From Bacteroidota bacterium (GTDB taxonomy: Bacteria > Bacteroidota > Bacteroidia > UBA4408): 64,000 nucleotides of DNA. Made by a program: the position numbers and the translations under genes. How positions within the stretch are numbered: the first letter of the stretch is position 1; the number at the start of each line of letters is the position of its first letter. The notes below the pieces were generated by a model. That model saw only the letters and a program-made list of their open reading frames with translations. It was not told where the DNA came from and searched no databases. The DNA lies in contig JAZKHE010000002.1 of NCBI GenBank assembly GCA_040385525.1, positions 969,786 through 1,033,785 of the forward strand, read 5' to 3'. Below, in pieces: positions 1 through 64,000 of this stretch.

Positions 1-60
1 GATGCAATAAAAGCAGAGTTGAAAAAAATCACACCGCATAATTACACAGGGGTTTTTTAA
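1..60 (+). CDS. purB: Adenylosuccinate lyase, C-terminal end (partial)
   Basis: Frame 1 reads DAIKAELKKITPHNYTGVF*; ELxxITPxNYTG resembles the PurB C-terminus. Only 19 codons are visible. Confidence 0.75.
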   Translation, partial: DAIKAELKKITPHNYTGVF

Positions 61-68
61 ATTTTAGA

Positions 69-1898
69 ATGAAGAATATTAAATGGATGTTGAGTTACGT
101 TAAACCTTACTGGAAACAGTCGGTTACTAACGTTTTTTTTAATATCCTTTCTGTAATATTTTCTTTGTTTTCGTTAACCATGGTAGTTCCTTTTTTGAAT
201 TTACTTTTTGGTAAACAAGAACTTGTTTTAACAAAACCAATTTTTCAATTATCTGCCGATAGTATTGTTGAGTATTTTAATTATTATTTAAGCACAATAA
301 TTAACGAACAAGGTAAAAGCTCAGCATTGCTTTATTTTTGTTTATTGGTAGCGAGTTTGTTTTTTCTAAAAAATCTTTTTCGCTATTTAGCGGTTTACTT
401 TTTTGCAACTGTTCGTAATGGTTTATCTCGCGATTTACGTGACGATTTATATAAAAAAGTTACAGGTTTAAATTTAGCTTTTTTTACTCGCGAAAGAAAA
501 GGAGATATTATTTCTAGGATGACGAGTGATGTGCAAGAAGTGGAATGGACTATTTTAAGTAGTATTGAAGCCGTTTTTAAGGAACCGTTTACAATTATAT
601 TGTCCTTGGTTACATTGGTAATTATGAGTCCAAAGTTGACTTTGTTTATTTTGATTATGCTTCCTGTTTCTGGATTTATAATAGGTTCTACAGGTAAAGC
701 ATTAAAAAAAGCGGCTACCGAAGGTCAGCGAAGAATGGGTGTTATGCTTTCTATGATTGAAGAAACTTTAAGCGGCATAAGAATTATAAAAGCATTTACT
801 GCAGAGTTGTTTACCATAAAACGATTCATGAATTATAATAACGATTATAATAAATTGATGGTAAAAATGTATCGCCGAAGAGATTTAGCTTCTCCAATGA
901 GTGAGTTTTTAGGAACCGTTGTTGTGGTAATTGTTATGTGGTTTGGCGGACAAATGGTTTTAGCTGGCGATAACGATCTTACAGCATCTGTATTTATAGG
1001 TTATATAGTGGTTTTCTCACAAATTATTTCTCCTGCAAAAGCATTTACAACGGCTTATTACAACTTGCAAAAAGGTTTAGCTTCTGCAGAAAGAATTCAA
1101 ACTATTTTAAATACAGATAATCCAATTAAAGAATCACAAACTGCAAAATCGCACTCAGAATTTACTTCTTCAATTGAGTTTAAAAATGTAAGTTTTGCGT
1201 ACAATAATTATAACGAAGATTTAATTTTAAAAGGAATAAATTTAACAGTTACTAAAGGTAAAACAGTTGCATTGGTTGGTCAGTCGGGTGCTGGAAAAAC
1301 TACATTAGCCGATTTAATTCCGCGTTTTTACGATGTAATTGATGGAGATATTTTTATTGATGGAATTTCTCTAAAGGAAATTAAAATGACGGATTTACGA
1401 AGTTTAATGGGTATTGTAACGCAAGAATCTATTTTATTTAACGATACCGTTTACAATAATATTGTTTTTGGAAATGAATCTGTTTCTAAAGACGATGTTA
1501 TACGAGCTGCTAAAATTGCAAATGCGCATGAGTTTATTGAGCAACTCGAAAATGGATATGATACAAATATTGGAGATAGGGGCGGAAAGTTATCTGGCGG
1601 ACAACGTCAAAGAATAAGTATTGCTAGAGCCGTTTTAAAAAATCCTCCCATTTTAATTTTAGATGAAGCAACTTCTGCTTTAGATAGCGAATCTGAACGA
1701 TTGGTTCAAGACGCATTAAACAAATTAATGCAAAACAGAACTTCTGTAATAATTGCACATCGTTTGTCAACCATTATGCACGCCGATGAAATTGTTGTAA
1801 TGCAAAAAGGCGAAATTGTTGAAAGAGGTTCGCATCAGCAATTGTTAAACCAAAACGGCACATACAAAAAACTGCACGATATGCAGGCATTTTTGTAA
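69..1898 (+). CDS. ABC exporter, fused permease/ATPase (MsbA-like)
   Basis: N-terminal TM domain, Walker A GQSGAGKT, signature LSGGQRQR, Walker B ILILDEATSALD. Confidence 0.93.
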   Translation: MKNIKWMLSYVKPYWKQSVTNVFFNILSVIFSLFSLTMVVPFLNLLFGKQELVLTKPIFQLSADSIVEYFNYYLSTIINEQGKSSALLYFCLLVASLFFLKNLFRYLAVYFFATVRNGLSRDLRDDLYKKVTGLNLAFFTRERKGDIISRMTSDVQEVEWTILSSIEAVFKEPFTIILSLVTLVIMSPKLTLFILIMLPVSGFIIGSTGKALKKAATEGQRRMGVMLSMIEETLSGIRIIKAFTAELFTIKRFMNYNNDYNKLMVKMYRRRDLASPMSEFLGTVVVVIVMWFGGQMVLAGDNDLTASVFIGYIVVFSQIISPAKAFTTAYYNLQKGLASAERIQTILNTDNPIKESQTAKSHSEFTSSIEFKNVSFAYNNYNEDLILKGINLTVTKGKTVALVGQSGAGKTTLADLIPRFYDVIDGDIFIDGISLKEIKMTDLRSLMGIVTQESILFNDTVYNNIVFGNESVSKDDVIRAAKIANAHEFIEQLENGYDTNIGDRGGKLSGGQRQRISIARAVLKNPPILILDEATSALDSESERLVQDALNKLMQNRTSVIIAHRLSTIMHADEIVVMQKGEIVERGSHQQLLNQNGTYKKLHDMQAFL

Positions 1899-1967
1899 TA
1901 TTCACGGTTTAATTTTTTCTTTCCTAACTATTAATTTGTAACTTTAGTTAAACTAATTGTATAAATT

Positions 1968-3764
1968 ATGCGTATTTCTTTAAAAACTTTAGCTGTTACT
2001 TTTTTAATTTATTTATTAGTAACTAATTCTTACGCTCAAAAAAATAAAGAAGGCAAATTTATTGTTAGCGGATTTGTTTATGGATATACTACCGAAACAT
2101 CTAAAAAGATGTTTAAAAAAGATACTCAATTTAAACAAGAAGGGAATCTGCAAGATGTTACAATAAATGTAATGCAGAACAACGAAAATATTTCGAGCAC
2201 AAAAACAAATAGTGCTGGAGTATATGAAATTAAATTAGCTTACGGAAAAATATACACTATTGAGTTTGTAAAACCAAATTACAAAAGCACTTTAGTTGAA
2301 GTTGATTTGACAGCAATTCCTAAGGAGGTGTATTTAAAAAATATAAGTTTTAAAGATGTTCAAATTAGTATGAATGCAATTGTTGTTGGCGCTGAAGACG
2401 AAGCTCTACAATCGATTGGTAAATTGTTTTTTGATGCTGAACAGTATTTTATTGATTTCGAATCTTTAGTAAAAAGTAAAAAAGGAATCTTTTCAAAAGA
2501 TAATCCATACAATGTAATTCAACATCTAAAAAATGCGGTTGAAATAAATAAAGAGCAAACAATTATTCTTGTTCAAAAAAGTTTAGAAGATAAAAAATCT
2601 ACATCCGAAAGTAAAGATGAAACTTCTTCTAATTCAGAAATAACTAAATCATCGTCTGCAGAATTAGGAAAACTAAAAGCTACTGATATTAAAAAACGCG
2701 AACAAGAAATTGCAGCTGCCTTAAAACAACTGGAAGCAGATAAATTAAAAGCAATTACTCCCGAAGAACTTGCTCAAATAGCCGAAAGAGAAAAGCAATT
2801 GAACGTAGCTGTAAATGAACTTGCTGATGCGAAAAAAATGATTGAAACGCAAAAAGATGAGATTTCTACACAACGATATCTTCTTTTTTTAAGTGGATTT
2901 AGTTTGCTACTACTTGGTGGATTTTTATTTATACTTTTTAAACATAATAAAGACAAAAAAATTGCAAATGCTTTACTTGCCGAAAAAACTAAAAAAATTA
3001 CAGATAGCATAAACTACGCAAAAAAAATTCAGAATTCTTTGCTACCCAACGAAGCTTTGGTTAAAGAAACTTTTAAAGATTCGTTTATGTTGTTTAAACC
3101 AAAAGATATTGTGAGCGGAGATTTTCCTTTCTATTTTAAAAATGGAAATAATGTTTATATTGCCGTTGCTGATTGTACAGGTCATGGAGTTCCAGGCGCA
3201 TTGTTGTCAATTGTTGGTTCTTTACTATTAAACGAAATTGTGCGTTACGAAAATTTATCGGCTTCGGAACTTAACGACAAATTACACGAACAAGTTGTAA
3301 GAACTTTGCGTCAAGGAGAAGCTGGTGGAGAGAACGAAAGAGATGGAATGGATATTGGTATGTGCAAAATAAATTTAACAACAGGAAAAATGGAGTTTTC
3401 GGGTGCACATCGCCCTTTGTTTATTTTAAGAAGTAATGCTAACACAGAAATTGAAGAAATTAAAGGAGATAAGTTTCCTATTGGGGGTGTTCAATACAAA
3501 GGTAGAAAAACCTTTTCTTCGTTTGAAACTGTTTTAAATAAAAAAGATAGACTCTTTATTTTTTCTGATGGTATTACCGATCAGTTTGGAGGATTTGATG
3601 CAAAACCAAACAAATTGGGCGCAAAAGCAATTCGTAAAATTATAGTTGATAATGGTGGCAAAAATATTGCTGAAACAAAAAATGTTTTAGATAATTATTA
3701 CATCAACTGGATGGGAAAACAAAAACAAATTGATGATGTTTTAGTTATTGGTATTGAGTTTTAA
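1968..3764 (+). CDS. Membrane-anchored PP2C/SpoIIE-family phosphatase with periplasmic domain
   Basis: Signal peptide, coiled coil, one TM helix, then DSINYAKKIQ, VSGDF, ADCTGHGVPGA, DGMD, SDG, DDVL motifs. Confidence 0.9.
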   Translation: MRISLKTLAVTFLIYLLVTNSYAQKNKEGKFIVSGFVYGYTTETSKKMFKKDTQFKQEGNLQDVTINVMQNNENISSTKTNSAGVYEIKLAYGKIYTIEFVKPNYKSTLVEVDLTAIPKEVYLKNISFKDVQISMNAIVVGAEDEALQSIGKLFFDAEQYFIDFESLVKSKKGIFSKDNPYNVIQHLKNAVEINKEQTIILVQKSLEDKKSTSESKDETSSNSEITKSSSAELGKLKATDIKKREQEIAAALKQLEADKLKAITPEELAQIAEREKQLNVAVNELADAKKMIETQKDEISTQRYLLFLSGFSLLLLGGFLFILFKHNKDKKIANALLAEKTKKITDSINYAKKIQNSLLPNEALVKETFKDSFMLFKPKDIVSGDFPFYFKNGNNVYIAVADCTGHGVPGALLSIVGSLLLNEIVRYENLSASELNDKLHEQVVRTLRQGEAGGENERDGMDIGMCKINLTTGKMEFSGAHRPLFILRSNANTEIEEIKGDKFPIGGVQYKGRKTFSSFETVLNKKDRLFIFSDGITDQFGGFDAKPNKLGAKAIRKIIVDNGGKNIAETKNVLDNYYINWMGKQKQIDDVLVIGIEF

Positions 3765-3765
3765 A

Positions 3766-4200
3766 TTATTGTTTTGTAAGTATAGCAGTGCAATTATCAT
3801 CGCTACTTCCATCATTAACAGTGTAGTTTAACGATTGAATTTTTTTACCATCGGCAGAAAGTGTACCACTGCCGCTCAGCGTATTTGTTCCAGAAAATGT
3901 TTGCGACGGAATCGTTAACGTGTTTCCGCTAACTGTTGCAATGGCTGTTTTGTTAAATCCGTAGTTATAAAAATTTTCAAGTATAACTTGACTTTTTTCT
4001 GTAGTTGATTTATTAATATCTACTGTAAAGGTAGAATTTCCATTAATTGAACTATTCTCTTCGCATTTCCATGAACCAACAAATTTATCTCTCTCATCAG
4101 TAGGAGTTGGAGTTTCCTCTTCTTCGGGAACACAAGATGTTAAAGCAAAACCTACTGCAATAAAATAAAGAAATAAAGTAAGCTTGGTTGTTTTTTTCAT
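3766..4200 (-). CDS. Lipoprotein of unknown function
   Basis: Preferred start MKKTTK at 4200; lipobox LTSC followed by acidic residues; DERDKFVGSW motif. Confidence 0.8.
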   Translation of the reverse strand: MKKTTKLTLFLYFIAVGFALTSCVPEEEETPTPTDERDKFVGSWKCEENSSINGNSTFTVDINKSTTEKSQVILENFYNYGFNKTAIATVSGNTLTIPSQTFSGTNTLSGSGTLSADGKKIQSLNYTVNDGSSDDNCTAILTKQ

Positions 4201-4229
4201 AACGTATGTTTTTGTAAAATTAGTCATTT

Positions 4230-5966
4230 TTAGAATACACTTATTATTCCAAAGTGAATTTTAGCAGCTCTGAGCAAAATTGGGTTGTCAAATTGTTTTC
4301 CTAGGGCGTAAGTAATATTAAAAATGCCCGCTTTTGTTTCAAAACTTAAGCCTGTTCCAAATCCGTAAGGTGTGTCGTGCACAAATTCGTTTACAATTCT
4401 TTTTTCGTAATAAGCGGCATTAAAAAAGCCAAAAAAGTAAGAGTTTTTGTCGAGTAAAAATCTATATTCTAATGCTGAAATACTATAACTAGATGCATAT
4501 ATCGATTCTTCATCAAAACCTCTAAGTGTGTTTAATCCACCAATTCTAAATACTTCGTTTTGAAACATGTTTTTACCGAATATGCCAGCCGTTTTATTTG
4601 ATATGGATAACACATTTCGTTTTGCAATAGGAAAATAAATTGCTCCACTAAAATCAAATTGAAATTGCACTGCTTTTAGTTTCATATTTTCATACAAATT
4701 TGCTGGCACAAACGGATTAATTCCAATGGTTTTGTTGCCTGCGCTGGTATTGGCTAATATGCTAAACCCTTTTGTTGGGTTTAAGCGATAATCTGTTTTT
4801 TCTTGTTTTAAACCAATACCATAACTGTTTATTTTTACATCAGCAAAGTCTGGTAATTTCGTTATGTTTTTTAATTGACTTGTTGATAATAAATTTGTGT
4901 TTCTGTTGTTAAAAAACACTTTAAAATAATTTCCACCGCTTAATAAATATTGCACACCTCCATTTAATTGAACATCGATAAATGTTGTATCTCTTTTGTA
5001 TAGCTTTATGTTGGCATCTATCCCAAAAGGGGTCTTAAATAAAAAAGGATACACAATTCTCCCTTTTAAATCTTGAGTTTGAACCTGCAGTTTTCGCCAA
5101 TCAACATCAAGTAATTCGCCTTTTCCTAAACTGTTTTCTAATCGTAAACGAGCCTGCCCAGTAATTAAAACTTTACCTGTTATTTCGTCGGGCATAATAC
5201 CTAAAATACCATCAAATTGATTTGCTTTTTTATTGGCAATAAATAAATTTAGTTTAGTGTATTTATCAGTAATTACTAATTGTGGAGCTGCTGTTGATGT
5301 AATAAATGCTAACTCATTCAGTTTGTTTTGTACTTGTTTTATTTTCGATTCTTGGTACAAACTACCTGGTTTTAGGTTGATGTAACTGAATAAATACGAT
5401 TTTGAAAGTTTTAAATTTTTATCGTAAACAATGCTGTCAATAATTATTTTTTTATTTTTTGTAACTAATAATTTTCCATTACTAATATTGTTGTTAAAAC
5501 TTAAACTATCAATTTTTATACTTGCAAATGGGTAGCCATTTTCTTCGTAATATCGAATAATTTTTTTAAATAAATCTGCAGTTTGTTTTTCTTTAAAAGT
5601 AGAGTTGTTATATATTTTTTCTCTGTAACCCGATTCGCTAAGCGCTGCTTCTTCAACATTTCCTTTATCAAGTTTTAGCCATTTGTATTTGTAACCAATG
5701 TGTAAATAAACTATGCAGTTTTTGTTTAACCATAAAACAGAATCGCAACTGGTTTCTAAATAGCCATCTGATTGTAATTTAAAAATTTCTGATTTTATTT
5801 TTTTTTCAATTTTTAGTGAGTCAATTTTATAATTTTCTGAAAGCGATTTTGTAATTTTTTTATCGGCTAAACTATCAGTTATTTCAAAATTTAGGATATA
5901 ATTTTTCTGGCAATAAGCAAAACTGTTGATAAGTACAAACAAAAAAAGTAAACTGATGTAACGCAT
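4230..5966 (-). CDS. Omp85 (BamA/TamA-like) outer membrane protein
   Basis: POTRA-like segments (YYEENGYPFA), RIGGLNTLRGF loop motif, C-terminal Phe. Confidence 0.85.
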   Translation of the reverse strand: MRYISLLFLFVLINSFAYCQKNYILNFEITDSLADKKITKSLSENYKIDSLKIEKKIKSEIFKLQSDGYLETSCDSVLWLNKNCIVYLHIGYKYKWLKLDKGNVEEAALSESGYREKIYNNSTFKEKQTADLFKKIIRYYEENGYPFASIKIDSLSFNNNISNGKLLVTKNKKIIIDSIVYDKNLKLSKSYLFSYINLKPGSLYQESKIKQVQNKLNELAFITSTAAPQLVITDKYTKLNLFIANKKANQFDGILGIMPDEITGKVLITGQARLRLENSLGKGELLDVDWRKLQVQTQDLKGRIVYPFLFKTPFGIDANIKLYKRDTTFIDVQLNGGVQYLLSGGNYFKVFFNNRNTNLLSTSQLKNITKLPDFADVKINSYGIGLKQEKTDYRLNPTKGFSILANTSAGNKTIGINPFVPANLYENMKLKAVQFQFDFSGAIYFPIAKRNVLSISNKTAGIFGKNMFQNEVFRIGGLNTLRGFDEESIYASSYSISALEYRFLLDKNSYFFGFFNAAYYEKRIVNEFVHDTPYGFGTGLSFETKAGIFNITYALGKQFDNPILLRAAKIHFGIISVF

Positions 5967-6138
5967 CGTATTGTTTTAGAGCTTTTTAGCCGTTAAAGTG
6001 TACAAATGTTAAATTTAGTAAGAATACTCAAAAATAATTTGGACTTAATTGCAAATGAATGTTTTTTTTATTTATTTTTGTTTAACGAATGTAATTAAAT
6101 AATATTATTAGCGTTATATAACATATAAAACTTTCTAC

Positions 6139-6243
6139 ATGAAAAAATTACTTTTAATCTGCTTAGCTATTGCTTTAACTGCAACTGTTGTTACTTCTTG
6201 TAAGTCTCACGAAAGATGTGCAGCATACGGTACAGCTAATTAG
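6139..6243 (+). CDS. 34-aa small lipoprotein (not in ORF track)
   Basis: MKKLLLICLAIALTATVVTSCKSHERCAAYGTAN*: basic N-terminus, hydrophobic core, VTSC lipobox; stop lies 1 nt before the ytxJ ATG. Confidence 0.8.
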   Translation: MKKLLLICLAIALTATVVTSCKSHERCAAYGTAN

Positions 6244-6244
6244 T

Positions 6245-6598
6245 ATGTCGCTTAACTGGAAGACGTTAAACAACTTAAATAATTTACTTGAACTTAATGA
6301 AACATCTAAATTAGATGATTCGTTAAGTTTTGTTATTTTTAAGCATAGCACACGTTGTTCAATCAGTTCAATGGCTAAAAGCCGTTTAGAGCGTGCTTGG
6401 GACGATACAATTAAAACGCCAATTTATTATCTAGATTTAATCGCTTATCGCGATATATCGAATAAAGTAGCCGATTTGTTTGAAGTTGAGCATGAATCTC
6501 CACAAATTTTACTGATTAAGAATGGTGTTTGTGTTTACAACGATTCGCATTCTAACATTTCAGTAAATGCTTTAAAAGAAGCTATTTCTAAAAATTAA
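6245..6598 (+). CDS. ytxJ: YtxJ-family thioredoxin-like (bacillithiol system) protein
   Basis: FKHSTRCSIS and HESPQ motifs; start moved to ATG 6245 (MSLNWK) because the upstream bases belong to the small lipoprotein. Confidence 0.88.
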   Translation: MSLNWKTLNNLNNLLELNETSKLDDSLSFVIFKHSTRCSISSMAKSRLERAWDDTIKTPIYYLDLIAYRDISNKVADLFEVEHESPQILLIKNGVCVYNDSHSNISVNALKEAISKN

Positions 6599-6992
6599 AA
6601 CTTATTGTTTGCTTAATATCTGGGTGTAAGCTTTTAGCAACTGGACAGGTTTTTGCAGCATTAATCAACATTTGTTTTTCCTTGTCGGAGTAAGAATTTG
6701 TAGGGAAATTCATTTCAATAATAATTTCAATAACTCTTCTTGGGTCATTAGCCATTATTTTGGTGGCTTTAATTTCAGTATTTGTAATGTTTATGTTGTG
6801 TGTATTTGCTGTTATTCCCATTATAGTTAGCATGCAACTGGCTAAACTACTGCACAATAAATCGGTAGGAGAAAAAGCTTCTCCTTTGCCATGATTATCG
6901 ATAGGAGCGTCGGTTATTATTTTATTATTAGAAGCCAAATGCGTTGCTTCTGTTCTTAAATCGCCTAAATAAATTATTTTTGCAGTTTCCAT
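6588..6992 (-). CDS. OsmC-family protein
   Basis: TDAPIDNHGKGEAFSPTDL...LASC and CPVAKSL motifs. Confidence 0.92.
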   Translation of the reverse strand: METAKIIYLGDLRTEATHLASNNKIITDAPIDNHGKGEAFSPTDLLCSSLASCMLTIMGITANTHNINITNTEIKATKIMANDPRRVIEIIIEMNFPTNSYSDKEKQMLINAAKTCPVAKSLHPDIKQTISFNF

Positions 6993-7025
6993 AAACTATG
7001 TAATTATTCTTCTGTTATAAATCTG

Positions 7026-7033
7026 TATATTTG
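7026..7033 (+). promoter_or_regulatory. Bacteroidota sigma-A -7 element (TATATTTG)
   Basis: Matches TAnnTTTG 18 nt upstream of ATG 7052. Confidence 0.55.
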
Positions 7034-7051
7034 CTTACTAAATTAGTATAA

Positions 7052-7801
7052 ATGCGAGTAATAATTGCAATATTTTTTTTCGTTTCTACATTTTCAGTTT
7101 ATGCGCAAGTAAAATTGCCTAAAGAAGATGTGTCAGAAAAATTATTGTTCGCTTCCGAAAAGTCGTACGGAATTATTATTCATTCAAATGGATGGGGAAT
7201 AAATTATAGATATGCTAAGGTTTTAAATGTAGATAATAAATTAATTTACGATGGCGAATTTGTAACACAAAGGCATCCGAAAGAATACAGATATTCCTCA
7301 AACGTTAGAAACGATGCGAAAAGTTTTGTATACGGAAAACTCAACTCTGTAGTGTCATTACGCGGAGGTGTTGGTTTTCAAAAAACATTATTTAGAAAAG
7401 AAAATTCATCGTCAATTGAAATTAGATATACAATAAGTGGTGGCCCATCTTTTGGGTTTGCAAAACCTGTTTATTTAGAAGTTTTTGCTCCATCGATAGA
7501 CCCCGATAGAGTCTTTAGCAGAGTTGAAAAATACAATCCGTATAAGCACGATTTAAGTAATATAATTGGCAGGGCATCGTTTGGTAGAGGTTTGTCTCAA
7601 ACTAAAATTTACCCAGGCCTTTATGCAAAAGCAGCTATGCAATTTGAGTATTCAACCGAAGATGAATATCTTAAATTTATTGAGTTAGGTTCTGTGGTAG
7701 ATATCTATCCAAAACCAATACCACAAATGGCTTATACAAAACAGTATTCTTGGCTTTTGTCAGTATACGTTAGTTTTAATTTCGGAAATAAAAATTACTA
7801 A
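7052..7801 (+). CDS. Hypothetical protein, probable outer-membrane beta-barrel
   Basis: Signal peptide, amphipathic strands, terminal VYVSFNFG. Confidence 0.65.
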
Positions 7802-7802
7802 A

Positions 7803-8681
7803 ATGTCTCAAGAAATAATTACTGCTTCAGAAGAAAAATTTAGAGTAAAAAAACCAGATTGGTTACGCGTAAAACTTCCTACAGGAAAAGAATATGCTGA
7901 GGTAAGAAAAATAGTTTCAGAACATAAATTGCATACTATTTGCGAAAGTGGTAATTGCCCAAATATGGGCGAATGTTGGGGTGCAGGTACAGCCACCTTT
8001 ATGATTTTAGGGAATATTTGCACACGTTCCTGCGGTTTTTGCGCTGTAGCAACGGGCAGACCATTGGCTGTTGATGAAGGCGAACCACAAAGAGTTGCCG
8101 AATCAGTAAGATTAATGAAAGTAAAACACTGTGTTATTACTTCGGTAGATAGAGATGAATTAAGAGATGGTGGTTCAATAATTTGGGAACGAACTGTAAA
8201 TGAAATTCGCAAAGCAAGCCCAGGTACAACAATGGAAACTTTAATTCCAGATTTTCAAGGCAAGTGGGAGAATTTGCAACGAATAATAGATGTAAAACCA
8301 GAAATAGTATCACATAATTTAGAAACCGTAAAACGTTTAACACGTCAGGTAAGAATTCAAGCAAAATACGAGCGCAGTTTAGAAGTTTTAAAACGATTAA
8401 AAGAAGGTGGTATAAAAACTAAATCGGGTGTTATGCTTGGTTTAGGCGAAACAGAGGAAGAAATTATAGAAACAATAAACGATTTACGCTCAGTAAATTG
8501 CGATATACTTACGCTTGGTCAATATTTGCAACCAACGCCAAAACACTTGGCTGTGCAGGAGTTTATACATCCTGATAAGTTTAAAAAATATAAAGAAATT
8601 GCACTTGTAGCAGGTTTTAAATATGTAGAAAGTGGTCCTTTGGTTCGTTCATCTTACCACGCCGAAAAACATCTTTTTTAG
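7803..8681 (+). CDS. lipA: Lipoyl synthase
   Basis: [12 protein letters not shown]4CX5C ([12 protein letters not shown]), radical [12 protein letters not shown]-terminal RSSYHA. Confidence 0.98.
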
Positions 8682-8831
8682 CAATTAAATTCGTTAACAC
8701 AGAGCTGTTACAAAATTTATTTCACTTTTAACAAAACTTTTAGGTATAAAATTTTGTTTTTTACTTGTTTGTGTATTAACTTAGTGCTTTAATACATTTA
8801 ACAGACATTAACGATTTTAAATATATAAGTC

Positions 8832-11798
8832 ATGAAAAGTAAATACATTTTATTCAGTGCATTAGCTGTTTCACTTGGAACTGCTGCGATTTACAAGTCT
8901 TTTAATGCAAAGACTACTGAAGAAAGTTACCAACCTCGTATGGAGTCTCCTAACTTGCTTATGGGGCATGCGCGCTCTGCTGCAGGTGCGTTTGAGTACT
9001 ATAAATCTATAAAATCAAACGTAAATACTGGAAATATTGAGTTGTCTGACTTAATTAATTCTCAAGTTGCTGTAAAACAACATGCGAATCAAAAAGGTAG
9101 CAATGGTGAAGATAATATGACTTGGCAGTCTATGGGTCCCGATAATCAAGGAGGTAGAACTTATGCTATTTTATTTGAAAAATCTAATCCTAATACAATT
9201 TTTGCAGGTGCTGTTTCTGGAGGTTTATGGAAAACAACAACTGGAGGAACTTCATGGTTAGAGGTAGGAGATTTTGAAAATAATAACATTTCTTGTATAC
9301 ATCAAGCTGCTAATGGCGATATGTATTTTGGAACTGGAGAAGATATTGGTAATGCTGACGGCTCTGGTAACTCAGCTTTTATGGGACAAGGTATTTGGAA
9401 ATCTACTGATAAAGGAGCAACTTGGAGTCATTTACCAGCTACTTTACCTATAAATACTAATAATCCTAATATTGAGTTTTCATTTATTTCTGAAATAACA
9501 ACTAGCCCTTCTGATGCAAATGTGATTTATGTTGCTACAAATAGAGGTGTTAGAAAATCAATTGATGGTGGCGAAACGTGGACAAATCCAATGATAATTG
9601 TTGGAGGCGGTGCTTCACCTATAATTGGGCAAGGTTATAATGTAGATATTGCAAGTGATGGAACAATTATTTGTGATGTTAATAGTAAAGTGTATATGTC
9701 TTTTGACGGAGGTGAAACATTCGAGAATCAATCTATAAAATCAGGCGCAACAAATCCTAACAAAATCCCTTCTTCTGGCATCGGAAGAATGTCAATTGAC
9801 GTTGCTCCATCTGACGCAAATTATTTTTATGTACAGTGCTCTTCTCCTAATGGTGGAGCTGGATTTGAAGGTATTTACAGAACTACTAATAAAGGAACTG
9901 ATTGGTCTCTTTATGTGCCAGGAAAAGTTTCAGGATTTAATATTTTTACACAAGATCCTTCAGAAGCTGTAGCTGCTTCTCACCAAGGGTGGTATGATAA
10001 CGTAATTAAAGTTCACCCTACAGATAAAGATAAAATTTATTGCGGTGGCATTGATGTTTGGTCTTTTTCACCAACAACTAGTTTCGAAAGAATTTCTATG
10101 TGGTTTGGAGAAGGAAGCGAAACATTTGTTAATCCATATTATGTACATGCCGATCAGCACGGTATAGCTTTTCACCCTACAAACCCTGATATTATTTTGT
10201 TTGTAGGTGATGGTGGTATATTTAAAACAGAAAATGGCGGTTTAACTTTTAAAGAAATTAACAAAGGATATGCTACTACACAATTTTATGAAATGTGTTT
10301 TGGTCCTACTGGCGAAGTAATGGGTGGCTTACAAGATAATGGAACTCAATACATCGATTTTCATGGAAATACATTAAGAGCTGCAAAAGAAGTTAAAGGT
10401 GGTGATGGTTTTGATAGTGAAATTTCTCAAATAGACGAAAATGTTTTTTTTGCTACCTCTTATAATGGAGATATTGGAAGATCTGCTAAAAAAGGAGCTG
10501 GTTTTTCTCCGTTCTATAATAATAGAGCGCAAGTTGCGATGAATAATAGCCCTTTCCATACAAAAATGGCAATGTGGGAAACTAAAAAAGCTGAGAATTT
10601 TAACGATACAGTTTATTTTACTACAACTGTTGATATTACTGCAGAAACAATAATTAACCAAACTAGTAAAACAACAAAATTGCCTATTACATGGATTGCA
10701 GATAAAGATTATCCTGCAGGTTCAAGAGTTGGAGTTCCAGATCCTATTCAAAATAGATTTGTTGTTGCAGGTAATAATAGTGTTTGGATGACTTGTGAAG
10801 CAATGAATTTTACAACGAATCCTAAATGGTTTAGAATAGCTACCAACACAATTACATCAACTCCTGGTCAAGGTGCTAATGATGCTTTATCTGGAGCTTC
10901 GGTTGTTAGTTTTGCTTTTTCTACATCTGGCGAACACTTGTTTTTAGGAGATGCTGGAGGTAGTGTTTATCGTGTTAGTTATTTAAATACTATTAAAAAT
11001 AACAATATTCTTGGAAATGATACTCTTACTGGAGAGTTAGGTAATTCTAAATGTAAACTTACTTTAAAAAGAATTGGAAATTTTGGAAGAATAGTTACAA
11101 GTTTAGCTGTGGATCCTCAAAATGCTGATAATTTAGTTGTTACTTTAGGCAATTACGGCTCAACAGGTTCTTATGTTTATAAATCATCTAATGCAACAAT
11201 AGCAAATTCAGCGTCTAACGCTACAACAAACTTTACTGATATTCAAGGAGATTTGCCTAAAATGCCAGTTTATGCTTCAATTATCGATTATCAAAATCCT
11301 GATGTAATTGTGTTAGGAACTGAATATGGTATTTACTCAAGTTCTGTTGGTGGTTTGTCTTGGTCAGCAAGAAACACGGGTATGGGTAAAGTTGGTGTTT
11401 TCTCTTTGCGTCAGCAAACTCTAGCTTACAATGAATGCTGGAACTCAGGTGTAATGTATGCTGGAACTCACGGAAAAGGTATTTATAAATCAGATGCTTT
11501 GGTTAGTATTAAAGGAAATGCTTCTAAAACAGTTTCTCCTTTAGAGTTAAAAGTGTATCCAAATCCTGTAACAGAATCGGCTTCGATTAATTTCTCTATC
11601 GAGAAAACTCGCGAAATTGCTGTTACTGTTTACGACTTAAATGGAAGAGTTGTTAAATCTTTCGATTTAGATAAAAAACCTGAAGGCACTCATCAATTTA
11701 CTTTCTCTGCTGAGGATTTAAATATAGGAACTTATATAGTTTCTGTTAATGGTGGAAATGATTACAAAAAAGTAACGAAGTTTGTTGTTGTAAAATAA
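8832..11798 (+). CDS. T9SS-secreted BNR/Asp-box beta-propeller protein (GH74/sortilin-like)
   Basis: GPDNQGGRT, repeated SxDxGxTW boxes, VHADQH, GGDGF; C-terminal YPNP...TKFVVVK T9SS type A domain. Confidence 0.85.
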   Translation: MKSKYILFSALAVSLGTAAIYKSFNAKTTEESYQPRMESPNLLMGHARSAAGAFEYYKSIKSNVNTGNIELSDLINSQVAVKQHANQKGSNGEDNMTWQSMGPDNQGGRTYAILFEKSNPNTIFAGAVSGGLWKTTTGGTSWLEVGDFENNNISCIHQAANGDMYFGTGEDIGNADGSGNSAFMGQGIWKSTDKGATWSHLPATLPINTNNPNIEFSFISEITTSPSDANVIYVATNRGVRKSIDGGETWTNPMIIVGGGASPIIGQGYNVDIASDGTIICDVNSKVYMSFDGGETFENQSIKSGATNPNKIPSSGIGRMSIDVAPSDANYFYVQCSSPNGGAGFEGIYRTTNKGTDWSLYVPGKVSGFNIFTQDPSEAVAASHQGWYDNVIKVHPTDKDKIYCGGIDVWSFSPTTSFERISMWFGEGSETFVNPYYVHADQHGIAFHPTNPDIILFVGDGGIFKTENGGLTFKEINKGYATTQFYEMCFGPTGEVMGGLQDNGTQYIDFHGNTLRAAKEVKGGDGFDSEISQIDENVFFATSYNGDIGRSAKKGAGFSPFYNNRAQVAMNNSPFHTKMAMWETKKAENFNDTVYFTTTVDITAETIINQTSKTTKLPITWIADKDYPAGSRVGVPDPIQNRFVVAGNNSVWMTCEAMNFTTNPKWFRIATNTITSTPGQGANDALSGASVVSFAFSTSGEHLFLGDAGGSVYRVSYLNTIKNNNILGNDTLTGELGNSKCKLTLKRIGNFGRIVTSLAVDPQNADNLVVTLGNYGSTGSYVYKSSNATIANSASNATTNFTDIQGDLPKMPVYASIIDYQNPDVIVLGTEYGIYSSSVGGLSWSARNTGMGKVGVFSLRQQTLAYNECWNSGVMYAGTHGKGIYKSDALVSIKGNASKTVSPLELKVYPNPVTESASINFSIEKTREIAVTVYDLNGRVVKSFDLDKKPEGTHQFTFSAEDLNIGTYIVSVNGGNDYKKVTKFVVVK

Positions 11799-11821
11799 CT
11801 ACTTCCTAAATATTTATAATC

Positions 11822-11854
11822 GAGTCCCGGGATTTTTCTCGGGACTCTTTTTTT
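11822..11854 (+). terminator. Intrinsic terminator
   Basis: GAGTCCCG/CGGGACTC stem followed by T7. Confidence 0.85.
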
Positions 11855-11868
11855 AAGCACATTACAAT

Positions 11869-12873
11869 ATGAAAAAAATTAGAGTAGCCGTTAACGGCTT
11901 TGGTAGAATTGGTAGAGTATTTACAAGAGTTGCTTTACAAAATAGCAATATAGAAATTGTTGCAATAAACGATTTAGGCGATGCCAAAACAATGGCGCAT
12001 TTGTTTAAATACGATTCAGTACACGGAAAATTTGAAGGAACAATTTCATTTACTAGCAACAGTTTAATTTTTGATGGAAATAGTGCGCAACTTTTTGCTG
12101 AAAAAGATGTTGCTAAATTGCCTTGGTCGGCTTTAAATATTGATATTGTAGTTGATTGCACAGGTATACATTTAGATAAAGAAAGTTTAAACAAACATTT
12201 AATTGCTGGCGCAAAAAAAGTAATACTTTCTGCTCCTCCTAAAGATGATATTAAAAGTGTGGTTTTAGGCATTAACGATTCCATTTTAAATGCTAATGAT
12301 AAAATAATATCAAACGCATCATGCACAACAAATTGCGCTGCACCAATGATTGATGTGTTGCATAAAAATTTTGGAATTAAACAAGCGTCAATCAATACAG
12401 TGCATTCGTATACGGGCGATCAGCGTTTGCATGATTCTCCGCACAAAGATTTGCGTAGAGCAAGAGCAGCAGCATTATCAATTATACCCACAACAACTGG
12501 TGCGGCAAAAGCTATTACAAAAATATTTCCTGAATTGGTAGGGAAAATAGGTGGCTCAGGTATGCGTGTGCCTGTGCCTGATGGCTCATTAACCGATATG
12601 AGTTGCATTTTAGAAAAACACGCAACAGTTGATGAAATTAACCAAGCATTTAAAGCAGCAGCAGATACTTATTTAAAAGGGATATTAGAGTATAGTAACG
12701 AACCGTTAGTTTCTATTGATATTGTTGGAAATTCACACTCATGTGTTTTTGACGAAGAACTAACGTCTGTTGTTGACGATAATTTAGTGCGCGTTATTGG
12801 TTGGTATGATAACGAATCTGGCTATTCTAATAGATTAGTTGATTTGGTTGTTAAGTTTTATAGTATTAATTAA
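11869..12873 (+). CDS. gapA: Type I glyceraldehyde-3-phosphate dehydrogenase
   Basis: NGFGRIGR, ASCTTNC, WYDNE motifs. Confidence 0.98.
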   Translation: MKKIRVAVNGFGRIGRVFTRVALQNSNIEIVAINDLGDAKTMAHLFKYDSVHGKFEGTISFTSNSLIFDGNSAQLFAEKDVAKLPWSALNIDIVVDCTGIHLDKESLNKHLIAGAKKVILSAPPKDDIKSVVLGINDSILNANDKIISNASCTTNCAAPMIDVLHKNFGIKQASINTVHSYTGDQRLHDSPHKDLRRARAAALSIIPTTTGAAKAITKIFPELVGKIGGSGMRVPVPDGSLTDMSCILEKHATVDEINQAFKAAADTYLKGILEYSNEPLVSIDIVGNSHSCVFDEELTSVVDDNLVRVIGWYDNESGYSNRLVDLVVKFYSIN

Positions 12874-12888
12874 ACGGATTGAATTTTT

Positions 12889-13602
12889 TTAATCATTTAA
12901 TATGCTGTTTAAAATCACATTAATTTCATTAGCCTTTGTTAATGTCATCATGTGTGAGCCGTTTTTAACACTATAATTTACAGATTTTATTTTACGAATT
13001 GGTAAAGTATGGTCGTTGTTTCCGTGAATGTGTATTACGTTTTTTGAATTATTTTTTCTGTCCCAATTTATAATTAATGCAACAGTTCTTTTCATATAAC
13101 GTGCATTTTTTGCTTTGAGCATCGCTTTAAAAGTTTTTTTATTTTTCTTTCTATCGGGCTCAACAATGGGTTGTAAAAATTTTGCTCCTGCAAGTAAAAC
13201 ACTTCCCGGAAACAATTTATATAGTGGTATTACTTTTTGAAATTTATACCTAAATGGTAGTTCATTTCTGTTTTTTGCACTAGAGATTAGTATTGTTTTT
13301 TCTGGATTTATTATTTCTGCTAACTCACAGCAAATCATTCCGCCAAGCGATACACCAATTAAATAAAATTGTTCCGTTGTGTCAATTTGTTTAGAAAGTT
13401 TTTTGGCAAAATCGCTCATTTTCATCCCTTTTTCTGGCGTTCCGTAATCAATAAATTTAACGGAATATTGAGGATTAAAAAGTATTGAATCGAAAATGCG
13501 TTGGTCGGAACCTTGACCAGGAAAACAATAAATGGTTGTTTTAGTTTGAGCCAATAAACTTAAATTGATAAGTGTAAAAAATAGAATTTGTTTAACTTTC
13601 AC
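12889..13602 (-). CDS. Alpha/beta hydrolase
   Basis: GVSLGG nucleophile elbow, HIHGNND, GSHMM; GTG start. Confidence 0.85.
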   Translation of the reverse strand: MKVKQILFFTLINLSLLAQTKTTIYCFPGQGSDQRIFDSILFNPQYSVKFIDYGTPEKGMKMSDFAKKLSKQIDTTEQFYLIGVSLGGMICCELAEIINPEKTILISSAKNRNELPFRYKFQKVIPLYKLFPGSVLLAGAKFLQPIVEPDRKKNKKTFKAMLKAKNARYMKRTVALIINWDRKNNSKNVIHIHGNNDHTLPIRKIKSVNYSVKNGSHMMTLTKANEINVILNSILND

Positions 13603-13624
13603 AATTACTAAACTTTTAAAACAA

Positions 13625-14893
13625 TTACGTTTTTTGTTTTTTCTTTTTGGCAGCAGGAAACAAAATGTTGTTTAAAATTAAGCGATAGCCTGGCGAATTA
13701 GGATGTAAATTTAAATCGGTTGGTGGGTCGCCCACATAATGTTGATAATCTTCGGGGTCGTGTCCGCCATAAAAAGTCCAAGTTCCTTTTCCTATCGTTC
13801 CGTGTATATACCTTGCTTCGCTTAAAGCTTTGTTTTCTCCTAAAATCAATACACCCGATTTAATCAAGTTCTTTTTAAAAGCAGTGGTTTGCCCCATGAA
13901 TCCTTTAATAATTTGCTCGTGATTTTGGCAAAGCATGGTTGGAACAGGATCCCATTTTGCACTGAATTCAAACAAAGAAAATAAGTCAGATGTTTCGGCT
14001 ACTTTTGGTCCTTCAGTATTGGGTCTACTATCAATATCAGAATATTCGTATTCGTAAGGATTGGTGCTTATTCTAAATTTATCAAATGCGTACGTTTTGT
14101 TGTAATCAATTACTTTATTGTAATTAGCTGTTGAGCCATCACCATCATACATAAATTCACAAATATCCACACCCTCTGCAGATAGAGCAATATCATACGA
14201 ATCGGTAGCAGAACACATCGCAAATAAAAATCCACCACCAGCAGCAAAATCTTTTATTTTTAAAGCTACACCTAACTTAAGTTCAGATACTTTGCTAAAG
14301 CCTAATTTTTTAGCCATGGTTTCGTTTTCGCGCACTTGCTCTTGATACCAAGGTGTTTGATTGTAGGCTGCGTAAAACTTTCCGTATTGTCCTGTAAAAT
14401 CTTCGTGATGCAAATGCAACCAATCGTATAAAGGTAATTTCCCTTCAATAATTTCTTCGTCGTAAACTACATCGTAAGGAACCTCTGCATACTTTAAAAC
14501 CATTGTTACGGCATCATCCCAAGGCTGTTTGCTTTTTGGTGAATATACTGCAACTTTAGGGGCTTTATCTAATTTCACAATATCCATATTTGCTTCTGCC
14601 GATGATATTTCGGTAAGAATTGCTGTGTATTGAGCGTCGGCAATAATTTCGTAACTAACACCACGAATTTGACATTCGCTTTCAATTTGTTTTATGTTGT
14701 CGGTAGCAAAACTGCCGCCTCTGTAATTTAAAAGCCAATCAACACTTATATCGTTTTTTAAAACCCAAAAAGCAATTCCATACGCTTTTAAATGATTTTT
14801 TTGTGTTGTTGCATCCATAGGAATTAGGATCTTAGATGCAAAACTTACATTAAAAAGTAAAAGAAAAAATAAAACTATTTTGTGTTTTAGCAT
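13625..14893 (-). CDS. Conserved Bacteroidota exported protein (family often auto-labelled 'asparagine synthetase B'; class I GATase-like segment)
   Basis: Signal peptide; NHLKAYG, DWLHLHHEDFTGQYGKF, FAMCSATD, GGHDPEDY motifs. Family recognised from memory. Confidence 0.7.
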   Translation of the reverse strand: MLKHKIVLFFLLLFNVSFASKILIPMDATTQKNHLKAYGIAFWVLKNDISVDWLLNYRGGSFATDNIKQIESECQIRGVSYEIIADAQYTAILTEISSAEANMDIVKLDKAPKVAVYSPKSKQPWDDAVTMVLKYAEVPYDVVYDEEIIEGKLPLYDWLHLHHEDFTGQYGKFYAAYNQTPWYQEQVRENETMAKKLGFSKVSELKLGVALKIKDFAAGGGFLFAMCSATDSYDIALSAEGVDICEFMYDGDGSTANYNKVIDYNKTYAFDKFRISTNPYEYEYSDIDSRPNTEGPKVAETSDLFSLFEFSAKWDPVPTMLCQNHEQIIKGFMGQTTAFKKNLIKSGVLILGENKALSEARYIHGTIGKGTWTFYGGHDPEDYQHYVGDPPTDLNLHPNSPGYRLILNNILFPAAKKKKQKT

Positions 14894-14902
14894 TTTAAAA
14901 AA

Positions 14903-16441
14903 CTAAAATGGTGCTTCGTTATCAAAATCTTTATTCATTTTTGATGAAAAAGTTATAGAAGGACTACTAGCGTTATCAAAATCGTTATCTACGCTTCCTG
15001 CTGACGAAATAGCTTCTAAACTCATGGTTTCGTAGTCAACAAACTTTGCAAGATGTGGAATAAATCGAAGATTTACATCCTCTAACGATCCGTTTCTATG
15101 TTTAGCAATAATAATTTGTCCTAAATTTTCTGGAAAAGCATTTCCATCTTCATCTTGTGTAATTTGATAATATTCTGGACGATAAATAAACATTACCATA
15201 TCGGCATCTTGCTCAATTGCACCCGATTCACGTAAGTCAGAAAGTTGTGGTTTTTTAAGTCCACCACGTGTTTCAACAGCACGACTTAATTGCGAAAGTG
15301 CAATAATTGGAATATTTAATTCTTTTGCAATACTTTTTAATGAACGAGAAATCGTACTAATTTCTTGTTCACGATTTCCTCCTTTGTTGTCGCCACCTGC
15401 CGTCATTAACTGCAAGTAATCTATCACCACTAAATCAATATCGTGTTGCGCTTTTAAACGTCTGCATTTTGCTCTTAATTCAAAAACAGATAAGGCAGGC
15501 GTATCATCAATATAAATAGGAGCCGTTTCTAAAGTTTTTATTTTAGTAAGTAGCTGTTGCCACTCGTAATTTTCTAGTTTTCCTTTTTTTAATTTTTCTG
15601 CAGAAAGCTCTGTTTCACCAGCAATTAAACGATTTACCAACTGCACACTCGACATCTCTAACGAAAATATAGCAACACCTTTTTTGTATTGTACAGCTGT
15701 GTTTCTTGCTAACGACAATACAAATGCGGTTTTACCCATACCTGGTCGTGCAGCCATAATAACTAAATCAGAAGGCTGCCAACCCGATGTAATTCTATCT
15801 AAAGCCGTAAATCCTGATGGAACACCACTAACACCTTCGGTATGGCGAGCTTTTTCAATTTGCTCAACAGCTTGTTTTAAAAGGGAATTCATCCCTTCGT
15901 AATTTTTGCTGATGTTTTTTTCTGCAATCGAAAATAAATTGCTTTCTGCTTTATCTAATAAGTCAAAAACATCAGAACTATCTTCGTAAGCATCGCGAAT
16001 TGTTTCCGACGAAATACGAATTAATTCTCTTTGAATAAATTTTTGTAAAATAATACGTGCATGAAACACAATGTTTGCTGCAGATGCAATACGATTGGTT
16101 AATTGAGTAATGTAATACGCACCACCAACAATTTCTAATTCTCCACTTTTTTTAAGTTGAGATGTAACCGTTAAAATATCAATGGGTTCGTTGTTTTGAA
16201 ACAAAATACAAATTGCAGCATATATTTTTTGATGCGATTCTTTGTAAAAAGATTCTATACTTAAAATATCAATTACTTCGTTTAAAGGTTTTTTTTCGAG
16301 CATCATCGCACCCAAAACAGCTTCTTCTAAATCTACAGCTTGTGGCGGAAGTTTGCCATGTTCTTGCACAGGAATAAAATTTCCGGCTTTGTTAATTTTG
16401 CGTTTTGTTGCGTCTTGCGATATATTTTGTCCAGCGTTCAT
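14903..16441 (-). CDS. dnaB: Replicative DNA helicase
   Basis: PPQAVDLEEAVLG, AARPGMGKT, IDYLQLM, LSDLRESGAIEQDAD. Confidence 0.98.
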   Translation of the reverse strand: MNAGQNISQDATKRKINKAGNFIPVQEHGKLPPQAVDLEEAVLGAMMLEKKPLNEVIDILSIESFYKESHQKIYAAICILFQNNEPIDILTVTSQLKKSGELEIVGGAYYITQLTNRIASAANIVFHARIILQKFIQRELIRISSETIRDAYEDSSDVFDLLDKAESNLFSIAEKNISKNYEGMNSLLKQAVEQIEKARHTEGVSGVPSGFTALDRITSGWQPSDLVIMAARPGMGKTAFVLSLARNTAVQYKKGVAIFSLEMSSVQLVNRLIAGETELSAEKLKKGKLENYEWQQLLTKIKTLETAPIYIDDTPALSVFELRAKCRRLKAQHDIDLVVIDYLQLMTAGGDNKGGNREQEISTISRSLKSIAKELNIPIIALSQLSRAVETRGGLKKPQLSDLRESGAIEQDADMVMFIYRPEYYQITQDEDGNAFPENLGQIIIAKHRNGSLEDVNLRFIPHLAKFVDYETMSLEAISSAGSVDNDFDNASSPSITFSSKMNKDFDNEAPF

Positions 16442-16586
16442 ACCTCAAATTTACGAAAAAAGTAGGGGAGTTTTTAATTCAATATCACAAACTACAAACA
16501 TATTCTAATTAACTGATAATTAAATTGTTAAATGGCTAAACTTGAAGCGATTTGTTTACTTAAAGCTAAATCGTTATATTAACGTA

Positions 16587-17879
16587 ATGAAAACGCTAAT
16601 TATTGTTTTTTCTGTACTAGTTTCTATTTCATTTTTTTTCGCTTGTAAGAAAAAGAAAGATGAAGAATTGCCTAAAATTGAAATTGTAAGCCCGAGCATT
16701 GGCGATAAATATAACGATAATAATGATGTAGATTTTACGATTAATGTTAGCGATAACCTTATAATAGAAAACATAAAAGTAAATTTAGTTGATGCTGATA
16801 AAAGAGCGGTAAGCTCTACTTTAACTGAGTTTCCGAAGCAAAAAAAATATGAATGGAAAAGTTATGTAACAATTGATGCATCAAAAATTAATGCAAGCGG
16901 AACGTATTATTTAAATTTTGTCGCTAACGACGGAACAAACATAGAAAGCGTTTATTTACCCGTTTATATTACTGAAACACTATTGCATAAAAAAGCCATT
17001 TATATTATAACGAATGAGTTTGCAAAAGGAGCAGAAATCCAAAAGTTAGATTCAGTAAATAATTTATCGGTTTTTACTCGATTAACTGGCGATTACTTAG
17101 GTGCAGCAATTGACAATAAATACAAACGTGTTTATACTTGTGGCAATTACGAAGGGCCTTTGCAAGCAATAGATACAAGAAACGCATCTCGCTTATGGAA
17201 ATTAGATACTCCATTAAATAATTCAAAATATTTTTCGGCAATCAGTGCTTCTAGCGGAATGGTGTATGTTGGTTTTTACGAAGGTTTTTTTCAAGGATTT
17301 AATGAAAAAGGAGAGCGTTTTTTTTCTACGAAAAACACAGAAGATGTAAATTATTTTCCTGAAAAATTTTTTAGAAGTACAAACAATATTGTAACTTTTG
17401 AAAGGCACAAAGGCGAAAATAAAAAAAGATTAAAATCGTATTATTTAAGTGGTAATGCACATCAAGAAATGTATATAGATTTTGAACCCATTGCTATTTT
17501 GGCTAAAGAAGCAAATACTTGTTTTGTGCTTGCTAATAAAGACGAGAAAGCGAATTTATATGTGTATGATATAGAGGCAAATTCGTATTACAATCCTACT
17601 TTAATTAGTGGAAAAATAATTTGTGCTGCCAAGGCAGAAAATAAAGTAGTGTATTGCGATGGAACATCTATTTTGGTTTACGATGATGCAACAAATAGCC
17701 TTACTCTTTTAAAAAATAATTTTGTTGCCGAAAAGTTGGAATACGATATTACCACCAATGAATTAATTGCTTTGCAAAAAGGAGTTGTTTATTTAATTGA
17801 TTTTGCAAACGGAAGCACAAAAAAAAGCATTGCAGTTAATAGCAATGCTTCTGATATTTTGTTGCAATTAAGTAAATAA
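16587..17879 (+). CDS. Lipoprotein, Ig-like N-domain plus probable beta-propeller
   Basis: Preferred ATG 16587 (MKTLII); lipobox FFAC then KKKKDEE; PKIEIVSP...VSDN Ig-like pattern. Confidence 0.7.
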   Translation: MKTLIIVFSVLVSISFFFACKKKKDEELPKIEIVSPSIGDKYNDNNDVDFTINVSDNLIIENIKVNLVDADKRAVSSTLTEFPKQKKYEWKSYVTIDASKINASGTYYLNFVANDGTNIESVYLPVYITETLLHKKAIYIITNEFAKGAEIQKLDSVNNLSVFTRLTGDYLGAAIDNKYKRVYTCGNYEGPLQAIDTRNASRLWKLDTPLNNSKYFSAISASSGMVYVGFYEGFFQGFNEKGERFFSTKNTEDVNYFPEKFFRSTNNIVTFERHKGENKKRLKSYYLSGNAHQEMYIDFEPIAILAKEANTCFVLANKDEKANLYVYDIEANSYYNPTLISGKIICAAKAENKVVYCDGTSILVYDDATNSLTLLKNNFVAEKLEYDITTNELIALQKGVVYLIDFANGSTKKSIAVNSNASDILLQLSK

Positions 17880-18836
17880 TTAGGCTTCAATAACTACGCC
17901 CATTGCGCAATATTTATCAATACGTTGATTAATTCTATCTTTTACTGATAATTTATCTAATTCGGCTAATTGCTTTATTATTTCTTCTTTAACTGTTTGG
18001 TGTATAGCAGGAATGTTAGAGTGCGCACCACCTTCAGGTTCAGGAATAATTCCGTCAATTAATTTATTAGCTAACATATCTTTAGCAGTTAATTTTAAAG
18101 CTTCGGCTGCTTTCTCTTTAAAATCCCATGTTCTCCATAAAATAGTAGAGCAGTTTTCTGGTGAAATTACCGAATACCAAGAGTTTTCTAACATTAACAC
18201 TCTGTCTCCAACACCAATACCTAAAGCTCCACCACTAGCTCCTTCTCCAATAATAATACATATTACAGGCACTTTTAATTGAGCCATTTCTAACAAGTTG
18301 CGCGCAATAGCTTCGCCTTGTCCGCGTTCTTCTGCTTCTAAACCCGGAAAAGCACCTGGAGTATCAATAAAAGTAACAATAGGCTTGTTAAATTTTTCGG
18401 CCATTTTCATTAGGCGCAATGCTTTGCGGTAACCTTCAGGATTTGGCATACCAAAATTACGCAACTGGCGCATTTTAGTGTTAATACCTTTTTGTTGACC
18501 AATAAACATAACCGTTCTGCCATCAATATCGCCAAAACCACCCACCATTGCTTTGTCATCTTTCACCGTTCTATCGCCGTGTAATTCAATCCACGAGTGG
18601 TTACTCATATAATCGATATAGCTTAGTGTGTATGGGCGCTCAGGATGACGAGAAACCATAACACGTTGCCAAGGAGTAAGGTTGTTGTATATTTCTTTAC
18701 GCGTAAGAGATAGTTTATTTTCAAGTTCGCCAAGGGTTTTAGAAGTATCAATATTGGTTTTTTCTTCAACTTCTTTAATCTTTTCAATTTGCTCTAAAAT
18801 CTCTTGTATCGGTTTTTCAAATTCTAAAAATGTCAT
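17880..18836 (-). CDS. accA: Acetyl-CoA carboxylase carboxyltransferase alpha subunit
   Basis: [32 protein letters not shown]. Confidence 0.98.
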
Positions 18837-18856
18837 TTTCTTCTATTTTAGGATTA

Positions 18857-18864
18857 CAAATGTA
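18857..18864 (-). promoter_or_regulatory. Bacteroidota -7 element (TACATTTG) for accA
   Basis: TAnnTTTG 20 nt upstream of the accA start. Confidence 0.5.
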
Positions 18865-18881
18865 GTAAAAAAATAAAAATA

Positions 18882-21032
18882 CTATTTTCCTTTCTTTTTA
18901 GGTGTTTCAATAGCAGGCGCAACCTTAAATATTTTGAATTCTGTTCTTCTATTCATCATTTTTTCTTTGTCAGAACAGTCAATTCCATTTAAACATCTAT
19001 TTAATATTTTGGTTTCTCCTAAACCTTTTGAAGAAATATTTGTAGGTTTTACACCTTTTGTTGCAATTAAGTCGGCAACCGATTTTGCTCTTTTTGCAGA
19101 TAATTCTAAATTAGCATTGTCATCTCCATCAGCATCGGTATAGGCTAACACATCAACAAAATAACCAGGATTTGAGCGCATTATTTTTGCTACTTCTGCA
19201 ATCTTTTTTTCTTCTTCTTTTGAAATTTTTATGCTTCCAGAATCAAAGTATATATTTTGTGTAATTGTAATTTCATTCTCCTTCGATTTTTTAAAATCTT
19301 TTAATTTTATTGAAATATTTTCTTCTTCAGGAATAGCAATCAACGCATTAAAATCGTGCGGTAAAATTGTGTACGAAAAGTTTTGATCTTTATCACGTTG
19401 AATTTTAGTAATTACATTTCCCGATTGGTTAGCGATATAAATTATATCATCTTTTACTTCTGAATTTTTTTCAATTTCAATATTTACTTGTTTTCCTTCG
19501 TCAATAGATTTAAATGAAAAATCCCCATAAATATCTGTAGTTGTAGTTCTAATTATTTCGCCACCTTCGCCTTTTAAATTTACAACTTGATTAATAATTG
19601 ATTTTTTTTCGGTTTCTCCAACTAATAATTTAGCGTAAATATTTCTATACTTTTTAGAATTAGCGTCAAAATTTGGTTCTGGTTCTATTGCTTTTTTTGC
19701 CCACAAAATTTCGCCATTACTATTTAGTTTAGTTAGGTAAACACAAAAGTTTCCACTGTTGGTTAATTCAATTTTGCCAAATTTTGCTACTCCTGCAAAT
19801 TCGCCAATAGCAATAATGTTTTTTTCATTATCAACTGTAATATCTTTTCCAGCATCATCTTTTGTAAAGCCTGAATTTACTATCCATTCTGTGTTGTTTT
19901 GGTTGTTAATTTTGGCAATATAAAAATCGAAACCAGAATCTGATGCGTCTGTTTCTGCAACTTTATTATTAATAGTAATTTTGTTTTTATAAGAACCCGT
20001 AATGTATATGTTTTCATTATTATCTGAGGCAATTGCATTTGGATATGAAAAACCTTCAAATAATTTTTTTGTCAACAAGTTTCCGTCGCTACTAGAGTTG
20101 ATTTGAAAAGCACTTCCTAGTTCTTCTTGGTACAAATTAAAATTTAAGCCCGAATTTTTTGAATCTGGAGATATAACTCGCTTTACTGTTTGTAAAGCAA
20201 TTAACGCATCTTTTTTGTGAGTAAAATGAACATCATTTACAACGCTCTTATTTGACTCTTCAGAAGAGTTTTTTATCCAATTTAATGTGCCAGCAGTTGA
20301 ATAATTTGCTAAAAACCCATCATTAGTTGAACCATTAATACTTCTATCTCCAAATGTTGCTGAACTTGAAAATGAGCCACCAACCAATATTAAACCAGGA
20401 ATTATATCAATAGACATTGCAACATCTTTACCTGTTCCACCAAAGTGTTTCGACCATTCTACTTTTCCGTTAGGGGAATATTTTGCTAAAAATCCATCAG
20501 TATCTCCATTTGATTTTTCTGTTTCTTTTTCAAAATTCGTAACTCCATAAAAAGAACCAGTAACATAAACATAATTACTGCCATCAATAGCAATATCATA
20601 TGCAGTTGCTGCGTTTGCTTTTTTAACCCAAATAATATCGCCAGACGGATTGTATTTTGCAATAAATGCATATTCACCTTTTCCTTTAACGGTTATATAA
20701 TCGAATGAAGCTGTGTCGGTAAAATTACCACAAACATAAACGTATCCATCTTTATCTACGGCAACTCCAGTAGCAACATCATATTGAACGCCACCTGCAG
20801 AAGTTATCCACTGACAAACTCCATTTTTTGAATATTTGGCAATGTATGCGTCAGAACCTCCTGCGCTGCCTATGTACAAATTATCACTTTTTATAGCACC
20901 TTCAAAGCCACCAACAATGTATATATTACCATATTTATCAGTTGTAACAGCGTCGGTTGCTACCGCATTTTGTGCTTTAGAATAACTAGTTGTAGTTATT
21001 ATAATTATTAATACTGCTAATATTCTTCTCAT
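18882..21032 (-). CDS. SBBP-repeat beta-propeller protein with C-terminal OmpA-like peptidoglycan-binding domain
   Basis: Repeats such as DKYGNIYIVGGF and DAYIAKYSKNG; OmpA motifs YTDADG, NLELSAKRA, NRRTEF. Confidence 0.88.
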   Translation of the reverse strand: MRRILAVLIIIITTTSYSKAQNAVATDAVTTDKYGNIYIVGGFEGAIKSDNLYIGSAGGSDAYIAKYSKNGVCQWITSAGGVQYDVATGVAVDKDGYVYVCGNFTDTASFDYITVKGKGEYAFIAKYNPSGDIIWVKKANAATAYDIAIDGSNYVYVTGSFYGVTNFEKETEKSNGDTDGFLAKYSPNGKVEWSKHFGGTGKDVAMSIDIIPGLILVGGSFSSSATFGDRSINGSTNDGFLANYSTAGTLNWIKNSSEESNKSVVNDVHFTHKKDALIALQTVKRVISPDSKNSGLNFNLYQEELGSAFQINSSSDGNLLTKKLFEGFSYPNAIASDNNENIYITGSYKNKITINNKVAETDASDSGFDFYIAKINNQNNTEWIVNSGFTKDDAGKDITVDNEKNIIAIGEFAGVAKFGKIELTNSGNFCVYLTKLNSNGEILWAKKAIEPEPNFDANSKKYRNIYAKLLVGETEKKSIINQVVNLKGEGGEIIRTTTTDIYGDFSFKSIDEGKQVNIEIEKNSEVKDDIIYIANQSGNVITKIQRDKDQNFSYTILPHDFNALIAIPEEENISIKLKDFKKSKENEITITQNIYFDSGSIKISKEEEKKIAEVAKIMRSNPGYFVDVLAYTDADGDDNANLELSAKRAKSVADLIATKGVKPTNISSKGLGETKILNRCLNGIDCSDKEKMMNRRTEFKIFKVAPAIETPKKKGK

Positions 21033-21073
21033 TTTTATCTAATTTTAGAATTTAAATGTAATAATTAATCGGC

Positions 21074-21895
21074 ATGATTTGCTACCCAAACGCTAAAATA
21101 AATTTAGGACTTAATGTAATTGAGAAAAGGGCTGATGGTTTCCATAATTTGGAGTCGGTTTTTTATCCAATTCCTTTGGCCGATATTTTAGAAGTTGTTG
21201 CTGCAGAAAGCGATGAACCTAAAATAATGGCTTCGTATAGCGGTATTGAAATTCCGGGAGATAAGAATGATAATTTATGTGTTAAAGCTTATCACTTGTT
21301 AAGTAAAGATTTTGATTTGCCCGCTATAAAATTTCATTTGCATAAAATTATACCCATGGGTGCTGGTTTGGGTGGTGGTAGTGCCGACGCTTCTTTTTTT
21401 ATTTTGCAATTAAATCAGTTGTTTTCGTTAGGATTAAGCAAGCAAAAAATGAAAAATTATGCTGCGCAATTAGGTAGCGATTGTACTTTTTTTATTGACA
21501 ATGTGCCGAGTTTTGCCACAAGTAGAGGAGAAGTTTTGGAGCCATTTGAAATTTCATTAAAAGGATATTTTTTAGTTTTAATAAATCCAGGAATACACGT
21601 AAGCACAAAAGATGCTTTTGCGATGTTGAATCCTGAAAAGTCAAAAATATCAATAAAAAGTATTTTACAACAGCCGATACAAACTTGGAAAGACAATTTG
21701 AAAAATGATTTTGAGAAAACCGTTTTTAAAAAAAATCCTGAAATAGAAAATGTAAAGAATGAATTATATAGTAACGGAGCGTTATATGCTTCTATGACAG
21801 GAAGCGGATCGTCTGTTTTTGCTTTGTTTGAAAAGGAAGTAGATTTAAAAAACACTTTTGAAAACTATTTTTATTACACTGTTTTATTGAAATAG
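21074..21895 (+). CDS. ispE: 4-diphosphocytidyl-2-C-methyl-D-erythritol kinase
   Basis: PNAKINLGL, PMGAGLGGGSAD, MTGSGS. Confidence 0.97.
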   Translation: MICYPNAKINLGLNVIEKRADGFHNLESVFYPIPLADILEVVAAESDEPKIMASYSGIEIPGDKNDNLCVKAYHLLSKDFDLPAIKFHLHKIIPMGAGLGGGSADASFFILQLNQLFSLGLSKQKMKNYAAQLGSDCTFFIDNVPSFATSRGEVLEPFEISLKGYFLVLINPGIHVSTKDAFAMLNPEKSKISIKSILQQPIQTWKDNLKNDFEKTVFKKNPEIENVKNELYSNGALYASMTGSGSSVFALFEKEVDLKNTFENYFYYTVLLK

Positions 21896-21943
21896 AAGTC
21901 TATATTTTTTTACTATAAACACCCTTAAATAACTAAAAATAAA

Positions 21944-22627
21944 CTATTTGTCACTTGGGTTAGCAAAATAATAATTTAATGAAATTCGAGCGTAAGTAGG
22001 TTTAAAACTAGATGTATAATCAAATGTTGTTTTTGAAGTAATTATTTCGCCAGTATTTTGATTGTAAACAAATCCAGATGTTTCGCGTTTTTGATTAAAG
22101 TAAATCATTCGCATACCAAATTCGCCACCAATACTAAAATTATCATCAAAAAAATATTCAGTTCCAAAACCAAGTAAACCACCAAAAATATTTATACCAC
22201 TTAGCTGTTTTTGTAAATCGACATTTGATGTAATATTTGAACTATTTTCGATACTTGCAGAAATAATAAATTTAGTAAAACTCATTATACCGTATGCTTT
22301 TAGTTTATTACTTTGCTTAAAAAAATATTTAGTTCCAACAGTTGGCATGTAAATGGAACCTGTTAGTTTAACTTTATCTTCGTATGAAACAATCGTGCCT
22401 GTAATTCGATCGTATCGATTTCCTTTTTCAATAGAACTTACACTTCCATTTAAAACCTGTAGGCTAACAAAAGGGACAACTTTTTTAATTTTATAACCAA
22501 ATGATGCGCCGTTAAGTTGTATTCCTGGGCTTACACTAAATGCGAATTGAGCATTACTTTTAGTAGCAATTAAACAAAATATCGCTGTAAATACTAAATT
22601 TAGTAATAAGGGTTTTTTTATTTTCAT
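21944..22627 (-). CDS. Outer-membrane beta-barrel protein
   Basis: Signal peptide; GTEYFFDDNFSIGGEFG and ISLNYYF strands. Confidence 0.75.
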   Translation of the reverse strand: MKIKKPLLLNLVFTAIFCLIATKSNAQFAFSVSPGIQLNGASFGYKIKKVVPFVSLQVLNGSVSSIEKGNRYDRITGTIVSYEDKVKLTGSIYMPTVGTKYFFKQSNKLKAYGIMSFTKFIISASIENSSNITSNVDLQKQLSGINIFGGLLGFGTEYFFDDNFSIGGEFGMRMIYFNQKRETSGFVYNQNTGEIITSKTTFDYTSSFKPTYARISLNYYFANPSDK

Positions 22628-22898
22628 GTTTTTTGATTATAAGTGTTTTGCTAAGTTATAAATATTTTTGAATTAAAAAACTAATTTCAAAACAATATTA
22701 ACTCTAAGAGTTTGTTTAATTTACTGAAACTCTTTTGAACAAGAGCTTTGTGCTATTTTCGTAATAGTTTGGAATGTTTAGTTTTTTTAATAATAATGGT
22801 TTAATAAAATAGCAATTTAATAAGCTTATAAAAAACATTTTGTTTATTGTAGTTAATTTTTGGTTTGGTTTGATAAATAAAAGTTAATTAAGAAATAA

Positions 22899-23291
22899 TT
22901 ATTTTTTATTCTGAAGTAAAACAAGAATTTCTACAATAGCCAAAATTAAAATGATACTAATTTCAAGAATAAAGTAGCTTAATCCTAACACCGTAATTTG
23001 CTTGCAATAATAAATTATAAGATAACCTGTAAGACTGCAATACAAAATATTTGCAATACTTATTGCTTTTAGAAAGAATTGCCATTTTTTGTTTAATAAA
23101 TAAAAACAAGAAATAGAGTAAATACTAAAAAGTATTGCTATTATTGAAAGATAGCTAAGTGTTGTTTTTGGCAATCCAAAATAAGTATTGTAATTTCTTA
23201 AAACAAAAAACAAAAAAAATGAAGTTATAAAAGCACCAATTCCATCAATTAAAAAAATACGTTTTGGATTCGAGCTTAAATTCCGAAGCAT
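22899..23291 (-). CDS. Small 4-TM membrane protein
   Basis: Four hydrophobic helices; FLIDGIGA and ANILYC motifs. Confidence 0.75.
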   Translation of the reverse strand: MLRNLSSNPKRIFLIDGIGAFITSFFLFFVLRNYNTYFGLPKTTLSYLSIIAILFSIYSISCFYLLNKKWQFFLKAISIANILYCSLTGYLIIYYCKQITVLGLSYFILEISIILILAIVEILVLLQNKK

Positions 23292-23297
23292 TATTTT

Positions 23298-23795
23298 TTA
23301 TTCTTCTTCTTTAAAATTTATAGATACAGAATTAATGCAATAGCGCAATCCTGTTGGTTTAGGACCATCATCAAAAACGTGTCCTAAGTGTCCGCCACAG
23401 TTGGCACACATCACTTCAATACGAATCATGCCATGTGTTAAATCTCTTTTTTCAATAATTTTAGATTTATCCATTGCTTCGTAAAAACTCGGCCAACCGC
23501 AATGTGCGTCAAATTTTGTATCTGATCTAAATAATTCTGCGTTGCAAGCTGCGCAACTATAGACTCCTTTTGCTGTATGGTCGTAATATTTTCCGCTAAA
23601 AGGGCGTTCTGTCCCTTTTTCTCTTAAAATAGAATATTGCTCAGGCGTTAATGTTTTTTTCCATTCTTCATCTGATTTAGTAATTGGAGTTGCCATTTTT
23701 TTTTCTTGATTTAAGTTAGAATTGTTTTCAGCAGTTTTGTTTTGCGAACAAGCACTTAACCAAAAACAAACAAATAAAATTGATAAATATTTCAT
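23298..23795 (-). CDS. msrB: Peptide-methionine (R)-S-oxide reductase, lipoprotein-anchored
   Basis: [28 protein letters not shown], two CxxC; preferred start MKYLSIL with LSAC lipobox. Confidence 0.96.
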
Positions 23796-23844
23796 ATTGA
23801 TATTTATTATAGAACAAAGGTAAAGCAATAAAGTTTACACAAAT

Positions 23845-23874
23845 AAAAAGCGACACATTTCTGTGTCGCTTTTT
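23845..23874 (-). terminator. Intrinsic terminator downstream of yceI-like gene
   Basis: Perfect inverted repeat AAAAAGCGACACA/TGTGTCGCTTTTT with 4-nt loop. Confidence 0.85.
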
Positions 23875-23898
23875 AAAACTAAATCAAAAAAAAAAAAA

Positions 23899-24495
23899 TT
23901 ATTTTGTAGCTACTAAGTTTAATTTAATTTCAAAATCATCGTTAATTGCTTTATCTCCAATACCTTCAACAAAACTTTTTGAACCATATTTAATATCAAA
24001 CTTAGTTCTGTCAACAGTAATTGTAGAAACAGCAACAAATTTTTTGTCGTCCATTTTAATTACAGCAGGAAAAGTAACTGGGTTTGTTTTTCCTTTAATA
24101 GTTAAGTCACCGCTAACTTCGTAGTTATCTTTACCATTATTTTTTACGCTTTTTAAAACAAATTTTGCAGTAGGAAATTTATCTGTTCCAAAAAAATCGT
24201 CAGCTTTTAAGTGACCTACTAATTTTCCGCCGTATTCAGCATCTAAATCAGTACAAGTAATAGAATTCATATCTATTTCAAATTCTCCACCTTTAATGTC
24301 TTTTCCAGCAACTTCAACTTTACCAGTTGCAACAGAAATTGCACCAGTGTGTTGACCTGTTACTTTTTTTCCAACCCAAGTTGCAGTTGTTAATTTGTTG
24401 TCTACTTTATAAGTAGTTGAAGCTTTTTCTTTAGTAGTAAAAGCAAATGTTGCACTAATTGCAAGTGCTGCGATTGTAATTTTTATTGATTTCAT
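23899..24495 (-). CDS. YceI-family lipid/polyisoprenoid-binding protein
   Basis: WVGKKVTGQH, HLKADDFF, GDLTIKG, DRTKFDIKYGS. Confidence 0.93.
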   Translation of the reverse strand: MKSIKITIAALAISATFAFTTKEKASTTYKVDNKLTTATWVGKKVTGQHTGAISVATGKVEVAGKDIKGGEFEIDMNSITCTDLDAEYGGKLVGHLKADDFFGTDKFPTAKFVLKSVKNNGKDNYEVSGDLTIKGKTNPVTFPAVIKMDDKKFVAVSTITVDRTKFDIKYGSKSFVEGIGDKAINDDFEIKLNLVATK

Positions 24496-24520
24496 AATAT
24501 GTCTTTTTAAATTTATAGTG

Positions 24521-24539
24521 CAAATATATGTATATACAT
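24521..24539 (-). promoter_or_regulatory. -7 element (TATATTTG) abutting palindrome ATGTATATACAT
   Basis: TAnnTTTG at 24528-24521; perfect 12-bp palindrome at 24528-24539. Confidence 0.6.
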
Positions 24540-24600
24540 GTAATGTGGTAATATAAAAAATGTTAATTATTGTAATTGTCTGAAAATCAGTTGCTTTATT

Positions 24601-25617
24601 TTAGATAAAAACTTTTTCTACATCGCAACTTGATCGATTTCCAATATCGTTGTAATGATTTTGAAGCCAGATTTTAGCTTTTTCTTTACCTAATTGTTTT
24701 AAATTATTTAAATGTTCCCAATCGGTATTTAATTTGCTCGAAACATTCATATCGGCCATTTCTGTTTCTGCATTAATTGCGTGAATATTTAATTTTTTTA
24801 CAGGACCAAGAACAGAAGTTAAATCAATTCCTTTATCAAGCAGTTTTTGAATTAAATGAATTTTGCTCATTTCGTGCATTAAACTAGAGTTGAAAGAAAG
24901 TTCGTTAACTCTATCACGAATTGCATCAACCGTTTTTGGCGTAGTTTTTATTTGTATTGGATTAATTTGCGCCAACAAAACATCTTCACTTTCAGTTCCA
25001 TCAATTAAGGGGAAAATAGGAGGGTTACCCATGTAGCCACCATCCCAATAATCTTCGCCATCAATGGTTACAGCCTTAAACATAAATGGTAAACATGCCG
25101 AAGCCAAAACCATTTCTACATCAATTTCTTTAGTTGAAAAAACTTTAACTCTGCTTGTTCTAACATTAGTTGCACATAAATATAATTTAGTGCGCGTGCA
25201 TTTTTTTAGTTCTTCAAAATTAACTAATGATACTAAAATATCTTTTAACGGATTTAAGTCTAAAGGATTAAACTGATAAGGAGAAGCCATTTGCGACATC
25301 GCTTCAAATATTTTGTAAAACGGCGAATATTCCATTCCGCCCATTCCTTCTATCTTATCTAAAATAGAAGGTTGTAATAAAGAGTATTTATTGTTATCAG
25401 AAGTTTTTTTCCAAAATTTGTTAAGCATATCAATTGCACCTTGTCTGCCACCAATATGCAAACCGTAAGTAAGCATAGTTGCATTCATAGCGCCAGCACT
25501 TGTTCCGCAGGCACCCGAAATTTCTATGCGCTCGTCTAATAATAATTCTTCAATAATTCCCCAAGTAAAAGCTCCGTGAGCTCCGCCACCTTGCAATGCT
25601 AAATCGATGTATTTCAT
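24601..25617 (-). CDS. Patatin-like phospholipase
   Basis: LALQGGGAHG, GTSAG, WDGG; preferred start MKYIDL at 25617. Confidence 0.92.
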   Translation of the reverse strand: MKYIDLALQGGGAHGAFTWGIIEELLLDERIEISGACGTSAGAMNATMLTYGLHIGGRQGAIDMLNKFWKKTSDNNKYSLLQPSILDKIEGMGGMEYSPFYKIFEAMSQMASPYQFNPLDLNPLKDILVSLVNFEELKKCTRTKLYLCATNVRTSRVKVFSTKEIDVEMVLASACLPFMFKAVTIDGEDYWDGGYMGNPPIFPLIDGTESEDVLLAQINPIQIKTTPKTVDAIRDRVNELSFNSSLMHEMSKIHLIQKLLDKGIDLTSVLGPVKKLNIHAINAETEMADMNVSSKLNTDWEHLNNLKQLGKEKAKIWLQNHYNDIGNRSSCDVEKVFI

Positions 25618-25719
25618 TTTTATAATGTTGATTTTTTTACTAAAATACAATTTTAATTTTAATTTAAAAATTTGCCCAACTTTAAAATCATATCTTCGTA
25701 AAACAAGAAAAGTAAAGTA

Positions 25720-28002
25720 ATGGCTCTTAAATCATTTTTTATAAACAGACCTATACTGCGCCGAATAGTGTATTTCTTTCCTATTCAGCTACTTTTGGTT
25801 CAATTTAAAAAGAACCATATTGTAATGCTTTTTTGGCTTATTTTGTTTGGTATTGTAACTAAACAATTAGCAACCAAATATGGTATTCCGTATTTGTTTT
25901 TAGATCCCGAATATTTAAATAAAGTAAATTGGGTTTCGTACTTAATTGTTGGTTTTAGTATTGGCGGATTTATAATGGCGTTTAACATTTCGAGTTATGT
26001 AATGAATGCTTTTCGCTTTCCGTTTTTAGCAACATTATCCAATCCGTTTTTAAAATTTTGTTTAAATAATTTTATTCTGCCTTCTTTTTTTATTGTAATT
26101 TATTGTTGGCAAATAATAAAATTTCAGCACCAAGATCAGCTGGCAGATTCGTTTACCATATTTACTGAAGTAATTAGTTTTTTAGGAGGAATACTCCTTT
26201 TTATTTTTTTAAGTGCAACTTATTTTTTCTCTGCCAATAAAGATATTTCTAAAATGTTTGGAATTAAAACGGTAGAGAAATCAAATTTTAAAAACAAAAA
26301 AATAAGTAGAGTTGTATTGAAAAAAAACATGGAGTGGAAAACCATTTCAACAAAAGAGGAGAGAGATTGGCATGTTGAAACTTACATTTCAAACTTTTAT
26401 AGAATTAGATTAGCCAGAGGAATTGAGCATTACGATAAAGATATGCTGATTAAAGTGCTTAAACAAAATCACCGTAGCACAATTTGGTTCGAAATATTTA
26501 CGATTATAACGCTTTTGGTATTGTCGTTAGTTAGAGAAGTTCCTTTTTTTGCAATTCCAGCAGGAGCTAGTGTTGTTTTATTGCTTACTTTATATTTATT
26601 GCTTAGTAGCGCAACGCATACTTTTTTTAGAGGTTGGTCTACTACAATGGCTTTGTTATTAATTGTTGTGGCAAACGTTTTGTACACCTATAATTTTTTT
26701 AATTTTAAGAGCGAAGTTATTGGACTAAATTACAATACCTCCAAAATGCCTTATACCTTAGCCTCGGTTGAAGCTACGCAAAATAATCCTGCTATTTACC
26801 AAAACGATGTATTGCAAGGCTTGCAAATATTGAGCAATTGGGGTTTAAAAAACTCAAGTAATGAAAATAATAAAAAACCAAAATTAGTTTTTTTAAATTG
26901 TACTGGTGGTGGTTTACGTTCTGCATTGTGGACTTTTTATTCGTTGCAGCAAGCAGATAGTATAATGAATGGAGATTTGCTAAAACAAATTCATTTAATT
27001 ACCGGAGCCTCTGGAGGTATGGTAGGTGCAGCCTATATGCGCGAATTGTATTTACTAAAGCAAGAAGGCAAAATTAATTCGTTGAGCAATAAAAATTATG
27101 TCAATCAAATTAGTTCAGATGTATTAAATCCTGTTATTTTTAGTATAGCTGTTAACGATTTGTTTTTTCGTTTTTTAAAACATACAGATGGTAAATATAT
27201 ATATACAAAAGATAGAGGCTTTGCTTTAGAAAGCACATTAAGTTTTAACACAGGAGGAATATTAGCCAAAAAATTATTTGATTATAAATCGCCTGAGTTA
27301 GAATCAAAAATACCAATGATGATTTTTACGCCGAGTATATTAAATGATGGTAGGAAATTATTTATATCGCCACAGCCTATATCTTATTTGTTTAGCGCAA
27401 AGCATAATAGAAAAGTAAGTAATTTAGATTTGTTGCAAGGTGTTGAATTTTCGAGATTTTTTGCAAAACAAGATGCTGAAAATTTGAGTTTTTTGAGTGC
27501 ATTAAGAATGAATGCTAGTTTTCCGTTTGTGTCGCCAGTAGTTAATTTGCCTAGCGAACCCGTTATGGAAGTTGCCGATGCAGGCGGAAGAGACAACTAC
27601 GGTTTAGAAACAACTTTAGCTTACATAAAAACATTTAAAAAGTGGATTGAAGAAAACACTTCAGGTATCGTAATTATTCAAATTAGAGATAGACATAAAA
27701 TAAACGAAATTGATGAGCACAAAAATCAAACTTTGTTTCAAAGTATTTCGTCGCCAGTAAATAGTTTGTATGGTAATTTATTTAATGTTCAAGATTACAA
27801 TCAAGATCAGTTATTGCAATACGCATCCAATTGTTATGGCGGAAAAATTGATGTAATTACATTTCAAATGAGAAATAGTAAAAAAGATAACATTTCGTTA
27901 AGCTGGCATTTAACCGAAAAAGAAAAGCAACAAGTGCTTTCGTCGATTGATTTGCCAGAGAATATTGCCGCTTTAAAAAAGTTAAAAGTATTATTGGAGT
28001 AG
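25720..28002 (+). CDS. Multi-TM membrane protein with C-terminal patatin-like domain
   Basis: About 7-8 TM helices, then GGGLRS, GASGG, ASFP, DAG motifs. Confidence 0.8.
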   Translation: MALKSFFINRPILRRIVYFFPIQLLLVQFKKNHIVMLFWLILFGIVTKQLATKYGIPYLFLDPEYLNKVNWVSYLIVGFSIGGFIMAFNISSYVMNAFRFPFLATLSNPFLKFCLNNFILPSFFIVIYCWQIIKFQHQDQLADSFTIFTEVISFLGGILLFIFLSATYFFSANKDISKMFGIKTVEKSNFKNKKISRVVLKKNMEWKTISTKEERDWHVETYISNFYRIRLARGIEHYDKDMLIKVLKQNHRSTIWFEIFTIITLLVLSLVREVPFFAIPAGASVVLLLTLYLLLSSATHTFFRGWSTTMALLLIVVANVLYTYNFFNFKSEVIGLNYNTSKMPYTLASVEATQNNPAIYQNDVLQGLQILSNWGLKNSSNENNKKPKLVFLNCTGGGLRSALWTFYSLQQADSIMNGDLLKQIHLITGASGGMVGAAYMRELYLLKQEGKINSLSNKNYVNQISSDVLNPVIFSIAVNDLFFRFLKHTDGKYIYTKDRGFALESTLSFNTGGILAKKLFDYKSPELESKIPMMIFTPSILNDGRKLFISPQPISYLFSAKHNRKVSNLDLLQGVEFSRFFAKQDAENLSFLSALRMNASFPFVSPVVNLPSEPVMEVADAGGRDNYGLETTLAYIKTFKKWIEENTSGIVIIQIRDRHKINEIDEHKNQTLFQSISSPVNSLYGNLFNVQDYNQDQLLQYASNCYGGKIDVITFQMRNSKKDNISLSWHLTEKEKQQVLSSIDLPENIAALKKLKVLLE

Positions 28003-29481
28003 ACTAAGCTCTTGCAATTTTTGGAAAATTTTATAAAGTCCAAAAGTATCCATAGTGCAATAGGCTTTTAAGTTTTGTTTTAGTTCTTCAATCTCAAAAA
28101 TATCATTGCTTTTTTGTAATTTTTCAAACGAAACCATAGCGCCAGCTCCGCCATTAATTGATAATTCATCGTAATTAACATCAGGCACTAACGCGGGTAA
28201 AATTGCTTTTAACGAATATGAACCTTTCATGCTAAGCGAATAAAAAACAGGTGCAGAAAACCAATTTCTTATGTCTACAATTCTATTTAAACGCTCTTGC
28301 ATTTGTTCAGCTAATTCAGGATAAAGCTGCGCTAATTTATTTAAAACTCTGCGCTCTAAATTATCATCAAACACTAAAATGTTACCAGTATTTTTTGTGG
28401 CATTTAAAAATGCTAAAGCAAATTGTTTGCGTTGGTCGCTGTTTACATCTGTTAAATAAACTTCGTGCGATAAAATGCCTTTGCTTAAATAATGCATCGA
28501 AAATAAAAACGGAATATGCTCAAAAGGTTTTGTGTCTTCAAATATAGGAATACTTGGCATATACGCTTCAATATCGAAAAAATATACATCGTCAGAAATT
28601 TGAGCTAAGTATTCTTTAATTTTTTGTTTGTCAATAAAGTCTGTTTTATTTTTTGCACACCAAATTTGAGTTTGCTGATCTTTTTTAAACGATTTTTCGT
28701 TTTCAATTTGCTCCAATAAAATTGTGCCTTCTCGGTACATTGCAAATTGATCGTGTTTAGAATAGTTTACTAAATCAAAAACAGAATTTTGTGGCATACC
28801 TTTCCAGCAAGTTCCTCTGTAATCGCAGTTATACGGATAAAAACAATGTTCGCCAATTCCTTTTTCAGGAATATTAATTTGTGCTAAAGTAGCAAACGAT
28901 TTTTGAATGGTTTCTTCAATTAAAGCTTGTCGTTCTAAAATTTCGTGCAAAACAGATTTAACAATAAAAAAATCATTAAAATTTATTTCACCTTTTTTTA
29001 TGTAATCTTTATTTACAAACACAATACTAAAATCTTTTAGTTCAATACCCGATTTTGTAATAACATAATATTGCAAAGCCGCATCCATCAAATAGGTAGC
29101 CGTAATGCGTGTAGAACTTTTTACTTCGTAAGCTCGCCAGCCATCATTATTAACTAAAATATCTAAAGCAACTAAAACTTTGTTATGTATAAAAGCAGCT
29201 TCGTAAATTGTTGGAACGTTAGCAGTAATACATTCTCTAGTTTTTAAAACAGATTCATCATATTTTGCTAATGAATTTGGACTAGCATCAATACCGCCAG
29301 GAAATAAATTCCAAGCGTACTTTCCAATATCAGTTCCTCTACTAAAAAGCGCTTTTTGTTCTGCCGAAATTGGGTCGCGTTTTATTTGCGTGTTTTTATA
29401 AAAATAAAGCGACTTTTCACACTGTAAGCCGCGAATAAAAGTTGATTTACTTAAAACATAATGCGTTTCTAATTCTTGCAT
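27991..29481 (-). CDS. DUF2779-type predicted nuclease (Cas4/RecB-like plus RNase H-like domain)
   Basis: LSKS..GLQC, DILV...EVKSST, LQYY, CxxxxxCxxxxxC, FFDIEA, SLKAILPAL, YCTMD. Confidence 0.8.
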   Translation of the reverse strand: MQELETHYVLSKSTFIRGLQCEKSLYFYKNTQIKRDPISAEQKALFSRGTDIGKYAWNLFPGGIDASPNSLAKYDESVLKTRECITANVPTIYEAAFIHNKVLVALDILVNNDGWRAYEVKSSTRITATYLMDAALQYYVITKSGIELKDFSIVFVNKDYIKKGEINFNDFFIVKSVLHEILERQALIEETIQKSFATLAQINIPEKGIGEHCFYPYNCDYRGTCWKGMPQNSVFDLVNYSKHDQFAMYREGTILLEQIENEKSFKKDQQTQIWCAKNKTDFIDKQKIKEYLAQISDDVYFFDIEAYMPSIPIFEDTKPFEHIPFLFSMHYLSKGILSHEVYLTDVNSDQRKQFALAFLNATKNTGNILVFDDNLERRVLNKLAQLYPELAEQMQERLNRIVDIRNWFSAPVFYSLSMKGSYSLKAILPALVPDVNYDELSINGGAGAMVSFEKLQKSNDIFEIEELKQNLKAYCTMDTFGLYKIFQKLQELSLLQ

Positions 29482-29568
29482 AATAAAGTAAATTTAGAAA
29501 CTTTTTTTAGATTTATAGCTTGCATTTAGTCAATATTAATTTGTATTTTCGGTTAAAATTTTAATGAT

Positions 29569-30057
29569 ATGCCTTCATTTGATATAGTTAGTAAAGTTGA
29601 TGCTCAAGTTTTAGACAATGTTATAAACGTTGCTAAAAGAGATATTTTAAACCGTTTTGATTTTAGAGATTCAAAATCAGAAATTGATTTAGATAAAAAA
29701 GCAATGGTAATTCATTTGCACAGCGAAAACGATATGCGCATCGAAGCCATGGAAGATGCCATTCGTTCGCGAATGATAAAACAAAATTTAGACCCTATGT
29801 CGCTCGATTTTGGTAAAGAAAGAGTGGCATCGGGCAATATGCTTAAAAAAGATATTAAAGTTAAACAAGGCATTGAAAAAGAAACTTCCAAAAAAATTGT
29901 GAAAGCAATTAAAGATTCTAAACTGAAAGTTGATGCGCAAATAATGGACGACCAAGTAAGAGTTACAGCCAAAAAGATTGACGATTTGCAAGCTGTTATC
30001 GCTTTGTGTAGACGAATCGATTTTGAAGCTCCCTTGCAGTTTGTGAATATGAAATAA
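29569..30057 (+). CDS. yajQ: YajQ-family nucleotide (c-di-GMP)-binding protein
   Basis: MPSFDIVS, RFDF, KVDAQIMDDQVRVT, DDLQ. Confidence 0.95.
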   Translation: MPSFDIVSKVDAQVLDNVINVAKRDILNRFDFRDSKSEIDLDKKAMVIHLHSENDMRIEAMEDAIRSRMIKQNLDPMSLDFGKERVASGNMLKKDIKVKQGIEKETSKKIVKAIKDSKLKVDAQIMDDQVRVTAKKIDDLQAVIALCRRIDFEAPLQFVNMK

Positions 30058-30093
30058 ATTTTGATTATTTTCGTTAACTAACAAATATTTAAA

Positions 30094-30351
30094 ATGAGCG
30101 GAATACAAGTTTTGTTTTTAATAGTTGTTGTTCTTTTTTTGAACTCTTGTTCAAAATCAAATCAGTGTGAGTGTAATACACCTTTTGTTTTGGGTAATTA
30201 TTATCAGCCAGGAGATATTGTTAGCAATCGAGGTTCTTGTTGGATGTATAGAGAAGAAGCAAATCCATCAATTGTCTCGCATAATGGTAATATTCCTAGA
30301 GACATATTTCCTGACACTCAAGATTTGTGGATAAACATTTGTAAAGATTAA
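30094..30351 (+). CDS. Small Cys-rich lipoprotein with CBM5/12-like motif (paralog A)
   Basis: Lipobox LNSC; YQPGDIVSNRGSCW. Confidence 0.75.
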   Translation: MSGIQVLFLIVVVLFLNSCSKSNQCECNTPFVLGNYYQPGDIVSNRGSCWMYREEANPSIVSHNGNIPRDIFPDTQDLWINICKD

Positions 30352-30353
30352 TT

Positions 30354-30617
30354 ATGAAAAGAAATTATTTAAAGTTTATAGTTGTTTTAGTTGTGTTTGT
30401 AATTTTACAAGGATGCACAAAATCAAAACAATGCGAATGTAATACGCCTTTTGTTTTTGGTAATTATTACCAGCCAGGCGATGTAGTAAGCAATCGTGGA
30501 GCTTGTTGGACACCAGCACCAGGAACAGTTGGCGATTATTTAACTCAACCAGACTCTGAACCAATGGACACATTTCCAATTCAGCAAGACATTTGGATAA
30601 AACTATGTGAAAAATAA
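30354..30617 (+). CDS. Small Cys-rich lipoprotein with CBM5/12-like motif (paralog B)
   Basis: Lipobox LQGC; YQPGDVVSNRGACW; near-identical core to paralog A. Confidence 0.75.
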   Translation: MKRNYLKFIVVLVVFVILQGCTKSKQCECNTPFVFGNYYQPGDVVSNRGACWTPAPGTVGDYLTQPDSEPMDTFPIQQDIWIKLCEK

Positions 30618-31274
30618 ATGATGAAATTAAATTTTAGAATCACATTATTTTTTTTGATAATTGCTTTGTCAGCTAATGCTCAAAAAGGTACTTTTAAAAA
30701 AGGTTTTAGTGTTTTTTCAAATTCAAGTTATAGAAATATTTCAATAAATATTGATAATCCAAACATTAATAACGCAACTTTAAAAAGTAGTTTAAATACT
30801 TTGTATGTTTCAAAACTTAGTATTGGAGCTGAATTTGTTGGCGAATATTTTTTTAAAGATAACTGGAGTGTTCAGGCAGGCTTAAATTATTTAAACAAAG
30901 GTTGGAGACTTAATCCCTACTATACTTTTGGTGTTCCTTTTAATACAAATTCAAATTTTCATTCAATTTTAGTTCCTGTTGTTTTAAATAATTATTTAAA
31001 ATTAGGCAAGGGTGAAAAACTATTTTTAAAATCATCTGCTGGTTTTAGTGCTGATTATATTTTTAAAAATAATGCGCATGGTGGCTTAAGCACATTTAAT
31101 AAATTCGGTTTTTCGGGTATAGTTGCTTGTGGCTTAAACTTAAGATTAAAAAATGGTAACGATGTTGCATTACAGCCTCAATGGATTTATGGTTTAAGTA
31201 ACTTAAATGCAGATAATAATTTTATTCAATATCATTTTTCTAATATTGGAATTAAAACAAGTTATAGTTTTTAG
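30618..31274 (+). CDS. Outer-membrane beta-barrel (PorT/OMP_b-brl-like)
   Basis: Signal peptide; WSVQAGLNYLNKG, ILVPV, YGLSN, terminal GIKTSYSF. Confidence 0.78.
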   Translation: MMKLNFRITLFFLIIALSANAQKGTFKKGFSVFSNSSYRNISINIDNPNINNATLKSSLNTLYVSKLSIGAEFVGEYFFKDNWSVQAGLNYLNKGWRLNPYYTFGVPFNTNSNFHSILVPVVLNNYLKLGKGEKLFLKSSAGFSADYIFKNNAHGGLSTFNKFGFSGIVACGLNLRLKNGNDVALQPQWIYGLSNLNADNNFIQYHFSNIGIKTSYSF

Positions 31275-31282
31275 TAAATTTT

Positions 31283-32035
31283 CTAAAATCTTTTATTCTT
31301 AATTAAATACGAAAAAAAGTTAAACGCAATAGGAATGTGGTTTAGCGCTGTTGAGAAAAAGCCATAGTTTTTCACCATTATTTTAAAACGTTCTTGCAAG
31401 CCTGTTTTTATGTTTTGTCGGCTCATACCACCCACTTCAAACTTAGATAGTATTAATTTTGTGTTCACTATTTTTTTGCTTTTTCGCAGCGCATAAATTA
31501 CCCAATCAATGTCTGCGCTAATTTTGTATTGCGTATCATAATTTTTACAAAGTGATTTTTTAATTAAAATAGACTGGTGACTCACCAGCATTCCGCGTTT
31601 AAAACTAAGCCAATTTAATTGTTCAGGCGTTTTTAATCGACGTAAACCAATAGCTTCGCCTTCCATGTTTATTTCTTGTGTTTCGCCATAATATACATCA
31701 GCATTGGCTTCGCAAGTTTTAAAAATATCGCTAAGTGTTTCGTTATTATAAATAATGTCTCCTGCATTCATAAACCAAACATAATCGCCTGTTGCCAAAG
31801 CCAAACCTTTGTTCATGGCATCATAAATTCCTTTGTCGGGTTCGCTTTTCCAAATAGAAATTTTTGATTCGTTTTTTTTAATTACTTCTAAAGTATTGTC
31901 TTTAGATGCGCCATCAACCACAATGTATTCTATGTTTTTGTACCTTTGGTTAGCAACACTTTGCAAAGTAGTTTCTAGTCCTTCGGCATCGTTGTAAACA
32001 ACTGTTATTATTGATATTTTAGGAGTAAAGCTCAA
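31283..32035 (-). CDS. Glycosyltransferase family 2
   Basis: ISIITVVYN, VDGASKD, DKGIYDAMNKG, MNAGD; TTG start. Confidence 0.93.
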   Translation of the reverse strand: MSFTPKISIITVVYNDAEGLETTLQSVANQRYKNIEYIVVDGASKDNTLEVIKKNESKISIWKSEPDKGIYDAMNKGLALATGDYVWFMNAGDIIYNNETLSDIFKTCEANADVYYGETQEINMEGEAIGLRRLKTPEQLNWLSFKRGMLVSHQSILIKKSLCKNYDTQYKISADIDWVIYALRKSKKIVNTKLILSKFEVGGMSRQNIKTGLQERFKIMVKNYGFFSTALNHIPIAFNFFSYLIKNKRF

Positions 32036-32039
32036 GCTG

Positions 32040-33302
32040 TTAAATTAATGTTTTGTATAAGGAAATGTATTTTTCTGCAATCACTTCTTCGCTGTAATTT
32101 TCTACAATATAATTTCTTGCATTCTGTGCAAACGGAATGTTTTGTTCGTTTTTTAAAACGCTATTTATTCCCACAGCCAACTCATTTGCATTTTTTGCTT
32201 CGGCAATATAACCATTAAAATTATGTTTTACCATATCGCTAATTCCGCCTGTGTTAAAGCTAACAACAGGAGTTCCACAACTTAATGCTTCTAAAATGGT
32301 GTTGGGTAAATTATCTTCTAAAGTGGGTATCACAAATATATCGCTCAGTGCATATACTTCTGCAATTTTATCTTGATTACTAACAAAGCCAAGCGGATTA
32401 ATTTTAAGTTTTGGATTTATTCCTTCAAAAATTTCGGGATTGTATTTTCCTAAAATAACTAATTCATTATTGTTGCAAAAGTTTTTGTCTTGCGACAAAG
32501 TTTGCAACGCTTGCTTAAAATAAATAAAGCCTTTACGCTCGTCTTCAATATTCATGGCGCCAAACAGAATATGCTTTTTAGCAGGATTTAATCCGTTTTT
32601 TGTTTTTAATTCTATTTTATTTTTCGGAACAAATTTGTTGGTAGGAATTGCGTTGCCCAATGCAATTACTTTTTTGTTTTTTAGTAAAGCACTTTTTTTT
32701 GCTTCGTTGGCTAACCAATTACTTGGTGTAACAATTGTAAAATTATTGTTATTGAATAAAAGTGTTTTTAATTTAAAATAAGCATTTGCTATATCGTTAT
32801 CGGCAGGCGAATTTAAAAACGGACAATTTTTACATTCGGTTAAATAATTTTCGCAACCGTTGGAGTAATGACATCCACCTGTAAACGCCCACATATCATG
32901 CAAATGCCAAATAATAGGTTTGTTTAAAGCTGCAATTTGTTGCAAGTTTTCTAAATTCAAAAAACTTAAATTTATCCAATGTAAATTAATTATATCGGCT
33001 TCTTGTAATTGTTTTATGTTTAAAATTTCACTACCAAAATACGCTGTAGAAAATGTTGTAGTTAATTTTTTATTTTTAAATAGCTTATTAAAAATTGCGT
33101 ATTCTGCCAGCATTTTTACTTTGTACGTTTTTGCAGAAAGGGTTGAGTTGTGTATTGAAATTACATTTTCGTCACGTGATAATTTTTCAGTAACAATTAA
33201 CGAAGCTTCAATTCCTTTTTGCTGAACAGCTTTAAATAATCGATAACACGCAATTGCAGCGCCACCTTTTAAATCGGAGGTATTTACAAATACAGTTTTC
33301 AC
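32040..33302 (-). CDS. Glycosyltransferase family 4 (WcaC-like)
   Basis: GGAAIA, HLHDMWAFTGGCHY, EDNLPNTILEALSCG; GTG start. Confidence 0.92.
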   Translation of the reverse strand: MKTVFVNTSDLKGGAAIACYRLFKAVQQKGIEASLIVTEKLSRDENVISIHNSTLSAKTYKVKMLAEYAIFNKLFKNKKLTTTFSTAYFGSEILNIKQLQEADIINLHWINLSFLNLENLQQIAALNKPIIWHLHDMWAFTGGCHYSNGCENYLTECKNCPFLNSPADNDIANAYFKLKTLLFNNNNFTIVTPSNWLANEAKKSALLKNKKVIALGNAIPTNKFVPKNKIELKTKNGLNPAKKHILFGAMNIEDERKGFIYFKQALQTLSQDKNFCNNNELVILGKYNPEIFEGINPKLKINPLGFVSNQDKIAEVYALSDIFVIPTLEDNLPNTILEALSCGTPVVSFNTGGISDMVKHNFNGYIAEAKNANELAVGINSVLKNEQNIPFAQNARNYIVENYSEEVIAEKYISLYKTLI

Positions 33303-34105
33303 TTAATTTGTTTTGCAAAAATATTTAACTGCAAATTTTTCTTTTTTTCGAAAACGCTAAATGGATTTGCTCCAGAATGTGCATTTAATATATGATATTG
33401 AAATCCGTTTTGAGTAAGTGTGTTTAAAACTTTATCTAAATCTTGCTTAACGTTTTCAAAATCGTGATACTCAATAAATAGATTATTTATTTTTTTTAGG
33501 CTTGTTCCGCAGTCAATAATAACTTGCTTTTCGGCGCCTTCAATATCCATTTTTAAAAATTCAATTTGTTGTGTTTCAGCATCTAAAATTTCTTTTAATC
33601 GAACCGATTTTACTTTAACTGTATTAGCGTTAACTGAATATACCGAAGCTCCGTCAGCACCATCCGTAGTTAATTCAATTCCATTGTTATCAATCCAAAC
33701 TGCAGCATTAATTATTTCAACGTTTTTTAGTTTGTTGTAATTATTATTTTCTTCTAACACTTTTGCAATGTTTGGGTCGGCTTCAAAAGCTTTAATTGTA
33801 GAGTTTGGGTAATTTTCTTTAAAAAACAAACAACTTGTTCCAATGTTAGAACCGCAATCGTAAATAAGTGGGTTTTGATTTGTTGTAGTAAATAAATAAT
33901 ATTTTTCTTTAAAAATTTCGCTGTATTGCCACACAAACGAAAGCGGATCGCAATATTTCATTTTGTAATTAGAGAATGAAATATAACCTGGCTCGTATCT
34001 TTTTTTTTCGCCAATAAGAGCAGCAATTTTATAAAAAGTACGTGTTTCTTTATTTTTAATAAAGTAGTACAGGTTTTTAAAAGCAAGTTTAAGCGCTAAA
34101 TTCAA
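33299..34105 (-). CDS. FkbM-family methyltransferase
   Basis: DCGSNIG, FEAD, KMDIEGAE, IEYH; TTG start. Confidence 0.92.
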   Translation of the reverse strand: MNLALKLAFKNLYYFIKNKETRTFYKIAALIGEKKRYEPGYISFSNYKMKYCDPLSFVWQYSEIFKEKYYLFTTTNQNPLIYDCGSNIGTSCLFFKENYPNSTIKAFEADPNIAKVLEENNNYNKLKNVEIINAAVWIDNNGIELTTDGADGASVYSVNANTVKVKSVRLKEILDAETQQIEFLKMDIEGAEKQVIIDCGTSLKKINNLFIEYHDFENVKQDLDKVLNTLTQNGFQYHILNAHSGANPFSVFEKKKNLQLNIFAKQIK

Positions 34106-34219
34106 TGTGTTTATTTTGTTACAAATTTACTAGATTTAATAAAACTAACTAAATATTTGTGAAAGGCTTATCTACTTTGAATTTAATCTATTATTATTGT
34201 AGTTGAAAATTATACAAGA

Positions 34220-35038
34220 ATGAGAAAGATTTTAAGATTCTTAAAAGGAATTTGGATTATAAATTTTGTACGAAGAGTGTACAATGCCATTAAATACAAT
34301 CATTACAGGTTTGTTAATGCTATAAAATGGGGATTTACATCTAACGAAGACACTAATTTTACGTATCATTTAACGCCCGATAATATTTTGTACATGGCAA
34401 ATACCATTGCAGTTGTTACAAAAACGGATTATAAGGAAGTTTTAAAATATATTAATGAAGCTCAAAATGACACATATTTGTCTGAAACGATTTTAAAAAC
34501 TATAGCAAAATCAGATGAACGAAAATTTGCAGATAAAGAAGTTCGTTTTTCAAAACGTTTAGGTTGGTATGCTTTTGTTAGAATAATGAAGCCTCGTTTA
34601 GTTGTAGAAACCGGTGTTGATAAAGGTTTGGGTTCTATTTTATTGAGCGCTGCCTTATTAAAAAATAAAAAAGAAGGTTTTGAAGGGAAGTACATTGGTA
34701 CCGATATTAATCCTAAAGCAGGTTATTTATTAACTGATATTTATACCGAAGTAGGAAGTATTATGTATGGCGATTCTATTGAGAGTTTAAAGAAAATAAA
34801 AGAGCCAATAGATTTATTTATTAACGATAGCGACCATTCATCCGATTACGAATACCAAGAGTACGTAACAATAAAACCTATTTTGGGAGAAAATGCCATA
34901 TTGTTAGGCGATAATTCGCATTGTACAGATAAATTAGCTGTTTTTTCGAACGAAAATGGAAGGAATTTTTTATTCTTTAAAGAAGAAACATTAAACCATT
35001 GGTATCCAGGTAGCGGAATAGGGATTTCTTATAAATAG
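34220..35038 (+). CDS. Class I SAM-dependent methyltransferase (Methyltransf_24-like)
   Basis: VVETGVDKGLGS, GDSI, DLFINDSDH. Confidence 0.85.
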   Translation: MRKILRFLKGIWIINFVRRVYNAIKYNHYRFVNAIKWGFTSNEDTNFTYHLTPDNILYMANTIAVVTKTDYKEVLKYINEAQNDTYLSETILKTIAKSDERKFADKEVRFSKRLGWYAFVRIMKPRLVVETGVDKGLGSILLSAALLKNKKEGFEGKYIGTDINPKAGYLLTDIYTEVGSIMYGDSIESLKKIKEPIDLFINDSDHSSDYEYQEYVTIKPILGENAILLGDNSHCTDKLAVFSNENGRNFLFFKEETLNHWYPGSGIGISYK

Positions 35039-35082
35039 ATGTTAGCAAACTTTTTAAACTAACGTTTCTGTTTAGTATACTA

Positions 35083-35463
35083 TTATTTTTTCTTGTTTAA
35101 CACATATAGCATTGCTGAAGAAATTGTACACATAACCAAAGCGCTTACAATTAGTGAATTTTCTTTTTGAGAAATCCCAATAAATAAATCGCCAACAAAC
35201 ATTACAAAAAAGAAAATGTAAGTAATGCTTAGCATAGGTATTGATTTTTTAAAAGTAGCATAGGCAAAAATAAAACCAAGTGCAAATTGACGTGTAGCCC
35301 AAATGTTAGCTAAATAAATAACTCCTTCAGCATTAAAATCTACTGTTTCTAAAACCGATTCTGGAGCAATAAATAAAGATATACTCACCATTATTTCGAG
35401 CAATGCAAAAATACCCGATACAATAAGTATCCATTTTGGCAATGATTTTTGAGTTTCTGTCAT
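35083..35463 (-). CDS. Small 4-TM membrane protein
   Basis: Four hydrophobic helices; WATRQFALG. Confidence 0.72.
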   Translation of the reverse strand: MTETQKSLPKWILIVSGIFALLEIMVSISLFIAPESVLETVDFNAEGVIYLANIWATRQFALGFIFAYATFKKSIPMLSITYIFFFVMFVGDLFIGISQKENSLIVSALVMCTISSAMLYVLNKKK

Positions 35464-35479
35464 ATTTGATTTTTAGAAT

Positions 35480-36922
35480 TTAATCAGCTTTATTTTTAGC
35501 AAAATCTTCTTTTTTATAATACACATCAATAGAAACTAAAACGGCAATAAATCCCCAAAAGGGCAGAGCGGCTTTGTCAGTATCTAAAAAATTATTTAAA
35601 CCACCATGTATAAAATAAGTTACCAAGCCTAAAAAACAACACATTGCCATTCTTCTTAAATCGCCTTTTGGTAATTTTTTGTACAAATTAATGCCGTAAT
35701 AAATTACAGTTAAAATAATTCCTATAAAAGATAAAGAACCAAACACACCCGATTCTACAAGCGGACCAATGTATTCGGAATGTGCGTTTCCTTTATCACC
35801 AGCGTTAGTACTTATAATAGTTTTGTCTTTTGATAATTGATAAGGTGCGTAATAAAAAGCATAAGTTCCTGGTCCCCAACCCCAAAATGGGCGTTCTTGA
35901 AACATTCTGAAACCCGCATACCATCTGTTTAGTCGCTCTAGGTTAGATGCGTCTGATGTTATGTTTGAAACCGATTTTATGTGTTTTGCAAAATCGTCGC
36001 TCGATTCGGTTTTGTTTTTTTCTATTTTACGTACAAAATTATCTTTAATTAAAAAACCAACGGTTAGCACAAACAATCCACCAATTACAAGTGTGCTAAA
36101 CTTTATTTTAAATAATAAAACAACGTACAATCCAAAAGCTAATATTAAACTAATCCACGCTGCTCTGGTGTACGATAAAATTGTAGCCACTGTAAAAATA
36201 AAAAGTACAATTCCAGTAAAAAAACGTATAGTAAACGATTCATTTTTATTAAAAAGAAAACCAATAATTACAGGAATGTACATTGCTAAAACGGCTCCGT
36301 AAATAGTGTGGTCGTTGTAAAATGGTGACATTACCCAGTTGGCCGATTTCATATCGAAACCATATTTTTGATGTTCATAGATTGTAAAAAATATAACACC
36401 AATAAAAGCAATAATATACAACCACATAAATCGTTTAAAATTAATTTGCGATTTTTTAAAAAGTTGTATCGATAAAAAATAAAAACAAACAATAAACCAC
36501 AAGCGCGAAGCAAAAAATTTAAAAGATACTAATGGATTTTCGCTTGTAAAACAAGTAATAAATAACCACGCAGTATTTATAAGTATAGCAATTGTAATGG
36601 GATGAGTTATAATTTTTTTATCAATATAATTTCCCTGTAAAAGCTTGATAATAAACAAAAGAAGAATTCCTGCTAAAAATGGTTCGGTGGGTAAACTTAT
36701 CGCAAATTTAAAATCGGTGTCTTTTAAATTGATAGCAAATGGCGTTGCAAAAATGATGAAGTACATCAATTTGTCAAGCGAAAAAAAATAAAAATAAACT
36801 AAAAGTAATGCAAAGGGTAGGGCAACTAAATAATAAATATCTTTTGTAAACAAAAAACAATTGCCTAACACAAACAGCAAGCTAAGTGCTGTTATCCATA
36901 TCGATTTGTTTTTTTCTACCAC
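35480..36922 (-). CDS. O-antigen ligase/polymerase-family membrane protein
   Basis: Multi-TM; SYTRAAW, SNLERLNRW, GWGPG, NAHSEY; located beside wzz/wzx. Confidence 0.88.
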   Translation of the reverse strand: MVEKNKSIWITALSLLFVLGNCFLFTKDIYYLVALPFALLLVYFYFFSLDKLMYFIIFATPFAINLKDTDFKFAISLPTEPFLAGILLLFIIKLLQGNYIDKKIITHPITIAILINTAWLFITCFTSENPLVSFKFFASRLWFIVCFYFLSIQLFKKSQINFKRFMWLYIIAFIGVIFFTIYEHQKYGFDMKSANWVMSPFYNDHTIYGAVLAMYIPVIIGFLFNKNESFTIRFFTGIVLFIFTVATILSYTRAAWISLILAFGLYVVLLFKIKFSTLVIGGLFVLTVGFLIKDNFVRKIEKNKTESSDDFAKHIKSVSNITSDASNLERLNRWYAGFRMFQERPFWGWGPGTYAFYYAPYQLSKDKTIISTNAGDKGNAHSEYIGPLVESGVFGSLSFIGIILTVIYYGINLYKKLPKGDLRRMAMCCFLGLVTYFIHGGLNNFLDTDKAALPFWGFIAVLVSIDVYYKKEDFAKNKAD

Positions 36923-36937
36923 GTTAGTAAAAAAATA

Positions 36938-37966
36938 TTAAGCTTGTGGCTTAACTTTTTTAAAGTTCTCTAAAATAATAAGCAATATCAAGGCAAACAA
37001 CATGGTTGAAACAAAAGATACTGCAACTATTATCCAACGAATTGGGTACGATTTTTTTTCGGCTTCAAAAGCTCTGTTTACAATAAACTTGCTCGGTAAA
37101 TTTTGTTCGGCATCTATTTTTGCTTCTTCGTATTTACGTTTTACTTCAGTTAATTGTTTTATTTGTTCCTCGTGATTTTGACTTAGCGTAATATACGCAC
37201 CACCATATTTGGCAAGTATTTTTAATTTTTCTTCTAAATCTTTTACGCCAGCTTTGTTTCCTTTTGCAATTGCAATTGCATATTGTTCGTTAAAAACACT
37301 TGCTTGTGTTTCGTAATCGTTTACGCCTAAATCGCGTAATATACCTAACGAATCTTGTATTGCTTTTATTTCTGCTCTTAAATTCCAATACGATTTTTCT
37401 ACAATTTTTAAACCTTCTAAGGCTCTAGTCCTTTGTATTTTAGTTTTCATACTATCTAACAAATTCGATATTTCGTTTGCAATGTTAGCAGCCATTTTTG
37501 GGTCTTTATCCATTACAGTAATTTCTACAGACATTAATTCTGTGCGGTCGTATTTTATATTGCTTTCGTATTCTTTAAATAAGTTGGTGTATTTAAATTT
37601 ATCGTCTTCGTCAATATCGTAATGTTTTAGCAAATCAAATTTTTTGCAAATTTCACCACGAATATCATCTGAGTTAAGCATTTGCAACATTTGCTCGGCA
37701 TCTTCTTCTTCACCAAATTTTAAAATATCTTCTTTACCACTATTGTTTTCGCTAATTAAGGCTTTTGCAATTGAGCTGGTTTGAGCAGGGAACATTACTA
37801 CCGTAGATTTGTACTTCGGCGTTATCATATACGATGCAATACTCGATAATACAATTGACGCAATTCCAATTATTAAAAAAGTTTTTCGCCACTTAAATAA
37901 AAAAGCAATTAAGTTGGTTGAATCGAAATCGATATTGTTGTTTTGAGTTGAATTATTTTGTGACAT
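36938..37966 (-). CDS. wzz: Polysaccharide chain-length determinant
   Basis: Two TM helices flanking a coiled-coil domain; TPKYKS, KSYPIRWII. Confidence 0.88.
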   Translation of the reverse strand: MSQNNSTQNNNIDFDSTNLIAFLFKWRKTFLIIGIASIVLSSIASYMITPKYKSTVVMFPAQTSSIAKALISENNSGKEDILKFGEEEDAEQMLQMLNSDDIRGEICKKFDLLKHYDIDEDDKFKYTNLFKEYESNIKYDRTELMSVEITVMDKDPKMAANIANEISNLLDSMKTKIQRTRALEGLKIVEKSYWNLRAEIKAIQDSLGILRDLGVNDYETQASVFNEQYAIAIAKGNKAGVKDLEEKLKILAKYGGAYITLSQNHEEQIKQLTEVKRKYEEAKIDAEQNLPSKFIVNRAFEAEKKSYPIRWIIVAVSFVSTMLFALILLIILENFKKVKPQA

Positions 37967-37990
37967 AAATTTTGTTTAAAAACAAGTTTA

Positions 37991-37998
37991 CAAATATA
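37991..37998 (-). promoter_or_regulatory. Bacteroidota -7 element (TATATTTG) upstream of wzz
   Basis: TAnnTTTG 24 nt upstream of the start. Confidence 0.5.
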
Positions 37999-38006
37999 GC
38001 AAAACG

Positions 38007-39449
38007 CTATTCTCCAAATTTTATTATATTATATATTGATTTAATGCTAACTAACTGAATGGTAAAAGCCCACAATACAGATGCGCCCGAAAAAATTAAG
38101 ATTTGAATAATCCAGCTAGCGTTTAGCAAAGTGCATAAATAACCTGTAAAAGCAACACCTGTTACAAACGCTGTGAGCGTAAAAATTAGTTTATAATTGG
38201 TTTTAAATTTAAACACTCTTTTTGCAATTACAACTTGTATGGCTGCTGTTATAAACTGCGTAATCATACTTGCAAAAGCAGAACCAGCGGCTTTGTATTT
38301 AGGTATTAAAATTAAGTTTAATACAATATTTAAAATCATTCCTGATGCTGCCATAATGTTTAGCTCTTTCATATTTCCGTTAGCAGTTAATAAAGTTCCG
38401 AAAATGTAAGTTGTAGATACAGCTAAAAAACAAGTCATTAAAAAACTAAATACAATAGCAGATTCCTCAATATGAAAATGATACATGGCATTCATTATTT
38501 CGGTTGAAAAAAACCAACCACAACCCACAACAATAACGGCCGGAAGTATTAAAATGGAATAAGAGAGTTTAACTAATTCGTCAATTCGTTGTTTGTGTTT
38601 TATCATTTTTGCGAACATAGGTAAAAGCAAACCGGCAAAAAGATAAGCTATCATATTTGATGCATCTAATAATCTAAAAGCTTTTGCGTAAATCCCTGCT
38701 TGCTCTGCGCCATCATCAAGCATTCTTTCAAGCATTACCGCATCAATTCTATTATAAAATGTCATTAACAAAACCAATATAGCGTATGGAATACTTTTCT
38801 TTAAAATCATTAAAGTAAAAACTTTATTAAACTTAAATTTTAAAGTTTTAGCATGACCAATTACTATAAAAAACGTAATTAATGCAGTTAAAAAATAAGC
38901 TGCTGTCTGTGTGTAAACAAACCACATCACATCCATTTTTTCGTTTATAAATCGACCATAAACTAAAAAAATGCAAATAATTATCATTATTAAGCGATCT
39001 AAAATAGAAACAAAACTATCTGTTACAAACAGGTGTAGCCCAGCTATATTAGAACGTAAATACAAAATCATTGAAATTAAAAACTGGTTGAAGCCTAATA
39101 TTAACAAGAGTTTCATTAAGCGGTAATCGTAATCAACAAAAAAGCCAAAAATGGCAGTAGCTAAAATATACAAAACAGCCAACAACAATTTAAGCACAAA
39201 TAAACTCGAAAAGTGTTTTGTAAGAAGGTGATTGTTTTGAGCAATATTTTTGTTGTTAAAATTGGTAATTCCAAAATCTAACACAATGTTTAATAAAAAA
39301 GAAAAGTTGTATAAAGCAAAATACAAACCATAATCTTGGTTACCAACTTTTTCTTGAATAACAGGTTCAATACCTAAAATCCAAAAGGGTTTAATAAGCA
39401 AGTTTAAAAATAGCAATAATGCTAAGTTGATGATGAATTTTTTCTGCAT
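38007..39449 (-). CDS. wzx: Oligosaccharide flippase
   Basis: About 12-14 TM; YGLYFALY, LDFGI, RIDAVML; preferred start MQKKF at 39449 with TATTTTTG at 39472-39465. Confidence 0.88.
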   Translation of the reverse strand: MQKKFIINLALLLFLNLLIKPFWILGIEPVIQEKVGNQDYGLYFALYNFSFLLNIVLDFGITNFNNKNIAQNNHLLTKHFSSLFVLKLLLAVLYILATAIFGFFVDYDYRLMKLLLILGFNQFLISMILYLRSNIAGLHLFVTDSFVSILDRLIMIIICIFLVYGRFINEKMDVMWFVYTQTAAYFLTALITFFIVIGHAKTLKFKFNKVFTLMILKKSIPYAILVLLMTFYNRIDAVMLERMLDDGAEQAGIYAKAFRLLDASNMIAYLFAGLLLPMFAKMIKHKQRIDELVKLSYSILILPAVIVVGCGWFFSTEIMNAMYHFHIEESAIVFSFLMTCFLAVSTTYIFGTLLTANGNMKELNIMAASGMILNIVLNLILIPKYKAAGSAFASMITQFITAAIQVVIAKRVFKFKTNYKLIFTLTAFVTGVAFTGYLCTLLNASWIIQILIFSGASVLWAFTIQLVSIKSIYNIIKFGE

Positions 39450-39500
39450 AACTAAATCAGGCTGCAAAAATAACCAAATATGTTAATTTTATTGCATTTA

Positions 39501-40241
39501 CTATGCTTTAGAATGCGGTAAAAATAAAAAATTCTGACTTTTACCCGTAATTGGCTTGTCTAAATTAAATTTTTGCCAGGAATTAGTATTGAAATAATGA
39601 GCGGTGTAGCCTAAATTAGTTAAAAAATCAATGCTGTTTTTACGATTTTCATTATCCCATAATTCAACATACAAAATAGGTTTATTGCGCTCTATGGTTA
39701 GCTTTGCGCCCAATAATACTTCGTATTCAAAATTTTCAACATCAATTTTAATGGCTGTAATTAGCTGATTTTTATAGCTTTCAACATCATCAAGCTTTTT
39801 AACATCGATTGTGTAGCTTATTGCATTTTTGGTGTCTGTTTCCTTAATATTGGCGAGTCCTTGCATGGTTACATTATTTTGTACAGGCACATAAATAGTT
39901 GTTTTTTCGTTTGAATTGCCCAATGCAAATTTTTCGAGCACAACGTTGTTCAATTTAAAGTATTTACAAACCTTTTCAAAAGCAGTTTGATTAAATGGAA
40001 CAGGTTCGAAACCAATAATTTTAGAATCTGGAAATTGTTTAGCAAAATGAACACTTATAATGCCAATATTAGCCCCAACATCAAGAATTAATCCTTTTTT
40101 GGTAATTTTTCCGAAAATAGAAAATAGTGGCTTTTCGTAGGCATCCCATTTTAAAAATTTAATTTTAAGTACCGAAAACCAAAACAAATAGTTTTGGAAA
40201 CCTAGGGTGCGTTGCAGTATTAATTTTAAAAAGCTTTTCAT
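39501..40241 (-). CDS. FkbM-family methyltransferase
   Basis: LDVGANIG, FEP, KIDVENFE; preferred start MKSFLK at 40241 with TACTTTTG at 40260-40253. Confidence 0.9.
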   Translation of the reverse strand: MKSFLKLILQRTLGFQNYLFWFSVLKIKFLKWDAYEKPLFSIFGKITKKGLILDVGANIGIISVHFAKQFPDSKIIGFEPVPFNQTAFEKVCKYFKLNNVVLEKFALGNSNEKTTIYVPVQNNVTMQGLANIKETDTKNAISYTIDVKKLDDVESYKNQLITAIKIDVENFEYEVLLGAKLTIERNKPILYVELWDNENRKNSIDFLTNLGYTAHYFNTNSWQKFNLDKPITGKSQNFLFLPHSKA

Positions 40242-40300
40242 TTTATAAAGGGCAAAAGTAATAGTTTTTAGTAATTTAGATTTTTTAAAACTCAAATTAC

Positions 40301-41434
40301 TTGAAAATTGCTGTAAATACCCGCTTATTGTTACCAAACCGAATTGATGGTATTGCGCGATTTACCTTTGAAACGCTCAAGTTAATTACTCAAAAGTATC
40401 CTGAGCACCAGTTTTATTTCTTTTTTGACCGACCATTTAGCGATGAATTTATTTTTTCAGAAAACATAATTCCAATTGTAATTGGACCTCAAGCCCGACA
40501 TCCATTTTTATTTTATTGGTGGTTTGAGTTTTCGATTTCAAAGCAGTTAAAAAAAATTAAACCCGATTTATTTTTGTCGCCAGATGGTTTTTTGAGTTTG
40601 AACACAAACGTTAAATCGTTGCCAGTAATTCACGATATTAATTTTGTTCACTATAAAAAAAATATACCTTGGTTGGTAAGCAAATATTATAATTATTTCT
40701 TCCCTAAATTTGCAAAAAAAGCAAGTAGAATTGTTACTGTGTCGAATTTTTCTGCTAAAGATATTTCAATGAATTTTGGAATTGATAGCAATAAAATTGA
40801 TGTTGTTTTTAATGGTGTGAGCGATATTTTTAAACCGATTAACGACGAATTAATTAAACAAAATACAAGACAAAAATACAGCGAATCAAAACAGTTTTTT
40901 ATTGCTGTAAGTTCAATTCATCCGCGAAAAAATATTGCAGGTTTACTAAAAGCGTTTAATCAATTTAAAACTGAAAGTAATAACGAACATAAATTAATTT
41001 TAGTAGGAGATAGTTATTTTTGGGATAAGGAAATGACAGAGCAATTAAAGCAAATGGACTTTAAAAAAGATGTTGTTTTTACAGGAAAAATAAATGACGA
41101 AGAATTGGCAAAACTAATGGCATCAGCAAGTGCAATGCTATACGTTCCTTTTTTTGAAGGTTTTGGAATTCCTATTTTAGAAGCTTTTAAAAGTGAAATC
41201 CCAGTAATATCTTCTAACACAAGCTCATTGCCCGAAGTGTATGGCGATGCTGCTTTGGCAGTAAATCCTTCGTCTACAAACGAAATTGCAGAAGCAATGC
41301 AAAACATTGTAAACAACAACGAATTAAGAAATAATTTAGTAGAAAAAGGAAAAATACAACTTCAAAAATACTCCTGGCAAAAAACAGCCGATTTACTTTG
41401 GCAATCTATGCTTAAAACAATAAATAATGCTTAA
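40301..41434 (+). CDS. Glycosyltransferase family 4
   Basis: VIHD, HPRKN, EGFGIPILEA, SSLPEV; TTG start. Confidence 0.93.
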   Translation: MKIAVNTRLLLPNRIDGIARFTFETLKLITQKYPEHQFYFFFDRPFSDEFIFSENIIPIVIGPQARHPFLFYWWFEFSISKQLKKIKPDLFLSPDGFLSLNTNVKSLPVIHDINFVHYKKNIPWLVSKYYNYFFPKFAKKASRIVTVSNFSAKDISMNFGIDSNKIDVVFNGVSDIFKPINDELIKQNTRQKYSESKQFFIAVSSIHPRKNIAGLLKAFNQFKTESNNEHKLILVGDSYFWDKEMTEQLKQMDFKKDVVFTGKINDEELAKLMASASAMLYVPFFEGFGIPILEAFKSEIPVISSNTSSLPEVYGDAALAVNPSSTNEIAEAMQNIVNNNELRNNLVEKGKIQLQKYSWQKTADLLWQSMLKTINNA

Positions 41435-42026
41435 AAGTTATTTTGATAAAAGTAAAATAGAAGCTGGTTGCGACGAAGCTGGTAGAGGCTGTTTAGCTGG
41501 GCCGGTTGTTGCTGCTGCAGTTATATTACCTAAAAAATACAAGCATAAATTATTAAACGATTCAAAACAGTTAACCGAAAAAAACAGAGATATTCTTCGT
41601 TTAGAAATAGAAAAGGAAGCTTTGTGTTTTGCTGTAGGCATAGTTGATAATTTAGAAATTGATAAAATCAATATTTTAAATGCTTCGTTTAAAGCCATGC
41701 ATTTAGCGGTTGATAAACTTACAATAACACCCAATTTATTGTTGATAGATGGCAATCGTTTTAAAGCCTATAAAGATATTTCGCACGAATGTATAATTAA
41801 AGGCGATGGTAAATTTTTATCGATAGCAGCAGCTTCGGTTTTAGCAAAAACCTATAGAGACGAAATTATGTACGAATTAGATGCTAAATACCCACAATAC
41901 AATTGGAAAAAAAACAAAGCTTACCCAACAGCCGACCATAGAAATGCAATTAGAGAATACGGCACAACTCCATACCACCGCATGAGTTACCGCCTTTTAC
42001 CAGAACAATTTAAACTTGATTTATAA
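41427..42026 (+). CDS. rnhB: Ribonuclease HII
   Basis: GCDEAGRGCLAGPV, DSK, IDGN, SIAAASVLAK. Confidence 0.97.
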   Translation: MLKSYFDKSKIEAGCDEAGRGCLAGPVVAAAVILPKKYKHKLLNDSKQLTEKNRDILRLEIEKEALCFAVGIVDNLEIDKINILNASFKAMHLAVDKLTITPNLLLIDGNRFKAYKDISHECIIKGDGKFLSIAAASVLAKTYRDEIMYELDAKYPQYNWKKNKAYPTADHRNAIREYGTTPYHRMSYRLLPEQFKLDL

Positions 42027-42076
42027 TTCTTGACTTATTCTTTAATTAAGACTACTTTTGCACAAAATATATCAAC

Positions 42077-43714
42077 ATGAAATTTAAAATTTTTAACACA
42101 AAATCATTGTTAACTACATTGATTGCTTCGTTTTTGTTTGTTACAGCATGCACCGAAGGCTATTTCGATTTTGATAAAGTAGGAAAAGGAAGTAATTGGA
42201 ACCCTAATTTTGCAATTCCATTAGCAAAAGCAACTTTAACAGTTAAGGATATTTTATTTAACGCTGATAAAGATGGTAACATTTTAACCGATGGAAATGG
42301 TTTTTTAACTTTAGTTTATAAAAGCAATTTATTTTCTAAATCTGCCGAAGAAGTTATAAATATTCCGAACCAAAATTTAACGCAATTTAATTTTTCGATG
42401 AATGCAACAGATGTTGCAGCATTTAATTTAATACCTACTGGTAGTCAATTTACAGTTCCATTAACGCAAGATGTTCCAGTAGTAATTACTTCTGGCAGTT
42501 CTTCTAAAATAGATTCAATACTATTTAAAAATTTGGAGTGGATAATAAATATGAGAAACAATTTCCCACACAATTGTTCTGTAAAATTAACTTTACCCAA
42601 TGCTAAAAAAAATGGAGTAGCTTACCAAAGAACTTTTGCAGTACCTGCAAATGGAGTGTATAATAGTAATCCTTTTGAAGATTTAGCAGGTTACTCATTT
42701 AATATGACTTATAATGGTGGGCAAAATACCTACCAAATGCAATTAGAATTTACGTTTACTAAAAGTGCTTCTGCTGCTACAACAAGCGATTTATTTATAA
42801 TGGATCAAAGTTTAGCAAATACAAAATTTGCTAAATTTTTTGGATACATTGATGAAAAATTGTTAACGCCAACTCCAGATACTACAGCAATTAGTTTCTT
42901 TAATAATGCGGCTGGTACACCAGAATTTTTATTAGTAGATCCTAAAATAAAATTGAGTTTTGCAAATTCTTTTGGTGTTGCCTTGCAATCGAAATTTGTT
43001 CAGTTTGATGGCGTAAATACTTATCAAGGTGTTACACAAACTACTAATTTAGGTTTAACCAATACCATTAATATTGCTGCTCCAACTTTTTCGCAATTAG
43101 GCTCAGTAATTATGTCGAGTTTTTTGGTTGATAAAACCAATAGTAGTATTGTTGATTTTATTAATCGTCAGCCTAAACAAATTATTTTACAATTTGAAAC
43201 AAATACAGTTCCTAACGGAAATACAAATTTTGTTTTAGATACTAGTCGTTTAAAAGTTGATGTTGAAGTTGAATTGCCATTTCACGGTATTGCAAAAAAT
43301 ATTGTTTTTATTGATACAGTAGAAATTGAAAATTTTGAAAACATTGAAGAAAGTGTAGAAAGCGCAACTATACGTTTGTATACATCAAACGGATTTCCTG
43401 TTGAGTTGTTTTTAGAGTTAGCGTATGCTGATGAATATGGGAATAAATTAGGTTATTTTATTCCTGCATCTAACTCGCATATAATTCAATCGGGCGCAAT
43501 TGATAGCGACGGAAGAGTTGTAAGTAAAACAGAAAAATTAACCGATATTATTATTACAAAAAACGAATTAACAAAAGCAAAATTTGCTAAAAAATTAATT
43601 GTTTTTGCAAAAGCATCGAGCACAGATAATGGAGATAAATACGTTAAGTTTTATTCTGATTACACCTTAGATGTTCGTTTGGGTGTGCAAACAAAAATTA
43701 ATGTTAAATTTTAA
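42077..43714 (+). CDS. Large beta-rich lipoprotein of unknown function
   Basis: Lipobox VTAC; WNPNFAIPL; TACTTTTG promoter at 42053-42060; 18 nt from the next gene. Confidence 0.78.
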   Translation: MKFKIFNTKSLLTTLIASFLFVTACTEGYFDFDKVGKGSNWNPNFAIPLAKATLTVKDILFNADKDGNILTDGNGFLTLVYKSNLFSKSAEEVINIPNQNLTQFNFSMNATDVAAFNLIPTGSQFTVPLTQDVPVVITSGSSSKIDSILFKNLEWIINMRNNFPHNCSVKLTLPNAKKNGVAYQRTFAVPANGVYNSNPFEDLAGYSFNMTYNGGQNTYQMQLEFTFTKSASAATTSDLFIMDQSLANTKFAKFFGYIDEKLLTPTPDTTAISFFNNAAGTPEFLLVDPKIKLSFANSFGVALQSKFVQFDGVNTYQGVTQTTNLGLTNTINIAAPTFSQLGSVIMSSFLVDKTNSSIVDFINRQPKQIILQFETNTVPNGNTNFVLDTSRLKVDVEVELPFHGIAKNIVFIDTVEIENFENIEESVESATIRLYTSNGFPVELFLELAYADEYGNKLGYFIPASNSHIIQSGAIDSDGRVVSKTEKLTDIIITKNELTKAKFAKKLIVFAKASSTDNGDKYVKFYSDYTLDVRLGVQTKINVKF

Positions 43715-43732
43715 TTGAGGAGCTAAGTACTT

Positions 43733-46198
43733 ATGAAAAAATATATACATACAATCATTTTATTTTTTGTTACTACATTTTCTGCTTTTGCACAAGAAAG
43801 TATGACTTTGTATAACATGCAATCAATTCCGCAATCAAATTATTTAAACCCAGCTAACATGCCTTTAAGTAAGGTAAATATTGGCTTGCCAGGAATATCA
43901 TCTAATTATTTTAGTGTAAATAATAACGGATTTAGATATAGTGATATGGTGAAAAAACGCGACGATGATTCATTATATTTTGATGTAGAAGATTGGTTAA
44001 GCAAATTAAAAAAGAACAACGATTTAAATGTTAATTCGCAAATTGATTTATTCTCTTTAGGTATAAAAGTAAAAAAACATTACTTCTCTCTTAACCTTAC
44101 AGAGAAACTTAATTTTAGATTTCGCTACCCAAAAGATTTTTTCAATTTTGTGGTTTTAGGAAATGGTGCATTTTTAGACCAAACACTTAATTTTAATTTT
44201 GGTGTAGAAGCAATGCACTACCGCGAGTTAGGATTAAATTATTCGCAACAAGTAAACGATAAATTATCTGTTGGTGGTAGATTAAAAGTGCTATATGGTT
44301 ACGAAAATGTTCACACCAAACAATCAGACATAACACTTTATACCGACCCAAGTTATTTTGATATCACGGCATCATCAAACATAAACATACAAACTTCTGG
44401 AATTGATACTTCATCTTTTTCTGATTTAGAAGTGAAAAATTATTTACAGAAAAAGAAAAATAGAGGAGCTGCTATCGATTTAGGCGCTAATTATAAATTA
44501 AACGATAAACTATCATTTTCGGCTAGTTTGTTAGACGTTGGCGCTATAAATTGGAAAACCGACAACGTAAATTATGTTAACAAAAATGCAAACGCATCTT
44601 TTACTTTTACGGGTGTTGATTTTAATACATTTATAAACGATACTATTAATTGGGAAACTGCTGGCGAAAAGTTAACCGATTCTATTGTAGGTACTTTTCA
44701 AATTGAAAGTAAAAGAGGCGTAGCATACAAAACTTGGTTGCCAATGCAAATGTATTTAAATGCGAATTACCATTTAAATGTAAAAAATAAAGTTAGCGCA
44801 ACATTGTATAATCAATTTTACGATAAAGCTCCGCACCCCGCTGCATCTATTGCTTTTACAACAAGAGCTGGTCGTTGGGCAAGTGCATCAGTAAGTTATA
44901 CAGCAGCACACCGTAGCTTTAATAATATAGGTTTTGGTTTCTCATTAAACTTGGGTCCAGTTCAATTATATACAGTTGCCGATAATGTGTTTGCATTAAT
45001 TAAACCACAACACACAAAAAACTTTAATGTTAGAATGGCGCTTAATTTAACTTTTGGCAGAGATCATATTGATAGAGATAGAGATGGTGTGCCAGATAAA
45101 AAAGACGATTGTCCAGATGTTAAAGGTTTGGTTCAGTTTAATGGTTGCCCAGATGGAGATGGCGATGGTGTTATCGATTTAAAAGATAACTGTCCAGACA
45201 TTGCTGGTTTAGCAGAATTTAGTGGTTGCCCAGATAGAGATGGCGATAAAGTTATCGATAGTCAAGATGTGTGTCCTGATGTAGCTGGCGATAAAGATTT
45301 AAACGGTTGCCCAGATAAAGATGGAGATAAAATTATTGATGAAAAAGATAAATGTCCTGATGTTGCAGGTATAAAAGAATTTGAGGGTTGCCCAGATAAA
45401 GATGGTGATAAGATTATCGACAGCGATGATGAGTGTCCGGAACTTGCTGGTATTGCTCAGTTTAAAGGTTGTCCTGATACTGATGGAGACGGAATAAAAG
45501 ATTCTGAAGATATTTGTCCAGATAGACCTGGAACGTTAGAAAAACGTGGTTGCCCAATTGATAGATTATTAATTTTGGATGAAACAGGAAAAGTAATTGC
45601 AATAGCAGTTAAAAACGAAGAAGGATTTTTTGTATTTGAAAAACTTCCAGACGTAGCGAGTTTTATTTACAAATTAGAAGGTACTGATACCGACTTCAAC
45701 AACATGAAAATTAAGTTTACAGAAGGTGGCGAAGCTAAGTTGGAAAAAAATGCAAACGGAACATTTAGTTTCAAAAAACTTTCGCAAGATTATAATACAC
45801 TTACTCAGTTACCTGAAGAAGATGCAACAGTTTTATTGAAAAAAGAAGAAGAAGAAATTATTAAAAAAGCATTTGATAATTTAGAGTTCAACACGGGTAA
45901 AGCTATTATCAATCCAAACTCATTGCCGTCGTTAACCGACTTAGCAGGCTTGTTAAAATCTAAACCAGATTGGAGAATTCGTATCTCAGGCCATACCGAT
46001 AATGTAGGTAATGCAAAAGCAAACTTAACTTTATCTAAAGGAAGAGCCGAAGCCGTTAAAAAATATTTGGTAAGCAAAGGTGTAAATGTTAATGCAGTTT
46101 TAGTAAACTACTATGGCGGAACAGAGCCAATAGCTGATAATGCAACCGAAGAAGGTCGTCAGAAAAACCGACGTGTAGAAATGAAGATTATTGATTAA
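43733..46198 (+). CDS. OM barrel (DUF5723-like) + thrombospondin type 3 repeats + OmpA-like domain
   Basis: Signal peptide, YLNPA, YRELGL, IDLGANY; DxDxDG...CP repeats; GHTDNVG, NLTLSKGRA, NRRVE. Confidence 0.88.
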   Translation: MKKYIHTIILFFVTTFSAFAQESMTLYNMQSIPQSNYLNPANMPLSKVNIGLPGISSNYFSVNNNGFRYSDMVKKRDDDSLYFDVEDWLSKLKKNNDLNVNSQIDLFSLGIKVKKHYFSLNLTEKLNFRFRYPKDFFNFVVLGNGAFLDQTLNFNFGVEAMHYRELGLNYSQQVNDKLSVGGRLKVLYGYENVHTKQSDITLYTDPSYFDITASSNINIQTSGIDTSSFSDLEVKNYLQKKKNRGAAIDLGANYKLNDKLSFSASLLDVGAINWKTDNVNYVNKNANASFTFTGVDFNTFINDTINWETAGEKLTDSIVGTFQIESKRGVAYKTWLPMQMYLNANYHLNVKNKVSATLYNQFYDKAPHPAASIAFTTRAGRWASASVSYTAAHRSFNNIGFGFSLNLGPVQLYTVADNVFALIKPQHTKNFNVRMALNLTFGRDHIDRDRDGVPDKKDDCPDVKGLVQFNGCPDGDGDGVIDLKDNCPDIAGLAEFSGCPDRDGDKVIDSQDVCPDVAGDKDLNGCPDKDGDKIIDEKDKCPDVAGIKEFEGCPDKDGDKIIDSDDECPELAGIAQFKGCPDTDGDGIKDSEDICPDRPGTLEKRGCPIDRLLILDETGKVIAIAVKNEEGFFVFEKLPDVASFIYKLEGTDTDFNNMKIKFTEGGEAKLEKNANGTFSFKKLSQDYNTLTQLPEEDATVLLKKEEEEIIKKAFDNLEFNTGKAIINPNSLPSLTDLAGLLKSKPDWRIRISGHTDNVGNAKANLTLSKGRAEAVKKYLVSKGVNVNAVLVNYYGGTEPIADNATEEGRQKNRRVEMKIID
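45071..45556 (+). repeat. Six 81-bp (27-aa) TSP3 Ca-binding coding repeats
   Basis: Six units of the form DxDxDxxxDxxDxCPxxxGxxxxxGCP. Confidence 0.92.
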
Positions 46199-46259
46199 TA
46201 ATTCAATTAATGAATGTTCGCACTTTTGTAACAAAACTCTATGAACTAAGGATAGACTT

Positions 46260-46385
46260 AAGTTCAAGAGACGAGCGTGAGCCTGACAAAACGCGAAGGC
46301 GAGTGGCTTTGCGCAAAGCATTCGTTTTGTCTTGACTTTTTTTGGTTCGTTTTTTGTGTCAAGACAAAAAATGAACGTAAAGAGC
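46260..46385. other. Structured intergenic element (candidate ncRNA or dispersed repeat)
   Basis: Inverted repeats 46285-46293/46323-46331, 46325-46336/46358-46369, 46345-46357/46364-46376 and palindrome 46306-46319. Confidence 0.6.
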
Positions 46386-46474
46386 CAATGCACCTTTTTA
46401 CTTTGAGTTGTTGTTTAGTTAAGTGAAAGAAAATAGAGGTGTGTTTGTGGATATTCAATTCTAATTAATTATTT

Positions 46475-46501
46475 AGGCGACTCAACGAGTCGCCTTTTTT
46501 T
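46475..46501 (+). terminator. Intrinsic terminator
   Basis: AGGCGACTC-AAC-GAGTCGCCT followed by a T run. Confidence 0.8.
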
Positions 46502-46568
46502 ATGATATATCTCATTGTTTGTAAACTATTGTTTCAACAATTTTGTACTGTTTTAAAAAGAGCAGACA

Positions 46569-47930
46569 ATGAGTTTACAATTACTTCAAAAATATAATGT
46601 AGCAGGTCCGCGCTACACTAGTTACCCAACAGTTCCGTATTGGGATACAGAGGCGCCAAATCAAACACAATGGGCAAACCATGTAAAACAGCAATTTGTA
46701 GCCAGTAATAAAAAAGAAGGTATTAGCCTTTACATACATTTACCTTTTTGCGAAAGTTTATGCACGTATTGTGGTTGTAATACCAGAATCACAGTTAATC
46801 ACGCTGTTGAAAAACCTTATATAGATGCACTTTTAAAAGAATGGAAAATGTATTTTTCGTTGTTTAACGAAAAACCAAACATTGCAGAAATACATTTGGG
46901 TGGCGGAACTCCAACATTTTTTCAACCAGAAAATCTGCAACTATTATTATCGCAAATAATAAATGATTGCACCATTTTACCAACTGCAGAATTAAGTTTC
47001 GAAGGTCACCCCAACAACACAACTGCCGAGCATTTACAAGTGTTGTACAATTTAGGTTTTAGAAGAGTTAGTTTTGGAATACAAGATTTTGACGATAAAG
47101 TACAGCAGATTATTAATCGTGTTCAGCCTTATAAAAATGTTAAACACGTTGTAGAAAAAGCAAGAGAAATTGGCTACACATCAATTAATTTTGATTTAGT
47201 TTATGGTTTGCCATTGCAAACTCAACAAAGTATACAACAAACCGTTGAAATGGTTTGCGAATTGAACCCAGATAGAATTGCTTTTTATAGTTATGCGCAT
47301 GTGCCATGGATAAAACCAGGACAAAGAAAATATACCGAAAAAGATTTGCCTGTTGGTGAAGAAAAAAGAAAATTGTATGAGTTGGGTTTAAGCCTTTTCG
47401 AAAAAAATAATTTTGTTGAAGTAGGTATGGATCACTTTGCTAAAACAGATGATGCTTTATATGTTGCTATGCAAAACAAAAAATTGCATCGTAATTTTAT
47501 GGGCTACACCACAGCAACTTCTAAATTAATGATAGGCTTGGGAGTTTCATCTATTAGCGATTCGTGGACAGCCTTTGCGCAAAATACAAAAGTGGTAGAA
47601 GAGTATTATAAAATGGTAGATGAAGGAAATTTCCCTTTAATAAAAAATCATTTTTTAACTAAAGAAGATGAGGTAATACGCAAGCATATTTTAAAAATAA
47701 TGTGTAATTATTCTACATCATGGAATTGTTTGTGTGAGCAAACACCAGCTTTGTTTGATGCATTGCCTAGATTAAACGAAATGGAAAATGATGGTTTAAT
47801 TACCATTAGCAACAATACACTAAACGTTACAGAAGCAGGTAAACCATTTATACGCAATGTGTGTATGGCTTTTGATGCAAGATTATGGCGAAATGTACCC
47901 AAAACACAATTGTTTAGTTCAGTGGTGTAA
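46569..47930 (+). CDS. hemN: Oxygen-independent coproporphyrinogen III oxidase
   Basis: GPRYTSYP, YIHLPFCESLCTYCGC, GGGTP, LHRNFMGY. Confidence 0.97.
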   Translation: MSLQLLQKYNVAGPRYTSYPTVPYWDTEAPNQTQWANHVKQQFVASNKKEGISLYIHLPFCESLCTYCGCNTRITVNHAVEKPYIDALLKEWKMYFSLFNEKPNIAEIHLGGGTPTFFQPENLQLLLSQIINDCTILPTAELSFEGHPNNTTAEHLQVLYNLGFRRVSFGIQDFDDKVQQIINRVQPYKNVKHVVEKAREIGYTSINFDLVYGLPLQTQQSIQQTVEMVCELNPDRIAFYSYAHVPWIKPGQRKYTEKDLPVGEEKRKLYELGLSLFEKNNFVEVGMDHFAKTDDALYVAMQNKKLHRNFMGYTTATSKLMIGLGVSSISDSWTAFAQNTKVVEEYYKMVDEGNFPLIKNHFLTKEDEVIRKHILKIMCNYSTSWNCLCEQTPALFDALPRLNEMENDGLITISNNTLNVTEAGKPFIRNVCMAFDARLWRNVPKTQLFSSVV

Positions 47931-48021
47931 ATTTCGCATTTGCGAAACCGTGTTTTAAAACAGTATGTGGTTTGCTTTTTGCAAACACATAGGCAACAAA
48001 AGGAGCTAGGACTAAATAATT

Positions 48022-48155
48022 TTATAACGGTTTCGGGCTAAGCGCTGAGCGGGTTTGCGGAGTGCCAAACTTTCAACCTACTACAAACTTACAAAAGAAA
48101 AATGAACTACAAAATTTGAATTGAACACCCGCTTTGCGCTTAGCCCGTGTTAAGC
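48022..48155 (-). mobile_element. attC-like recombination site
   Basis: Minus strand runs GCTTAAC (RYYYAAC) ... GTTATAA; 12-bp perfect arm 48034-48045/48136-48147 and 7-bp arm 48048-48054/48127-48133; 134 bp; overlaps the ORF stop. Confidence 0.75.
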
Positions 48156-49015
48156 GTTGACTTTTTTCTTTCGGTAAGTCGTCTCAATAAATAGTTTGCA
48201 AAGACAATTGAAATGTGATATCTAAATGAAGAATCGTCTTCGTCTGAAAGACCTGGATGTGAACCATCAGGATGTAATCTTGTCCAAAGTCCATATACAA
48301 AAGAGTCCGAATCTTTGTCGCTTGGGTATTCATTAAGGTCTTTACTTAAAAATGGAGGATTTGCTGTCTCTGCTAGTGTTTTTATGGCTTGTGCTGCTGT
48401 TACTGTTTGATTACCGGGCAATAGAAAATTATTTATTTCTGTCAATATAGATTCAATAAATGTTCTGAATTGTGAATTTGCACTTGCCCAATTACCCTGA
48501 GAATGATTTAAAATTGCTTGATTTAAGTGTCCTTTACTAACCTGAAAATTGTACTTGTCAATTGCTATAAAGAGTTCAGATTCCGTTTTTGCCTCTTCAA
48601 TTTCAGCAGGTAGAAGTTTCTTGATTGCTCGCCCTTCTACAATATAGCCGTCACGCTTCAAATTATGCCCAAGTTCTTGATTGTGACTTACAAAAGCATT
48701 ATTAAAATTTATTGAAAATTCATGTGCATTATCCCACTCTTTTGTCCTGCTTTCATAAAGTGGTCTTTTGTCAAAAAAATCGTCAATTATGTATTGAAGA
48801 AAATCCAATTGAATATCATTAGTAAATGGGCCTTTTTTTGTTTCAGGATAATATCTTAGTTCATTAAATATTTTTGTTGTTTTGGACATTACGGTATTCT
48901 TTTCTCCAAGTGGAATTGGAGTGAAGTTAAAAATGGAAACAATTCTATTAACTTCTGGGTGTGTTAGCGTGTCGGCTAGTTTAATTAATTCAAGAAGAGT
49001 TTTTGTGGAAAGCAT
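48140..49015 (-). CDS. Hypothetical protein, possible HEPN/Abi_C-like C-terminal domain
   Basis: Helical C-terminus HLNQAI...ANSQFRTFIESIL...RLHPDGSHPG (Rx6H). The ORF is solid; the function is inferred. Confidence 0.6.
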   Translation of the reverse strand: MLSTKTLLELIKLADTLTHPEVNRIVSIFNFTPIPLGEKNTVMSKTTKIFNELRYYPETKKGPFTNDIQLDFLQYIIDDFFDKRPLYESRTKEWDNAHEFSINFNNAFVSHNQELGHNLKRDGYIVEGRAIKKLLPAEIEEAKTESELFIAIDKYNFQVSKGHLNQAILNHSQGNWASANSQFRTFIESILTEINNFLLPGNQTVTAAQAIKTLAETANPPFLSKDLNEYPSDKDSDSFVYGLWTRLHPDGSHPGLSDEDDSSFRYHISIVFANYLLRRLTERKKSTLNTG

Positions 49016-49098
49016 AGTTTAATGTTTTTATACGGAAGTCTGAAAGTTTGCGCCTAACTTGTATATATGCGCCATAAAGTAGCGTTTATTTATTTTAC

Positions 49099-49129
49099 CA
49101 AATATATACTTTTCTTATAATAAATCAAA
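49099..49129 (-). promoter_or_regulatory. Bacteroidota sigma-A promoter facing the cassette
   Basis: TTTG (49129-49126), 19-nt spacer, TATATTTG (49106-49099). Confidence 0.65.
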
Positions 49130-49154
49130 TGCTAGTTTAACACAGTTTTTACTT

Positions 49155-49297
49155 TCTAAATCTAAACCCAACTTTAAATCTCCAATTCAATAATTCTCTA
49201 ACTTTAAACTTGCAACTCCCTAACTTACTAATCAAACCAATCTACTAATAAACTAATTCCCCAACTTTAAACCTTAAACTTGCAACTTTAAACTATG
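49155..49297. repeat. Degenerate 7/8-mer tandem array
   Basis: Units such as CAACTTT, AAACTTG, CTAACTTA, CTAATAAA, CTAATTCC, ending at the comM stop. Confidence 0.7.
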
Positions 49298-50836
49298 TTA
49301 CCCCGCCCAACTTTCTCTGTCTAAACTGCGATACTGAATAGCTTCAGCAATATGATTTGTTTCAATATTTTTTGAATTATCTAAATCGGCTATAGTGCGA
49401 GCTACTTTTAAAATACGGCTATAGGCTCTTGCAGAAAGCCCCAAACGTTCCATAGCAACTTTTAATAAACTAGTTCCTGCTTCGTTTAAAACACAATGTT
49501 GTTCTAATAATTTAGAACTCATTTGTGCATTGTTATAAACTCCATCAGAGCCTTTATAACGTTCAGTCTGTATGTTGCGTGCTGCAATAACTCTTTTTCT
49601 TATTTCTTCACTCGATTCTCCTTTTTTCTCATTTGATAATTCAGTAAACGGAACTGGCGTAACTTCTATATGAATATCAATTCTGTCTAACAAGGGACCA
49701 GAAATTTTATTCAAATATTTTGAAACCATACCCGGTGCACAAACACAATCTTTGTCGGGATGATTGTAATATCCACAGGGGCAAGGATTCATAGAAGCCA
49801 CCAACATAAATCCTGATGGATATTCAACCGAAAATTTTGCGCGTGCAATAGTTACACTTCTTTCTTCTAACGGTTGGCGCATTACTTCAAGCACCGTTCT
49901 TTTAAATTCGGGTAATTCATCTAAAAATAAAACGCCATTGTGTGCTAACGAAATTTCTCCTGGTTGTGGATTTCCGCCACCGCCAACAAGCGCTACATCG
50001 CTAATTGAGTGGTGTGGCGAACGAAATGGACGAACGTTAATAATAGAATTATTTTTACCCATTTTACCAGCTACCGAATGAATTTTTGTTGTTTCTAAAG
50101 CTTCATCTAACGAAAGTGGTGGTAAAATAGTTGGTAATCTTTTAGCAAGCATTGTTTTTCCTGCACCTGGTGGGCCAATCATAATAATGTTATGACCACC
50201 AGCCGCAGCAATTTCCATGGCGCGTTTAATATTTTCTTGTCCACGAACGTCTAAAAAATCAGAATCGAAATTGGTTTGTTTGTAGTAAAATTCCTTTTCT
50301 GTATCGAACGTTGTTGGGATTAAATTGTTTTTGTTTTCTAAAAAATCAATTACTTCTTGTAAAGATTCTACACCAATAATATCTAAACCTTCAACAATAG
50401 CTGCTTCAATTGCATTTTGTTTGGGTAAAATAAATCCTTTAAAATTTTCTTTTTTGGCTTGCACAGCAATTGGCAATGCACCTTTTATGGGTTGCAAACC
50501 GCCATCTAACGAAAGCTCGCCCATAATAATATATTCTTCTAATTTAGAAGATTGTATTTGTTCGGATGCAGCTAAAATGCCAATTGCTAAGGGTAAATCG
50601 TAAGCACTTCCTTCTTTGCGAATATCGGCAGGAGCCATATTAATTACTATACGCTTACCCGGTTTTTTATAACCAATTTGTTTTACCGCCGATTCAATTC
50701 GTTGTTCCGATTCTTTAACTGCATTATCGGGTAAGCCCACCAAAAAAAATTTGCTGCCAGCAGTAACGTTAACTTCTATAGTAATAGTTGTTGCACTAAT
50801 TCCATATACTGCAGAACCGAAAGTTTTTACTAACAT
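49298..50836 (-). CDS. comM: YifB/ComM Mg-chelatase-like AAA+ ATPase
   Basis: VGLPDNAVKES, GPPGAGKT, PFRSPHH, GVLFLDELPEF, NPCPCG, LLDRID. Confidence 0.95.
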   Translation of the reverse strand: MLVKTFGSAVYGISATTITIEVNVTAGSKFFLVGLPDNAVKESEQRIESAVKQIGYKKPGKRIVINMAPADIRKEGSAYDLPLAIGILAASEQIQSSKLEEYIIMGELSLDGGLQPIKGALPIAVQAKKENFKGFILPKQNAIEAAIVEGLDIIGVESLQEVIDFLENKNNLIPTTFDTEKEFYYKQTNFDSDFLDVRGQENIKRAMEIAAAGGHNIIMIGPPGAGKTMLAKRLPTILPPLSLDEALETTKIHSVAGKMGKNNSIINVRPFRSPHHSISDVALVGGGGNPQPGEISLAHNGVLFLDELPEFKRTVLEVMRQPLEERSVTIARAKFSVEYPSGFMLVASMNPCPCGYYNHPDKDCVCAPGMVSKYLNKISGPLLDRIDIHIEVTPVPFTELSNEKKGESSEEIRKRVIAARNIQTERYKGSDGVYNNAQMSSKLLEQHCVLNEAGTSLLKVAMERLGLSARAYSRILKVARTIADLDNSKNIETNHIAEAIQYRSLDRESWAG

Positions 50837-50839
50837 AAA

Positions 50840-51412
50840 TTAAATTTTCGATTCAATATAATGAATTAAAGAATGAATTATTTTAATGTGAATTTCTTGT
50901 GCTCTATCTGCAAATTCAGAATGAGGTGCACGAATTTCTATGTCGCATAATTTAGCAATTTCGCCACCTGTTTTTCCAGTAAGGGCAACTGTTTTTATTC
51001 CATTTTTTTTTGCAGCATGTATTGCTTCAATAACGTTTTTAGAATTTCCGCTGGTGCTAATTGCTAATAGTACATCTCCTTTTCTGCCAAGCGCTTCAAT
51101 GTATCGCGAAAAAATTTTATCAAAACCGTAATCGTTGCCAACACAAGTAATGTGCGATGCGTCAGAAATTGAAACAGCAGCTAAAGCTTTTCTGTCGTTT
51201 CTAAATCGACCACTTAATTCTTCTGCAAAATGCATGGCATCGCACATAGAACCTCCATTACCACACGAAATTATTTTGCCACCATTTTGTAATGAATCAA
51301 TCATTAAAAGGGCAGCGTCTTCTATTTTTTTTAGATTGGCATCGTTTTTGTAAAATTCTTCAAGTAATTGATTGGCTTCTTGAAAATTATTTTGAATCAA
51401 ACTTATTGACAT
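50840..51412 (-). CDS. gmhA: Phosphoheptose (sedoheptulose-7-phosphate) isomerase
   Basis: [32 protein letters not shown]; preferred start MSISL at 51412 with TACTTTTG at 51438-51431. Confidence 0.95.
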
Positions 51413-51543
51413 ATTGCTAAACTTATTAACCAAAAGTAAGTATTTTACTTTATTTATAGGATTGAATATTTGATTTTTATATAAATTGTTATAAATTTAC
51501 ATCAACAATGCTAAATAAACATAATTTTAAATTGGTAAAACCG

Positions 51544-52026
51544 ATGATTAAAAAGGCTTTTTTTGTTACAGCATTAGCTCTATTCTTTGCTAATTACGTT
51601 AGTGCTCAATCTACTACAGTTACTGCTGGTTCGGGCAAAGGTTCTGATACTCAAACAGGTGATTTAAATTGTTTTCAACGTTATGAAAAAGCGTTTAAAG
51701 AAAGAGGTGCTAAGTTAATTGATGATGGCCAGCACGATAATGTTGTAATTACTGTTCGTAAAGGTAATGAATGTGAGTGCTTAACTGGTAAAGTATTAAT
51801 TGAATACGGTGCTGTTATAAAAACTTACGTTAAAATGGAAGACGGTAAATACGAAGAGTTGAATAAAAAGTTTAAAACAGGTTTAGGCGATATTTATGTT
51901 TTTAATGGAATATCAAAAACGAGAACTACAATTGATAGTGAACTAATAAATGTAGTTTTTGTAGATAAAATAAATCCTAAAAAAGCTAACTACGTTAAAG
52001 CGCCAGATGTTCCAAAAGATTTTTAA
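51544..52026 (+). CDS. Exported hypothetical protein
   Basis: Preferred start MIKKAFF; signal peptide ending VSA-Q. Confidence 0.75.
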   Translation: MIKKAFFVTALALFFANYVSAQSTTVTAGSGKGSDTQTGDLNCFQRYEKAFKERGAKLIDDGQHDNVVITVRKGNECECLTGKVLIEYGAVIKTYVKMEDGKYEELNKKFKTGLGDIYVFNGISKTRTTIDSELINVVFVDKINPKKANYVKAPDVPKDF

Positions 52027-52050
52027 TAAACTTCTCATATAAAGTAATTT

Positions 52051-52076
52051 AAAAAGAGCTCATTGAGCTCTTTTTT
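52051..52076 (+). terminator. Intrinsic terminator
   Basis: AAAAAGAGCTC-ATT-GAGCTCTTTTTT. Confidence 0.8.
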
Positions 52077-52177
52077 CGTTTTAAAAATAACTTATTATCC
52101 GATAAAATTAGATTTTTTTACGTCTAAATGTTGCGTGTATTGTTTTTTTTTATATTTTTGGTGTAAAATTCAGTACT

Positions 52178-52435
52178 ATGAAAAGTATAGCTTTATTTGT
52201 TTTACTACTATTTGTTTCTTTTTCAAGTGCGTTTTCTCAAGAATTGAAAATGGCTGAGTCAGATTTTGATAAGGCTAAAATGAAAACAAAGCCATCTGAA
52301 AAGATAGTTATTGAAGATTCTTCTAAAAAATCGTACTTAACAAAAAAAACAAACCCAGCTGAAAAATCAGTTGCAAGTTCTGATTCTATAAATGGAACAG
52401 TAATAATTACAGAAAGGAGGAGAGATGAAAAATAA
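52178..52435 (+). CDS. Small exported protein, first gene of the operon
   Basis: Signal peptide ending AFS-Q; TTG-N19-TATTTTTG promoter at 52131-52160; overlaps the next start. Confidence 0.7.
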   Translation: MKSIALFVLLLFVSFSSAFSQELKMAESDFDKAKMKTKPSEKIVIEDSSKKSYLTKKTNPAEKSVASSDSINGTVIITERRRDEK

Positions 52436-54023
52436 ATTTTTAGCATTTCTATTTTTGCTTGTCATTAGTTTATTGTACTCTAAAAGTAGCTTTGCTGCTT
52501 TTTGTACTCCAATCAATGGAGATAGATGTACAAACCCGCTTTCAATGTCAAGAAATTCTTGTCAGGATTTGAATACAACAGCAGCTGATTGTGGTCCAGA
52601 TTATACACAAGCTTCTTACCCTTGTTCTGCTTCTGATAATGATATGTGGGTATCTATTACGCTTACCGCTTGTTCTCATTTAACTTTAACAGCTACAGAA
52701 TCAATCAGTGGTAATGTAAATGTTATGTTGCTTAAAGATTGTAGTACAATTATAGAAAGCGGTTGTGGTTCTGGTGCAGGAGCAGGTGTATCAATAACTG
52801 GTGAATATTTACCAGCAGGAACTTATTTTGCCGTTGTTTCTGGCGCATCTGCCACAGGTACAATAAGGTTATGTAATTCTGTTACTTCTGCAGGTAGTGC
52901 ACCTTCAAACGATGCATGCGGTTCTCCTATAACACTTACAGCTGGTAATGGATATAATGATGATTTAGGTGGAGCAAGTAACGCGCTTACTGGTACAAAT
53001 TTTTGTGCAACAGCAACCAACGTTACAGTTTGTGGAACAGCCAATCAGGACTCTTATACTTATGTAGATATGGCTACATGTTATATTACAAATTATAGTA
53101 ATCCTGGTTTAGAGGGAGCAAATCCTTGTTGGGGGTCTGTTGAAAATAATGTTTGGTATCAATTTACAGCTCCAACAACCGATAATTACTATTTTGAGTT
53201 GTTTAGTCAATCGTGTAATACACCTAATGGAGTTCAGTTTTTAGTCACTACCGTAAAAAATTGCTCAAATGCCGAAGCAACAGCTGGCGGTTTAATGACA
53301 GCTCTTTCTGGTGGCTCTGGTGGCTATGCTTGTACTAGTACCTCTACAACTAATAATATTTATTTAGAAGTTAATTTAACTGCTGGTACTACTTATTATA
53401 TTTCTGTTGATGGTTTTGCTGGTTCTGCATGTAGTTACGAACTTATGGCGGGTATAGTACAAGCAATTCCATTAGCATTAAATGTTAAGTCTTTTACTGG
53501 TAAAAGTGTAGATGGCGGAAATTTAATTGAATGGGTAATTGGCGATTTAAAGGCAACTAAGAGTTATGTTTTAGAAAAATCACACGATGGTATTAACTTT
53601 TCTAATGTGGATGTATTAAAGTCAACAAATTCCGATAAAGGTTCGTTTAAGTTTTTAGATGAAAATGTTGAACATGAAAAAACATACTACAGAGTATCCG
53701 TTTTTGATGATAATAATACATCAAAAGAGAGAACCGAAGTTATTTCTGTAAATAAATCTGATAAAAAAGATATTGCGCTTTTTAGTGTTTATCCAAATCC
53801 ATCAGAAAGCAATGTGACAATTAGTTTTCATTCAGATAACGCAATTGACAAGTTTTTTTATATCTACAATTCAACAGGTAAGTTAGTTAAAGAAATAATT
53901 GTTATACCACAAGTTGGTTTAAACGAATTTGAAATTGAAACTGCTTTGTTTGAAAAAGGAATTTATCAGTTAATACTCGTTTCAACTAATCAAACAGATA
54001 AAATAAAATTTATAAAAAATTAA
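52425..54023 (+). CDS. Cys-rich T9SS cargo protein with PPC-like domains
   Basis: Signal peptide; 18 Cys; NDAC, WYQFTA, LTAGTTYYISVDG; IPL...F.G linker; YPNPS...KFIKN CTD. Confidence 0.85.
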   Translation: MKNKFLAFLFLLVISLLYSKSSFAAFCTPINGDRCTNPLSMSRNSCQDLNTTAADCGPDYTQASYPCSASDNDMWVSITLTACSHLTLTATESISGNVNVMLLKDCSTIIESGCGSGAGAGVSITGEYLPAGTYFAVVSGASATGTIRLCNSVTSAGSAPSNDACGSPITLTAGNGYNDDLGGASNALTGTNFCATATNVTVCGTANQDSYTYVDMATCYITNYSNPGLEGANPCWGSVENNVWYQFTAPTTDNYYFELFSQSCNTPNGVQFLVTTVKNCSNAEATAGGLMTALSGGSGGYACTSTSTTNNIYLEVNLTAGTTYYISVDGFAGSACSYELMAGIVQAIPLALNVKSFTGKSVDGGNLIEWVIGDLKATKSYVLEKSHDGINFSNVDVLKSTNSDKGSFKFLDENVEHEKTYYRVSVFDDNNTSKERTEVISVNKSDKKDIALFSVYPNPSESNVTISFHSDNAIDKFFYIYNSTGKLVKEIIVIPQVGLNEFEIETALFEKGIYQLILVSTNQTDKIKFIKN

Positions 54024-54058
54024 GTGTTAAGTGTAATTTTTAACTTAATTTTAGAAGG

Positions 54059-55618
54059 ATGTTGTTTACATCCTTTTTTTATGTTTTAATTTTTAAAGTG
54101 AAAGCCAATTACTCAAACGTTGCATTTATTATAGGAGGTGTTTCAGTTTCAACGGAATTGCTTTGCTATCAGCTTCTGCAACCATTCGCTGGAAACTCTT
54201 TTTTTATTTGGTTGATAACATTATCGTTTACATTAATTGGAATGTTGTTGGGGTATTATTCTACTTATAATAAAAATACAACAGTTGAATCTTTGCCAAA
54301 GTATATTTGTATTGCATTGTTTTTTTATTTTGCATCAACTTATATTACAAAACAAATAATCTATAAATTTTATACCTTAGATTATAGATTATTAAGCGCA
54401 ATAATTGCATTGTTTTTTGTAATTCCAGTTTCATTTTATTTAACTAAAATAACTCCAATACTTGTTTCGGTATCAAAAAAAAATGAGGAACAAAAAAATG
54501 TTGGTAATCTCTTTTTATTATCTACAATTGGTGCGGCAACTTTTATTTTAGTTACGGGTGTAGTTTTAATACCCTATTTTGGTTTTTTAACTTCTAAATT
54601 TCTATTAAGTGTATGTTTATTAATTTGTGTATTTGTATGTTATAAAATTTCAAAATCTAAAAGTAAATTGTATATTTATTTAGGCATGTTAATTGTTTTT
54701 TTTCAGCTTTTAGAAGTTATAGTAAGTAAAAAACAAATGGTTGCAAATTCAACTATAGAATACGCATCAAGTAGTATATTGGGGCAAATGCAGGTAATTA
54801 ATAATGGTAAAGCAAAAATGTTGGTTGTTAATAGTATGCTCCAATCAACTGATAATATAAACGAAGATTTTTCGACATTCCCATACGTACATTTTATTTC
54901 TTACGTATCTTCTTTGTATCCAGAAAAATCTAATATTCTTTTAGGTGGAGTTGGTTCTGGTAGTTTAATTAAAGAATTTATTAAACTAAAATTAAATGTA
55001 ACCGCTGTTGATATTGATAAAAGAATGTTTGATGTTGCCGAAGAAAATTTTAATTTAAATAGAGAATTGTATGATTTTTATGTGGATGATTTTAGACATT
55101 TTTTAAATAAAACAAAAAATAAATATGATGTTGTTGTTCTTGATATAAGTATAGGAGAGAGCCAACCAGCGCATTTATATACTGTTGAGAGTTTTTCGAA
55201 AATTAAAGATTGTTTAACCGAAAACGGAATTGTATTAATTCATTATGTTGCAGATACAAAAAGTAAAAGTTTTTGTTCATTATATAACACAATTTTAGAA
55301 TCGGGTATGCAAAGTAAAGTGTATTCAACTAATGAATATTCAAATTCAGACTTGGTTTTAGTTGTAACAAAAAATAATTTAAATAAATACTTAAATGCTA
55401 ATCAGTTTAGAAAAAATGATAGGCATGTAGAAGCGCTTAAAATTGCGAATTTTTATAATAAGCCTAAATCTGATTTTAATTGCGCAAATGCAATTATTTT
55501 TACCGACAATAACCCCGTTTTAGATATTTTGCACCAGGAATTTGTTATAGAAACAAGAACAAATACGCTTAAAAATGTACCAACTTTAAAGGTTAATAAT
55601 TTAATTGGATATGAATAA
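54059..55618 (+). CDS. Fused half-MFS / spermidine-synthase-fold SAM transferase
   Basis: About 7 TM helices, then LLGGVGSGSL, VDID, DDFRHFL, YDVVVLD, FTDNNP; start may be GTG 54098. Confidence 0.85.
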   Translation: MLFTSFFYVLIFKVKANYSNVAFIIGGVSVSTELLCYQLLQPFAGNSFFIWLITLSFTLIGMLLGYYSTYNKNTTVESLPKYICIALFFYFASTYITKQIIYKFYTLDYRLLSAIIALFFVIPVSFYLTKITPILVSVSKKNEEQKNVGNLFLLSTIGAATFILVTGVVLIPYFGFLTSKFLLSVCLLICVFVCYKISKSKSKLYIYLGMLIVFFQLLEVIVSKKQMVANSTIEYASSSILGQMQVINNGKAKMLVVNSMLQSTDNINEDFSTFPYVHFISYVSSLYPEKSNILLGGVGSGSLIKEFIKLKLNVTAVDIDKRMFDVAEENFNLNRELYDFYVDDFRHFLNKTKNKYDVVVLDISIGESQPAHLYTVESFSKIKDCLTENGIVLIHYVADTKSKSFCSLYNTILESGMQSKVYSTNEYSNSDLVLVVTKNNLNKYLNANQFRKNDRHVEALKIANFYNKPKSDFNCANAIIFTDNNPVLDILHQEFVIETRTNTLKNVPTLKVNNLIGYE

Positions 55619-57140
55619 AAATAAATTGATTTTTATTTTGCTGTTTATAGAAGGATTCCTTTTGTCCTGTATTGAATTAGCCTATTCTAAATATTCAAAT
55701 TCGTTTTTTGGAAATTCGCTTTATAACTGGAGTTTTATAATTGGCTTAACAATGTTTTTTTTAGTAATTGGATATTTGTTAAGCTTAACAAAATTTGTAA
55801 TTAATTTTTATTCTAAAATAGAAAATGTATTGTTGGTGTTTTCGTTAATCTGTGTAATTACTTTTTCATTATTTTCGTTACACGAAGTTTTGTTTTTAAA
55901 AATCTATAGTTTATTTCAGCATGTTTTAGCATCTTCTTTTGCGTCAGCTTTTTTGTTTTTAAGCTTGCCTATTTCAATAATAGCAACTATTCCAACAACA
56001 ATAACGTTTCATTTATCAAAGCAAAAAAATGATTTACAATCAAAAACAGGGAACACTTTTTTTGTTTCAACCTTAGGAGGGATTTTTGGCGCAATACTAT
56101 TTGGCGTTTTTATTTTACCCAACTTAGGCTATTTTAATGGCTATAAAGTTCTTTCTATTTCTGTATTGATTTTTGTTTGTATCACTTTGTTGTATTTAAA
56201 GAAATTTAAAGTATTTACGTTGTCGTTAGTTTTTTTGGTGTTAGTTTTTTTGAAAGAAAATGCAATTGCTAATACAGATATAATTTACGAATCAGAAGGA
56301 TTGTTAGGGAAAATACAAGTGGTTAACTACAGAGGGGTTTTAGGAAAAATTGAAGGGAGACAATTAATTTGTAATAATTCAATTCAAACATGGATTGACA
56401 CCAAAACTGGAAACTCCTTAGGCAAATATCCTTATATAATTGAAAGTATAATTCAAGAAAGAAAAAGCGGTAATCAAATTGCAAAAACAGGCTTAGTGCT
56501 TGGTTTGGGCGGAGGAACAATAAGTTATATTTTAGAAAAAAATAATATTAAATGCTATAGTGTTGAGCTTGATAAAAGAATAGCTGAGGTTTCTAAAAAA
56601 TATTTTTACAACTTTAAAAACAATGAAATTATTATTAATGATGCCAGAAAATATTTGAATACTGATAATAAAACATACGACGTTATAGTTTCTGATGTAT
56701 TTATTAGTGAAAATCCTCCCTATCATATTTTAACTTTAGAATCTTTTCAATTAATTAAAAATAGATTGTCACAAAATGGAATTTATATAATTAATTTTAA
56801 CGGTTACATACAAGGAAAAGATGGTTTAGTAGGACGAAGTTTGGTTAAAACACTTAAAAAATCAGGTTTTCAAGTTAGATGCATTGTTGGCTCAGATGAT
56901 CAAGAAACTAGAAACAATATTTATATCTGTTATAAATCTGATGAAGATTTTAAAACTTCTACAATTGAAAACACTTTAAAAATAAATAATGTAAGTGAAT
57001 TTGATTTGAATACAATTCAGCTAAATGATAGTTATGTGTTTACAGATAATGATCCTGTTTTAGAACTAATTAATTCTAAATCGGCAGTTAATTGGAGAAA
57101 ACATTCAATAGAATATTTAAAAAATAATTATGAAAAATAA
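55605..57140 (+). CDS. Fused half-MFS / spermidine-synthase-fold SAM transferase
   Basis: About 7 TM helices, then LVLGLGGG, VELD, DARKYL, YDVIVSDVF, PYHILTLE, FTDNDP. Confidence 0.88.
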   Translation: MDMNKNKLIFILLFIEGFLLSCIELAYSKYSNSFFGNSLYNWSFIIGLTMFFLVIGYLLSLTKFVINFYSKIENVLLVFSLICVITFSLFSLHEVLFLKIYSLFQHVLASSFASAFLFLSLPISIIATIPTTITFHLSKQKNDLQSKTGNTFFVSTLGGIFGAILFGVFILPNLGYFNGYKVLSISVLIFVCITLLYLKKFKVFTLSLVFLVLVFLKENAIANTDIIYESEGLLGKIQVVNYRGVLGKIEGRQLICNNSIQTWIDTKTGNSLGKYPYIIESIIQERKSGNQIAKTGLVLGLGGGTISYILEKNNIKCYSVELDKRIAEVSKKYFYNFKNNEIIINDARKYLNTDNKTYDVIVSDVFISENPPYHILTLESFQLIKNRLSQNGIYIINFNGYIQGKDGLVGRSLVKTLKKSGFQVRCIVGSDDQETRNNIYICYKSDEDFKTSTIENTLKINNVSEFDLNTIQLNDSYVFTDNDPVLELINSKSAVNWRKHSIEYLKNNYEK

Positions 57141-57723
57141 TAAATTATTTTTAATCACATCTTTTATAGAAGGTGGTACATTGTTAGCAACAGAGCTAAT
57201 AAGTGCTAAAGCAGTTGCTCCATATTATGGAACATCAATAGTTGTTTGGGCTTTGGTTTTATCAATTACATTATTAGGTTTAGCAATTGGCTACTATTTA
57301 GGTGGTAAATATACTGTTAACGAGTTTTCGAATAAGCCATTGTTAATTGTTTTTGGAGCAGCCATAGTTTTAAATTTAATTTCTCCATTTCTATCAAAAG
57401 CAATAATGCAAATGCTAATTAATTTTGATTTGGGAATAGCTGTATTCATTTCTTTACTAATTTTTTTGGCGCCATTAATGATAGTTTACGGAATGATTTC
57501 GCCAATGATTGTTGGTAAATTGCAGTTGTTTAATACAACACAAAATAATGTGGGTTTAGTTTTTAGTGTGTCAACTTTTGGAGGAGTTTTGTTTTGTTTT
57601 TTGTATGGACTTTATGTAATTCCTTTTTGGGGATTAAATGAAGCTTATTTTTTAAACGCAGTATTGCTTTTATTTTGTTTACCAATTTTTGTTTTTGGAA
57701 AAACTACTACAATTAAAAATTAA
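57130..57723 (+). CDS. Stand-alone 6-TM half-MFS domain paralogous to the two upstream proteins
   Basis: FIEGG...EL...PYYGTS..VW...L...GLAIGYY and FSVSTFGG motifs. Confidence 0.82.
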   Translation: MKNNKLFLITSFIEGGTLLATELISAKAVAPYYGTSIVVWALVLSITLLGLAIGYYLGGKYTVNEFSNKPLLIVFGAAIVLNLISPFLSKAIMQMLINFDLGIAVFISLLIFLAPLMIVYGMISPMIVGKLQLFNTTQNNVGLVFSVSTFGGVLFCFLYGLYVIPFWGLNEAYFLNAVLLLFCLPIFVFGKTTTIKN

Positions 57724-58331
57724 TTATATGCAGGGCATTCGGTTTTACCTCTGTTGTTACTTTTAAATCCTTTTCGTTTTTTGCCTTTAAATCCACCTTT
57801 CGAAGAACCACCACCTTTGCATCCAAAAAAATAGACTAAACCTGTGTGTAATAAAAATGCTTCTTGTCGAACAGCATAACGAGGCTCAACATAACCTTTT
57901 AAACAATTGTTTCCTATAAAAGCACCAAAACCAGCTTCGCCATCAGCTTTTATTCCGCCACTTGCACTTGCATTTTGATTGCCAGAAGCGCCATTGTTAT
58001 TTGCTGCAACAGAACCCGATGCTTTAACACTTGCACTACCTTTTATTGTGCCAGAAGCAATTGCATAAAAATTTAAAAAACGGTATTCGTAAAAAGGAAC
58101 AAGTGCAGAAACTCCACCTAAAAATTTACCTTCATGAAAATAATAATAACCATAAGGAACAGCGTAAAGTTTTTTTGTAACAGGAATTAAAACTCTAGCG
58201 CTTAAACCTAAATAACCATTTTTAGTATTGTATAACGTTCCGCCACCTGCTCCAAAACCTTCTTGACCAAAACTAATTTTGAATTGAATAACGATTAGTA
58301 TGAATATTAATAAACTATTTTTGAGTTTCAT
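57720..58331 (-). CDS. Small OM beta-barrel with Gly/Lys-rich, Cys-bracketed C-terminal tail
   Basis: Signal peptide; strands ending TGLVYFF; tail GCKGGG...KTECPAYN. Confidence 0.65.
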   Translation of the reverse strand: MKLKNSLLIFILIVIQFKISFGQEGFGAGGGTLYNTKNGYLGLSARVLIPVTKKLYAVPYGYYYFHEGKFLGGVSALVPFYEYRFLNFYAIASGTIKGSASVKASGSVAANNNGASGNQNASASGGIKADGEAGFGAFIGNNCLKGYVEPRYAVRQEAFLLHTGLVYFFGCKGGGSSKGGFKGKKRKGFKSNNRGKTECPAYN

Positions 58332-58370
58332 TCTTGTTATTTAACAACGAAAGATAAAACATTTTGTTAT

Positions 58371-58474
58371 AAGATACAAGAACTAAGATTTAAGAATCAA
58401 GACCCAAGATGGAATTTTCTATTTTACTAATTCACAAATTCTCCAACTCACTAATTCACCAAATCTCTAATTTC
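58371..58474. repeat. Phased short repeats: 6x AAGAnnn then 6x 8-mer (CTAATTCA-like)
   Basis: 58371-58412: AAGATAC AAGAACT AAGATTT AAGAATC AAGACCC AAGATGG; 58427-58474: CTAATTCA CAAATTCT CCAACTCA CTAATTCA CCAAATCT CTAATTTC. Confidence 0.8.
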
Positions 58475-59476
58475 TTATCTCACCATCTCAGCAATAGCGT
58501 CAACCCATGTATCGTTGCTGTTTAAACTTTCAACTAGTTGCACTTTTTCGCCGCCATGCTCTCTAAAAATAGCGTTGTATTCGTGCCCAATTTCTATGGT
58601 TGTTTCTAAACAATCTGCTGTAAATGCTGGGCTAAAAACTAATAATTTTTTCATCCCTTTTTTAGCTAATTCTTCAACAATTTTATCAGAAAAAGGTTCT
58701 ATCCATTTTTGATTTAAGCGCGATTGAAAACCAACCGTATATTTACTTTCGGGAATATTTAATTGTTTAGCAATTAAGCGCGTTGTTTCGTAACAAGTTG
58801 CTTTGTAACAAAATTTATTTTCTTCGGTAATTTCGTTTTCGCAGTTATGGTCGCTACAAGGAGAATCTTCGTAAACTTTATCAACTTGTCTTACGGGTAA
58901 ACCATGATAACTAAAAAGTACGTGATCGTATTCTCCAAATTTATATTGTTTACCTCTTTCAACAAATGAATTTATATATCCTTTATCATCATAATATTGA
59001 CTAATAATGCGTAGTTCGGGTATTACATACCATTTACTAATAATTTGCATTATTTTTTCTAAAGACGAACCTGTGCTCGATGAAGCGTAATGAGGATAAA
59101 GAGGAAAAACAATTATTTTATGAAAATTCTTTGTTCTAATTTCTTCTAAAACACTTTCTAAAGAAGGGTTTTGATAACGCATACCAAAAAAAACTTCGTG
59201 CGTATTAGCTAATTTTTTTTGTAATTTTTTTTGTAAATCAAGTCCGTGAAGTAGGAGAGGAGAACCTTCTTCTGTCCAGAGTTCTTTATAGATTTTAGCA
59301 GATTTTGGAGCTCTAAAAGGAACAATTAAACCATTTACTAAAAAAAAACGTCCAATTGGGTTAATATCAATTACGCGTGAGTCGTTTAAAAATTGAGTTA
59401 AATATTTTCTAACATCAGATGTTGAAGGGCTATCAGGTGTACCTAAATTTACTAAAAGTAAAGCTGTTTTGTTCAT
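58475..59476 (-). CDS. hemH: Ferrochelatase
   Basis: LVNLGTP, GSPL, MRY, PLYPHY, FSYHGLP, FQSR, DCLET; TAACTTTG promoter at 59507-59500. Confidence 0.97.
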   Translation of the reverse strand: MNKTALLLVNLGTPDSPSTSDVRKYLTQFLNDSRVIDINPIGRFFLVNGLIVPFRAPKSAKIYKELWTEEGSPLLLHGLDLQKKLQKKLANTHEVFFGMRYQNPSLESVLEEIRTKNFHKIIVFPLYPHYASSSTGSSLEKIMQIISKWYVIPELRIISQYYDDKGYINSFVERGKQYKFGEYDHVLFSYHGLPVRQVDKVYEDSPCSDHNCENEITEENKFCYKATCYETTRLIAKQLNIPESKYTVGFQSRLNQKWIEPFSDKIVEELAKKGMKKLLVFSPAFTADCLETTIEIGHEYNAIFREHGGEKVQLVESLNSNDTWVDAIAEMVR

Positions 59477-59671
59477 GTAATTGTTTTGGTTTTAAAATAC
59501 AAAGTTATTCAAATATTTTGCTCGTAAGTGCTCATTATAATCAAACACAATTATTTAAAATGAGTTTTTTAGCTAAAACAATCGATTCAAAATACTAGTT
59601 CATAATTTTATTGTGTTTTTCATAATAAAATAATTATTTTTATAAGATAATCCATTTAATTAAACAACAAT

Positions 59672-62600
59672 ATGCGTTCATTGTTCCAAACTAAGTTTTT
59701 TTATTTTATTGCAGTTTGTTTATTTTCTTTTTCTGCAAAAGCACAATTATCAAGCTATACTTTTTCTCAAGGTATAGAAGGTTATACAGCAATTACAGGA
59801 GGAACTGTTTTGTGGTCGGGTGCCGGAATTGACGATGATCCTGCTGTAAACGTTGCAATACCTAGTTTTAATTTTAATGGAATAAATTACAACAGTTGTT
59901 ATATAACGCCAAATGGTTTTATAACTTTTGGTTCAGAACCAAATACTGTAGAATACAGACCAATTTCATCTTCTGTTTCAACTTATTCGGGAGCTATATC
60001 TGCATTCGGATGGGATTTAGTTTCTTCATCTACAGGTTCGCCAGAAGTAAGATGTCAACAAGTAAACGAAGAATTTATTATTCAATGGCAAGATTTTAAA
60101 AGAAATTCTATAAGTACAATCGAAAAAATTAGTTTTCAAATAAAGTTAAATTCGTTAACCAATGTAATAAAAATTGTTTATGGTGGTTCCATCTTCCCAA
60201 CAAATAATACAACATATCCACAAGTTGGTATTAGAGGTGCTTCTAATTCAAATTTTAGAAACCGTAAAGTTGTTGCTGCTACAGGCATTTGGTTAAATTC
60301 AACCGAAGGAACTTTAAATAACGATAATTGTTATTTTAACTCCGTTAATTCTGGTACAGTTCCAATTAGTGGTTTAACTTTTATTTGGACAGCTCCATGT
60401 GTAAATGCAAGTATACCTTATTCAATTAATTTTGATGATGTTGAACCATATAATATACCAAATTGTACATCTATTCAAGATTTAAATGGCGCTAATACTT
60501 GGAATGTTGAAGAAGCTCCAACTGATACCATTTGTTTTAATGGAAATGTTTTGGCTTATAATTGGGATGGATCTACTCCTGGAGATGATTGGTTTTTTTC
60601 TAAAGGAATAAGTTTAACAGCTGGTAGTACTTATACTTTGCAATATGTTTATGGCGCTTACGATGTAGGTTTTCCTGAAAGTATGGAGGTTAAATTTGGT
60701 TTATCTGCAACACCAGTAGCAATGACTAACTCAATTGCATCGCACCCATTAATTGAAAGCCGTTTTGAACAAGTAGAAGTTAATTTTTCTCCAGCCTCAA
60801 CAGGAGTTTACCACTTAGGATTTCACGCAAACTCAGATCCTGATATGTATAACCTTTATTTAGATGATATTTTATTATCTAATTATACACCATGCACAAA
60901 ACCAACAAGTTTATCTGCTTATAATGCAAACACAACAAGTGTTGTAGTTAGTTTTACTGCTGGTGGTTCAGAAACAGAATGGCAAATTGAATATGGTGTT
61001 GCTCCTTACGTTTTTACAGGACTATCAATGGCAACTTTTACTTCAAATACATTTACTTTAACAGGGCTAAATCCTGGTACAAAATATCAATTTAAAGTAA
61101 GAGGAAATTGTGGTGCAAGTAAAAGTTTATGGACAAGATTACAGAATTTCATAACACCTTGTAATCCAACAACAACATTACCTTTAGCTCAAAGTTTCGA
61201 TAATAGCCAATTTCCTGCGTGTTGGTCGGCTAGCTTAATTTCTGGGGAAGATGGTTGGGAAGTTAAAAATTTTGATTCAGGAATCTCAGCTCCAAAAAGT
61301 GGAACCAATTTTATTGGAAAAACAAATACTGATTCTGAAGCCTTATTAATCAGTCCACCATTAAATTTAAATGGATTAGGTGCTACTCCAGTTCAAATAA
61401 GTTCATGGTTGTATAGAAGCTCTACAAGTGATGTTAACGATAAAATTACTTTTTACGTAAATAACTCGAGCAACTTAACTGGGGCAGTTCAACTTCTTGA
61501 AATCTTTACTAATATTGGTGTTGCGCCAACAGTTGGCACTGATGGATGGTATAATTATAAAGTTACAATTCCTACATCATACAACACTAATGGAACGTTT
61601 TATGTTATAGCTAAAGGTTCTACTAGCGCAGATGCAGCTTCTAACGCTTTGGGTATTGATGAGTTTAGATTGGAGTTAGTTGCTAGTTTAGATATTCAAG
61701 CAAATACTTTTATTAATCCAAGCACTGTAGGTTGTTATAGTAGTTCAGAAAATGTTTCGGTTGTTGTAGAAAACGTAGGTAACACTTTAATTAATTTTGC
61801 TACAAACAATTTAGTTTTAAATGCAAATGTAACAGGTACAACAGCAAGTACAATTACAACAACAATAAATTCGGGAACATTAGCAGCTGGTGCTTTAGCA
61901 ACCTATTCTGTTGGAAACGCAAATATGCTTGCCGTTGGTAATTATTTTATTAGTGGGAGTGCAAATTTAAGTGGAGATTTATCAACATCAAATAATACAT
62001 TTGAAACTGCAATAAGAGAAAAATTTTCAACTTATGCTTTACCATACACTGAAACATTTAACTCATACACAAACTTAAGCGATGCACCAATTTGGAATGG
62101 TAATGGCGACTGGATTGTTGCAGATAATCAAGGAACAGCTGGAACAAAATCGTACATAACTCAAGTGAATTTAAGTTTTCCGCAAGCTACAACAATTACT
62201 AAATTTAATTTAGGAACAGTAACTTCTGCAACTTCATTAACACTTGATTATAGAATTGTAGATGAACACGATTTAAGTTCGGCTCCAAGTGCTGCAACTA
62301 CTTTAGTTGCTGGAGATTTTATTAAAATTAGTTTATCAACAGATTGTGGTGCATCTTACACATTGTTTCATACCATCAACAATGGTAATCACACCCCATC
62401 TTTAAGTTTTACTAATAAAAATCTTTCATTAGCAGCATATGCTGGGCAAAATATACAATTTAAAATTGAAGTACAGTCTGGAGGTTCAAACGATTTTTAT
62501 TTTAATATGGATAATTTTAATGTTGTTCAACCACTTGATAACAATGCAAATTTATCTAATTTAGTTTCTAGTCAAGGTTCTCTTAATCCAACATTTGCTT

Positions 62601-64000
62601 CTGGCACTACAAATTACACTGTAACTCTACCAATTGGGTCTTCTGGTAGTGCTATACTAACGCCAACTTTAGCATCATCTTTATCAATTACATCATCCAA
62701 CACTTCTGCATCAAATGTTGCTGGTAATCCTCCAACAAATATTGCATCAGTTGTTGTTATGGCGCAAACAGGAGCTACTCAAACTTACACTGTAACGTAC
62801 AATGTTATAACGTTAAACTCAAATTCTTCGCTTTCTAATTTAACAACAAGTGTTGGTTCTTTTACATTTTCTTTTGCACCAGGTATTTATAATTACACAG
62901 TTAATTTGCCTACAGGTACAACAGGCACTGCTAGTTTAACTCCAACTTTAGCAACAACGCTTTCTACAATAACTTCTAACACAAGTGCAACAGATGTTGG
63001 TGGAACTGCACCTGCAAATATTGCTACAGTAGTTGTAACAGCCGAAAACGGATCAACAAGTACTTATACTGTAACTTACAACACTAGTCCGTTAAATTCT
63101 AATTCAAGTTTAGCAACATTAGTTCCTAATAGAGGAGATTTAGTACCAACATTTTCACCATCAACTTTTAACTATACTGTAACTCTACCTTTTGGTTCAA
63201 CAGGTTCTGATAATTTATCGGCAACGGTTGCTAGTTCTTTATCAGTAATTAGTTCTAATGTGGCGGCAAGTAATGTAGCCAATAATAATGGTGTAGATAA
63301 TGTTGCAACTGTTGTTGTAACTGCACAAGATGCATCAACAAGTACTTATACAGTAACTTATACTGTTGAAGCTGGTAACACCAATTCAAGTTTAACGGCT
63401 TTAACTTCAAGTGTAGGAACAATAAGTCCAGTGTTTGCATCATCTACTTTTAGCTACACAGTAACATTGCCAATAGGTTCTTCTGGCTCAGCTACTTTAA
63501 CACCAACACTAGCAACAACTTTATCTACAATAACATCAAACGTAAGTGCAAGTAATGTTAATGGTTCAGCACCTAATAATACAGCCTATGTAATTGTAAC
63601 TGCTCAAACAGGTGCAACATCAACTTATACTGTTGTGTACAATGTTGTTCAACCAAGTACTGATGCTACATTGGCTACATTAACATCAAATATTGGAAGT
63701 TTTACAACAACATTTAATCCTAGTGTTTTAAGTTATACTGTTGTTGTTCCGCAAGGCACAACTGGAGCCTCAATAATTTCGGCTACAGCAGTTTCTACAT
63801 CTGCAAATGTTACAATTACGCAAGCAACAGATGTGTCGGGCGCTGCACCTGCAAACGTTGCGACAGTTGTTGTTACAGCGCAAGATGGAACTACAATTTT
63901 AACTTACACTATAACTTATAGTTTTGCTAGCGGTTTAAATGAGTTAAATAAAGGCAATATACAAGTTGAGGTTTATCCAAATCCTGTAATTAATAAAGTA
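59672..64000 (+). CDS. Large T9SS-secreted surface protein/adhesin (partial, >=1443 aa; not in ORF track)
   Basis: ATG 59672 MRSLFQTKFFYFIAVCLFSFSAKA-Q; same frame at the window end (EVYPNPVINKV, start of the T9SS CTD); PNGFITF, DDWFFS (cleaved-adhesin-like), fn3-like WQIEYG...GLNPGTKYQFKVR. I spot-checked the frame rather than every codon. Confidence 0.88.
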   Translation, partial: MRSLFQTKFFYFIAVCLFSFSAKAQLSSYTFSQGIEGYTAITGGTVLWSGAGIDDDPAVNVAIPSFNFNGINYNSCYITPNGFITFGSEPNTVEYRPISSSVSTYSGAISAFGWDLVSSSTGSPEVRCQQVNEEFIIQWQDFKRNSISTIEKISFQIKLNSLTNVIKIVYGGSIFPTNNTTYPQVGIRGASNSNFRNRKVVAATGIWLNSTEGTLNNDNCYFNSVNSGTVPISGLTFIWTAPCVNASIPYSINFDDVEPYNIPNCTSIQDLNGANTWNVEEAPTDTICFNGNVLAYNWDGSTPGDDWFFSKGISLTAGSTYTLQYVYGAYDVGFPESMEVKFGLSATPVAMTNSIASHPLIESRFEQVEVNFSPASTGVYHLGFHANSDPDMYNLYLDDILLSNYTPCTKPTSLSAYNANTTSVVVSFTAGGSETEWQIEYGVAPYVFTGLSMATFTSNTFTLTGLNPGTKYQFKVRGNCGASKSLWTRLQNFITPCNPTTTLPLAQSFDNSQFPACWSASLISGEDGWEVKNFDSGISAPKSGTNFIGKTNTDSEALLISPPLNLNGLGATPVQISSWLYRSSTSDVNDKITFYVNNSSNLTGAVQLLEIFTNIGVAPTVGTDGWYNYKVTIPTSYNTNGTFYVIAKGSTSADAASNALGIDEFRLELVASLDIQANTFINPSTVGCYSSSENVSVVVENVGNTLINFATNNLVLNANVTGTTASTITTTINSGTLAAGALATYSVGNANMLAVGNYFISGSANLSGDLSTSNNTFETAIREKFSTYALPYTETFNSYTNLSDAPIWNGNGDWIVADNQGTAGTKSYITQVNLSFPQATTITKFNLGTVTSATSLTLDYRIVDEHDLSSAPSAATTLVAGDFIKISLSTDCGASYTLFHTINNGNHTPSLSFTNKNLSLAAYAGQNIQFKIEVQSGGSNDFYFNMDNFNVVQPLDNNANLSNLVSSQGSLNPTFASGTTNYTVTLPIGSSGSAILTPTLASSLSITSSNTSASNVAGNPPTNIASVVVMAQTGATQTYTVTYNVITLNSNSSLSNLTTSVGSFTFSFAPGIYNYTVNLPTGTTGTASLTPTLATTLSTITSNTSATDVGGTAPANIATVVVTAENGSTSTYTVTYNTSPLNSNSSLATLVPNRGDLVPTFSPSTFNYTVTLPFGSTGSDNLSATVASSLSVISSNVAASNVANNNGVDNVATVVVTAQDASTSTYTVTYTVEAGNTNSSLTALTSSVGTISPVFASSTFSYTVTLPIGSSGSATLTPTLATTLSTITSNVSASNVNGSAPNNTAYVIVTAQTGATSTYTVVYNVVQPSTDATLATLTSNIGSFTTTFNPSVLSYTVVVPQGTTGASIISATAVSTSANVTITQATDVSGAAPANVATVVVTAQDGTTILTYTITYSFASGLNELNKGNIQVEVYPNPVINKV
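62537..63934 (+). repeat. Five ~93-aa cadherin-like beta-sandwich coding repeats
   Basis: Units begin near 62537, 62816, 63095, 63377 and 63656; pattern (N/S)xLxxL...F....xYTVxLP...A.VVVTAQ.G.T.TYTV.Y. Confidence 0.85.

Follow-up and report, generated by a model that had tools for sequence, protein, structure and literature searches.

The stretch of DNA analysed here (the window, 64 kb) carries a single-gene unit between a gene for a YifB/ComM-family Mg-chelatase-like AAA ATPase (comM; 49298..50836, minus strand), which is the upstream neighbour, and hemN (46569..47930, plus strand), which encodes an oxygen-independent coproporphyrinogen III oxidase and converges on the unit from downstream; both genes lie outside the element. 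The comM product matches Pfam Mg_chelatase (1.6e-96) and TIGR00368 (659 bits vs. a cut-off of 362), and HemN is identified by NCBIfam TIGR00538 (464 bits vs. a cut-off of 325). The coordinates of all cassette and platform elements below are those of the window read on its minus strand. Heptad repeats of the form (RGTTNNN)n, such as AGTTGCAAGTTTAAGGTTTAAAGTTGGGG, fill the space between comM and the unit (49169..49297) and fall into the direct-repeat families D1–D3; such arrays occur throughout the genome (n = 27), and no link between them and the other platform copies described below was found.

The unit begins with the short form of a promoter-bearing, attI-like repeat, here called the platform (49059..49168), which was delimited by nhmmer and alignment. 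Its predicted promoter is composed of a −33 box TTTG (49129-49126), a spacer of 19 nt, and a −7 box TATATTTG (49106-49099), and this TTTG-N19-TATATTTG consensus ends 40 nt short of the junction G. The platform leader ends in ...GGCGCATATATACAA immediately 5' of the G at 49058, which opens the 5' core GTTAGGC (49052..49058), where a G|TT crossover would fall between 49058 and 49057. A 36-nt leader separates GTTAGGC from the ATG (49015) of the cargo ORF, P0001 (48140..49015, 291 aa, TAA at 48142-48140). An R''-type box, GCTTAAC (RYYYAAC; 48149..48155), lies inside the last codons, 1 nt before the left arm of an inverted repeat, and starts a 134-nt attC-like site (48022..48155) that is defined by its fold, by the inverted repeat, and by the 3' boundary in other copies. 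This site is laid out as R'' box, 1 nt, stem, 72-nt AT-rich loop, stem, AAACC, and a hybrid R' box GTTATAA (48028-48022), with the putative G|TT crossover between 48028 and 48027. Within the loop resides an outward promoter consensus (48084..48113; TTTG at 48113-48110, 18 nt, TAAGTTTG at 48091-48084), which points away from the ORF; 55 nt separate the end of its −7 box from the G of G|TT. A "tail" repeat of ~100 nt with two small hairpins (47931..48027) separates the cassette from hemN, whose 3' end it adjoins. This tail has three copies in the genome, the others being C4:330583-330684 (85%) and C9:193021-193114 (79%), and has no match in 40 relatives. The promoter, core, leader, ORF, boxes, arms, and GTTATAA that the first-pass annotation had listed are thus all present where it placed them.

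Not all of these elements are equally informative. The GTTRRRY motif by itself carries no information, as its frequency is that of chance, with 7917 sites in the genome (1.2/kb/strand) and three on the minus strand of the 1367-nt interval. Unlike GTTRRRY, the promoter, the 21-bp imperfect inverted repeat, and the complementarity between the 5' and 3' ends exceed chance frequency. The promoter pattern TTTG-N17-21-TAnnTTTG is rare (339 sites on both strands of 6.5 Mb, 0.05/kb/strand). The arms of the inverted repeat (48147-48127 / 48054-48034) are 21 nt long and 90% complementary, and pair through 12 bp, a 3x3 internal loop, and a further 6-7 bp, with a duplex ΔG of −28.5 kcal/mol and a z-score of −7.3 against 200 shuffles; the whole 161 nt folded as DNA give a z-score of −2.67. 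Perfect 12-bp inverted pairs with a spacer of 30-130 nt are found 3617 times genome-wide, and arms with at least 60% GC occur at only two of these loci, the window site and C4:330430.

The length of the window palindrome, 134 nt in total, is inside the usual attC range (~57-141 nt), and the R'' box GCTTAAC is matched by an R' box, GTTAGGC, when the latter is reconstructed from the 3' G and the 5' start of the cassette. In situ, the R' box of the window reads GTTATAA and not GTTRRRY, a hybrid that is expected after recombination with a non-attC site. The spacers of the site are asymmetric (1 nt vs. 5 nt), as in the attC sites of an archaeal homolog locus (L023) described below; extrahelical bases, which together with an unpaired central spacer mark the bottom strand of attC sites, are not evident in the folded stem, and the 3x3 internal loop is symmetric.

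The cargo protein P0001 has no match in Pfam, NCBIfam, or PADLOC, and a Foldseek search against the PDB returned nothing at E<=0.001. Its AF2 model (pLDDT 87) contains a four-helix C-terminal domain (residues ~153-285) that is HEPN-like: the best VIA-align structures are 1wwp, 1wol, 8xdj, 2hsb, and 4nqf, with Z-scores of 9.3-8.8 for the best HEPN structures, and many HEPN structures align with residues 153-285 at Z 9.3-7, values that helical bundles also reach by chance. In an alignment of 26 sequences, R246 and H253 are invariant within an RLHPxGSH motif (R-x6-H), which, together with the four-helix fold, resembles HEPN RNases of toxin–antitoxin and abortive infection systems. P0001 differs from these in that it has no Pfam HEPN match (a Pfam search of the 26 family members gave no shared family and no HEPN family) and in that its cassette contains no partner gene. 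The N-terminal 135 residues have no family assignment. The cargo appears to be a horizontally acquired, defence-type, HEPN-like gene.

The platform is not confined to this locus. It is a repeat of promoter and leader that ends in TATAYAA|GTTAG, and an nhmmer search at E<1e-6 recovers 13 copies in the genome, five of them outside the seed; the window copy, which was part of the seed, is matched at C2:1018953-1018831 (window 49168-49046) with an E-value of 1.6e-18. The small cargo behind the platform, one or two genes, differs from copy to copy, and in ~12 copies with different cargos the junction lies at one fixed position of TATAYAA|GTTAG. The distance from the −7 box to the junction is 82-84 nt in five copies and 33-41 nt in two, the leader can form alternative hairpins (a, a', a2), and the conservation of the platform extends through the leader to the junction, well past the −33 and −7 boxes. 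PADLOC recognises three of the cargos, namely PDC-M34A (1e-73), PDC-M68A/HNH effector (5e-36), and a ThsA-like SIR2 protein (1e-27). The description of the window cassette as a lone one does not hold, as there are at least nine further units in the genome. The proposal of a dispersed, attI/Pc-like platform stands for the most part (13 copies of a conserved, putative receiving site, the same G|TT junction, different cargos, and no integrase beside any copy); its cognate recombinase was not found. The platform gave only weak BLASTN matches of 24-58 nt in 40 relatives and no nhmmer match in 151 external loci; among these sequences it was thus found in this genome alone, which provides no independent evolutionary replicate.

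The two ends of each unit are related to one another. In the window, the reverse complement of CGCTTAAC from the 5' core matches GTTAGGCG in the R'' region at 7/8 positions, a better fit than that of the 3' GTTATAA, as had been noted from the sequence at the outset; for GTTATAA, the match is limited to GTTA. Extended to nine nucleotides, GTTAGGCGC is the reverse complement, at 7/9 positions, of ACGCTTAAC at the 3' end of the ORF. The same relation is found in 9 of 12 units, in which the 9 nt starting from the junction G are the reverse complement (7-9/9) of a 9-mer near the cargo stop, searched within −16 to +45 nt of the stop codon; in three of these units, the complementarity is perfect (9/9). 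At 2740 ORF ends, the chance rate is 4.5% for at least 7/9 and 0.4% for at least 8/9, giving binomial P-values of 1.4e-10 and 3.5e-12, respectively. The complementarity is also specific to the unit: own 5'/3' pairs match at 29 of 36 variable positions, and cross pairs average 1.56/4 in a permutation test for which agreement with the 5' 9-mer had been part of the choice of R'' boxes. In 7/7 units, the 5' start is a better partner for R'' than the in-situ R' box is. Such complementarity is what circular cassettes recombined at G|TT would predict.

The sister 3' elements are 150-181 nt long, above the usual attC length; long-range stems with z <= −4 are present in 4 of 10 elements, folding yields no convincing stem or R' box in 5 of 10, and two of the 10 have G|CT in place of G|TT. 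The paralogous element at C4:330414 carries TATATTTG 56 nt before its own G. The inner boxes GGGCTTTGCG and CGCAAAGCCC(C)AAAAC-G|TTA recur at C6:241981 and C6:169491, and C4:381069 has the left inner box GGGCTTTGCG alone. BLAST and exact searches with arm words return only the window hairpin itself; its paralog on C4, in which the outer arm bases differ, was found by the inverted-repeat census. A structural attC scan with strict R''/stem/GTT rules gave nine sites in the genome, of which two are real, and in 20 homolog loci gave five hits vs. 16 in reversed-sequence controls, while a looser census gave 61 real hits vs. 39 in reversed controls; as these scanners fail to separate real from reversed sequence, their hits are not evidence by themselves. 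Our own scan recognised essentially no canonical attC sites beside IntI in eight genomes, nor in G108. In a MAFFT alignment of eight elements, the AAC and CGTT ends were the only anchor points. Rfam contains nothing at E<=5 for the window region, and nothing over the gathering score at 10 unit loci.

Further evidence comes from the relatives of P0001 in other genomes. The ORF was found in none of 40 relatives, and its homologs (298 at E<=1e-3; 406 cluster representatives) are patchily distributed among Bacteroidota, Acidobacteriota, Proteobacteria, and Archaea. The comparison of the comM–hemN interval among relatives, which had been proposed for this locus, was carried out and is uninformative: of 26 family relatives, 25 have a comM ortholog, and in none of these 25 are hemN and the SIS gene found within 1.5 kb of it. 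Contigs of three other sequencing runs contain pieces of the P0001 ORF that are 94-98% identical, and comM is matched in these runs in conserved stretches alone, at ~80-85%. Similarity to independent copies begins at GTTAGGC (49058) and stops at AAACC-G|TTA (48028). A 481-nt contig of run X2 matches 48025-48173 only (89%), and the window and one homolog locus (L089) have in common the sequence ...AAACC-GTTA after a covarying long stem, beyond which they diverge.

Comparable boundaries are found at more distant homologs. A GTT(A/G)(G/T)nnGCAA(A)C sequence precedes the homolog in seven loci (L010, L088, L089, L090, L092, L012, and L016), and the sequence 5' of this GTT start is unrelated. A GCCTAAC box shares nucleotides with the stop codon in three loci (L010, L088, and L089); in L012, it follows the stop by a few nucleotides. 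The stems differ in sequence while their pairing is kept (L089, L010, upstream of L090, upstream of L012, and L023). The homologs of L012, L090, and L023 sit between two attC-like sites. In L023, an archaeal MAG, the two attC sites covary, with a compensatory T:A to C:G difference, and have the layout of the window site (R'' box, 1 nt, stem ... stem, 5 nt, GTT). In L024, an Acidobacteriota MAG, an R'-type core lies 5' of the homolog, and a 67-nt attC lies 3' of it, with the canonical form RYYYAAC ... GTTRRRY and paired boxes, as judged by our own scan and fold. No cassette grammar was recognised at many other homologs, such as L011, L013-L015, L017-L019, L091, L093, and L094, nor in the flanks of the distant homologs of the C4 cargo and the SIR2 cargo, for which the sequences are few and distant. 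The unit from G|TTAGGC to AAACC-G|TTA thus appears, by comparison of its copies, to behave as a discrete mobile cassette with integron grammar, and the cassette grammar first read from this locus is borne out by homologs that reside in attC-flanked cassettes of other phyla. No excised circle, empty platform, deletion joint, or insertion polymorphism was seen in the data of four runs, all of which are contigs, in which rare forms cannot show; a 17-nt insert in run X1 turned out to be the paralogous platform C8:5814.

The statement that no integrase accompanies the cassette extends to the whole genome assembly, in which TIGR02249 detects no integron integrase (IntI): its best score is 73.5 bits per segment, and the whole Xer-like fragment scores at most 140 bits, vs. 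a cut-off of 265. As the assembly is 93.9% complete, the organism may still carry intI. The tyrosine recombinases of the assembly comprise XerC-like and XerD-like genes, which are the only short ones, and one other, of 396 aa; the 64-kb window contains no tyrosine or serine recombinase, and the nearest lies more than 100 kb away on the same contig (C2). Three Y1_Tnp genes are also present (C2:46.3k, C3:32.1k, and C4:129.6k). A tblastn search with three IntI proteins found no IntI within 6 kb of 91 homolog loci, and its single weak match to a tyrosine recombinase (L079) has 28% identity. Among 401 genomes of the phylum that were sampled, a strong IntI match is present in one genome of the same class.

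The window interval 48028-49057 is best explained, and on balance probably so, as an integron-type cassette docked at the G|TT of an attI-like platform that is present in ~13 dispersed copies. The cassette is composed of the 5' end TTAGGCGC..., the HEPN-like cargo, and the 134-nt attC-like site ending in ...AAACC-G. This reading draws together the observed anatomy of the locus, the family of platform copies, the unit-specific 5'/3' complementarity, the mobility of the cassette between genomes, and its defence-like cargo; from these we infer a circular intermediate, a crossover point, an active promoter, and a catalyst. In the proposed mechanism, the folded attC-like site of a circular cassette would recombine with the platform core ...TATAYAA-G|TTA.... 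The exchange would leave the right half of the attC R' box (TTAGnnnn) at the 5' end of the cassette, and R'' (nnnnCTAAC), stem, loop, stem, and AAAC(C)-G at its 3' end, and the platform promoter TTTG-N19-TATATTTG would then transcribe the otherwise promoterless cargo. The catalyst may be an IntI-like tyrosine recombinase that is missing from the 94%-complete assembly, or possibly the resident Xer-type enzymes. The predicted circle junction is ...CCCGAAACC-G|TTAGGCGCAAAC, also written ...GCGCTTAGCCCGAAACC-G|TTAGGCGCAAACTTT..., and the predicted empty platform is ...TATATACAA-G|TTATAAAATT, also written ...GGCGCATATATACAA-G|TTATAAAATTATTT.... A further-reaching version, which we regard as tentative and would hold at less than an even chance, is that of a dispersed integrase-less system in which about a dozen docks each capture and express one defence-type cassette, with a catalyst other than classical IntI, such as a recombinase that escaped recognition or the XerC/XerD-like enzymes of this genome; in such a system, an outward promoter may be part of some attC-like sites.

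The alternative that survives best, although we consider it unlikely, is an ordinary SALIN, in which an integrase inserted a cassette from elsewhere once, at a chance attG GTT behind a promoter; the platform copies would then be a family of strong promoters and leaders that resemble one another, and not recombination sites. Both SALINs and the insertion of cassettes at attG close to promoters have been described (Loot et al., 10.1101/2022.09.11.507474). If the attC call is accepted, the locus has the make-up of a SALIN, with one CDS, one attC-like site, and no tyrosine or serine recombinase in 64 kb; the assembly is also without an integrase, and the 5' part of the platform is a promoter. Random attG insertion fails, however, to predict a junction that is fixed in position in ~12 copies with different cargos. 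The conservation of the platform also continues well past the promoter boxes, up to that junction.

The unit could also owe its structure to RNA rather than to DNA recombination, an explanation to which we assign a slightly smaller chance: the platform would be a regulon-type promoter and leader, the hairpin would be terminator-like, and the 9-mers would pair the ends of the mRNA for stability or translational control. The predicted transcript would include both complementary boxes, one in the 5' UTR and the other at the stop codon or just 3' of it; a hairpin in the latter position can act as a terminator, the alternative hairpins of the leader resemble attenuators, and no recombinase was found. 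Such a role leaves unaccounted for that the same boxes delimit the similarity to copies in other genomes and that homologs elsewhere are flanked by attC-type sites. The loops of 72-120 nt, the absence of a T-run 3' of the window stem, the terminator-like hairpins that hemN has of its own in the tail, and the lack of any Rfam family above the gathering score also argue against it.

IS200/IS605-family elements have end hairpins that are both conserved between copies, and a guide that pairs with the cleavage site beside its own hairpin. It is very unlikely that the units are non-autonomous, palindrome-associated elements of this kind, moved as single strands in trans by the Y1 (HUH) transposases: three Y1_Tnp genes are at hand, and each end of the units has a subterminal hairpin while terminal inverted repeats are lacking, but the 3' stems are unit-specific, the 3' box pairs better with the opposite end in 7/7 units, and the cassette occurs without the platform in other genomes. 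Least probable of all is an inverton, in which a site-specific recombinase would flip a promoter segment of 72 nt. In favour of this reading, invertible promoters are common in Bacteroidota, the 21-bp inverted repeats enclose a perfect TTTG-N18-TAAGTTTG promoter, and the C4:330414 paralog keeps its −7 box at an equal distance. Against it, no coding gene lies in the sense orientation either way (the ORF end on one side, the tail and convergent hemN on the other), the nearest tyrosine or serine recombinase genes are outside the window, over 100 kb off on C2, the contigs hold no strand-changing joint or second orientation, and the complementarity of the 5' core and R'' is left unexplained.

The preferred reading, a cassette docked at one of many attI-like platforms, can be compared with several known systems. 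Gene modules and folded hairpins that recombine through XerC/XerD with no dedicated integrase are known from the pdif modules of Acinetobacter plasmids and the folded attP of CTX phage, and the present assembly has XerC/XerD-like genes; in contrast to these modules, no dif-like 11-6-11 site is recognised at the junctions. A dif-like junction was considered and rejected, as the spacing misfits 11-6-11 and the GCGCATA resemblance, seen by eye, is limited to two platform copies.

SALINs number 3400 in 21,105 genomes, insertion takes place at 5'-GWT-3', and attG sites are highly diverse (Loot et al., bioRxiv 10.1101/2022.09.11.507474). The window unit is alike in its CDS with a single attC-type site, its putative insertion at GTT, its neighbouring promoter, and the absence of an integrase or other att site nearby, and differs in that a conserved repeat serves as the putative receiving site at ~12 loci, with the junction always at one position. 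CALINs are clusters of attC sites without an integrase; an IntegronFinder paper reports for Bacteroidetes only In0 elements earlier and one complete integron, in Salinibacter (10.1101/2022.02.28.482270). CALINs and the present units both have attC-type sites without an integrase, but the units are single and dispersed and not clustered. For Bacteroidia, our literature search returned no account of attC-type cassettes or of attI-like platforms in dispersed copies; the supplementary taxonomic tables of Loot et al. and of IntegronFinder 2 could bear on this point.

The closest comparison is with classical integron cassettes. Like these, the window unit is a single promoterless ORF followed by an imperfect palindrome that starts with RYYYAAC and ends with GTT; the putative crossover falls at G|TT, transcription would start from a promoter in the upstream site, the cargo is accessory and defence-like, the cassette has a 5' start complementary to its own R'', and the attC-like stems vary in sequence while pairing is kept. 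The differences are that intI is not detected in the assembly, that the platforms bear a Bacteroidota-type promoter (TTTG / TAnnTTTG), that the attC-like sites are long (134-181 nt) and have no evident extrahelical bases, that the loop of two such sites contains a promoter consensus facing outward, and that ~13 dispersed one-cassette platforms take the place of one attI and its array.

If the platforms are real recombination sites, capture would be organised as many single-slot, individually expressed docks, and may use another recombinase; they would also provide a testable set of substrates, as the sequences of the circle and empty-site junctions can be predicted. A HEPN-like family of 300-400 members that has no Pfam entry would, in addition, stand out as a cargo that cassettes of several bacterial phyla and of archaea have in common. 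The dispersed integrase-less reading, if true, would represent a new gene-capture architecture in the class Bacteroidia, with one platform per cassette in place of one array. The accepted picture of an integron comprises a single integrase, a single attI, and a single array; the platforms of this genome hint that foreign genes may be captured and expressed in a dispersed manner.

The cassette lies on the minus strand between the genes encoding a YifB/ComM ATPase and HemN, and each of the elements listed in the first-pass annotation is present as stated. The promoter (TTTG at 49129-49126, 19 nt, and TATATTTG at 49106-49099) is followed by the 5' core GTTAGGC (49058-49052), a 36-nt leader, and a cargo ORF of 291 aa, P0001 (49015-48140). 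A GCTTAAC box (48155-48149) falls within the last codons of the ORF, followed by a 21-nt, 90% complementary inverted repeat with 72 nt between its arms (48147-48127 and 48054-48034), AAACC, and GTTATAA (48028-48022). GTTRRRY is uninformative alone because 1.2 sites occur per kb per strand; the promoter pattern is rarer, with 339 occurrences on both strands of the genome, and only one other locus of the genome has an inverted repeat similarly rich in GC with arms set widely apart; the arm duplex of this cassette has a z-score of -7.3 against shuffles. Just upstream of hemN, positions 43733-46198 encode an 821-aa protein composed of DUF5723, thrombospondin type-3 repeats, and an OmpA domain.

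The promoter and leader belong to a repeat family, here termed the platform. A 17-nt oddity in contigs of sequencing runs pointed to a paralog of the left flank of the cassette on contig C8 of the same genome, and BLAST followed by an nhmmer profile of eight copies recovered 13 copies in this genome at E<1e-6, five of them outside the seed. All copies share (A)TTTGAT at -33, (A)TATATTTGG at -7, a leader, and a terminal (G)GTATATA(C/T)AA|GTTAG, where the bar marks the junction, and each junction is followed by a different ORF starting 14-69 nt downstream. The description of the cassette as a lone one is not borne out, as other units are present. The window platform is the short form, in which 40 nt separate the end of the -7 box from the junction G; five copies carry an additional ~42-nt hairpin (loop CTACCCAAAAT) that moves the -7 box to 82-84 nt upstream of the junction. 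No platform was found in 151 external loci, and 40 relatives gave weak matches of 24-58 nt only. Intergenic arrays built of 4-8 heptads that each carry GTT in the same register (RGTTNNN, e.g., AGTTTAAAGTTGCAAGTTTAAGGTTTAAAGTTGGG) occur at window positions 49169-49297 and at ~27 sites of the genome (e.g., C9:101029-101084, C3:87636-87670, and C4:284512-284546), none of them beside other platform copies; an identical 20-mer, CAAGTTTAAGGTTTAAAGTT, opens the small-ORF island of an unrelated locus, L016 (3493-3603).

In a circular integron cassette, the outer attC box R' would combine the last G of the linear form with its opening bases, and integron recombination therefore predicts complementarity between the 5' and 3' ends of each unit, as the first-pass annotation had noted for this one locus. 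The nine nucleotides from the junction G were compared with 9-mers located between -16 and +45 nt relative to the cargo stop, and reverse-complement positions were counted. The window unit reaches 7 of 9, as do C9:247347 and C6:240935; C8:5787, C9:287248, and C3:60891 reach 8 of 9, and C4:379474, C4:329724, and C6:170741 reach 9 of 9, the last of these having a two-gene cargo and having been picked up by a scan that made no use of the 5' word. Lower values were obtained for C8:16646 (5 of 9) and C6:293109 (about 6 of 8), and C9:227729 has none. At least 7 of 9 positions are thus complementary in 9/12 units (binomial P 1.4e-10) and at least 8 of 9 in 6/12 (P 3.5e-12), against backgrounds of 4.5% and 0.4%, respectively, at 2740 ORF ends. 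At the four variable positions, own pairs agree in 29/36 cases and cross pairs in 1.56 of 4, a result reached by 3 of 100,000 permutations; because the 3' boxes of the permutation test were partly picked by match, weight is placed on the ORF-end test. In seven of seven units, the 3' box complements the 5' start of its own cassette better than it does the in-situ core downstream.

Independent copies of the cargo delimit the same unit. Among loci of P0001 homologs (L-numbers), the closest copies compared at the nucleotide level match the window at 49078-48144 (L010, 86%), 49031-48148 (L088, 83%), and 49016-48148 (L089, 72%). A GTT core precedes the start codon by 20-45 nt in 9 of the 27 homolog loci inspected (GTTAGGC in L089, L090, and L023; GTTAGTC in L010; GTTGTGC in L012 and L088; GTTGGCT in L016; GTTAGCT in L092; GTTAGAC in L024), and the sequences upstream of these cores are unrelated between loci. 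On the 3' side, GCGCCTAAC contains the stop codon in L010, L088, and L089, and lies a few nucleotides after it in L012. In L089 this box is followed by a long-range stem of 18-20 bp, unlike that of the window in sequence, which ends in ...CAAACC-GTTAGTA, compared with ...GAAACC-GTTATAA in the window, beyond which the two diverge. In the activated-sludge run X2, a 481-nt contig aligns with 48025-48173 only (89%) and differs from the window on either side; pieces of the P0001 ORF occur at 94-98% identity in contigs of runs X2, X3, and X5, where the match to comM is confined to its conserved P-loop region (~80-85%). The ORF plus the hairpin is a discrete and, judged by these sequence boundaries, mobile unit. 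The other 18/27 loci show no cassette grammar, and the P0001 family is therefore not always a cassette. In other Bacteroidota MAGs, homologs reside within runs of small same-strand ORFs (L016 3600-8430, L010 1900-4540, and L012 4380-7980) that match no Pfam families and have housekeeping genes on both sides, with no integrase within 6 kb.

Candidate attC sites also accompany homologs in other phyla. In an Acidobacteriota MAG (L024), a 67-nt site of canonical attC form (GTCTAAC ... GTTAGGC), called by our own scan and fold rather than a curated model, lies directly 3' of the homolog, with its outer boxes R'' and R' paired and a bulged base in the L stem, and ...CC-GTTAGAC lies on the 5' side. 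In a Methanosarcinales MAG (L023), the homolog lies between two attCs that are one compensatory pair apart, in a layout exactly as in the window (R'' box, 1 nt, 11-bp stem ... stem, 5 nt, GTT).

Within this genome, clear long-range stems are found in four of the attC-like 3' elements, namely those of the window (dG -28.5 kcal/mol, z -7.3), C4:330414 (-26.1 kcal/mol, z -7.0), C6:241981 (-17.4 kcal/mol, z -4.0), and C6:169491 (-14.7 kcal/mol, z -4.3); C8:5225 is weaker (z -2.3), and five others are unclear or decayed. Two of the 3' elements end in G|CT. The inner boxes GGGCTTTGCG / CGCAAAGCCC(C)AAAAC-G|TTA are common to C6:241981 and C6:169491, and the left box is kept in C4:381069, a recurrence that resembles host-specific attC families. 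The loop of the window element contains a full Bacteroidota promoter consensus, TTTG-N18-TAAGTTTG (48084-48113), which is directed away from the cargo and has its end 55 nt ahead of G|TT. The position of this -7 box is conserved in the C4:330414 paralog (TATATTTG, 56 nt before G|TT), and in L012, L016, and L090 the elements upstream of the homologs have, by eye, near-consensus -7 boxes 55-58 nt before GTT. As candidate readings, the loop promoter may mark promoter-bearing attC sites or, with its flanking inverted repeat, looks like an inverton-like switch or the promoter of a small RNA of ~125 nt over the adjoining tail. This tail, a repeat of ~100 nt with two hairpins, has three genome copies (window 47931-48027, C4:330583-330684, and C9:193021-193114) that always abut the stop codon or 3' end of a convergent gene; it directly follows G|TT only in the window and C4:330414 elements, and was not found in the 40 relatives. 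In front of the C9 copy are GTTAGTGGT and ~40 nt ending in AAAAACTG|TTA; this stretch may be a scar or a mini-cassette.

P0001 was not found in the 40 relatives and matched no Pfam, NCBIfam, or PADLOC model, and 26 aligned P0001 relatives likewise matched no Pfam family. Its homologs (298 at E<=1e-3 in a 90%-clustered collection; 406 representatives in a 50%-clustered one) are mostly ~260-295 aa long, so the window copy is full length; where the records name a host, it belongs to Bacteroidota, Acidobacteriota, Alpha- or Gammaproteobacteria, or Bacillota, or is one of two archaeal MAGs. The last 170 residues form the conserved module, and R246 and H253 within its RLHPxGSH motif are invariant in the alignment. 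A Foldseek search of the PDB with the AlphaFold model (pLDDT 87) gave no significant match; HEPN proteins top the exhaustive structural alignment (Z 9.3-8.8, residues 153-285), and P0001 is a putative HEPN-like RNase, although such Z values are easily reached by helical bundles. Among 11 cargos of the other units, Pfam matches comprise DnaJ, SIR2_2, DUF5343, and, weakly, HNH_2 and CarboxypepD_reg, with 6/11 having no family, and PADLOC matches three (PDC-M34A, 1e-73; PDC-M68A/HNH effector, 5e-36; ThsA-like SIR2, 1e-27). Both the C4 cargo (five of 400 phylum genomes) and the SIR2 cargo (two of 400) are rare. In the platform unit at C6:168500-170900, two genes (a 205-aa DUF5343/PDC-M34A protein and a 194-aa ORF) are enclosed by 9-of-9 complementary boxes, which suggests a two-gene candidate defence system that would move as one cassette. 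Chromosomal integron cassettes are reported to encode defence systems often (10.1101/2024.07.02.601686), and the defence-type cargo of the platform units fits this reported role.

The first-pass annotation saw no integrase, and this holds for the window and for the assembly (12 contigs, 93.9% complete), in which no integron integrase was found. Its three tyrosine recombinases (XerD-like, XerC-like, and one 396-aa protein) are not near the IntI cut-off; the assembly also contains Y1 (HUH) transposase genes (C2:46336-46680, C3:32114-32455, and C4:129624-129815) and one serine recombinase, and no gene of these three types lies within the window. A weak match to a platform-like promoter (C3:33724-33782) lies 1.3 kb away from the transposase gene on C3. 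IntI exceeds the NCBIfam cut-off in 113/401 sampled genomes of the GTDB phylum, almost all in other classes, with only one strong match in the same class; a simple scan of our own, applied to 8 of the 113, found no attC arrays beside IntI.

Taken together, the reading of an integron-like cassette on an attI/Pc-like platform between comM and hemN appears largely right on sequence grounds, with a putative recombination step and candidate attC sites. Such platform-docked cassettes are of high interest for integron and defence-island research. According to the IntegronFinder 2 paper (10.1101/2022.02.28.482270), Bacteroidetes had earlier yielded only In0 elements, and one complete integron is present in Salinibacter; among the articles listed in a literature search, none described a counterpart of the platform family. 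The window unit has the same cassette grammar as integrons and, as a cassette without an integrase, is like a SALIN, and the attG route is described as insertion at GWT near promoters (Loot et al., 10.1101/2022.09.11.507474). Unlike in SALINs and the attG route, the receiving site here is conserved, multi-copy, promoter-bearing, and used at one fixed position, such that the platforms would in effect be many single-slot attI/Pc-like docks in an assembly with no intI.

Follow-up and report, generated by a model that had tools for sequence, protein, structure and literature searches.

The window, by which we mean the whole analysed stretch of 64,000 nt from a Bacteroidota bacterium (GCA_040385525.1, JAZKHE010000002.1:969786-1033785), contains the locus described here, which consists of five co-oriented open reading frames, g1 to g5 (Table 1). 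Their frames overlap at the g1/g2, g3/g4 and g4/g5 junctions, and in this our ORF calls agree with an earlier interpretation made from the DNA alone (the sequence-only reading), which had described five same-strand genes with overlapping junctions and had taken them for one operon with its own promoter. From its ATG (54059) g3 would encode 519 aa and from an in-frame GTG at 54098 506 aa, the N-terminus resulting from the latter aligning with those of g4 and g5. g4 starts within the end of g3 and has 511 aa if translation begins at the TTG and 509 aa if it begins at an ATG in position 55611, and g5, the start of which overlaps the end of g4, stops directly after TM6.

Table 1: Features of the locus, with positions counted from the first letter of the window.
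Feature	Position	Strand	Description
terminator-like hairpin	52051..52075	+	11-bp stem, -13.6 kcal/mol, z -3.88
candidate promoter	52153..52160	+	TATTTTTG, TAnnTTTG match, 18 nt 5' of g1 ATG
g1	52178..52435	+	85 aa, predicted small exported protein
g2	52425..54023	+	532 aa, 18 Cys, predicted T9SS type A cargo
terminator-like hairpin + T-run	54053..54077	+	10 bp, -11.2 kcal/mol, z -3.38
g3	54059..55618	+	half-MFS (6 TM) + TM7 + spermidine-synthase-fold domain
g4	55605..57140	+	half-MFS (6 TM) + TM7 + spermidine-synthase-fold domain
g5	57130..57723	+	stand-alone 6-helix half-MFS, 197 aa

It is nevertheless doubtful whether all five genes form one operon, because a terminator-like hairpin stands between g2 and g3. 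None of 200 shuffled sequences folded equally well, and the ATG of g3 falls inside its 5' arm. The other hairpin sits 3' of the upstream gene (51508-52026) and marks the 5' boundary of a unit starting with g1. For the promoter claimed earlier we found one match to TAnnTTTG, which we take to be the Bacteroidetes -7 element, and this match and the upstream hairpin are the sole evidence; as 0.88 such matches per kb occur in the window the motif counts as weak promoter evidence, and a g1 promoter at 52153 is possible. We prefer to read the locus as two adjacent units, g1-g2 and g3-g4-g5, of which the second encodes a split NF037959 machine, and assign this reading, jointly with the mechanism proposed below, a probability of roughly 45%.

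The first unit would encode a Cys-rich cargo of T9SS type A and, ahead of it, a small protein destined for export, much as had been suggested before for these two genes. g1 has a hydrophobic N-terminus followed by a K/S/E-rich region and gave no match in a family search; in other loci related cargo genes come after small proteins of 87-128 aa with a signal peptide, which need not be homologous to g1. g2 possesses a hydrophobic N-terminus with a signal peptide and, at residues 455-532 (nt 53787-54020), the C-terminal sorting domain of T9SS type A cargo (TIGR04183, 41.3 bits with the cut-off at 23; PF18962, 34.4 bits with the cut-off at 27), and the count of its Cys residues was correct in the sequence-only reading. 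Its N-terminal region, which found only three non-self matches in a word-based search, leads to PF23759 and PF04151 (PPC / GBD_T9SS_assoc-like). Hence signal peptide, TIGR04183 domain and these leads are as in T9SS type A cargo with PPC / GBD_T9SS_assoc, from which g2 differs in its 18 Cys and in that no enzyme domain was recognised in it.

All three membrane genes exceed the curated cut-off of 40 bits for NF037959 ("fused MFS/spermidine synthase"), with 95.9 bits for g3, 104.2 for g4 and 45.4 for g5, which covers only positions 4-180 of the 480 in the profile. g3 and g4 have the membrane-plus-PF01564 layout of this family in one chain, with PF01564 behind seven hydrophobic helices, and g5 consists of the membrane part with its six helices alone. 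The locus is distinct from NF037959 in having two fused proteins together with one stand-alone half, and in the unusual divergence of the g3 and g4 membrane parts. These domains are paralogous to each other and to that of g5 (pairwise E-values 2e-35, 3e-11 and 1e-19) and share 28 invariant columns including FI.G, EL, G.S, W, GY and ST.G. The GC content of g3-g5 (0.257-0.281) is lower than the gene mean of 0.314 (sd 0.027), giving them ranks 3-5 of 52, with a GC3 of 0.169-0.191 compared to a mean of 0.214 (sd 0.040); since the low GC is located at codon positions 1 and 2, it reflects amino-acid composition and is no sign of foreign origin. Thus two proteins of about seven TM with a spermidine-synthase fold, a lone 6-TM paralogue, common membrane motifs and a higher AT content than in other genes, all proposed previously, could be confirmed. 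Our literature search found nothing relevant on the function of any NF037959 member.

Although PF07690 is carried by some relatives, no MFS_1 Pfam match at E <= 0.01 was obtained for g3-g5, and the assignment of the membrane parts as half-MFS bundles comes from structure. For the AF2 model of g5 (pLDDT 89.3) every Foldseek match listed is an MFS transporter with about half of the target aligned (TMq 0.40-0.73, E-values of 3e-3 or weaker), and the model can be superposed on a single 6-helix half of proteins such as PepTSt, FLVCR1/2, VMAT2 and MdfA. In contrast to these transporters with twelve helices in one chain, g3, g4 and g5 hold one 6-helix bundle each and therefore only half a transporter per chain. 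Two membrane domains are present in all 51 homologues of 700-800 aa, and the single-chain relatives of ~745 aa are built from 6 TM, again 6 TM, 1 TM and the catalytic domain. With an HMM of the first half g5 reaches 141 bits and with that of the second half 105 bits, and a clear preference for the first half was also seen in four of the five other lone halves tested, being only slight in P0125 and P0129. From the best 149 non-self matches of g5, 37 have a length of 185-215 aa and 35 of these begin with M. Lone halves of 188-203 aa terminate at the same point as g5, and such stand-alone halves of ~200 aa form a recurrent family distributed over many 50%-identity clusters. As g5 is similar to the first half found in the ~745-aa chains and lone halves recur, g3-g4-g5 looks like a split form of the architecture of these chains within the widespread NF037959 family, and the existence of both two-half single chains and lone halves makes it reasonable to infer that the half-bundles pair.

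The catalytic domain shows the fold of polyamine aminopropyltransferases. All Foldseek PDB matches listed for the AF2 model of g4 (pLDDT 85.2) are spermidine, spermine or thermospermine synthases, with 3gjy as the best one (TMt 0.73), and the two-domain fold of N-terminal beta-hairpin and Rossmann domain is like that of SpeE (PF01564; TIGR00417; PDB 1uir, 3anx, 3gjy, 1inl). The G-rich loop, the ribose-binding acid (VE.D), the adenine-binding Asp, DD.R and the first catalytic Asp (YD....D, D364 in g4) are kept in the family. One conceivable function would be that of an ordinary polyamine aminopropyltransferase anchored to the membrane, with cytoplasmic domains using dcSAM for spermidine or a related polyamine and an MFS part exporting or importing the polyamine; g3 and g4 pass PF01564, the closest solved structures, judged by sequence as well as by fold, are such enzymes, and relatives are labelled 'spermidine synthase' by the sources. 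However, both proteins stay far below the cut-offs of the SpeE equivalog TIGR00417 (50.8 bits for g3 and 37.5 for g4; cut-off 249.55) and of the membrane-type polyamine aminopropyltransferase PRK03612 (NF002956; 59 and 41.9 bits; cut-off 472), and of the three residues binding the aminopropyl amine two have clearly been lost. Where SpeE has an acidic residue in GGG(D/E)G, g3 has a Ser and the family consensus a Gly, while it is absent from g4. From the two Asp of D..D(P) the first, which in SpeE deprotonates the amine, is kept and invariant (D364 in g4, D362 in g3), while the second, which in SpeE binds the substrate, is missing. Inspecting the alignment by eye, we saw no counterpart of the third residue, Gln79. 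Different from SpeE, the family has an invariant Glu five residues past the catalytic Asp (E369.PP in g4 numbering).

According to PMC3725402, the loop Asp binds the aminopropyl amine and is thought to repel the carboxylate of SAM, and a D103I exchange abolished the spermidine synthase activity and led to a gain of methyltransferase activity; the roles of the other active-site residues are assigned in PMC6514230, which also covers the acid in GGG(D/E)G. In PMC3725402 plant putrescine N-methyltransferase is described, which has a spermidine-synthase fold with the loop Asp replaced and has switched from dcSAM to SAM. The plant enzyme is soluble and has no membrane part, and the likeness is an analogy in residue pattern and not a membership. 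As the residues for adenosyl binding and a catalytic Asp are kept while those specific for dcSAM are gone, ordinary spermidine synthesis by the g3 and g4 domains is unlikely.

The predicted orientation in the membrane also argues against a cytoplasmic polyamine enzyme. In 35 aligned homologues the N-terminus and the even loops contain on average 8.54 K+R compared to 1.66 in the odd loops, and the inside count is higher than the outside one in each of the 35 sequences (10 vs 2 for g4, 9 vs 1 for g3), which places the catalytic domain outside. In all five long forms examined a central loop of 41-46 residues with 6-14 K/R is found, which would have to be periplasmic if the domain were cytoplasmic; a K/R loop of 3-5 residues, one more hydrophobic helix and the catalytic domain follow. 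TM7 is short with a mean of 16.7 residues, and corresponds to a helix at 201-215 in the g4 model with pLDDT down to 63. Hydropathy and charge (the positive-inside rule) are the basis of this prediction, according to which the catalytic domains probably face the periplasm, and the 7-TM topology with an inside N-terminus and an outward domain considered in the sequence-only reading fits both the 35 sequences and the five long forms. Being membrane-tethered and predicted to be periplasmic also sets g3 and g4 apart from SpeE, and taken as a whole we regard an ordinary polyamine aminopropyltransferase at this locus as very improbable. SAM and dcSAM are not known to occur in the periplasm. A lead on topology, and no more than that, comes from an Atlas cluster of the same fold, 93% of whose members have a Peptidase_M28 domain at the C-terminus; M28 peptidases are usually extracytoplasmic.

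The three paralogues differ strongly in conservation. g5 is the best conserved of the membrane domains and keeps 28 of 36 conserved columns, compared to only 19 and 20 in g3 and g4, and in the tree the g3 and g4 domains are located on branches of ~10 changes per column versus 0.55 for g5, with those of g3 and g5 being sisters at a support of 86/91, which is below the starred threshold of the tree tool. In the catalytic domain g4 retains 45 of 49 conserved columns and g3 33, so that 16 are gone in this more divergent paralogue, and the best non-self identity of g4 is only 36%. These long branches could be due to decay rather than function, and together with the sister relationship and the lack of any lone half in 43 related loci they would agree with a lineage-specific duplication under relaxed selection, rather than with a machine designed in three parts; only g4 would then be catalytic, with g3 as a pseudo-enzyme or scaffold and g5 either the conserved part still working in the membrane or a remnant. 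On the other side, the ORFs of g3, g4 and g5 are all intact and overlapping, g3 has lost none of the columns invariant in all 35 sequences, D362 and E367 among them, many 50%-identity clusters contain lone halves of equal length, and part of the branch length may come from AT-driven composition and model saturation. We consider such a decay improbable and keep the split NF037959 machine as our preferred reading of g3-g5.

In order to judge the link to T9SS cargo we used the neighbourhoods of 43 related Bacteroidota loci. Type A CTD genes are enriched directly upstream of the fused gene, with 13/76 at positions -1/-2 and 13/440 elsewhere, and after collapsing at 60% identity such a gene is present there in four of nine groups. 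Within three genes of the fused gene the effect is modest and about two-fold, with T9SS CTD genes accounting for 22/218 compared to 14/298 (odds ratio 2.28, p = 0.022 with kinship ignored), and 23 of the 43 loci have no such gene at this distance. In nine loci (L006, L009, L016, L018, L023, L024, L036, L040 and L041) the upstream Cys-rich cargo has 20-35 Cys and is a homologue of g2 adjoining the fused gene, preceded by a small signal-peptide protein. This enrichment, the adjacency of g1-g5 on one strand and a predicted periplasmic domain that could meet the cargo in transit would be compatible with a dedicated operon, transcribed as one five-gene unit, in which a g3-g5 complex modifies g2 or g1 on the way to T9SS. 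However, besides the hairpin between g2 and g3, the cargo module lies on the opposite strand in these nine loci, their close relatives keep the fused gene without the module, and the cargo near other fused genes is of unrelated types, the types overall being Cys-rich, beta-propeller and SprB-repeat. One relative shares g2 at 81% identity, and protein searches gave no orthologue from it above 36% identity for g4 and 43% for g5. Moreover, the NF037959-type family is also found in Pseudomonadota, Verrucomicrobiota, Actinomycetota, Bacillota and archaea, and some phyla with this architecture are not known to have a T9SS. The cargo linkage of the sequence-only reading is seen as an upstream enrichment with variable cargo, and as the 43 loci contain no lone half the g3-g4-g5 trio is not a conserved arrangement among them. 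A dedicated cargo-modification operon, the sequence-only reading in its strong form, has a low likelihood in our view, and a working link between the split transferase and g2 is possible.

Returning to the two-unit locus with a split NF037959 machine, g5 would stand in for the first half of the ~745-aa relatives, which lacks a catalytic domain, and the paired half-bundles would form an MFS-like unit of twelve helices. The seventh helix would place the transferase domain at the periplasmic face, where it would bind an adenosyl cofactor, and the MFS part may carry the cofactor or the acceptor over the inner membrane, with export of the cofactor by this part being pure inference. As the domain is no canonical dcSAM-dependent aminopropyltransferase, it would most likely transfer a methyl or another SAM-derived group to an extracytoplasmic acceptor, for which the neighbouring T9SS cargo, envelope glycans or lipids are candidates.

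A more far-reaching proposal, which we see as unlikely, would be that the whole NF037959 family represents extracytoplasmic SAM-dependent alkyltransferases supplied with SAM or a derivative by a 12-helix MFS part, either in a single chain or as paired halves such as g5 with g3 or g4, which would pass it straight to a transferase domain at the outer face of the inner membrane, and recruited in Bacteroidota for the modification of exported T9SS cargo or adhesins. According to the textbook, nucleotide-cofactor chemistry ends at the cytoplasmic membrane, and an alkyltransferase with its own cofactor supply would, if true, break this rule. Structure-level look-alikes of ~470-580 aa were found in many phyla, in agreement with the earlier statement that fused MFS/spermidine-synthase proteins are widespread, and in one of the Bacteroidota loci (L010) the fused gene is flanked by CHU_C cargo genes.

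The membrane genes g3, g4 and g5 represent a new arrangement of a known, uncharacterised family, the fused MFS/spermidine synthases (NCBIfam NF037959): g3 and g4 each encode a half-MFS bundle, a seventh helix (TM7) and a spermidine-synthase-fold domain, and g5 encodes a stand-alone half-MFS protein. All three exceed the curated NF037959 cut-off of 40 bits (g3 95.9, g4 104.2 and g5 45.4 bits), with g5 covering only positions 4–180 of the 480 in the profile. Both g3 and g4 pass PF01564 and fail the SpeE equivalog (50.8 and 37.5 bits, cut-off 249.55) as well as PRK03612 (59 and 41.9 bits, cut-off 472). Over their full length g3 and g4 are 27% identical (E 2e-35), while g5 shows 32% identity to g3 (E 1e-19) and 28% to g4 (E 3e-11). 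Their membrane parts are paralogues with 28 invariant columns, and these contain the shared motifs named in the sequence-only reading. The ORF list also confirmed five co-oriented genes with overlapping frames at g1/g2, g3/g4 and g4/g5, the first two encoding a small exported protein (g1) and a T9SS type A cargo (g2).

Open reading frames of the locus
Gene	Position	Strand	Product
g1	52178-52435	+	ORF, 85 aa
g2	52425-54023	+	ORF, 532 aa
g3	54059-55618	+	ORF, 519 aa
g4	55605-57140	+	ORF, 511 aa
g5	57130-57723	+	ORF, 197 aa

The suspected AT-richness of the membrane genes was borne out, as the GC content of g3–g5 is 0.257–0.281 compared to a gene mean of 0.314 (ranks 3–5 among the 52 genes of the window). 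Their GC3 is 0.169–0.191 (window mean 0.214, sd 0.040), with g4 and g5 less than 1 sd from the mean and g3 slightly more than 1 sd below it. The deficit lies mainly in codon positions 1 and 2 and therefore reflects amino-acid composition; given the ordinary GC3, we rejected a foreign origin. Convergent with g5 and overlapping its stop by 4 nt is a gene (57720-58331, minus strand) for a protein of 203 aa whose N-terminus is hydrophobic and whose tail is rich in G and K; no family was found for it in Pfam or NCBIfam.

The five genes had been proposed to form one operon with its own promoter, of which the co-orientation and the overlaps stand. A terminator-like hairpin follows the gene upstream of g1 (52051-52075), and 18 nt 5' of g1 we found a match to TAnnTTTG, which we take to be the Bacteroidetes -7 element; such matches are common, however (0.88 per kb), and a scan for sigma-70-type promoters performed no better than shuffled sequence (33 found, 40.1 expected). 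A second hairpin (54053-54077; -11.2 kcal/mol, z -3.38), with a stem of 10 bp and a T-run behind it, lies between g2 and g3, and none of 200 shuffles folded as well. As this terminator-like hairpin separates g2 from g3, we prefer to divide the locus into two units, g1-g2 and g3-g4-g5, between which read-through is possible. The ATG of g3 sits inside the 5' arm of the hairpin, and an in-frame GTG at 54098 gives an N-terminus (MKANYS...) that aligns with those of g4 and g5. An Rfam scan of 51000-59000 (E <= 1) revealed no riboswitch or other family, the sole match being a chance snoRNA model.

The AF2 model of g4 (pLDDT 85.2, pTM 0.85, 35-row alignment) shows seven helices followed by a beta-hairpin domain and a Rossmann domain, and its listed Foldseek matches in the PDB are all polyamine aminopropyltransferases, namely spermidine, spermine and thermospermine synthases (best 3gjy, TMt 0.73). 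The g5 model (pLDDT 89.3) superposes on one half of MFS transporters (PepTSt, FLVCR1/2, VMAT2, MdfA) with TMq 0.40-0.73 and TMt ~0.22-0.37 at E-values of only 3e-3 or weaker, supporting the proposed half-MFS nature of the membrane parts. Homologues of g4 occur in forms of ~500 aa and ~745 aa, and all 51 homologues of 700-800 aa possess two membrane domains. The five long forms examined consist of 6 TM, a loop of 41-46 residues with 6-14 K/R, another 6 TM, a K/R loop of 3-5 residues, one further helix and the catalytic domain. g5 scores higher with an HMM of the first half (141 bits) than of the second (105 bits); the same preference is clear in the lone halves P0122, P0124 and P0128 and slight in P0125 and P0129. 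Among 1.84 billion representatives 4880 matched g5 at E <= 0.001, and of its best 149 non-self matches 37 are 185-215 aa long (35 of them starting with M), 68 are 471-560 aa and 12 exceed 690 aa. Eight clusters of lone halves (188-203 aa, ~40% identity) have the same C-terminal end as g5, and stand-alone half-MFS proteins are thus a real family. Probably the half-bundles pair, so that g5 together with a fused protein would mimic the long form. A complex prediction for g5 with the membrane parts of g3 and g4 gave a score of 0.00 (mark 0.32), which is no evidence on binding in either direction.

With helix boundaries set on a 35-sequence alignment, the mean number of K+R is 8.54 in the N-terminus and loops 2-3, 4-5 and 6-7 versus 1.66 in the remaining loops, and inside exceeds outside in 35/35 sequences (10 versus 2 in g4, 9 versus 1 in g3). 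An N-terminus inside followed by seven helices would place the catalytic domain in the periplasm, and the basic loop between the two halves of the long forms is consistent with this. Thus, the suggested orientation is supported as a prediction, and hydropathy and charge indicate that the catalytic domains of g3 (residues ~226-519) and g4 (~223-511) probably face the periplasm. A caveat on this prediction is the shortness of TM7 (mean 16.7 residues). g5 terminates after TM6 with a short basic tail, which fits TM7 being a mere linker that carries the enzyme across the membrane.

To the active site the family contributes a conserved G-rich loop GLGGGT, VE.D.R, DD.R and YD....D (D364 in g4 numbering) as well as an invariant E369.PP. 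Compared with Thermus SpeE, g3 has a Ser in place of the acidic residue of the GGGEG loop and g4 lacks this residue; both also lack the second Asp of the D..DP motif. According to PMC3725402, the loop Asp, Gln79 and Asp173 hold the aminopropyl amine of dcSAM, the loop Asp is presumed to repel the carboxylate of SAM, and a D103I exchange abolished spermidine synthase activity and conferred methyltransferase activity; the ribose Glu, adenine Asp and deprotonating Asp are assigned in PMC6514230. Set against these roles, the residue pattern indicates that the adenosyl cofactor site is conserved in the family and the dcSAM specificity is not. We therefore favour a SAM-type methyl or other alkyl transferase for the putative activity of the catalytic domains, and residue pattern and predicted topology together argue against the annotated spermidine synthase function of the family.

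The two fused paralogues are not equally conserved. From 49 catalytic columns conserved to at least 90% in 33 homologues g4 keeps 45 and g3 33, and from 36 membrane columns g4 keeps 20, g3 19 and g5 28. In the membrane-domain tree the branches of g3 and g4 amount to ~10 changes per column and that of g5 to 0.55; g5 appears as sister to g3 with a support of 86/91, a value below the starred threshold of the tool and subject to long-branch caveats. On these grounds g3 may be a partner that has diverged or has in part degenerated.

As noted initially, g2 contains 18 Cys, and it carries a T9SS type A sorting domain, matched by TIGR04183 (41.3 bits, cut-off 23) and PF18962 (34.4 bits, cut-off 27) at residues 455-532. 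Its N-terminal region has few relatives (3 non-self matches), with PF23759 (GBD_T9SS_assoc) and PF04151 (PPC) as leads; no enzyme domain was found in g2 and no internal repeat in this region was significant by BLAST. By its features, g2 resembles a surface or binding protein. A genome scan seeded with a 12-sequence alignment gave 43 related loci, mostly from Vicingaceae and Flavobacteriales MAGs. In L006, L009, L016, L018, L023, L024, L036, L040 and L041 a g2-like Cys-rich cargo (20-35 Cys) is encoded just upstream of the fused gene on the opposite strand, usually after a small signal-peptide protein of 87-128 aa. The best match to g2 is the L018 cargo (residues 8-524 of g2, 26% identity, E 4e-33). 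g1 had no BLAST match at 1e-3 to the small proteins of other loci and aligned with them at only 19-32% identity in low-complexity sequence.

Using our own HMM for the type A C-terminal sorting domain (CTD), we found such genes at 13/76 of positions -1/-2 of the fused gene, 13/440 of all other positions and 0/76 of positions +1/+2, and at -1/-2 in 4/9 groups after collapsing at 60% identity. Counting type A and CHU_C CTDs, 22/218 genes within three of the fused gene carry one versus 14/298 farther away (odds ratio 2.28, p = 0.022, uncorrected for relatedness), corresponding to 20/43 loci. Thus, the expected recurrence of T9SS cargo stands as an enrichment at -1/-2, but the cargo type is variable, with beta-propeller proteins in L014 and L025, SprB-repeat CHU_C giants on both sides in L010 and CHU_C giants at +3 in 5/6 loci of the L034-L043 group (L034, L035, L038, L039, L043), and none of the 43 loci contains a lone half. 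Tandem fused pairs occur in six (L004, L018, L021, L023, L027, L031). Against a working cargo link, DinB, Rho and DUF4199, plainly of unrelated function, are conserved equally well downstream in Vicingaceae, the cargo module is present in some close relatives and absent from others, and a relative with an 81%-identical g2 yielded no g4 or g5 orthologue in protein searches. The fused family is also common in phyla that are not known to possess a T9SS (Atlas). We regard a functional link between the fused family and T9SS cargo as no more than a possibility.

L034, L035, L037, L038, L039 and L043 mostly share a distinct neighbourhood with an ECF sigma factor, a 570-607-aa unknown protein and a 136-217-aa secreted protein (usually ~203-217) upstream, and a convergent small OMP-like protein, a short-chain dehydrogenase and a CHU_C giant cargo downstream. 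Their ~203-aa upstream neighbours were considered as lone halves and rejected as secreted soluble proteins, and the OMP-like proteins show no similarity to the convergent neighbour of g5. In L040 (10028-11502, 287+206 aa) and L043 (10001-11486, 402+97 aa) two ORFs stand in place of an intact fused gene, which may be due to a frameshift or an assembly error.

The most interesting point, a SAM-fold enzyme that is predicted to face outward and is tethered to an MFS unit of its own, applies to the family as a whole, which is large, spans bacteria and archaea and is routinely annotated as spermidine synthase. The architecture of g4 recurs in many bacterial phyla and archaea (Atlas structure clusters), its closest non-self homologue in a set of 5.8 billion proteins being 36% identical. 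A literature search for this family or for a membrane-bound or periplasmic spermidine synthase found no study; on the mycobacterial membrane-type speE, a passage of PMC11841054 gives only the name speE for Rv2601. The initial observation was largely right, and its interpretation is supported in part: the membrane parts are of half-MFS type, their pairing and the periplasmic orientation of the catalytic domains are probable, and the gene neighbourhood carries some signal. The proposed passage of SAM and modification of the cargo are hypotheses. If the catalytic domain acts outside the cytoplasm, this would be a new way of powering envelope group-transfer chemistry, and a common annotation error in polyamine metabolism would be put right. 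The split trio and the stand-alone half-MFS family offer a natural handle on the assembly of the halves, and the recurrent T9SS cargo neighbourhood a concrete candidate substrate. Among Atlas look-alikes of g4, a 796-aa cluster (commonest phylum Candidatus Roizmaniibacteriota) carries Peptidase_M28 in 93% of its members and a 737-aa cluster (commonest phylum Planctomycetota) carries TPR repeats; these extra domains may hint at extracytoplasmic partners.

Elsewhere in the window, 8832-11798 encodes another T9SS type A cargo of 988 aa, which weakly matches the F510_1955-family glycosylhydrolases. Three genes beyond g5, an open-ended ORF of >1443 aa with fn3 and Cadherin-like domains (59672-64000) runs off the window end; its product is a large surface protein with a C-terminus beyond the window and may represent a further secreted cargo. 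Two patatin-like phospholipase genes are located at 24601-25650 and 25720-28002, the former with weak matches, far below cut-offs, to anti-phage/CBASS-type phospholipase models. A polysaccharide/glycan cluster (31283-41434) contains GT2 and GT4 glycosyltransferases, two FkbM-family methyltransferases, a Methyltransf_24/CmcI-like gene, an O-antigen-ligase-like gene, Wzz and a Polysacc_synt flippase.
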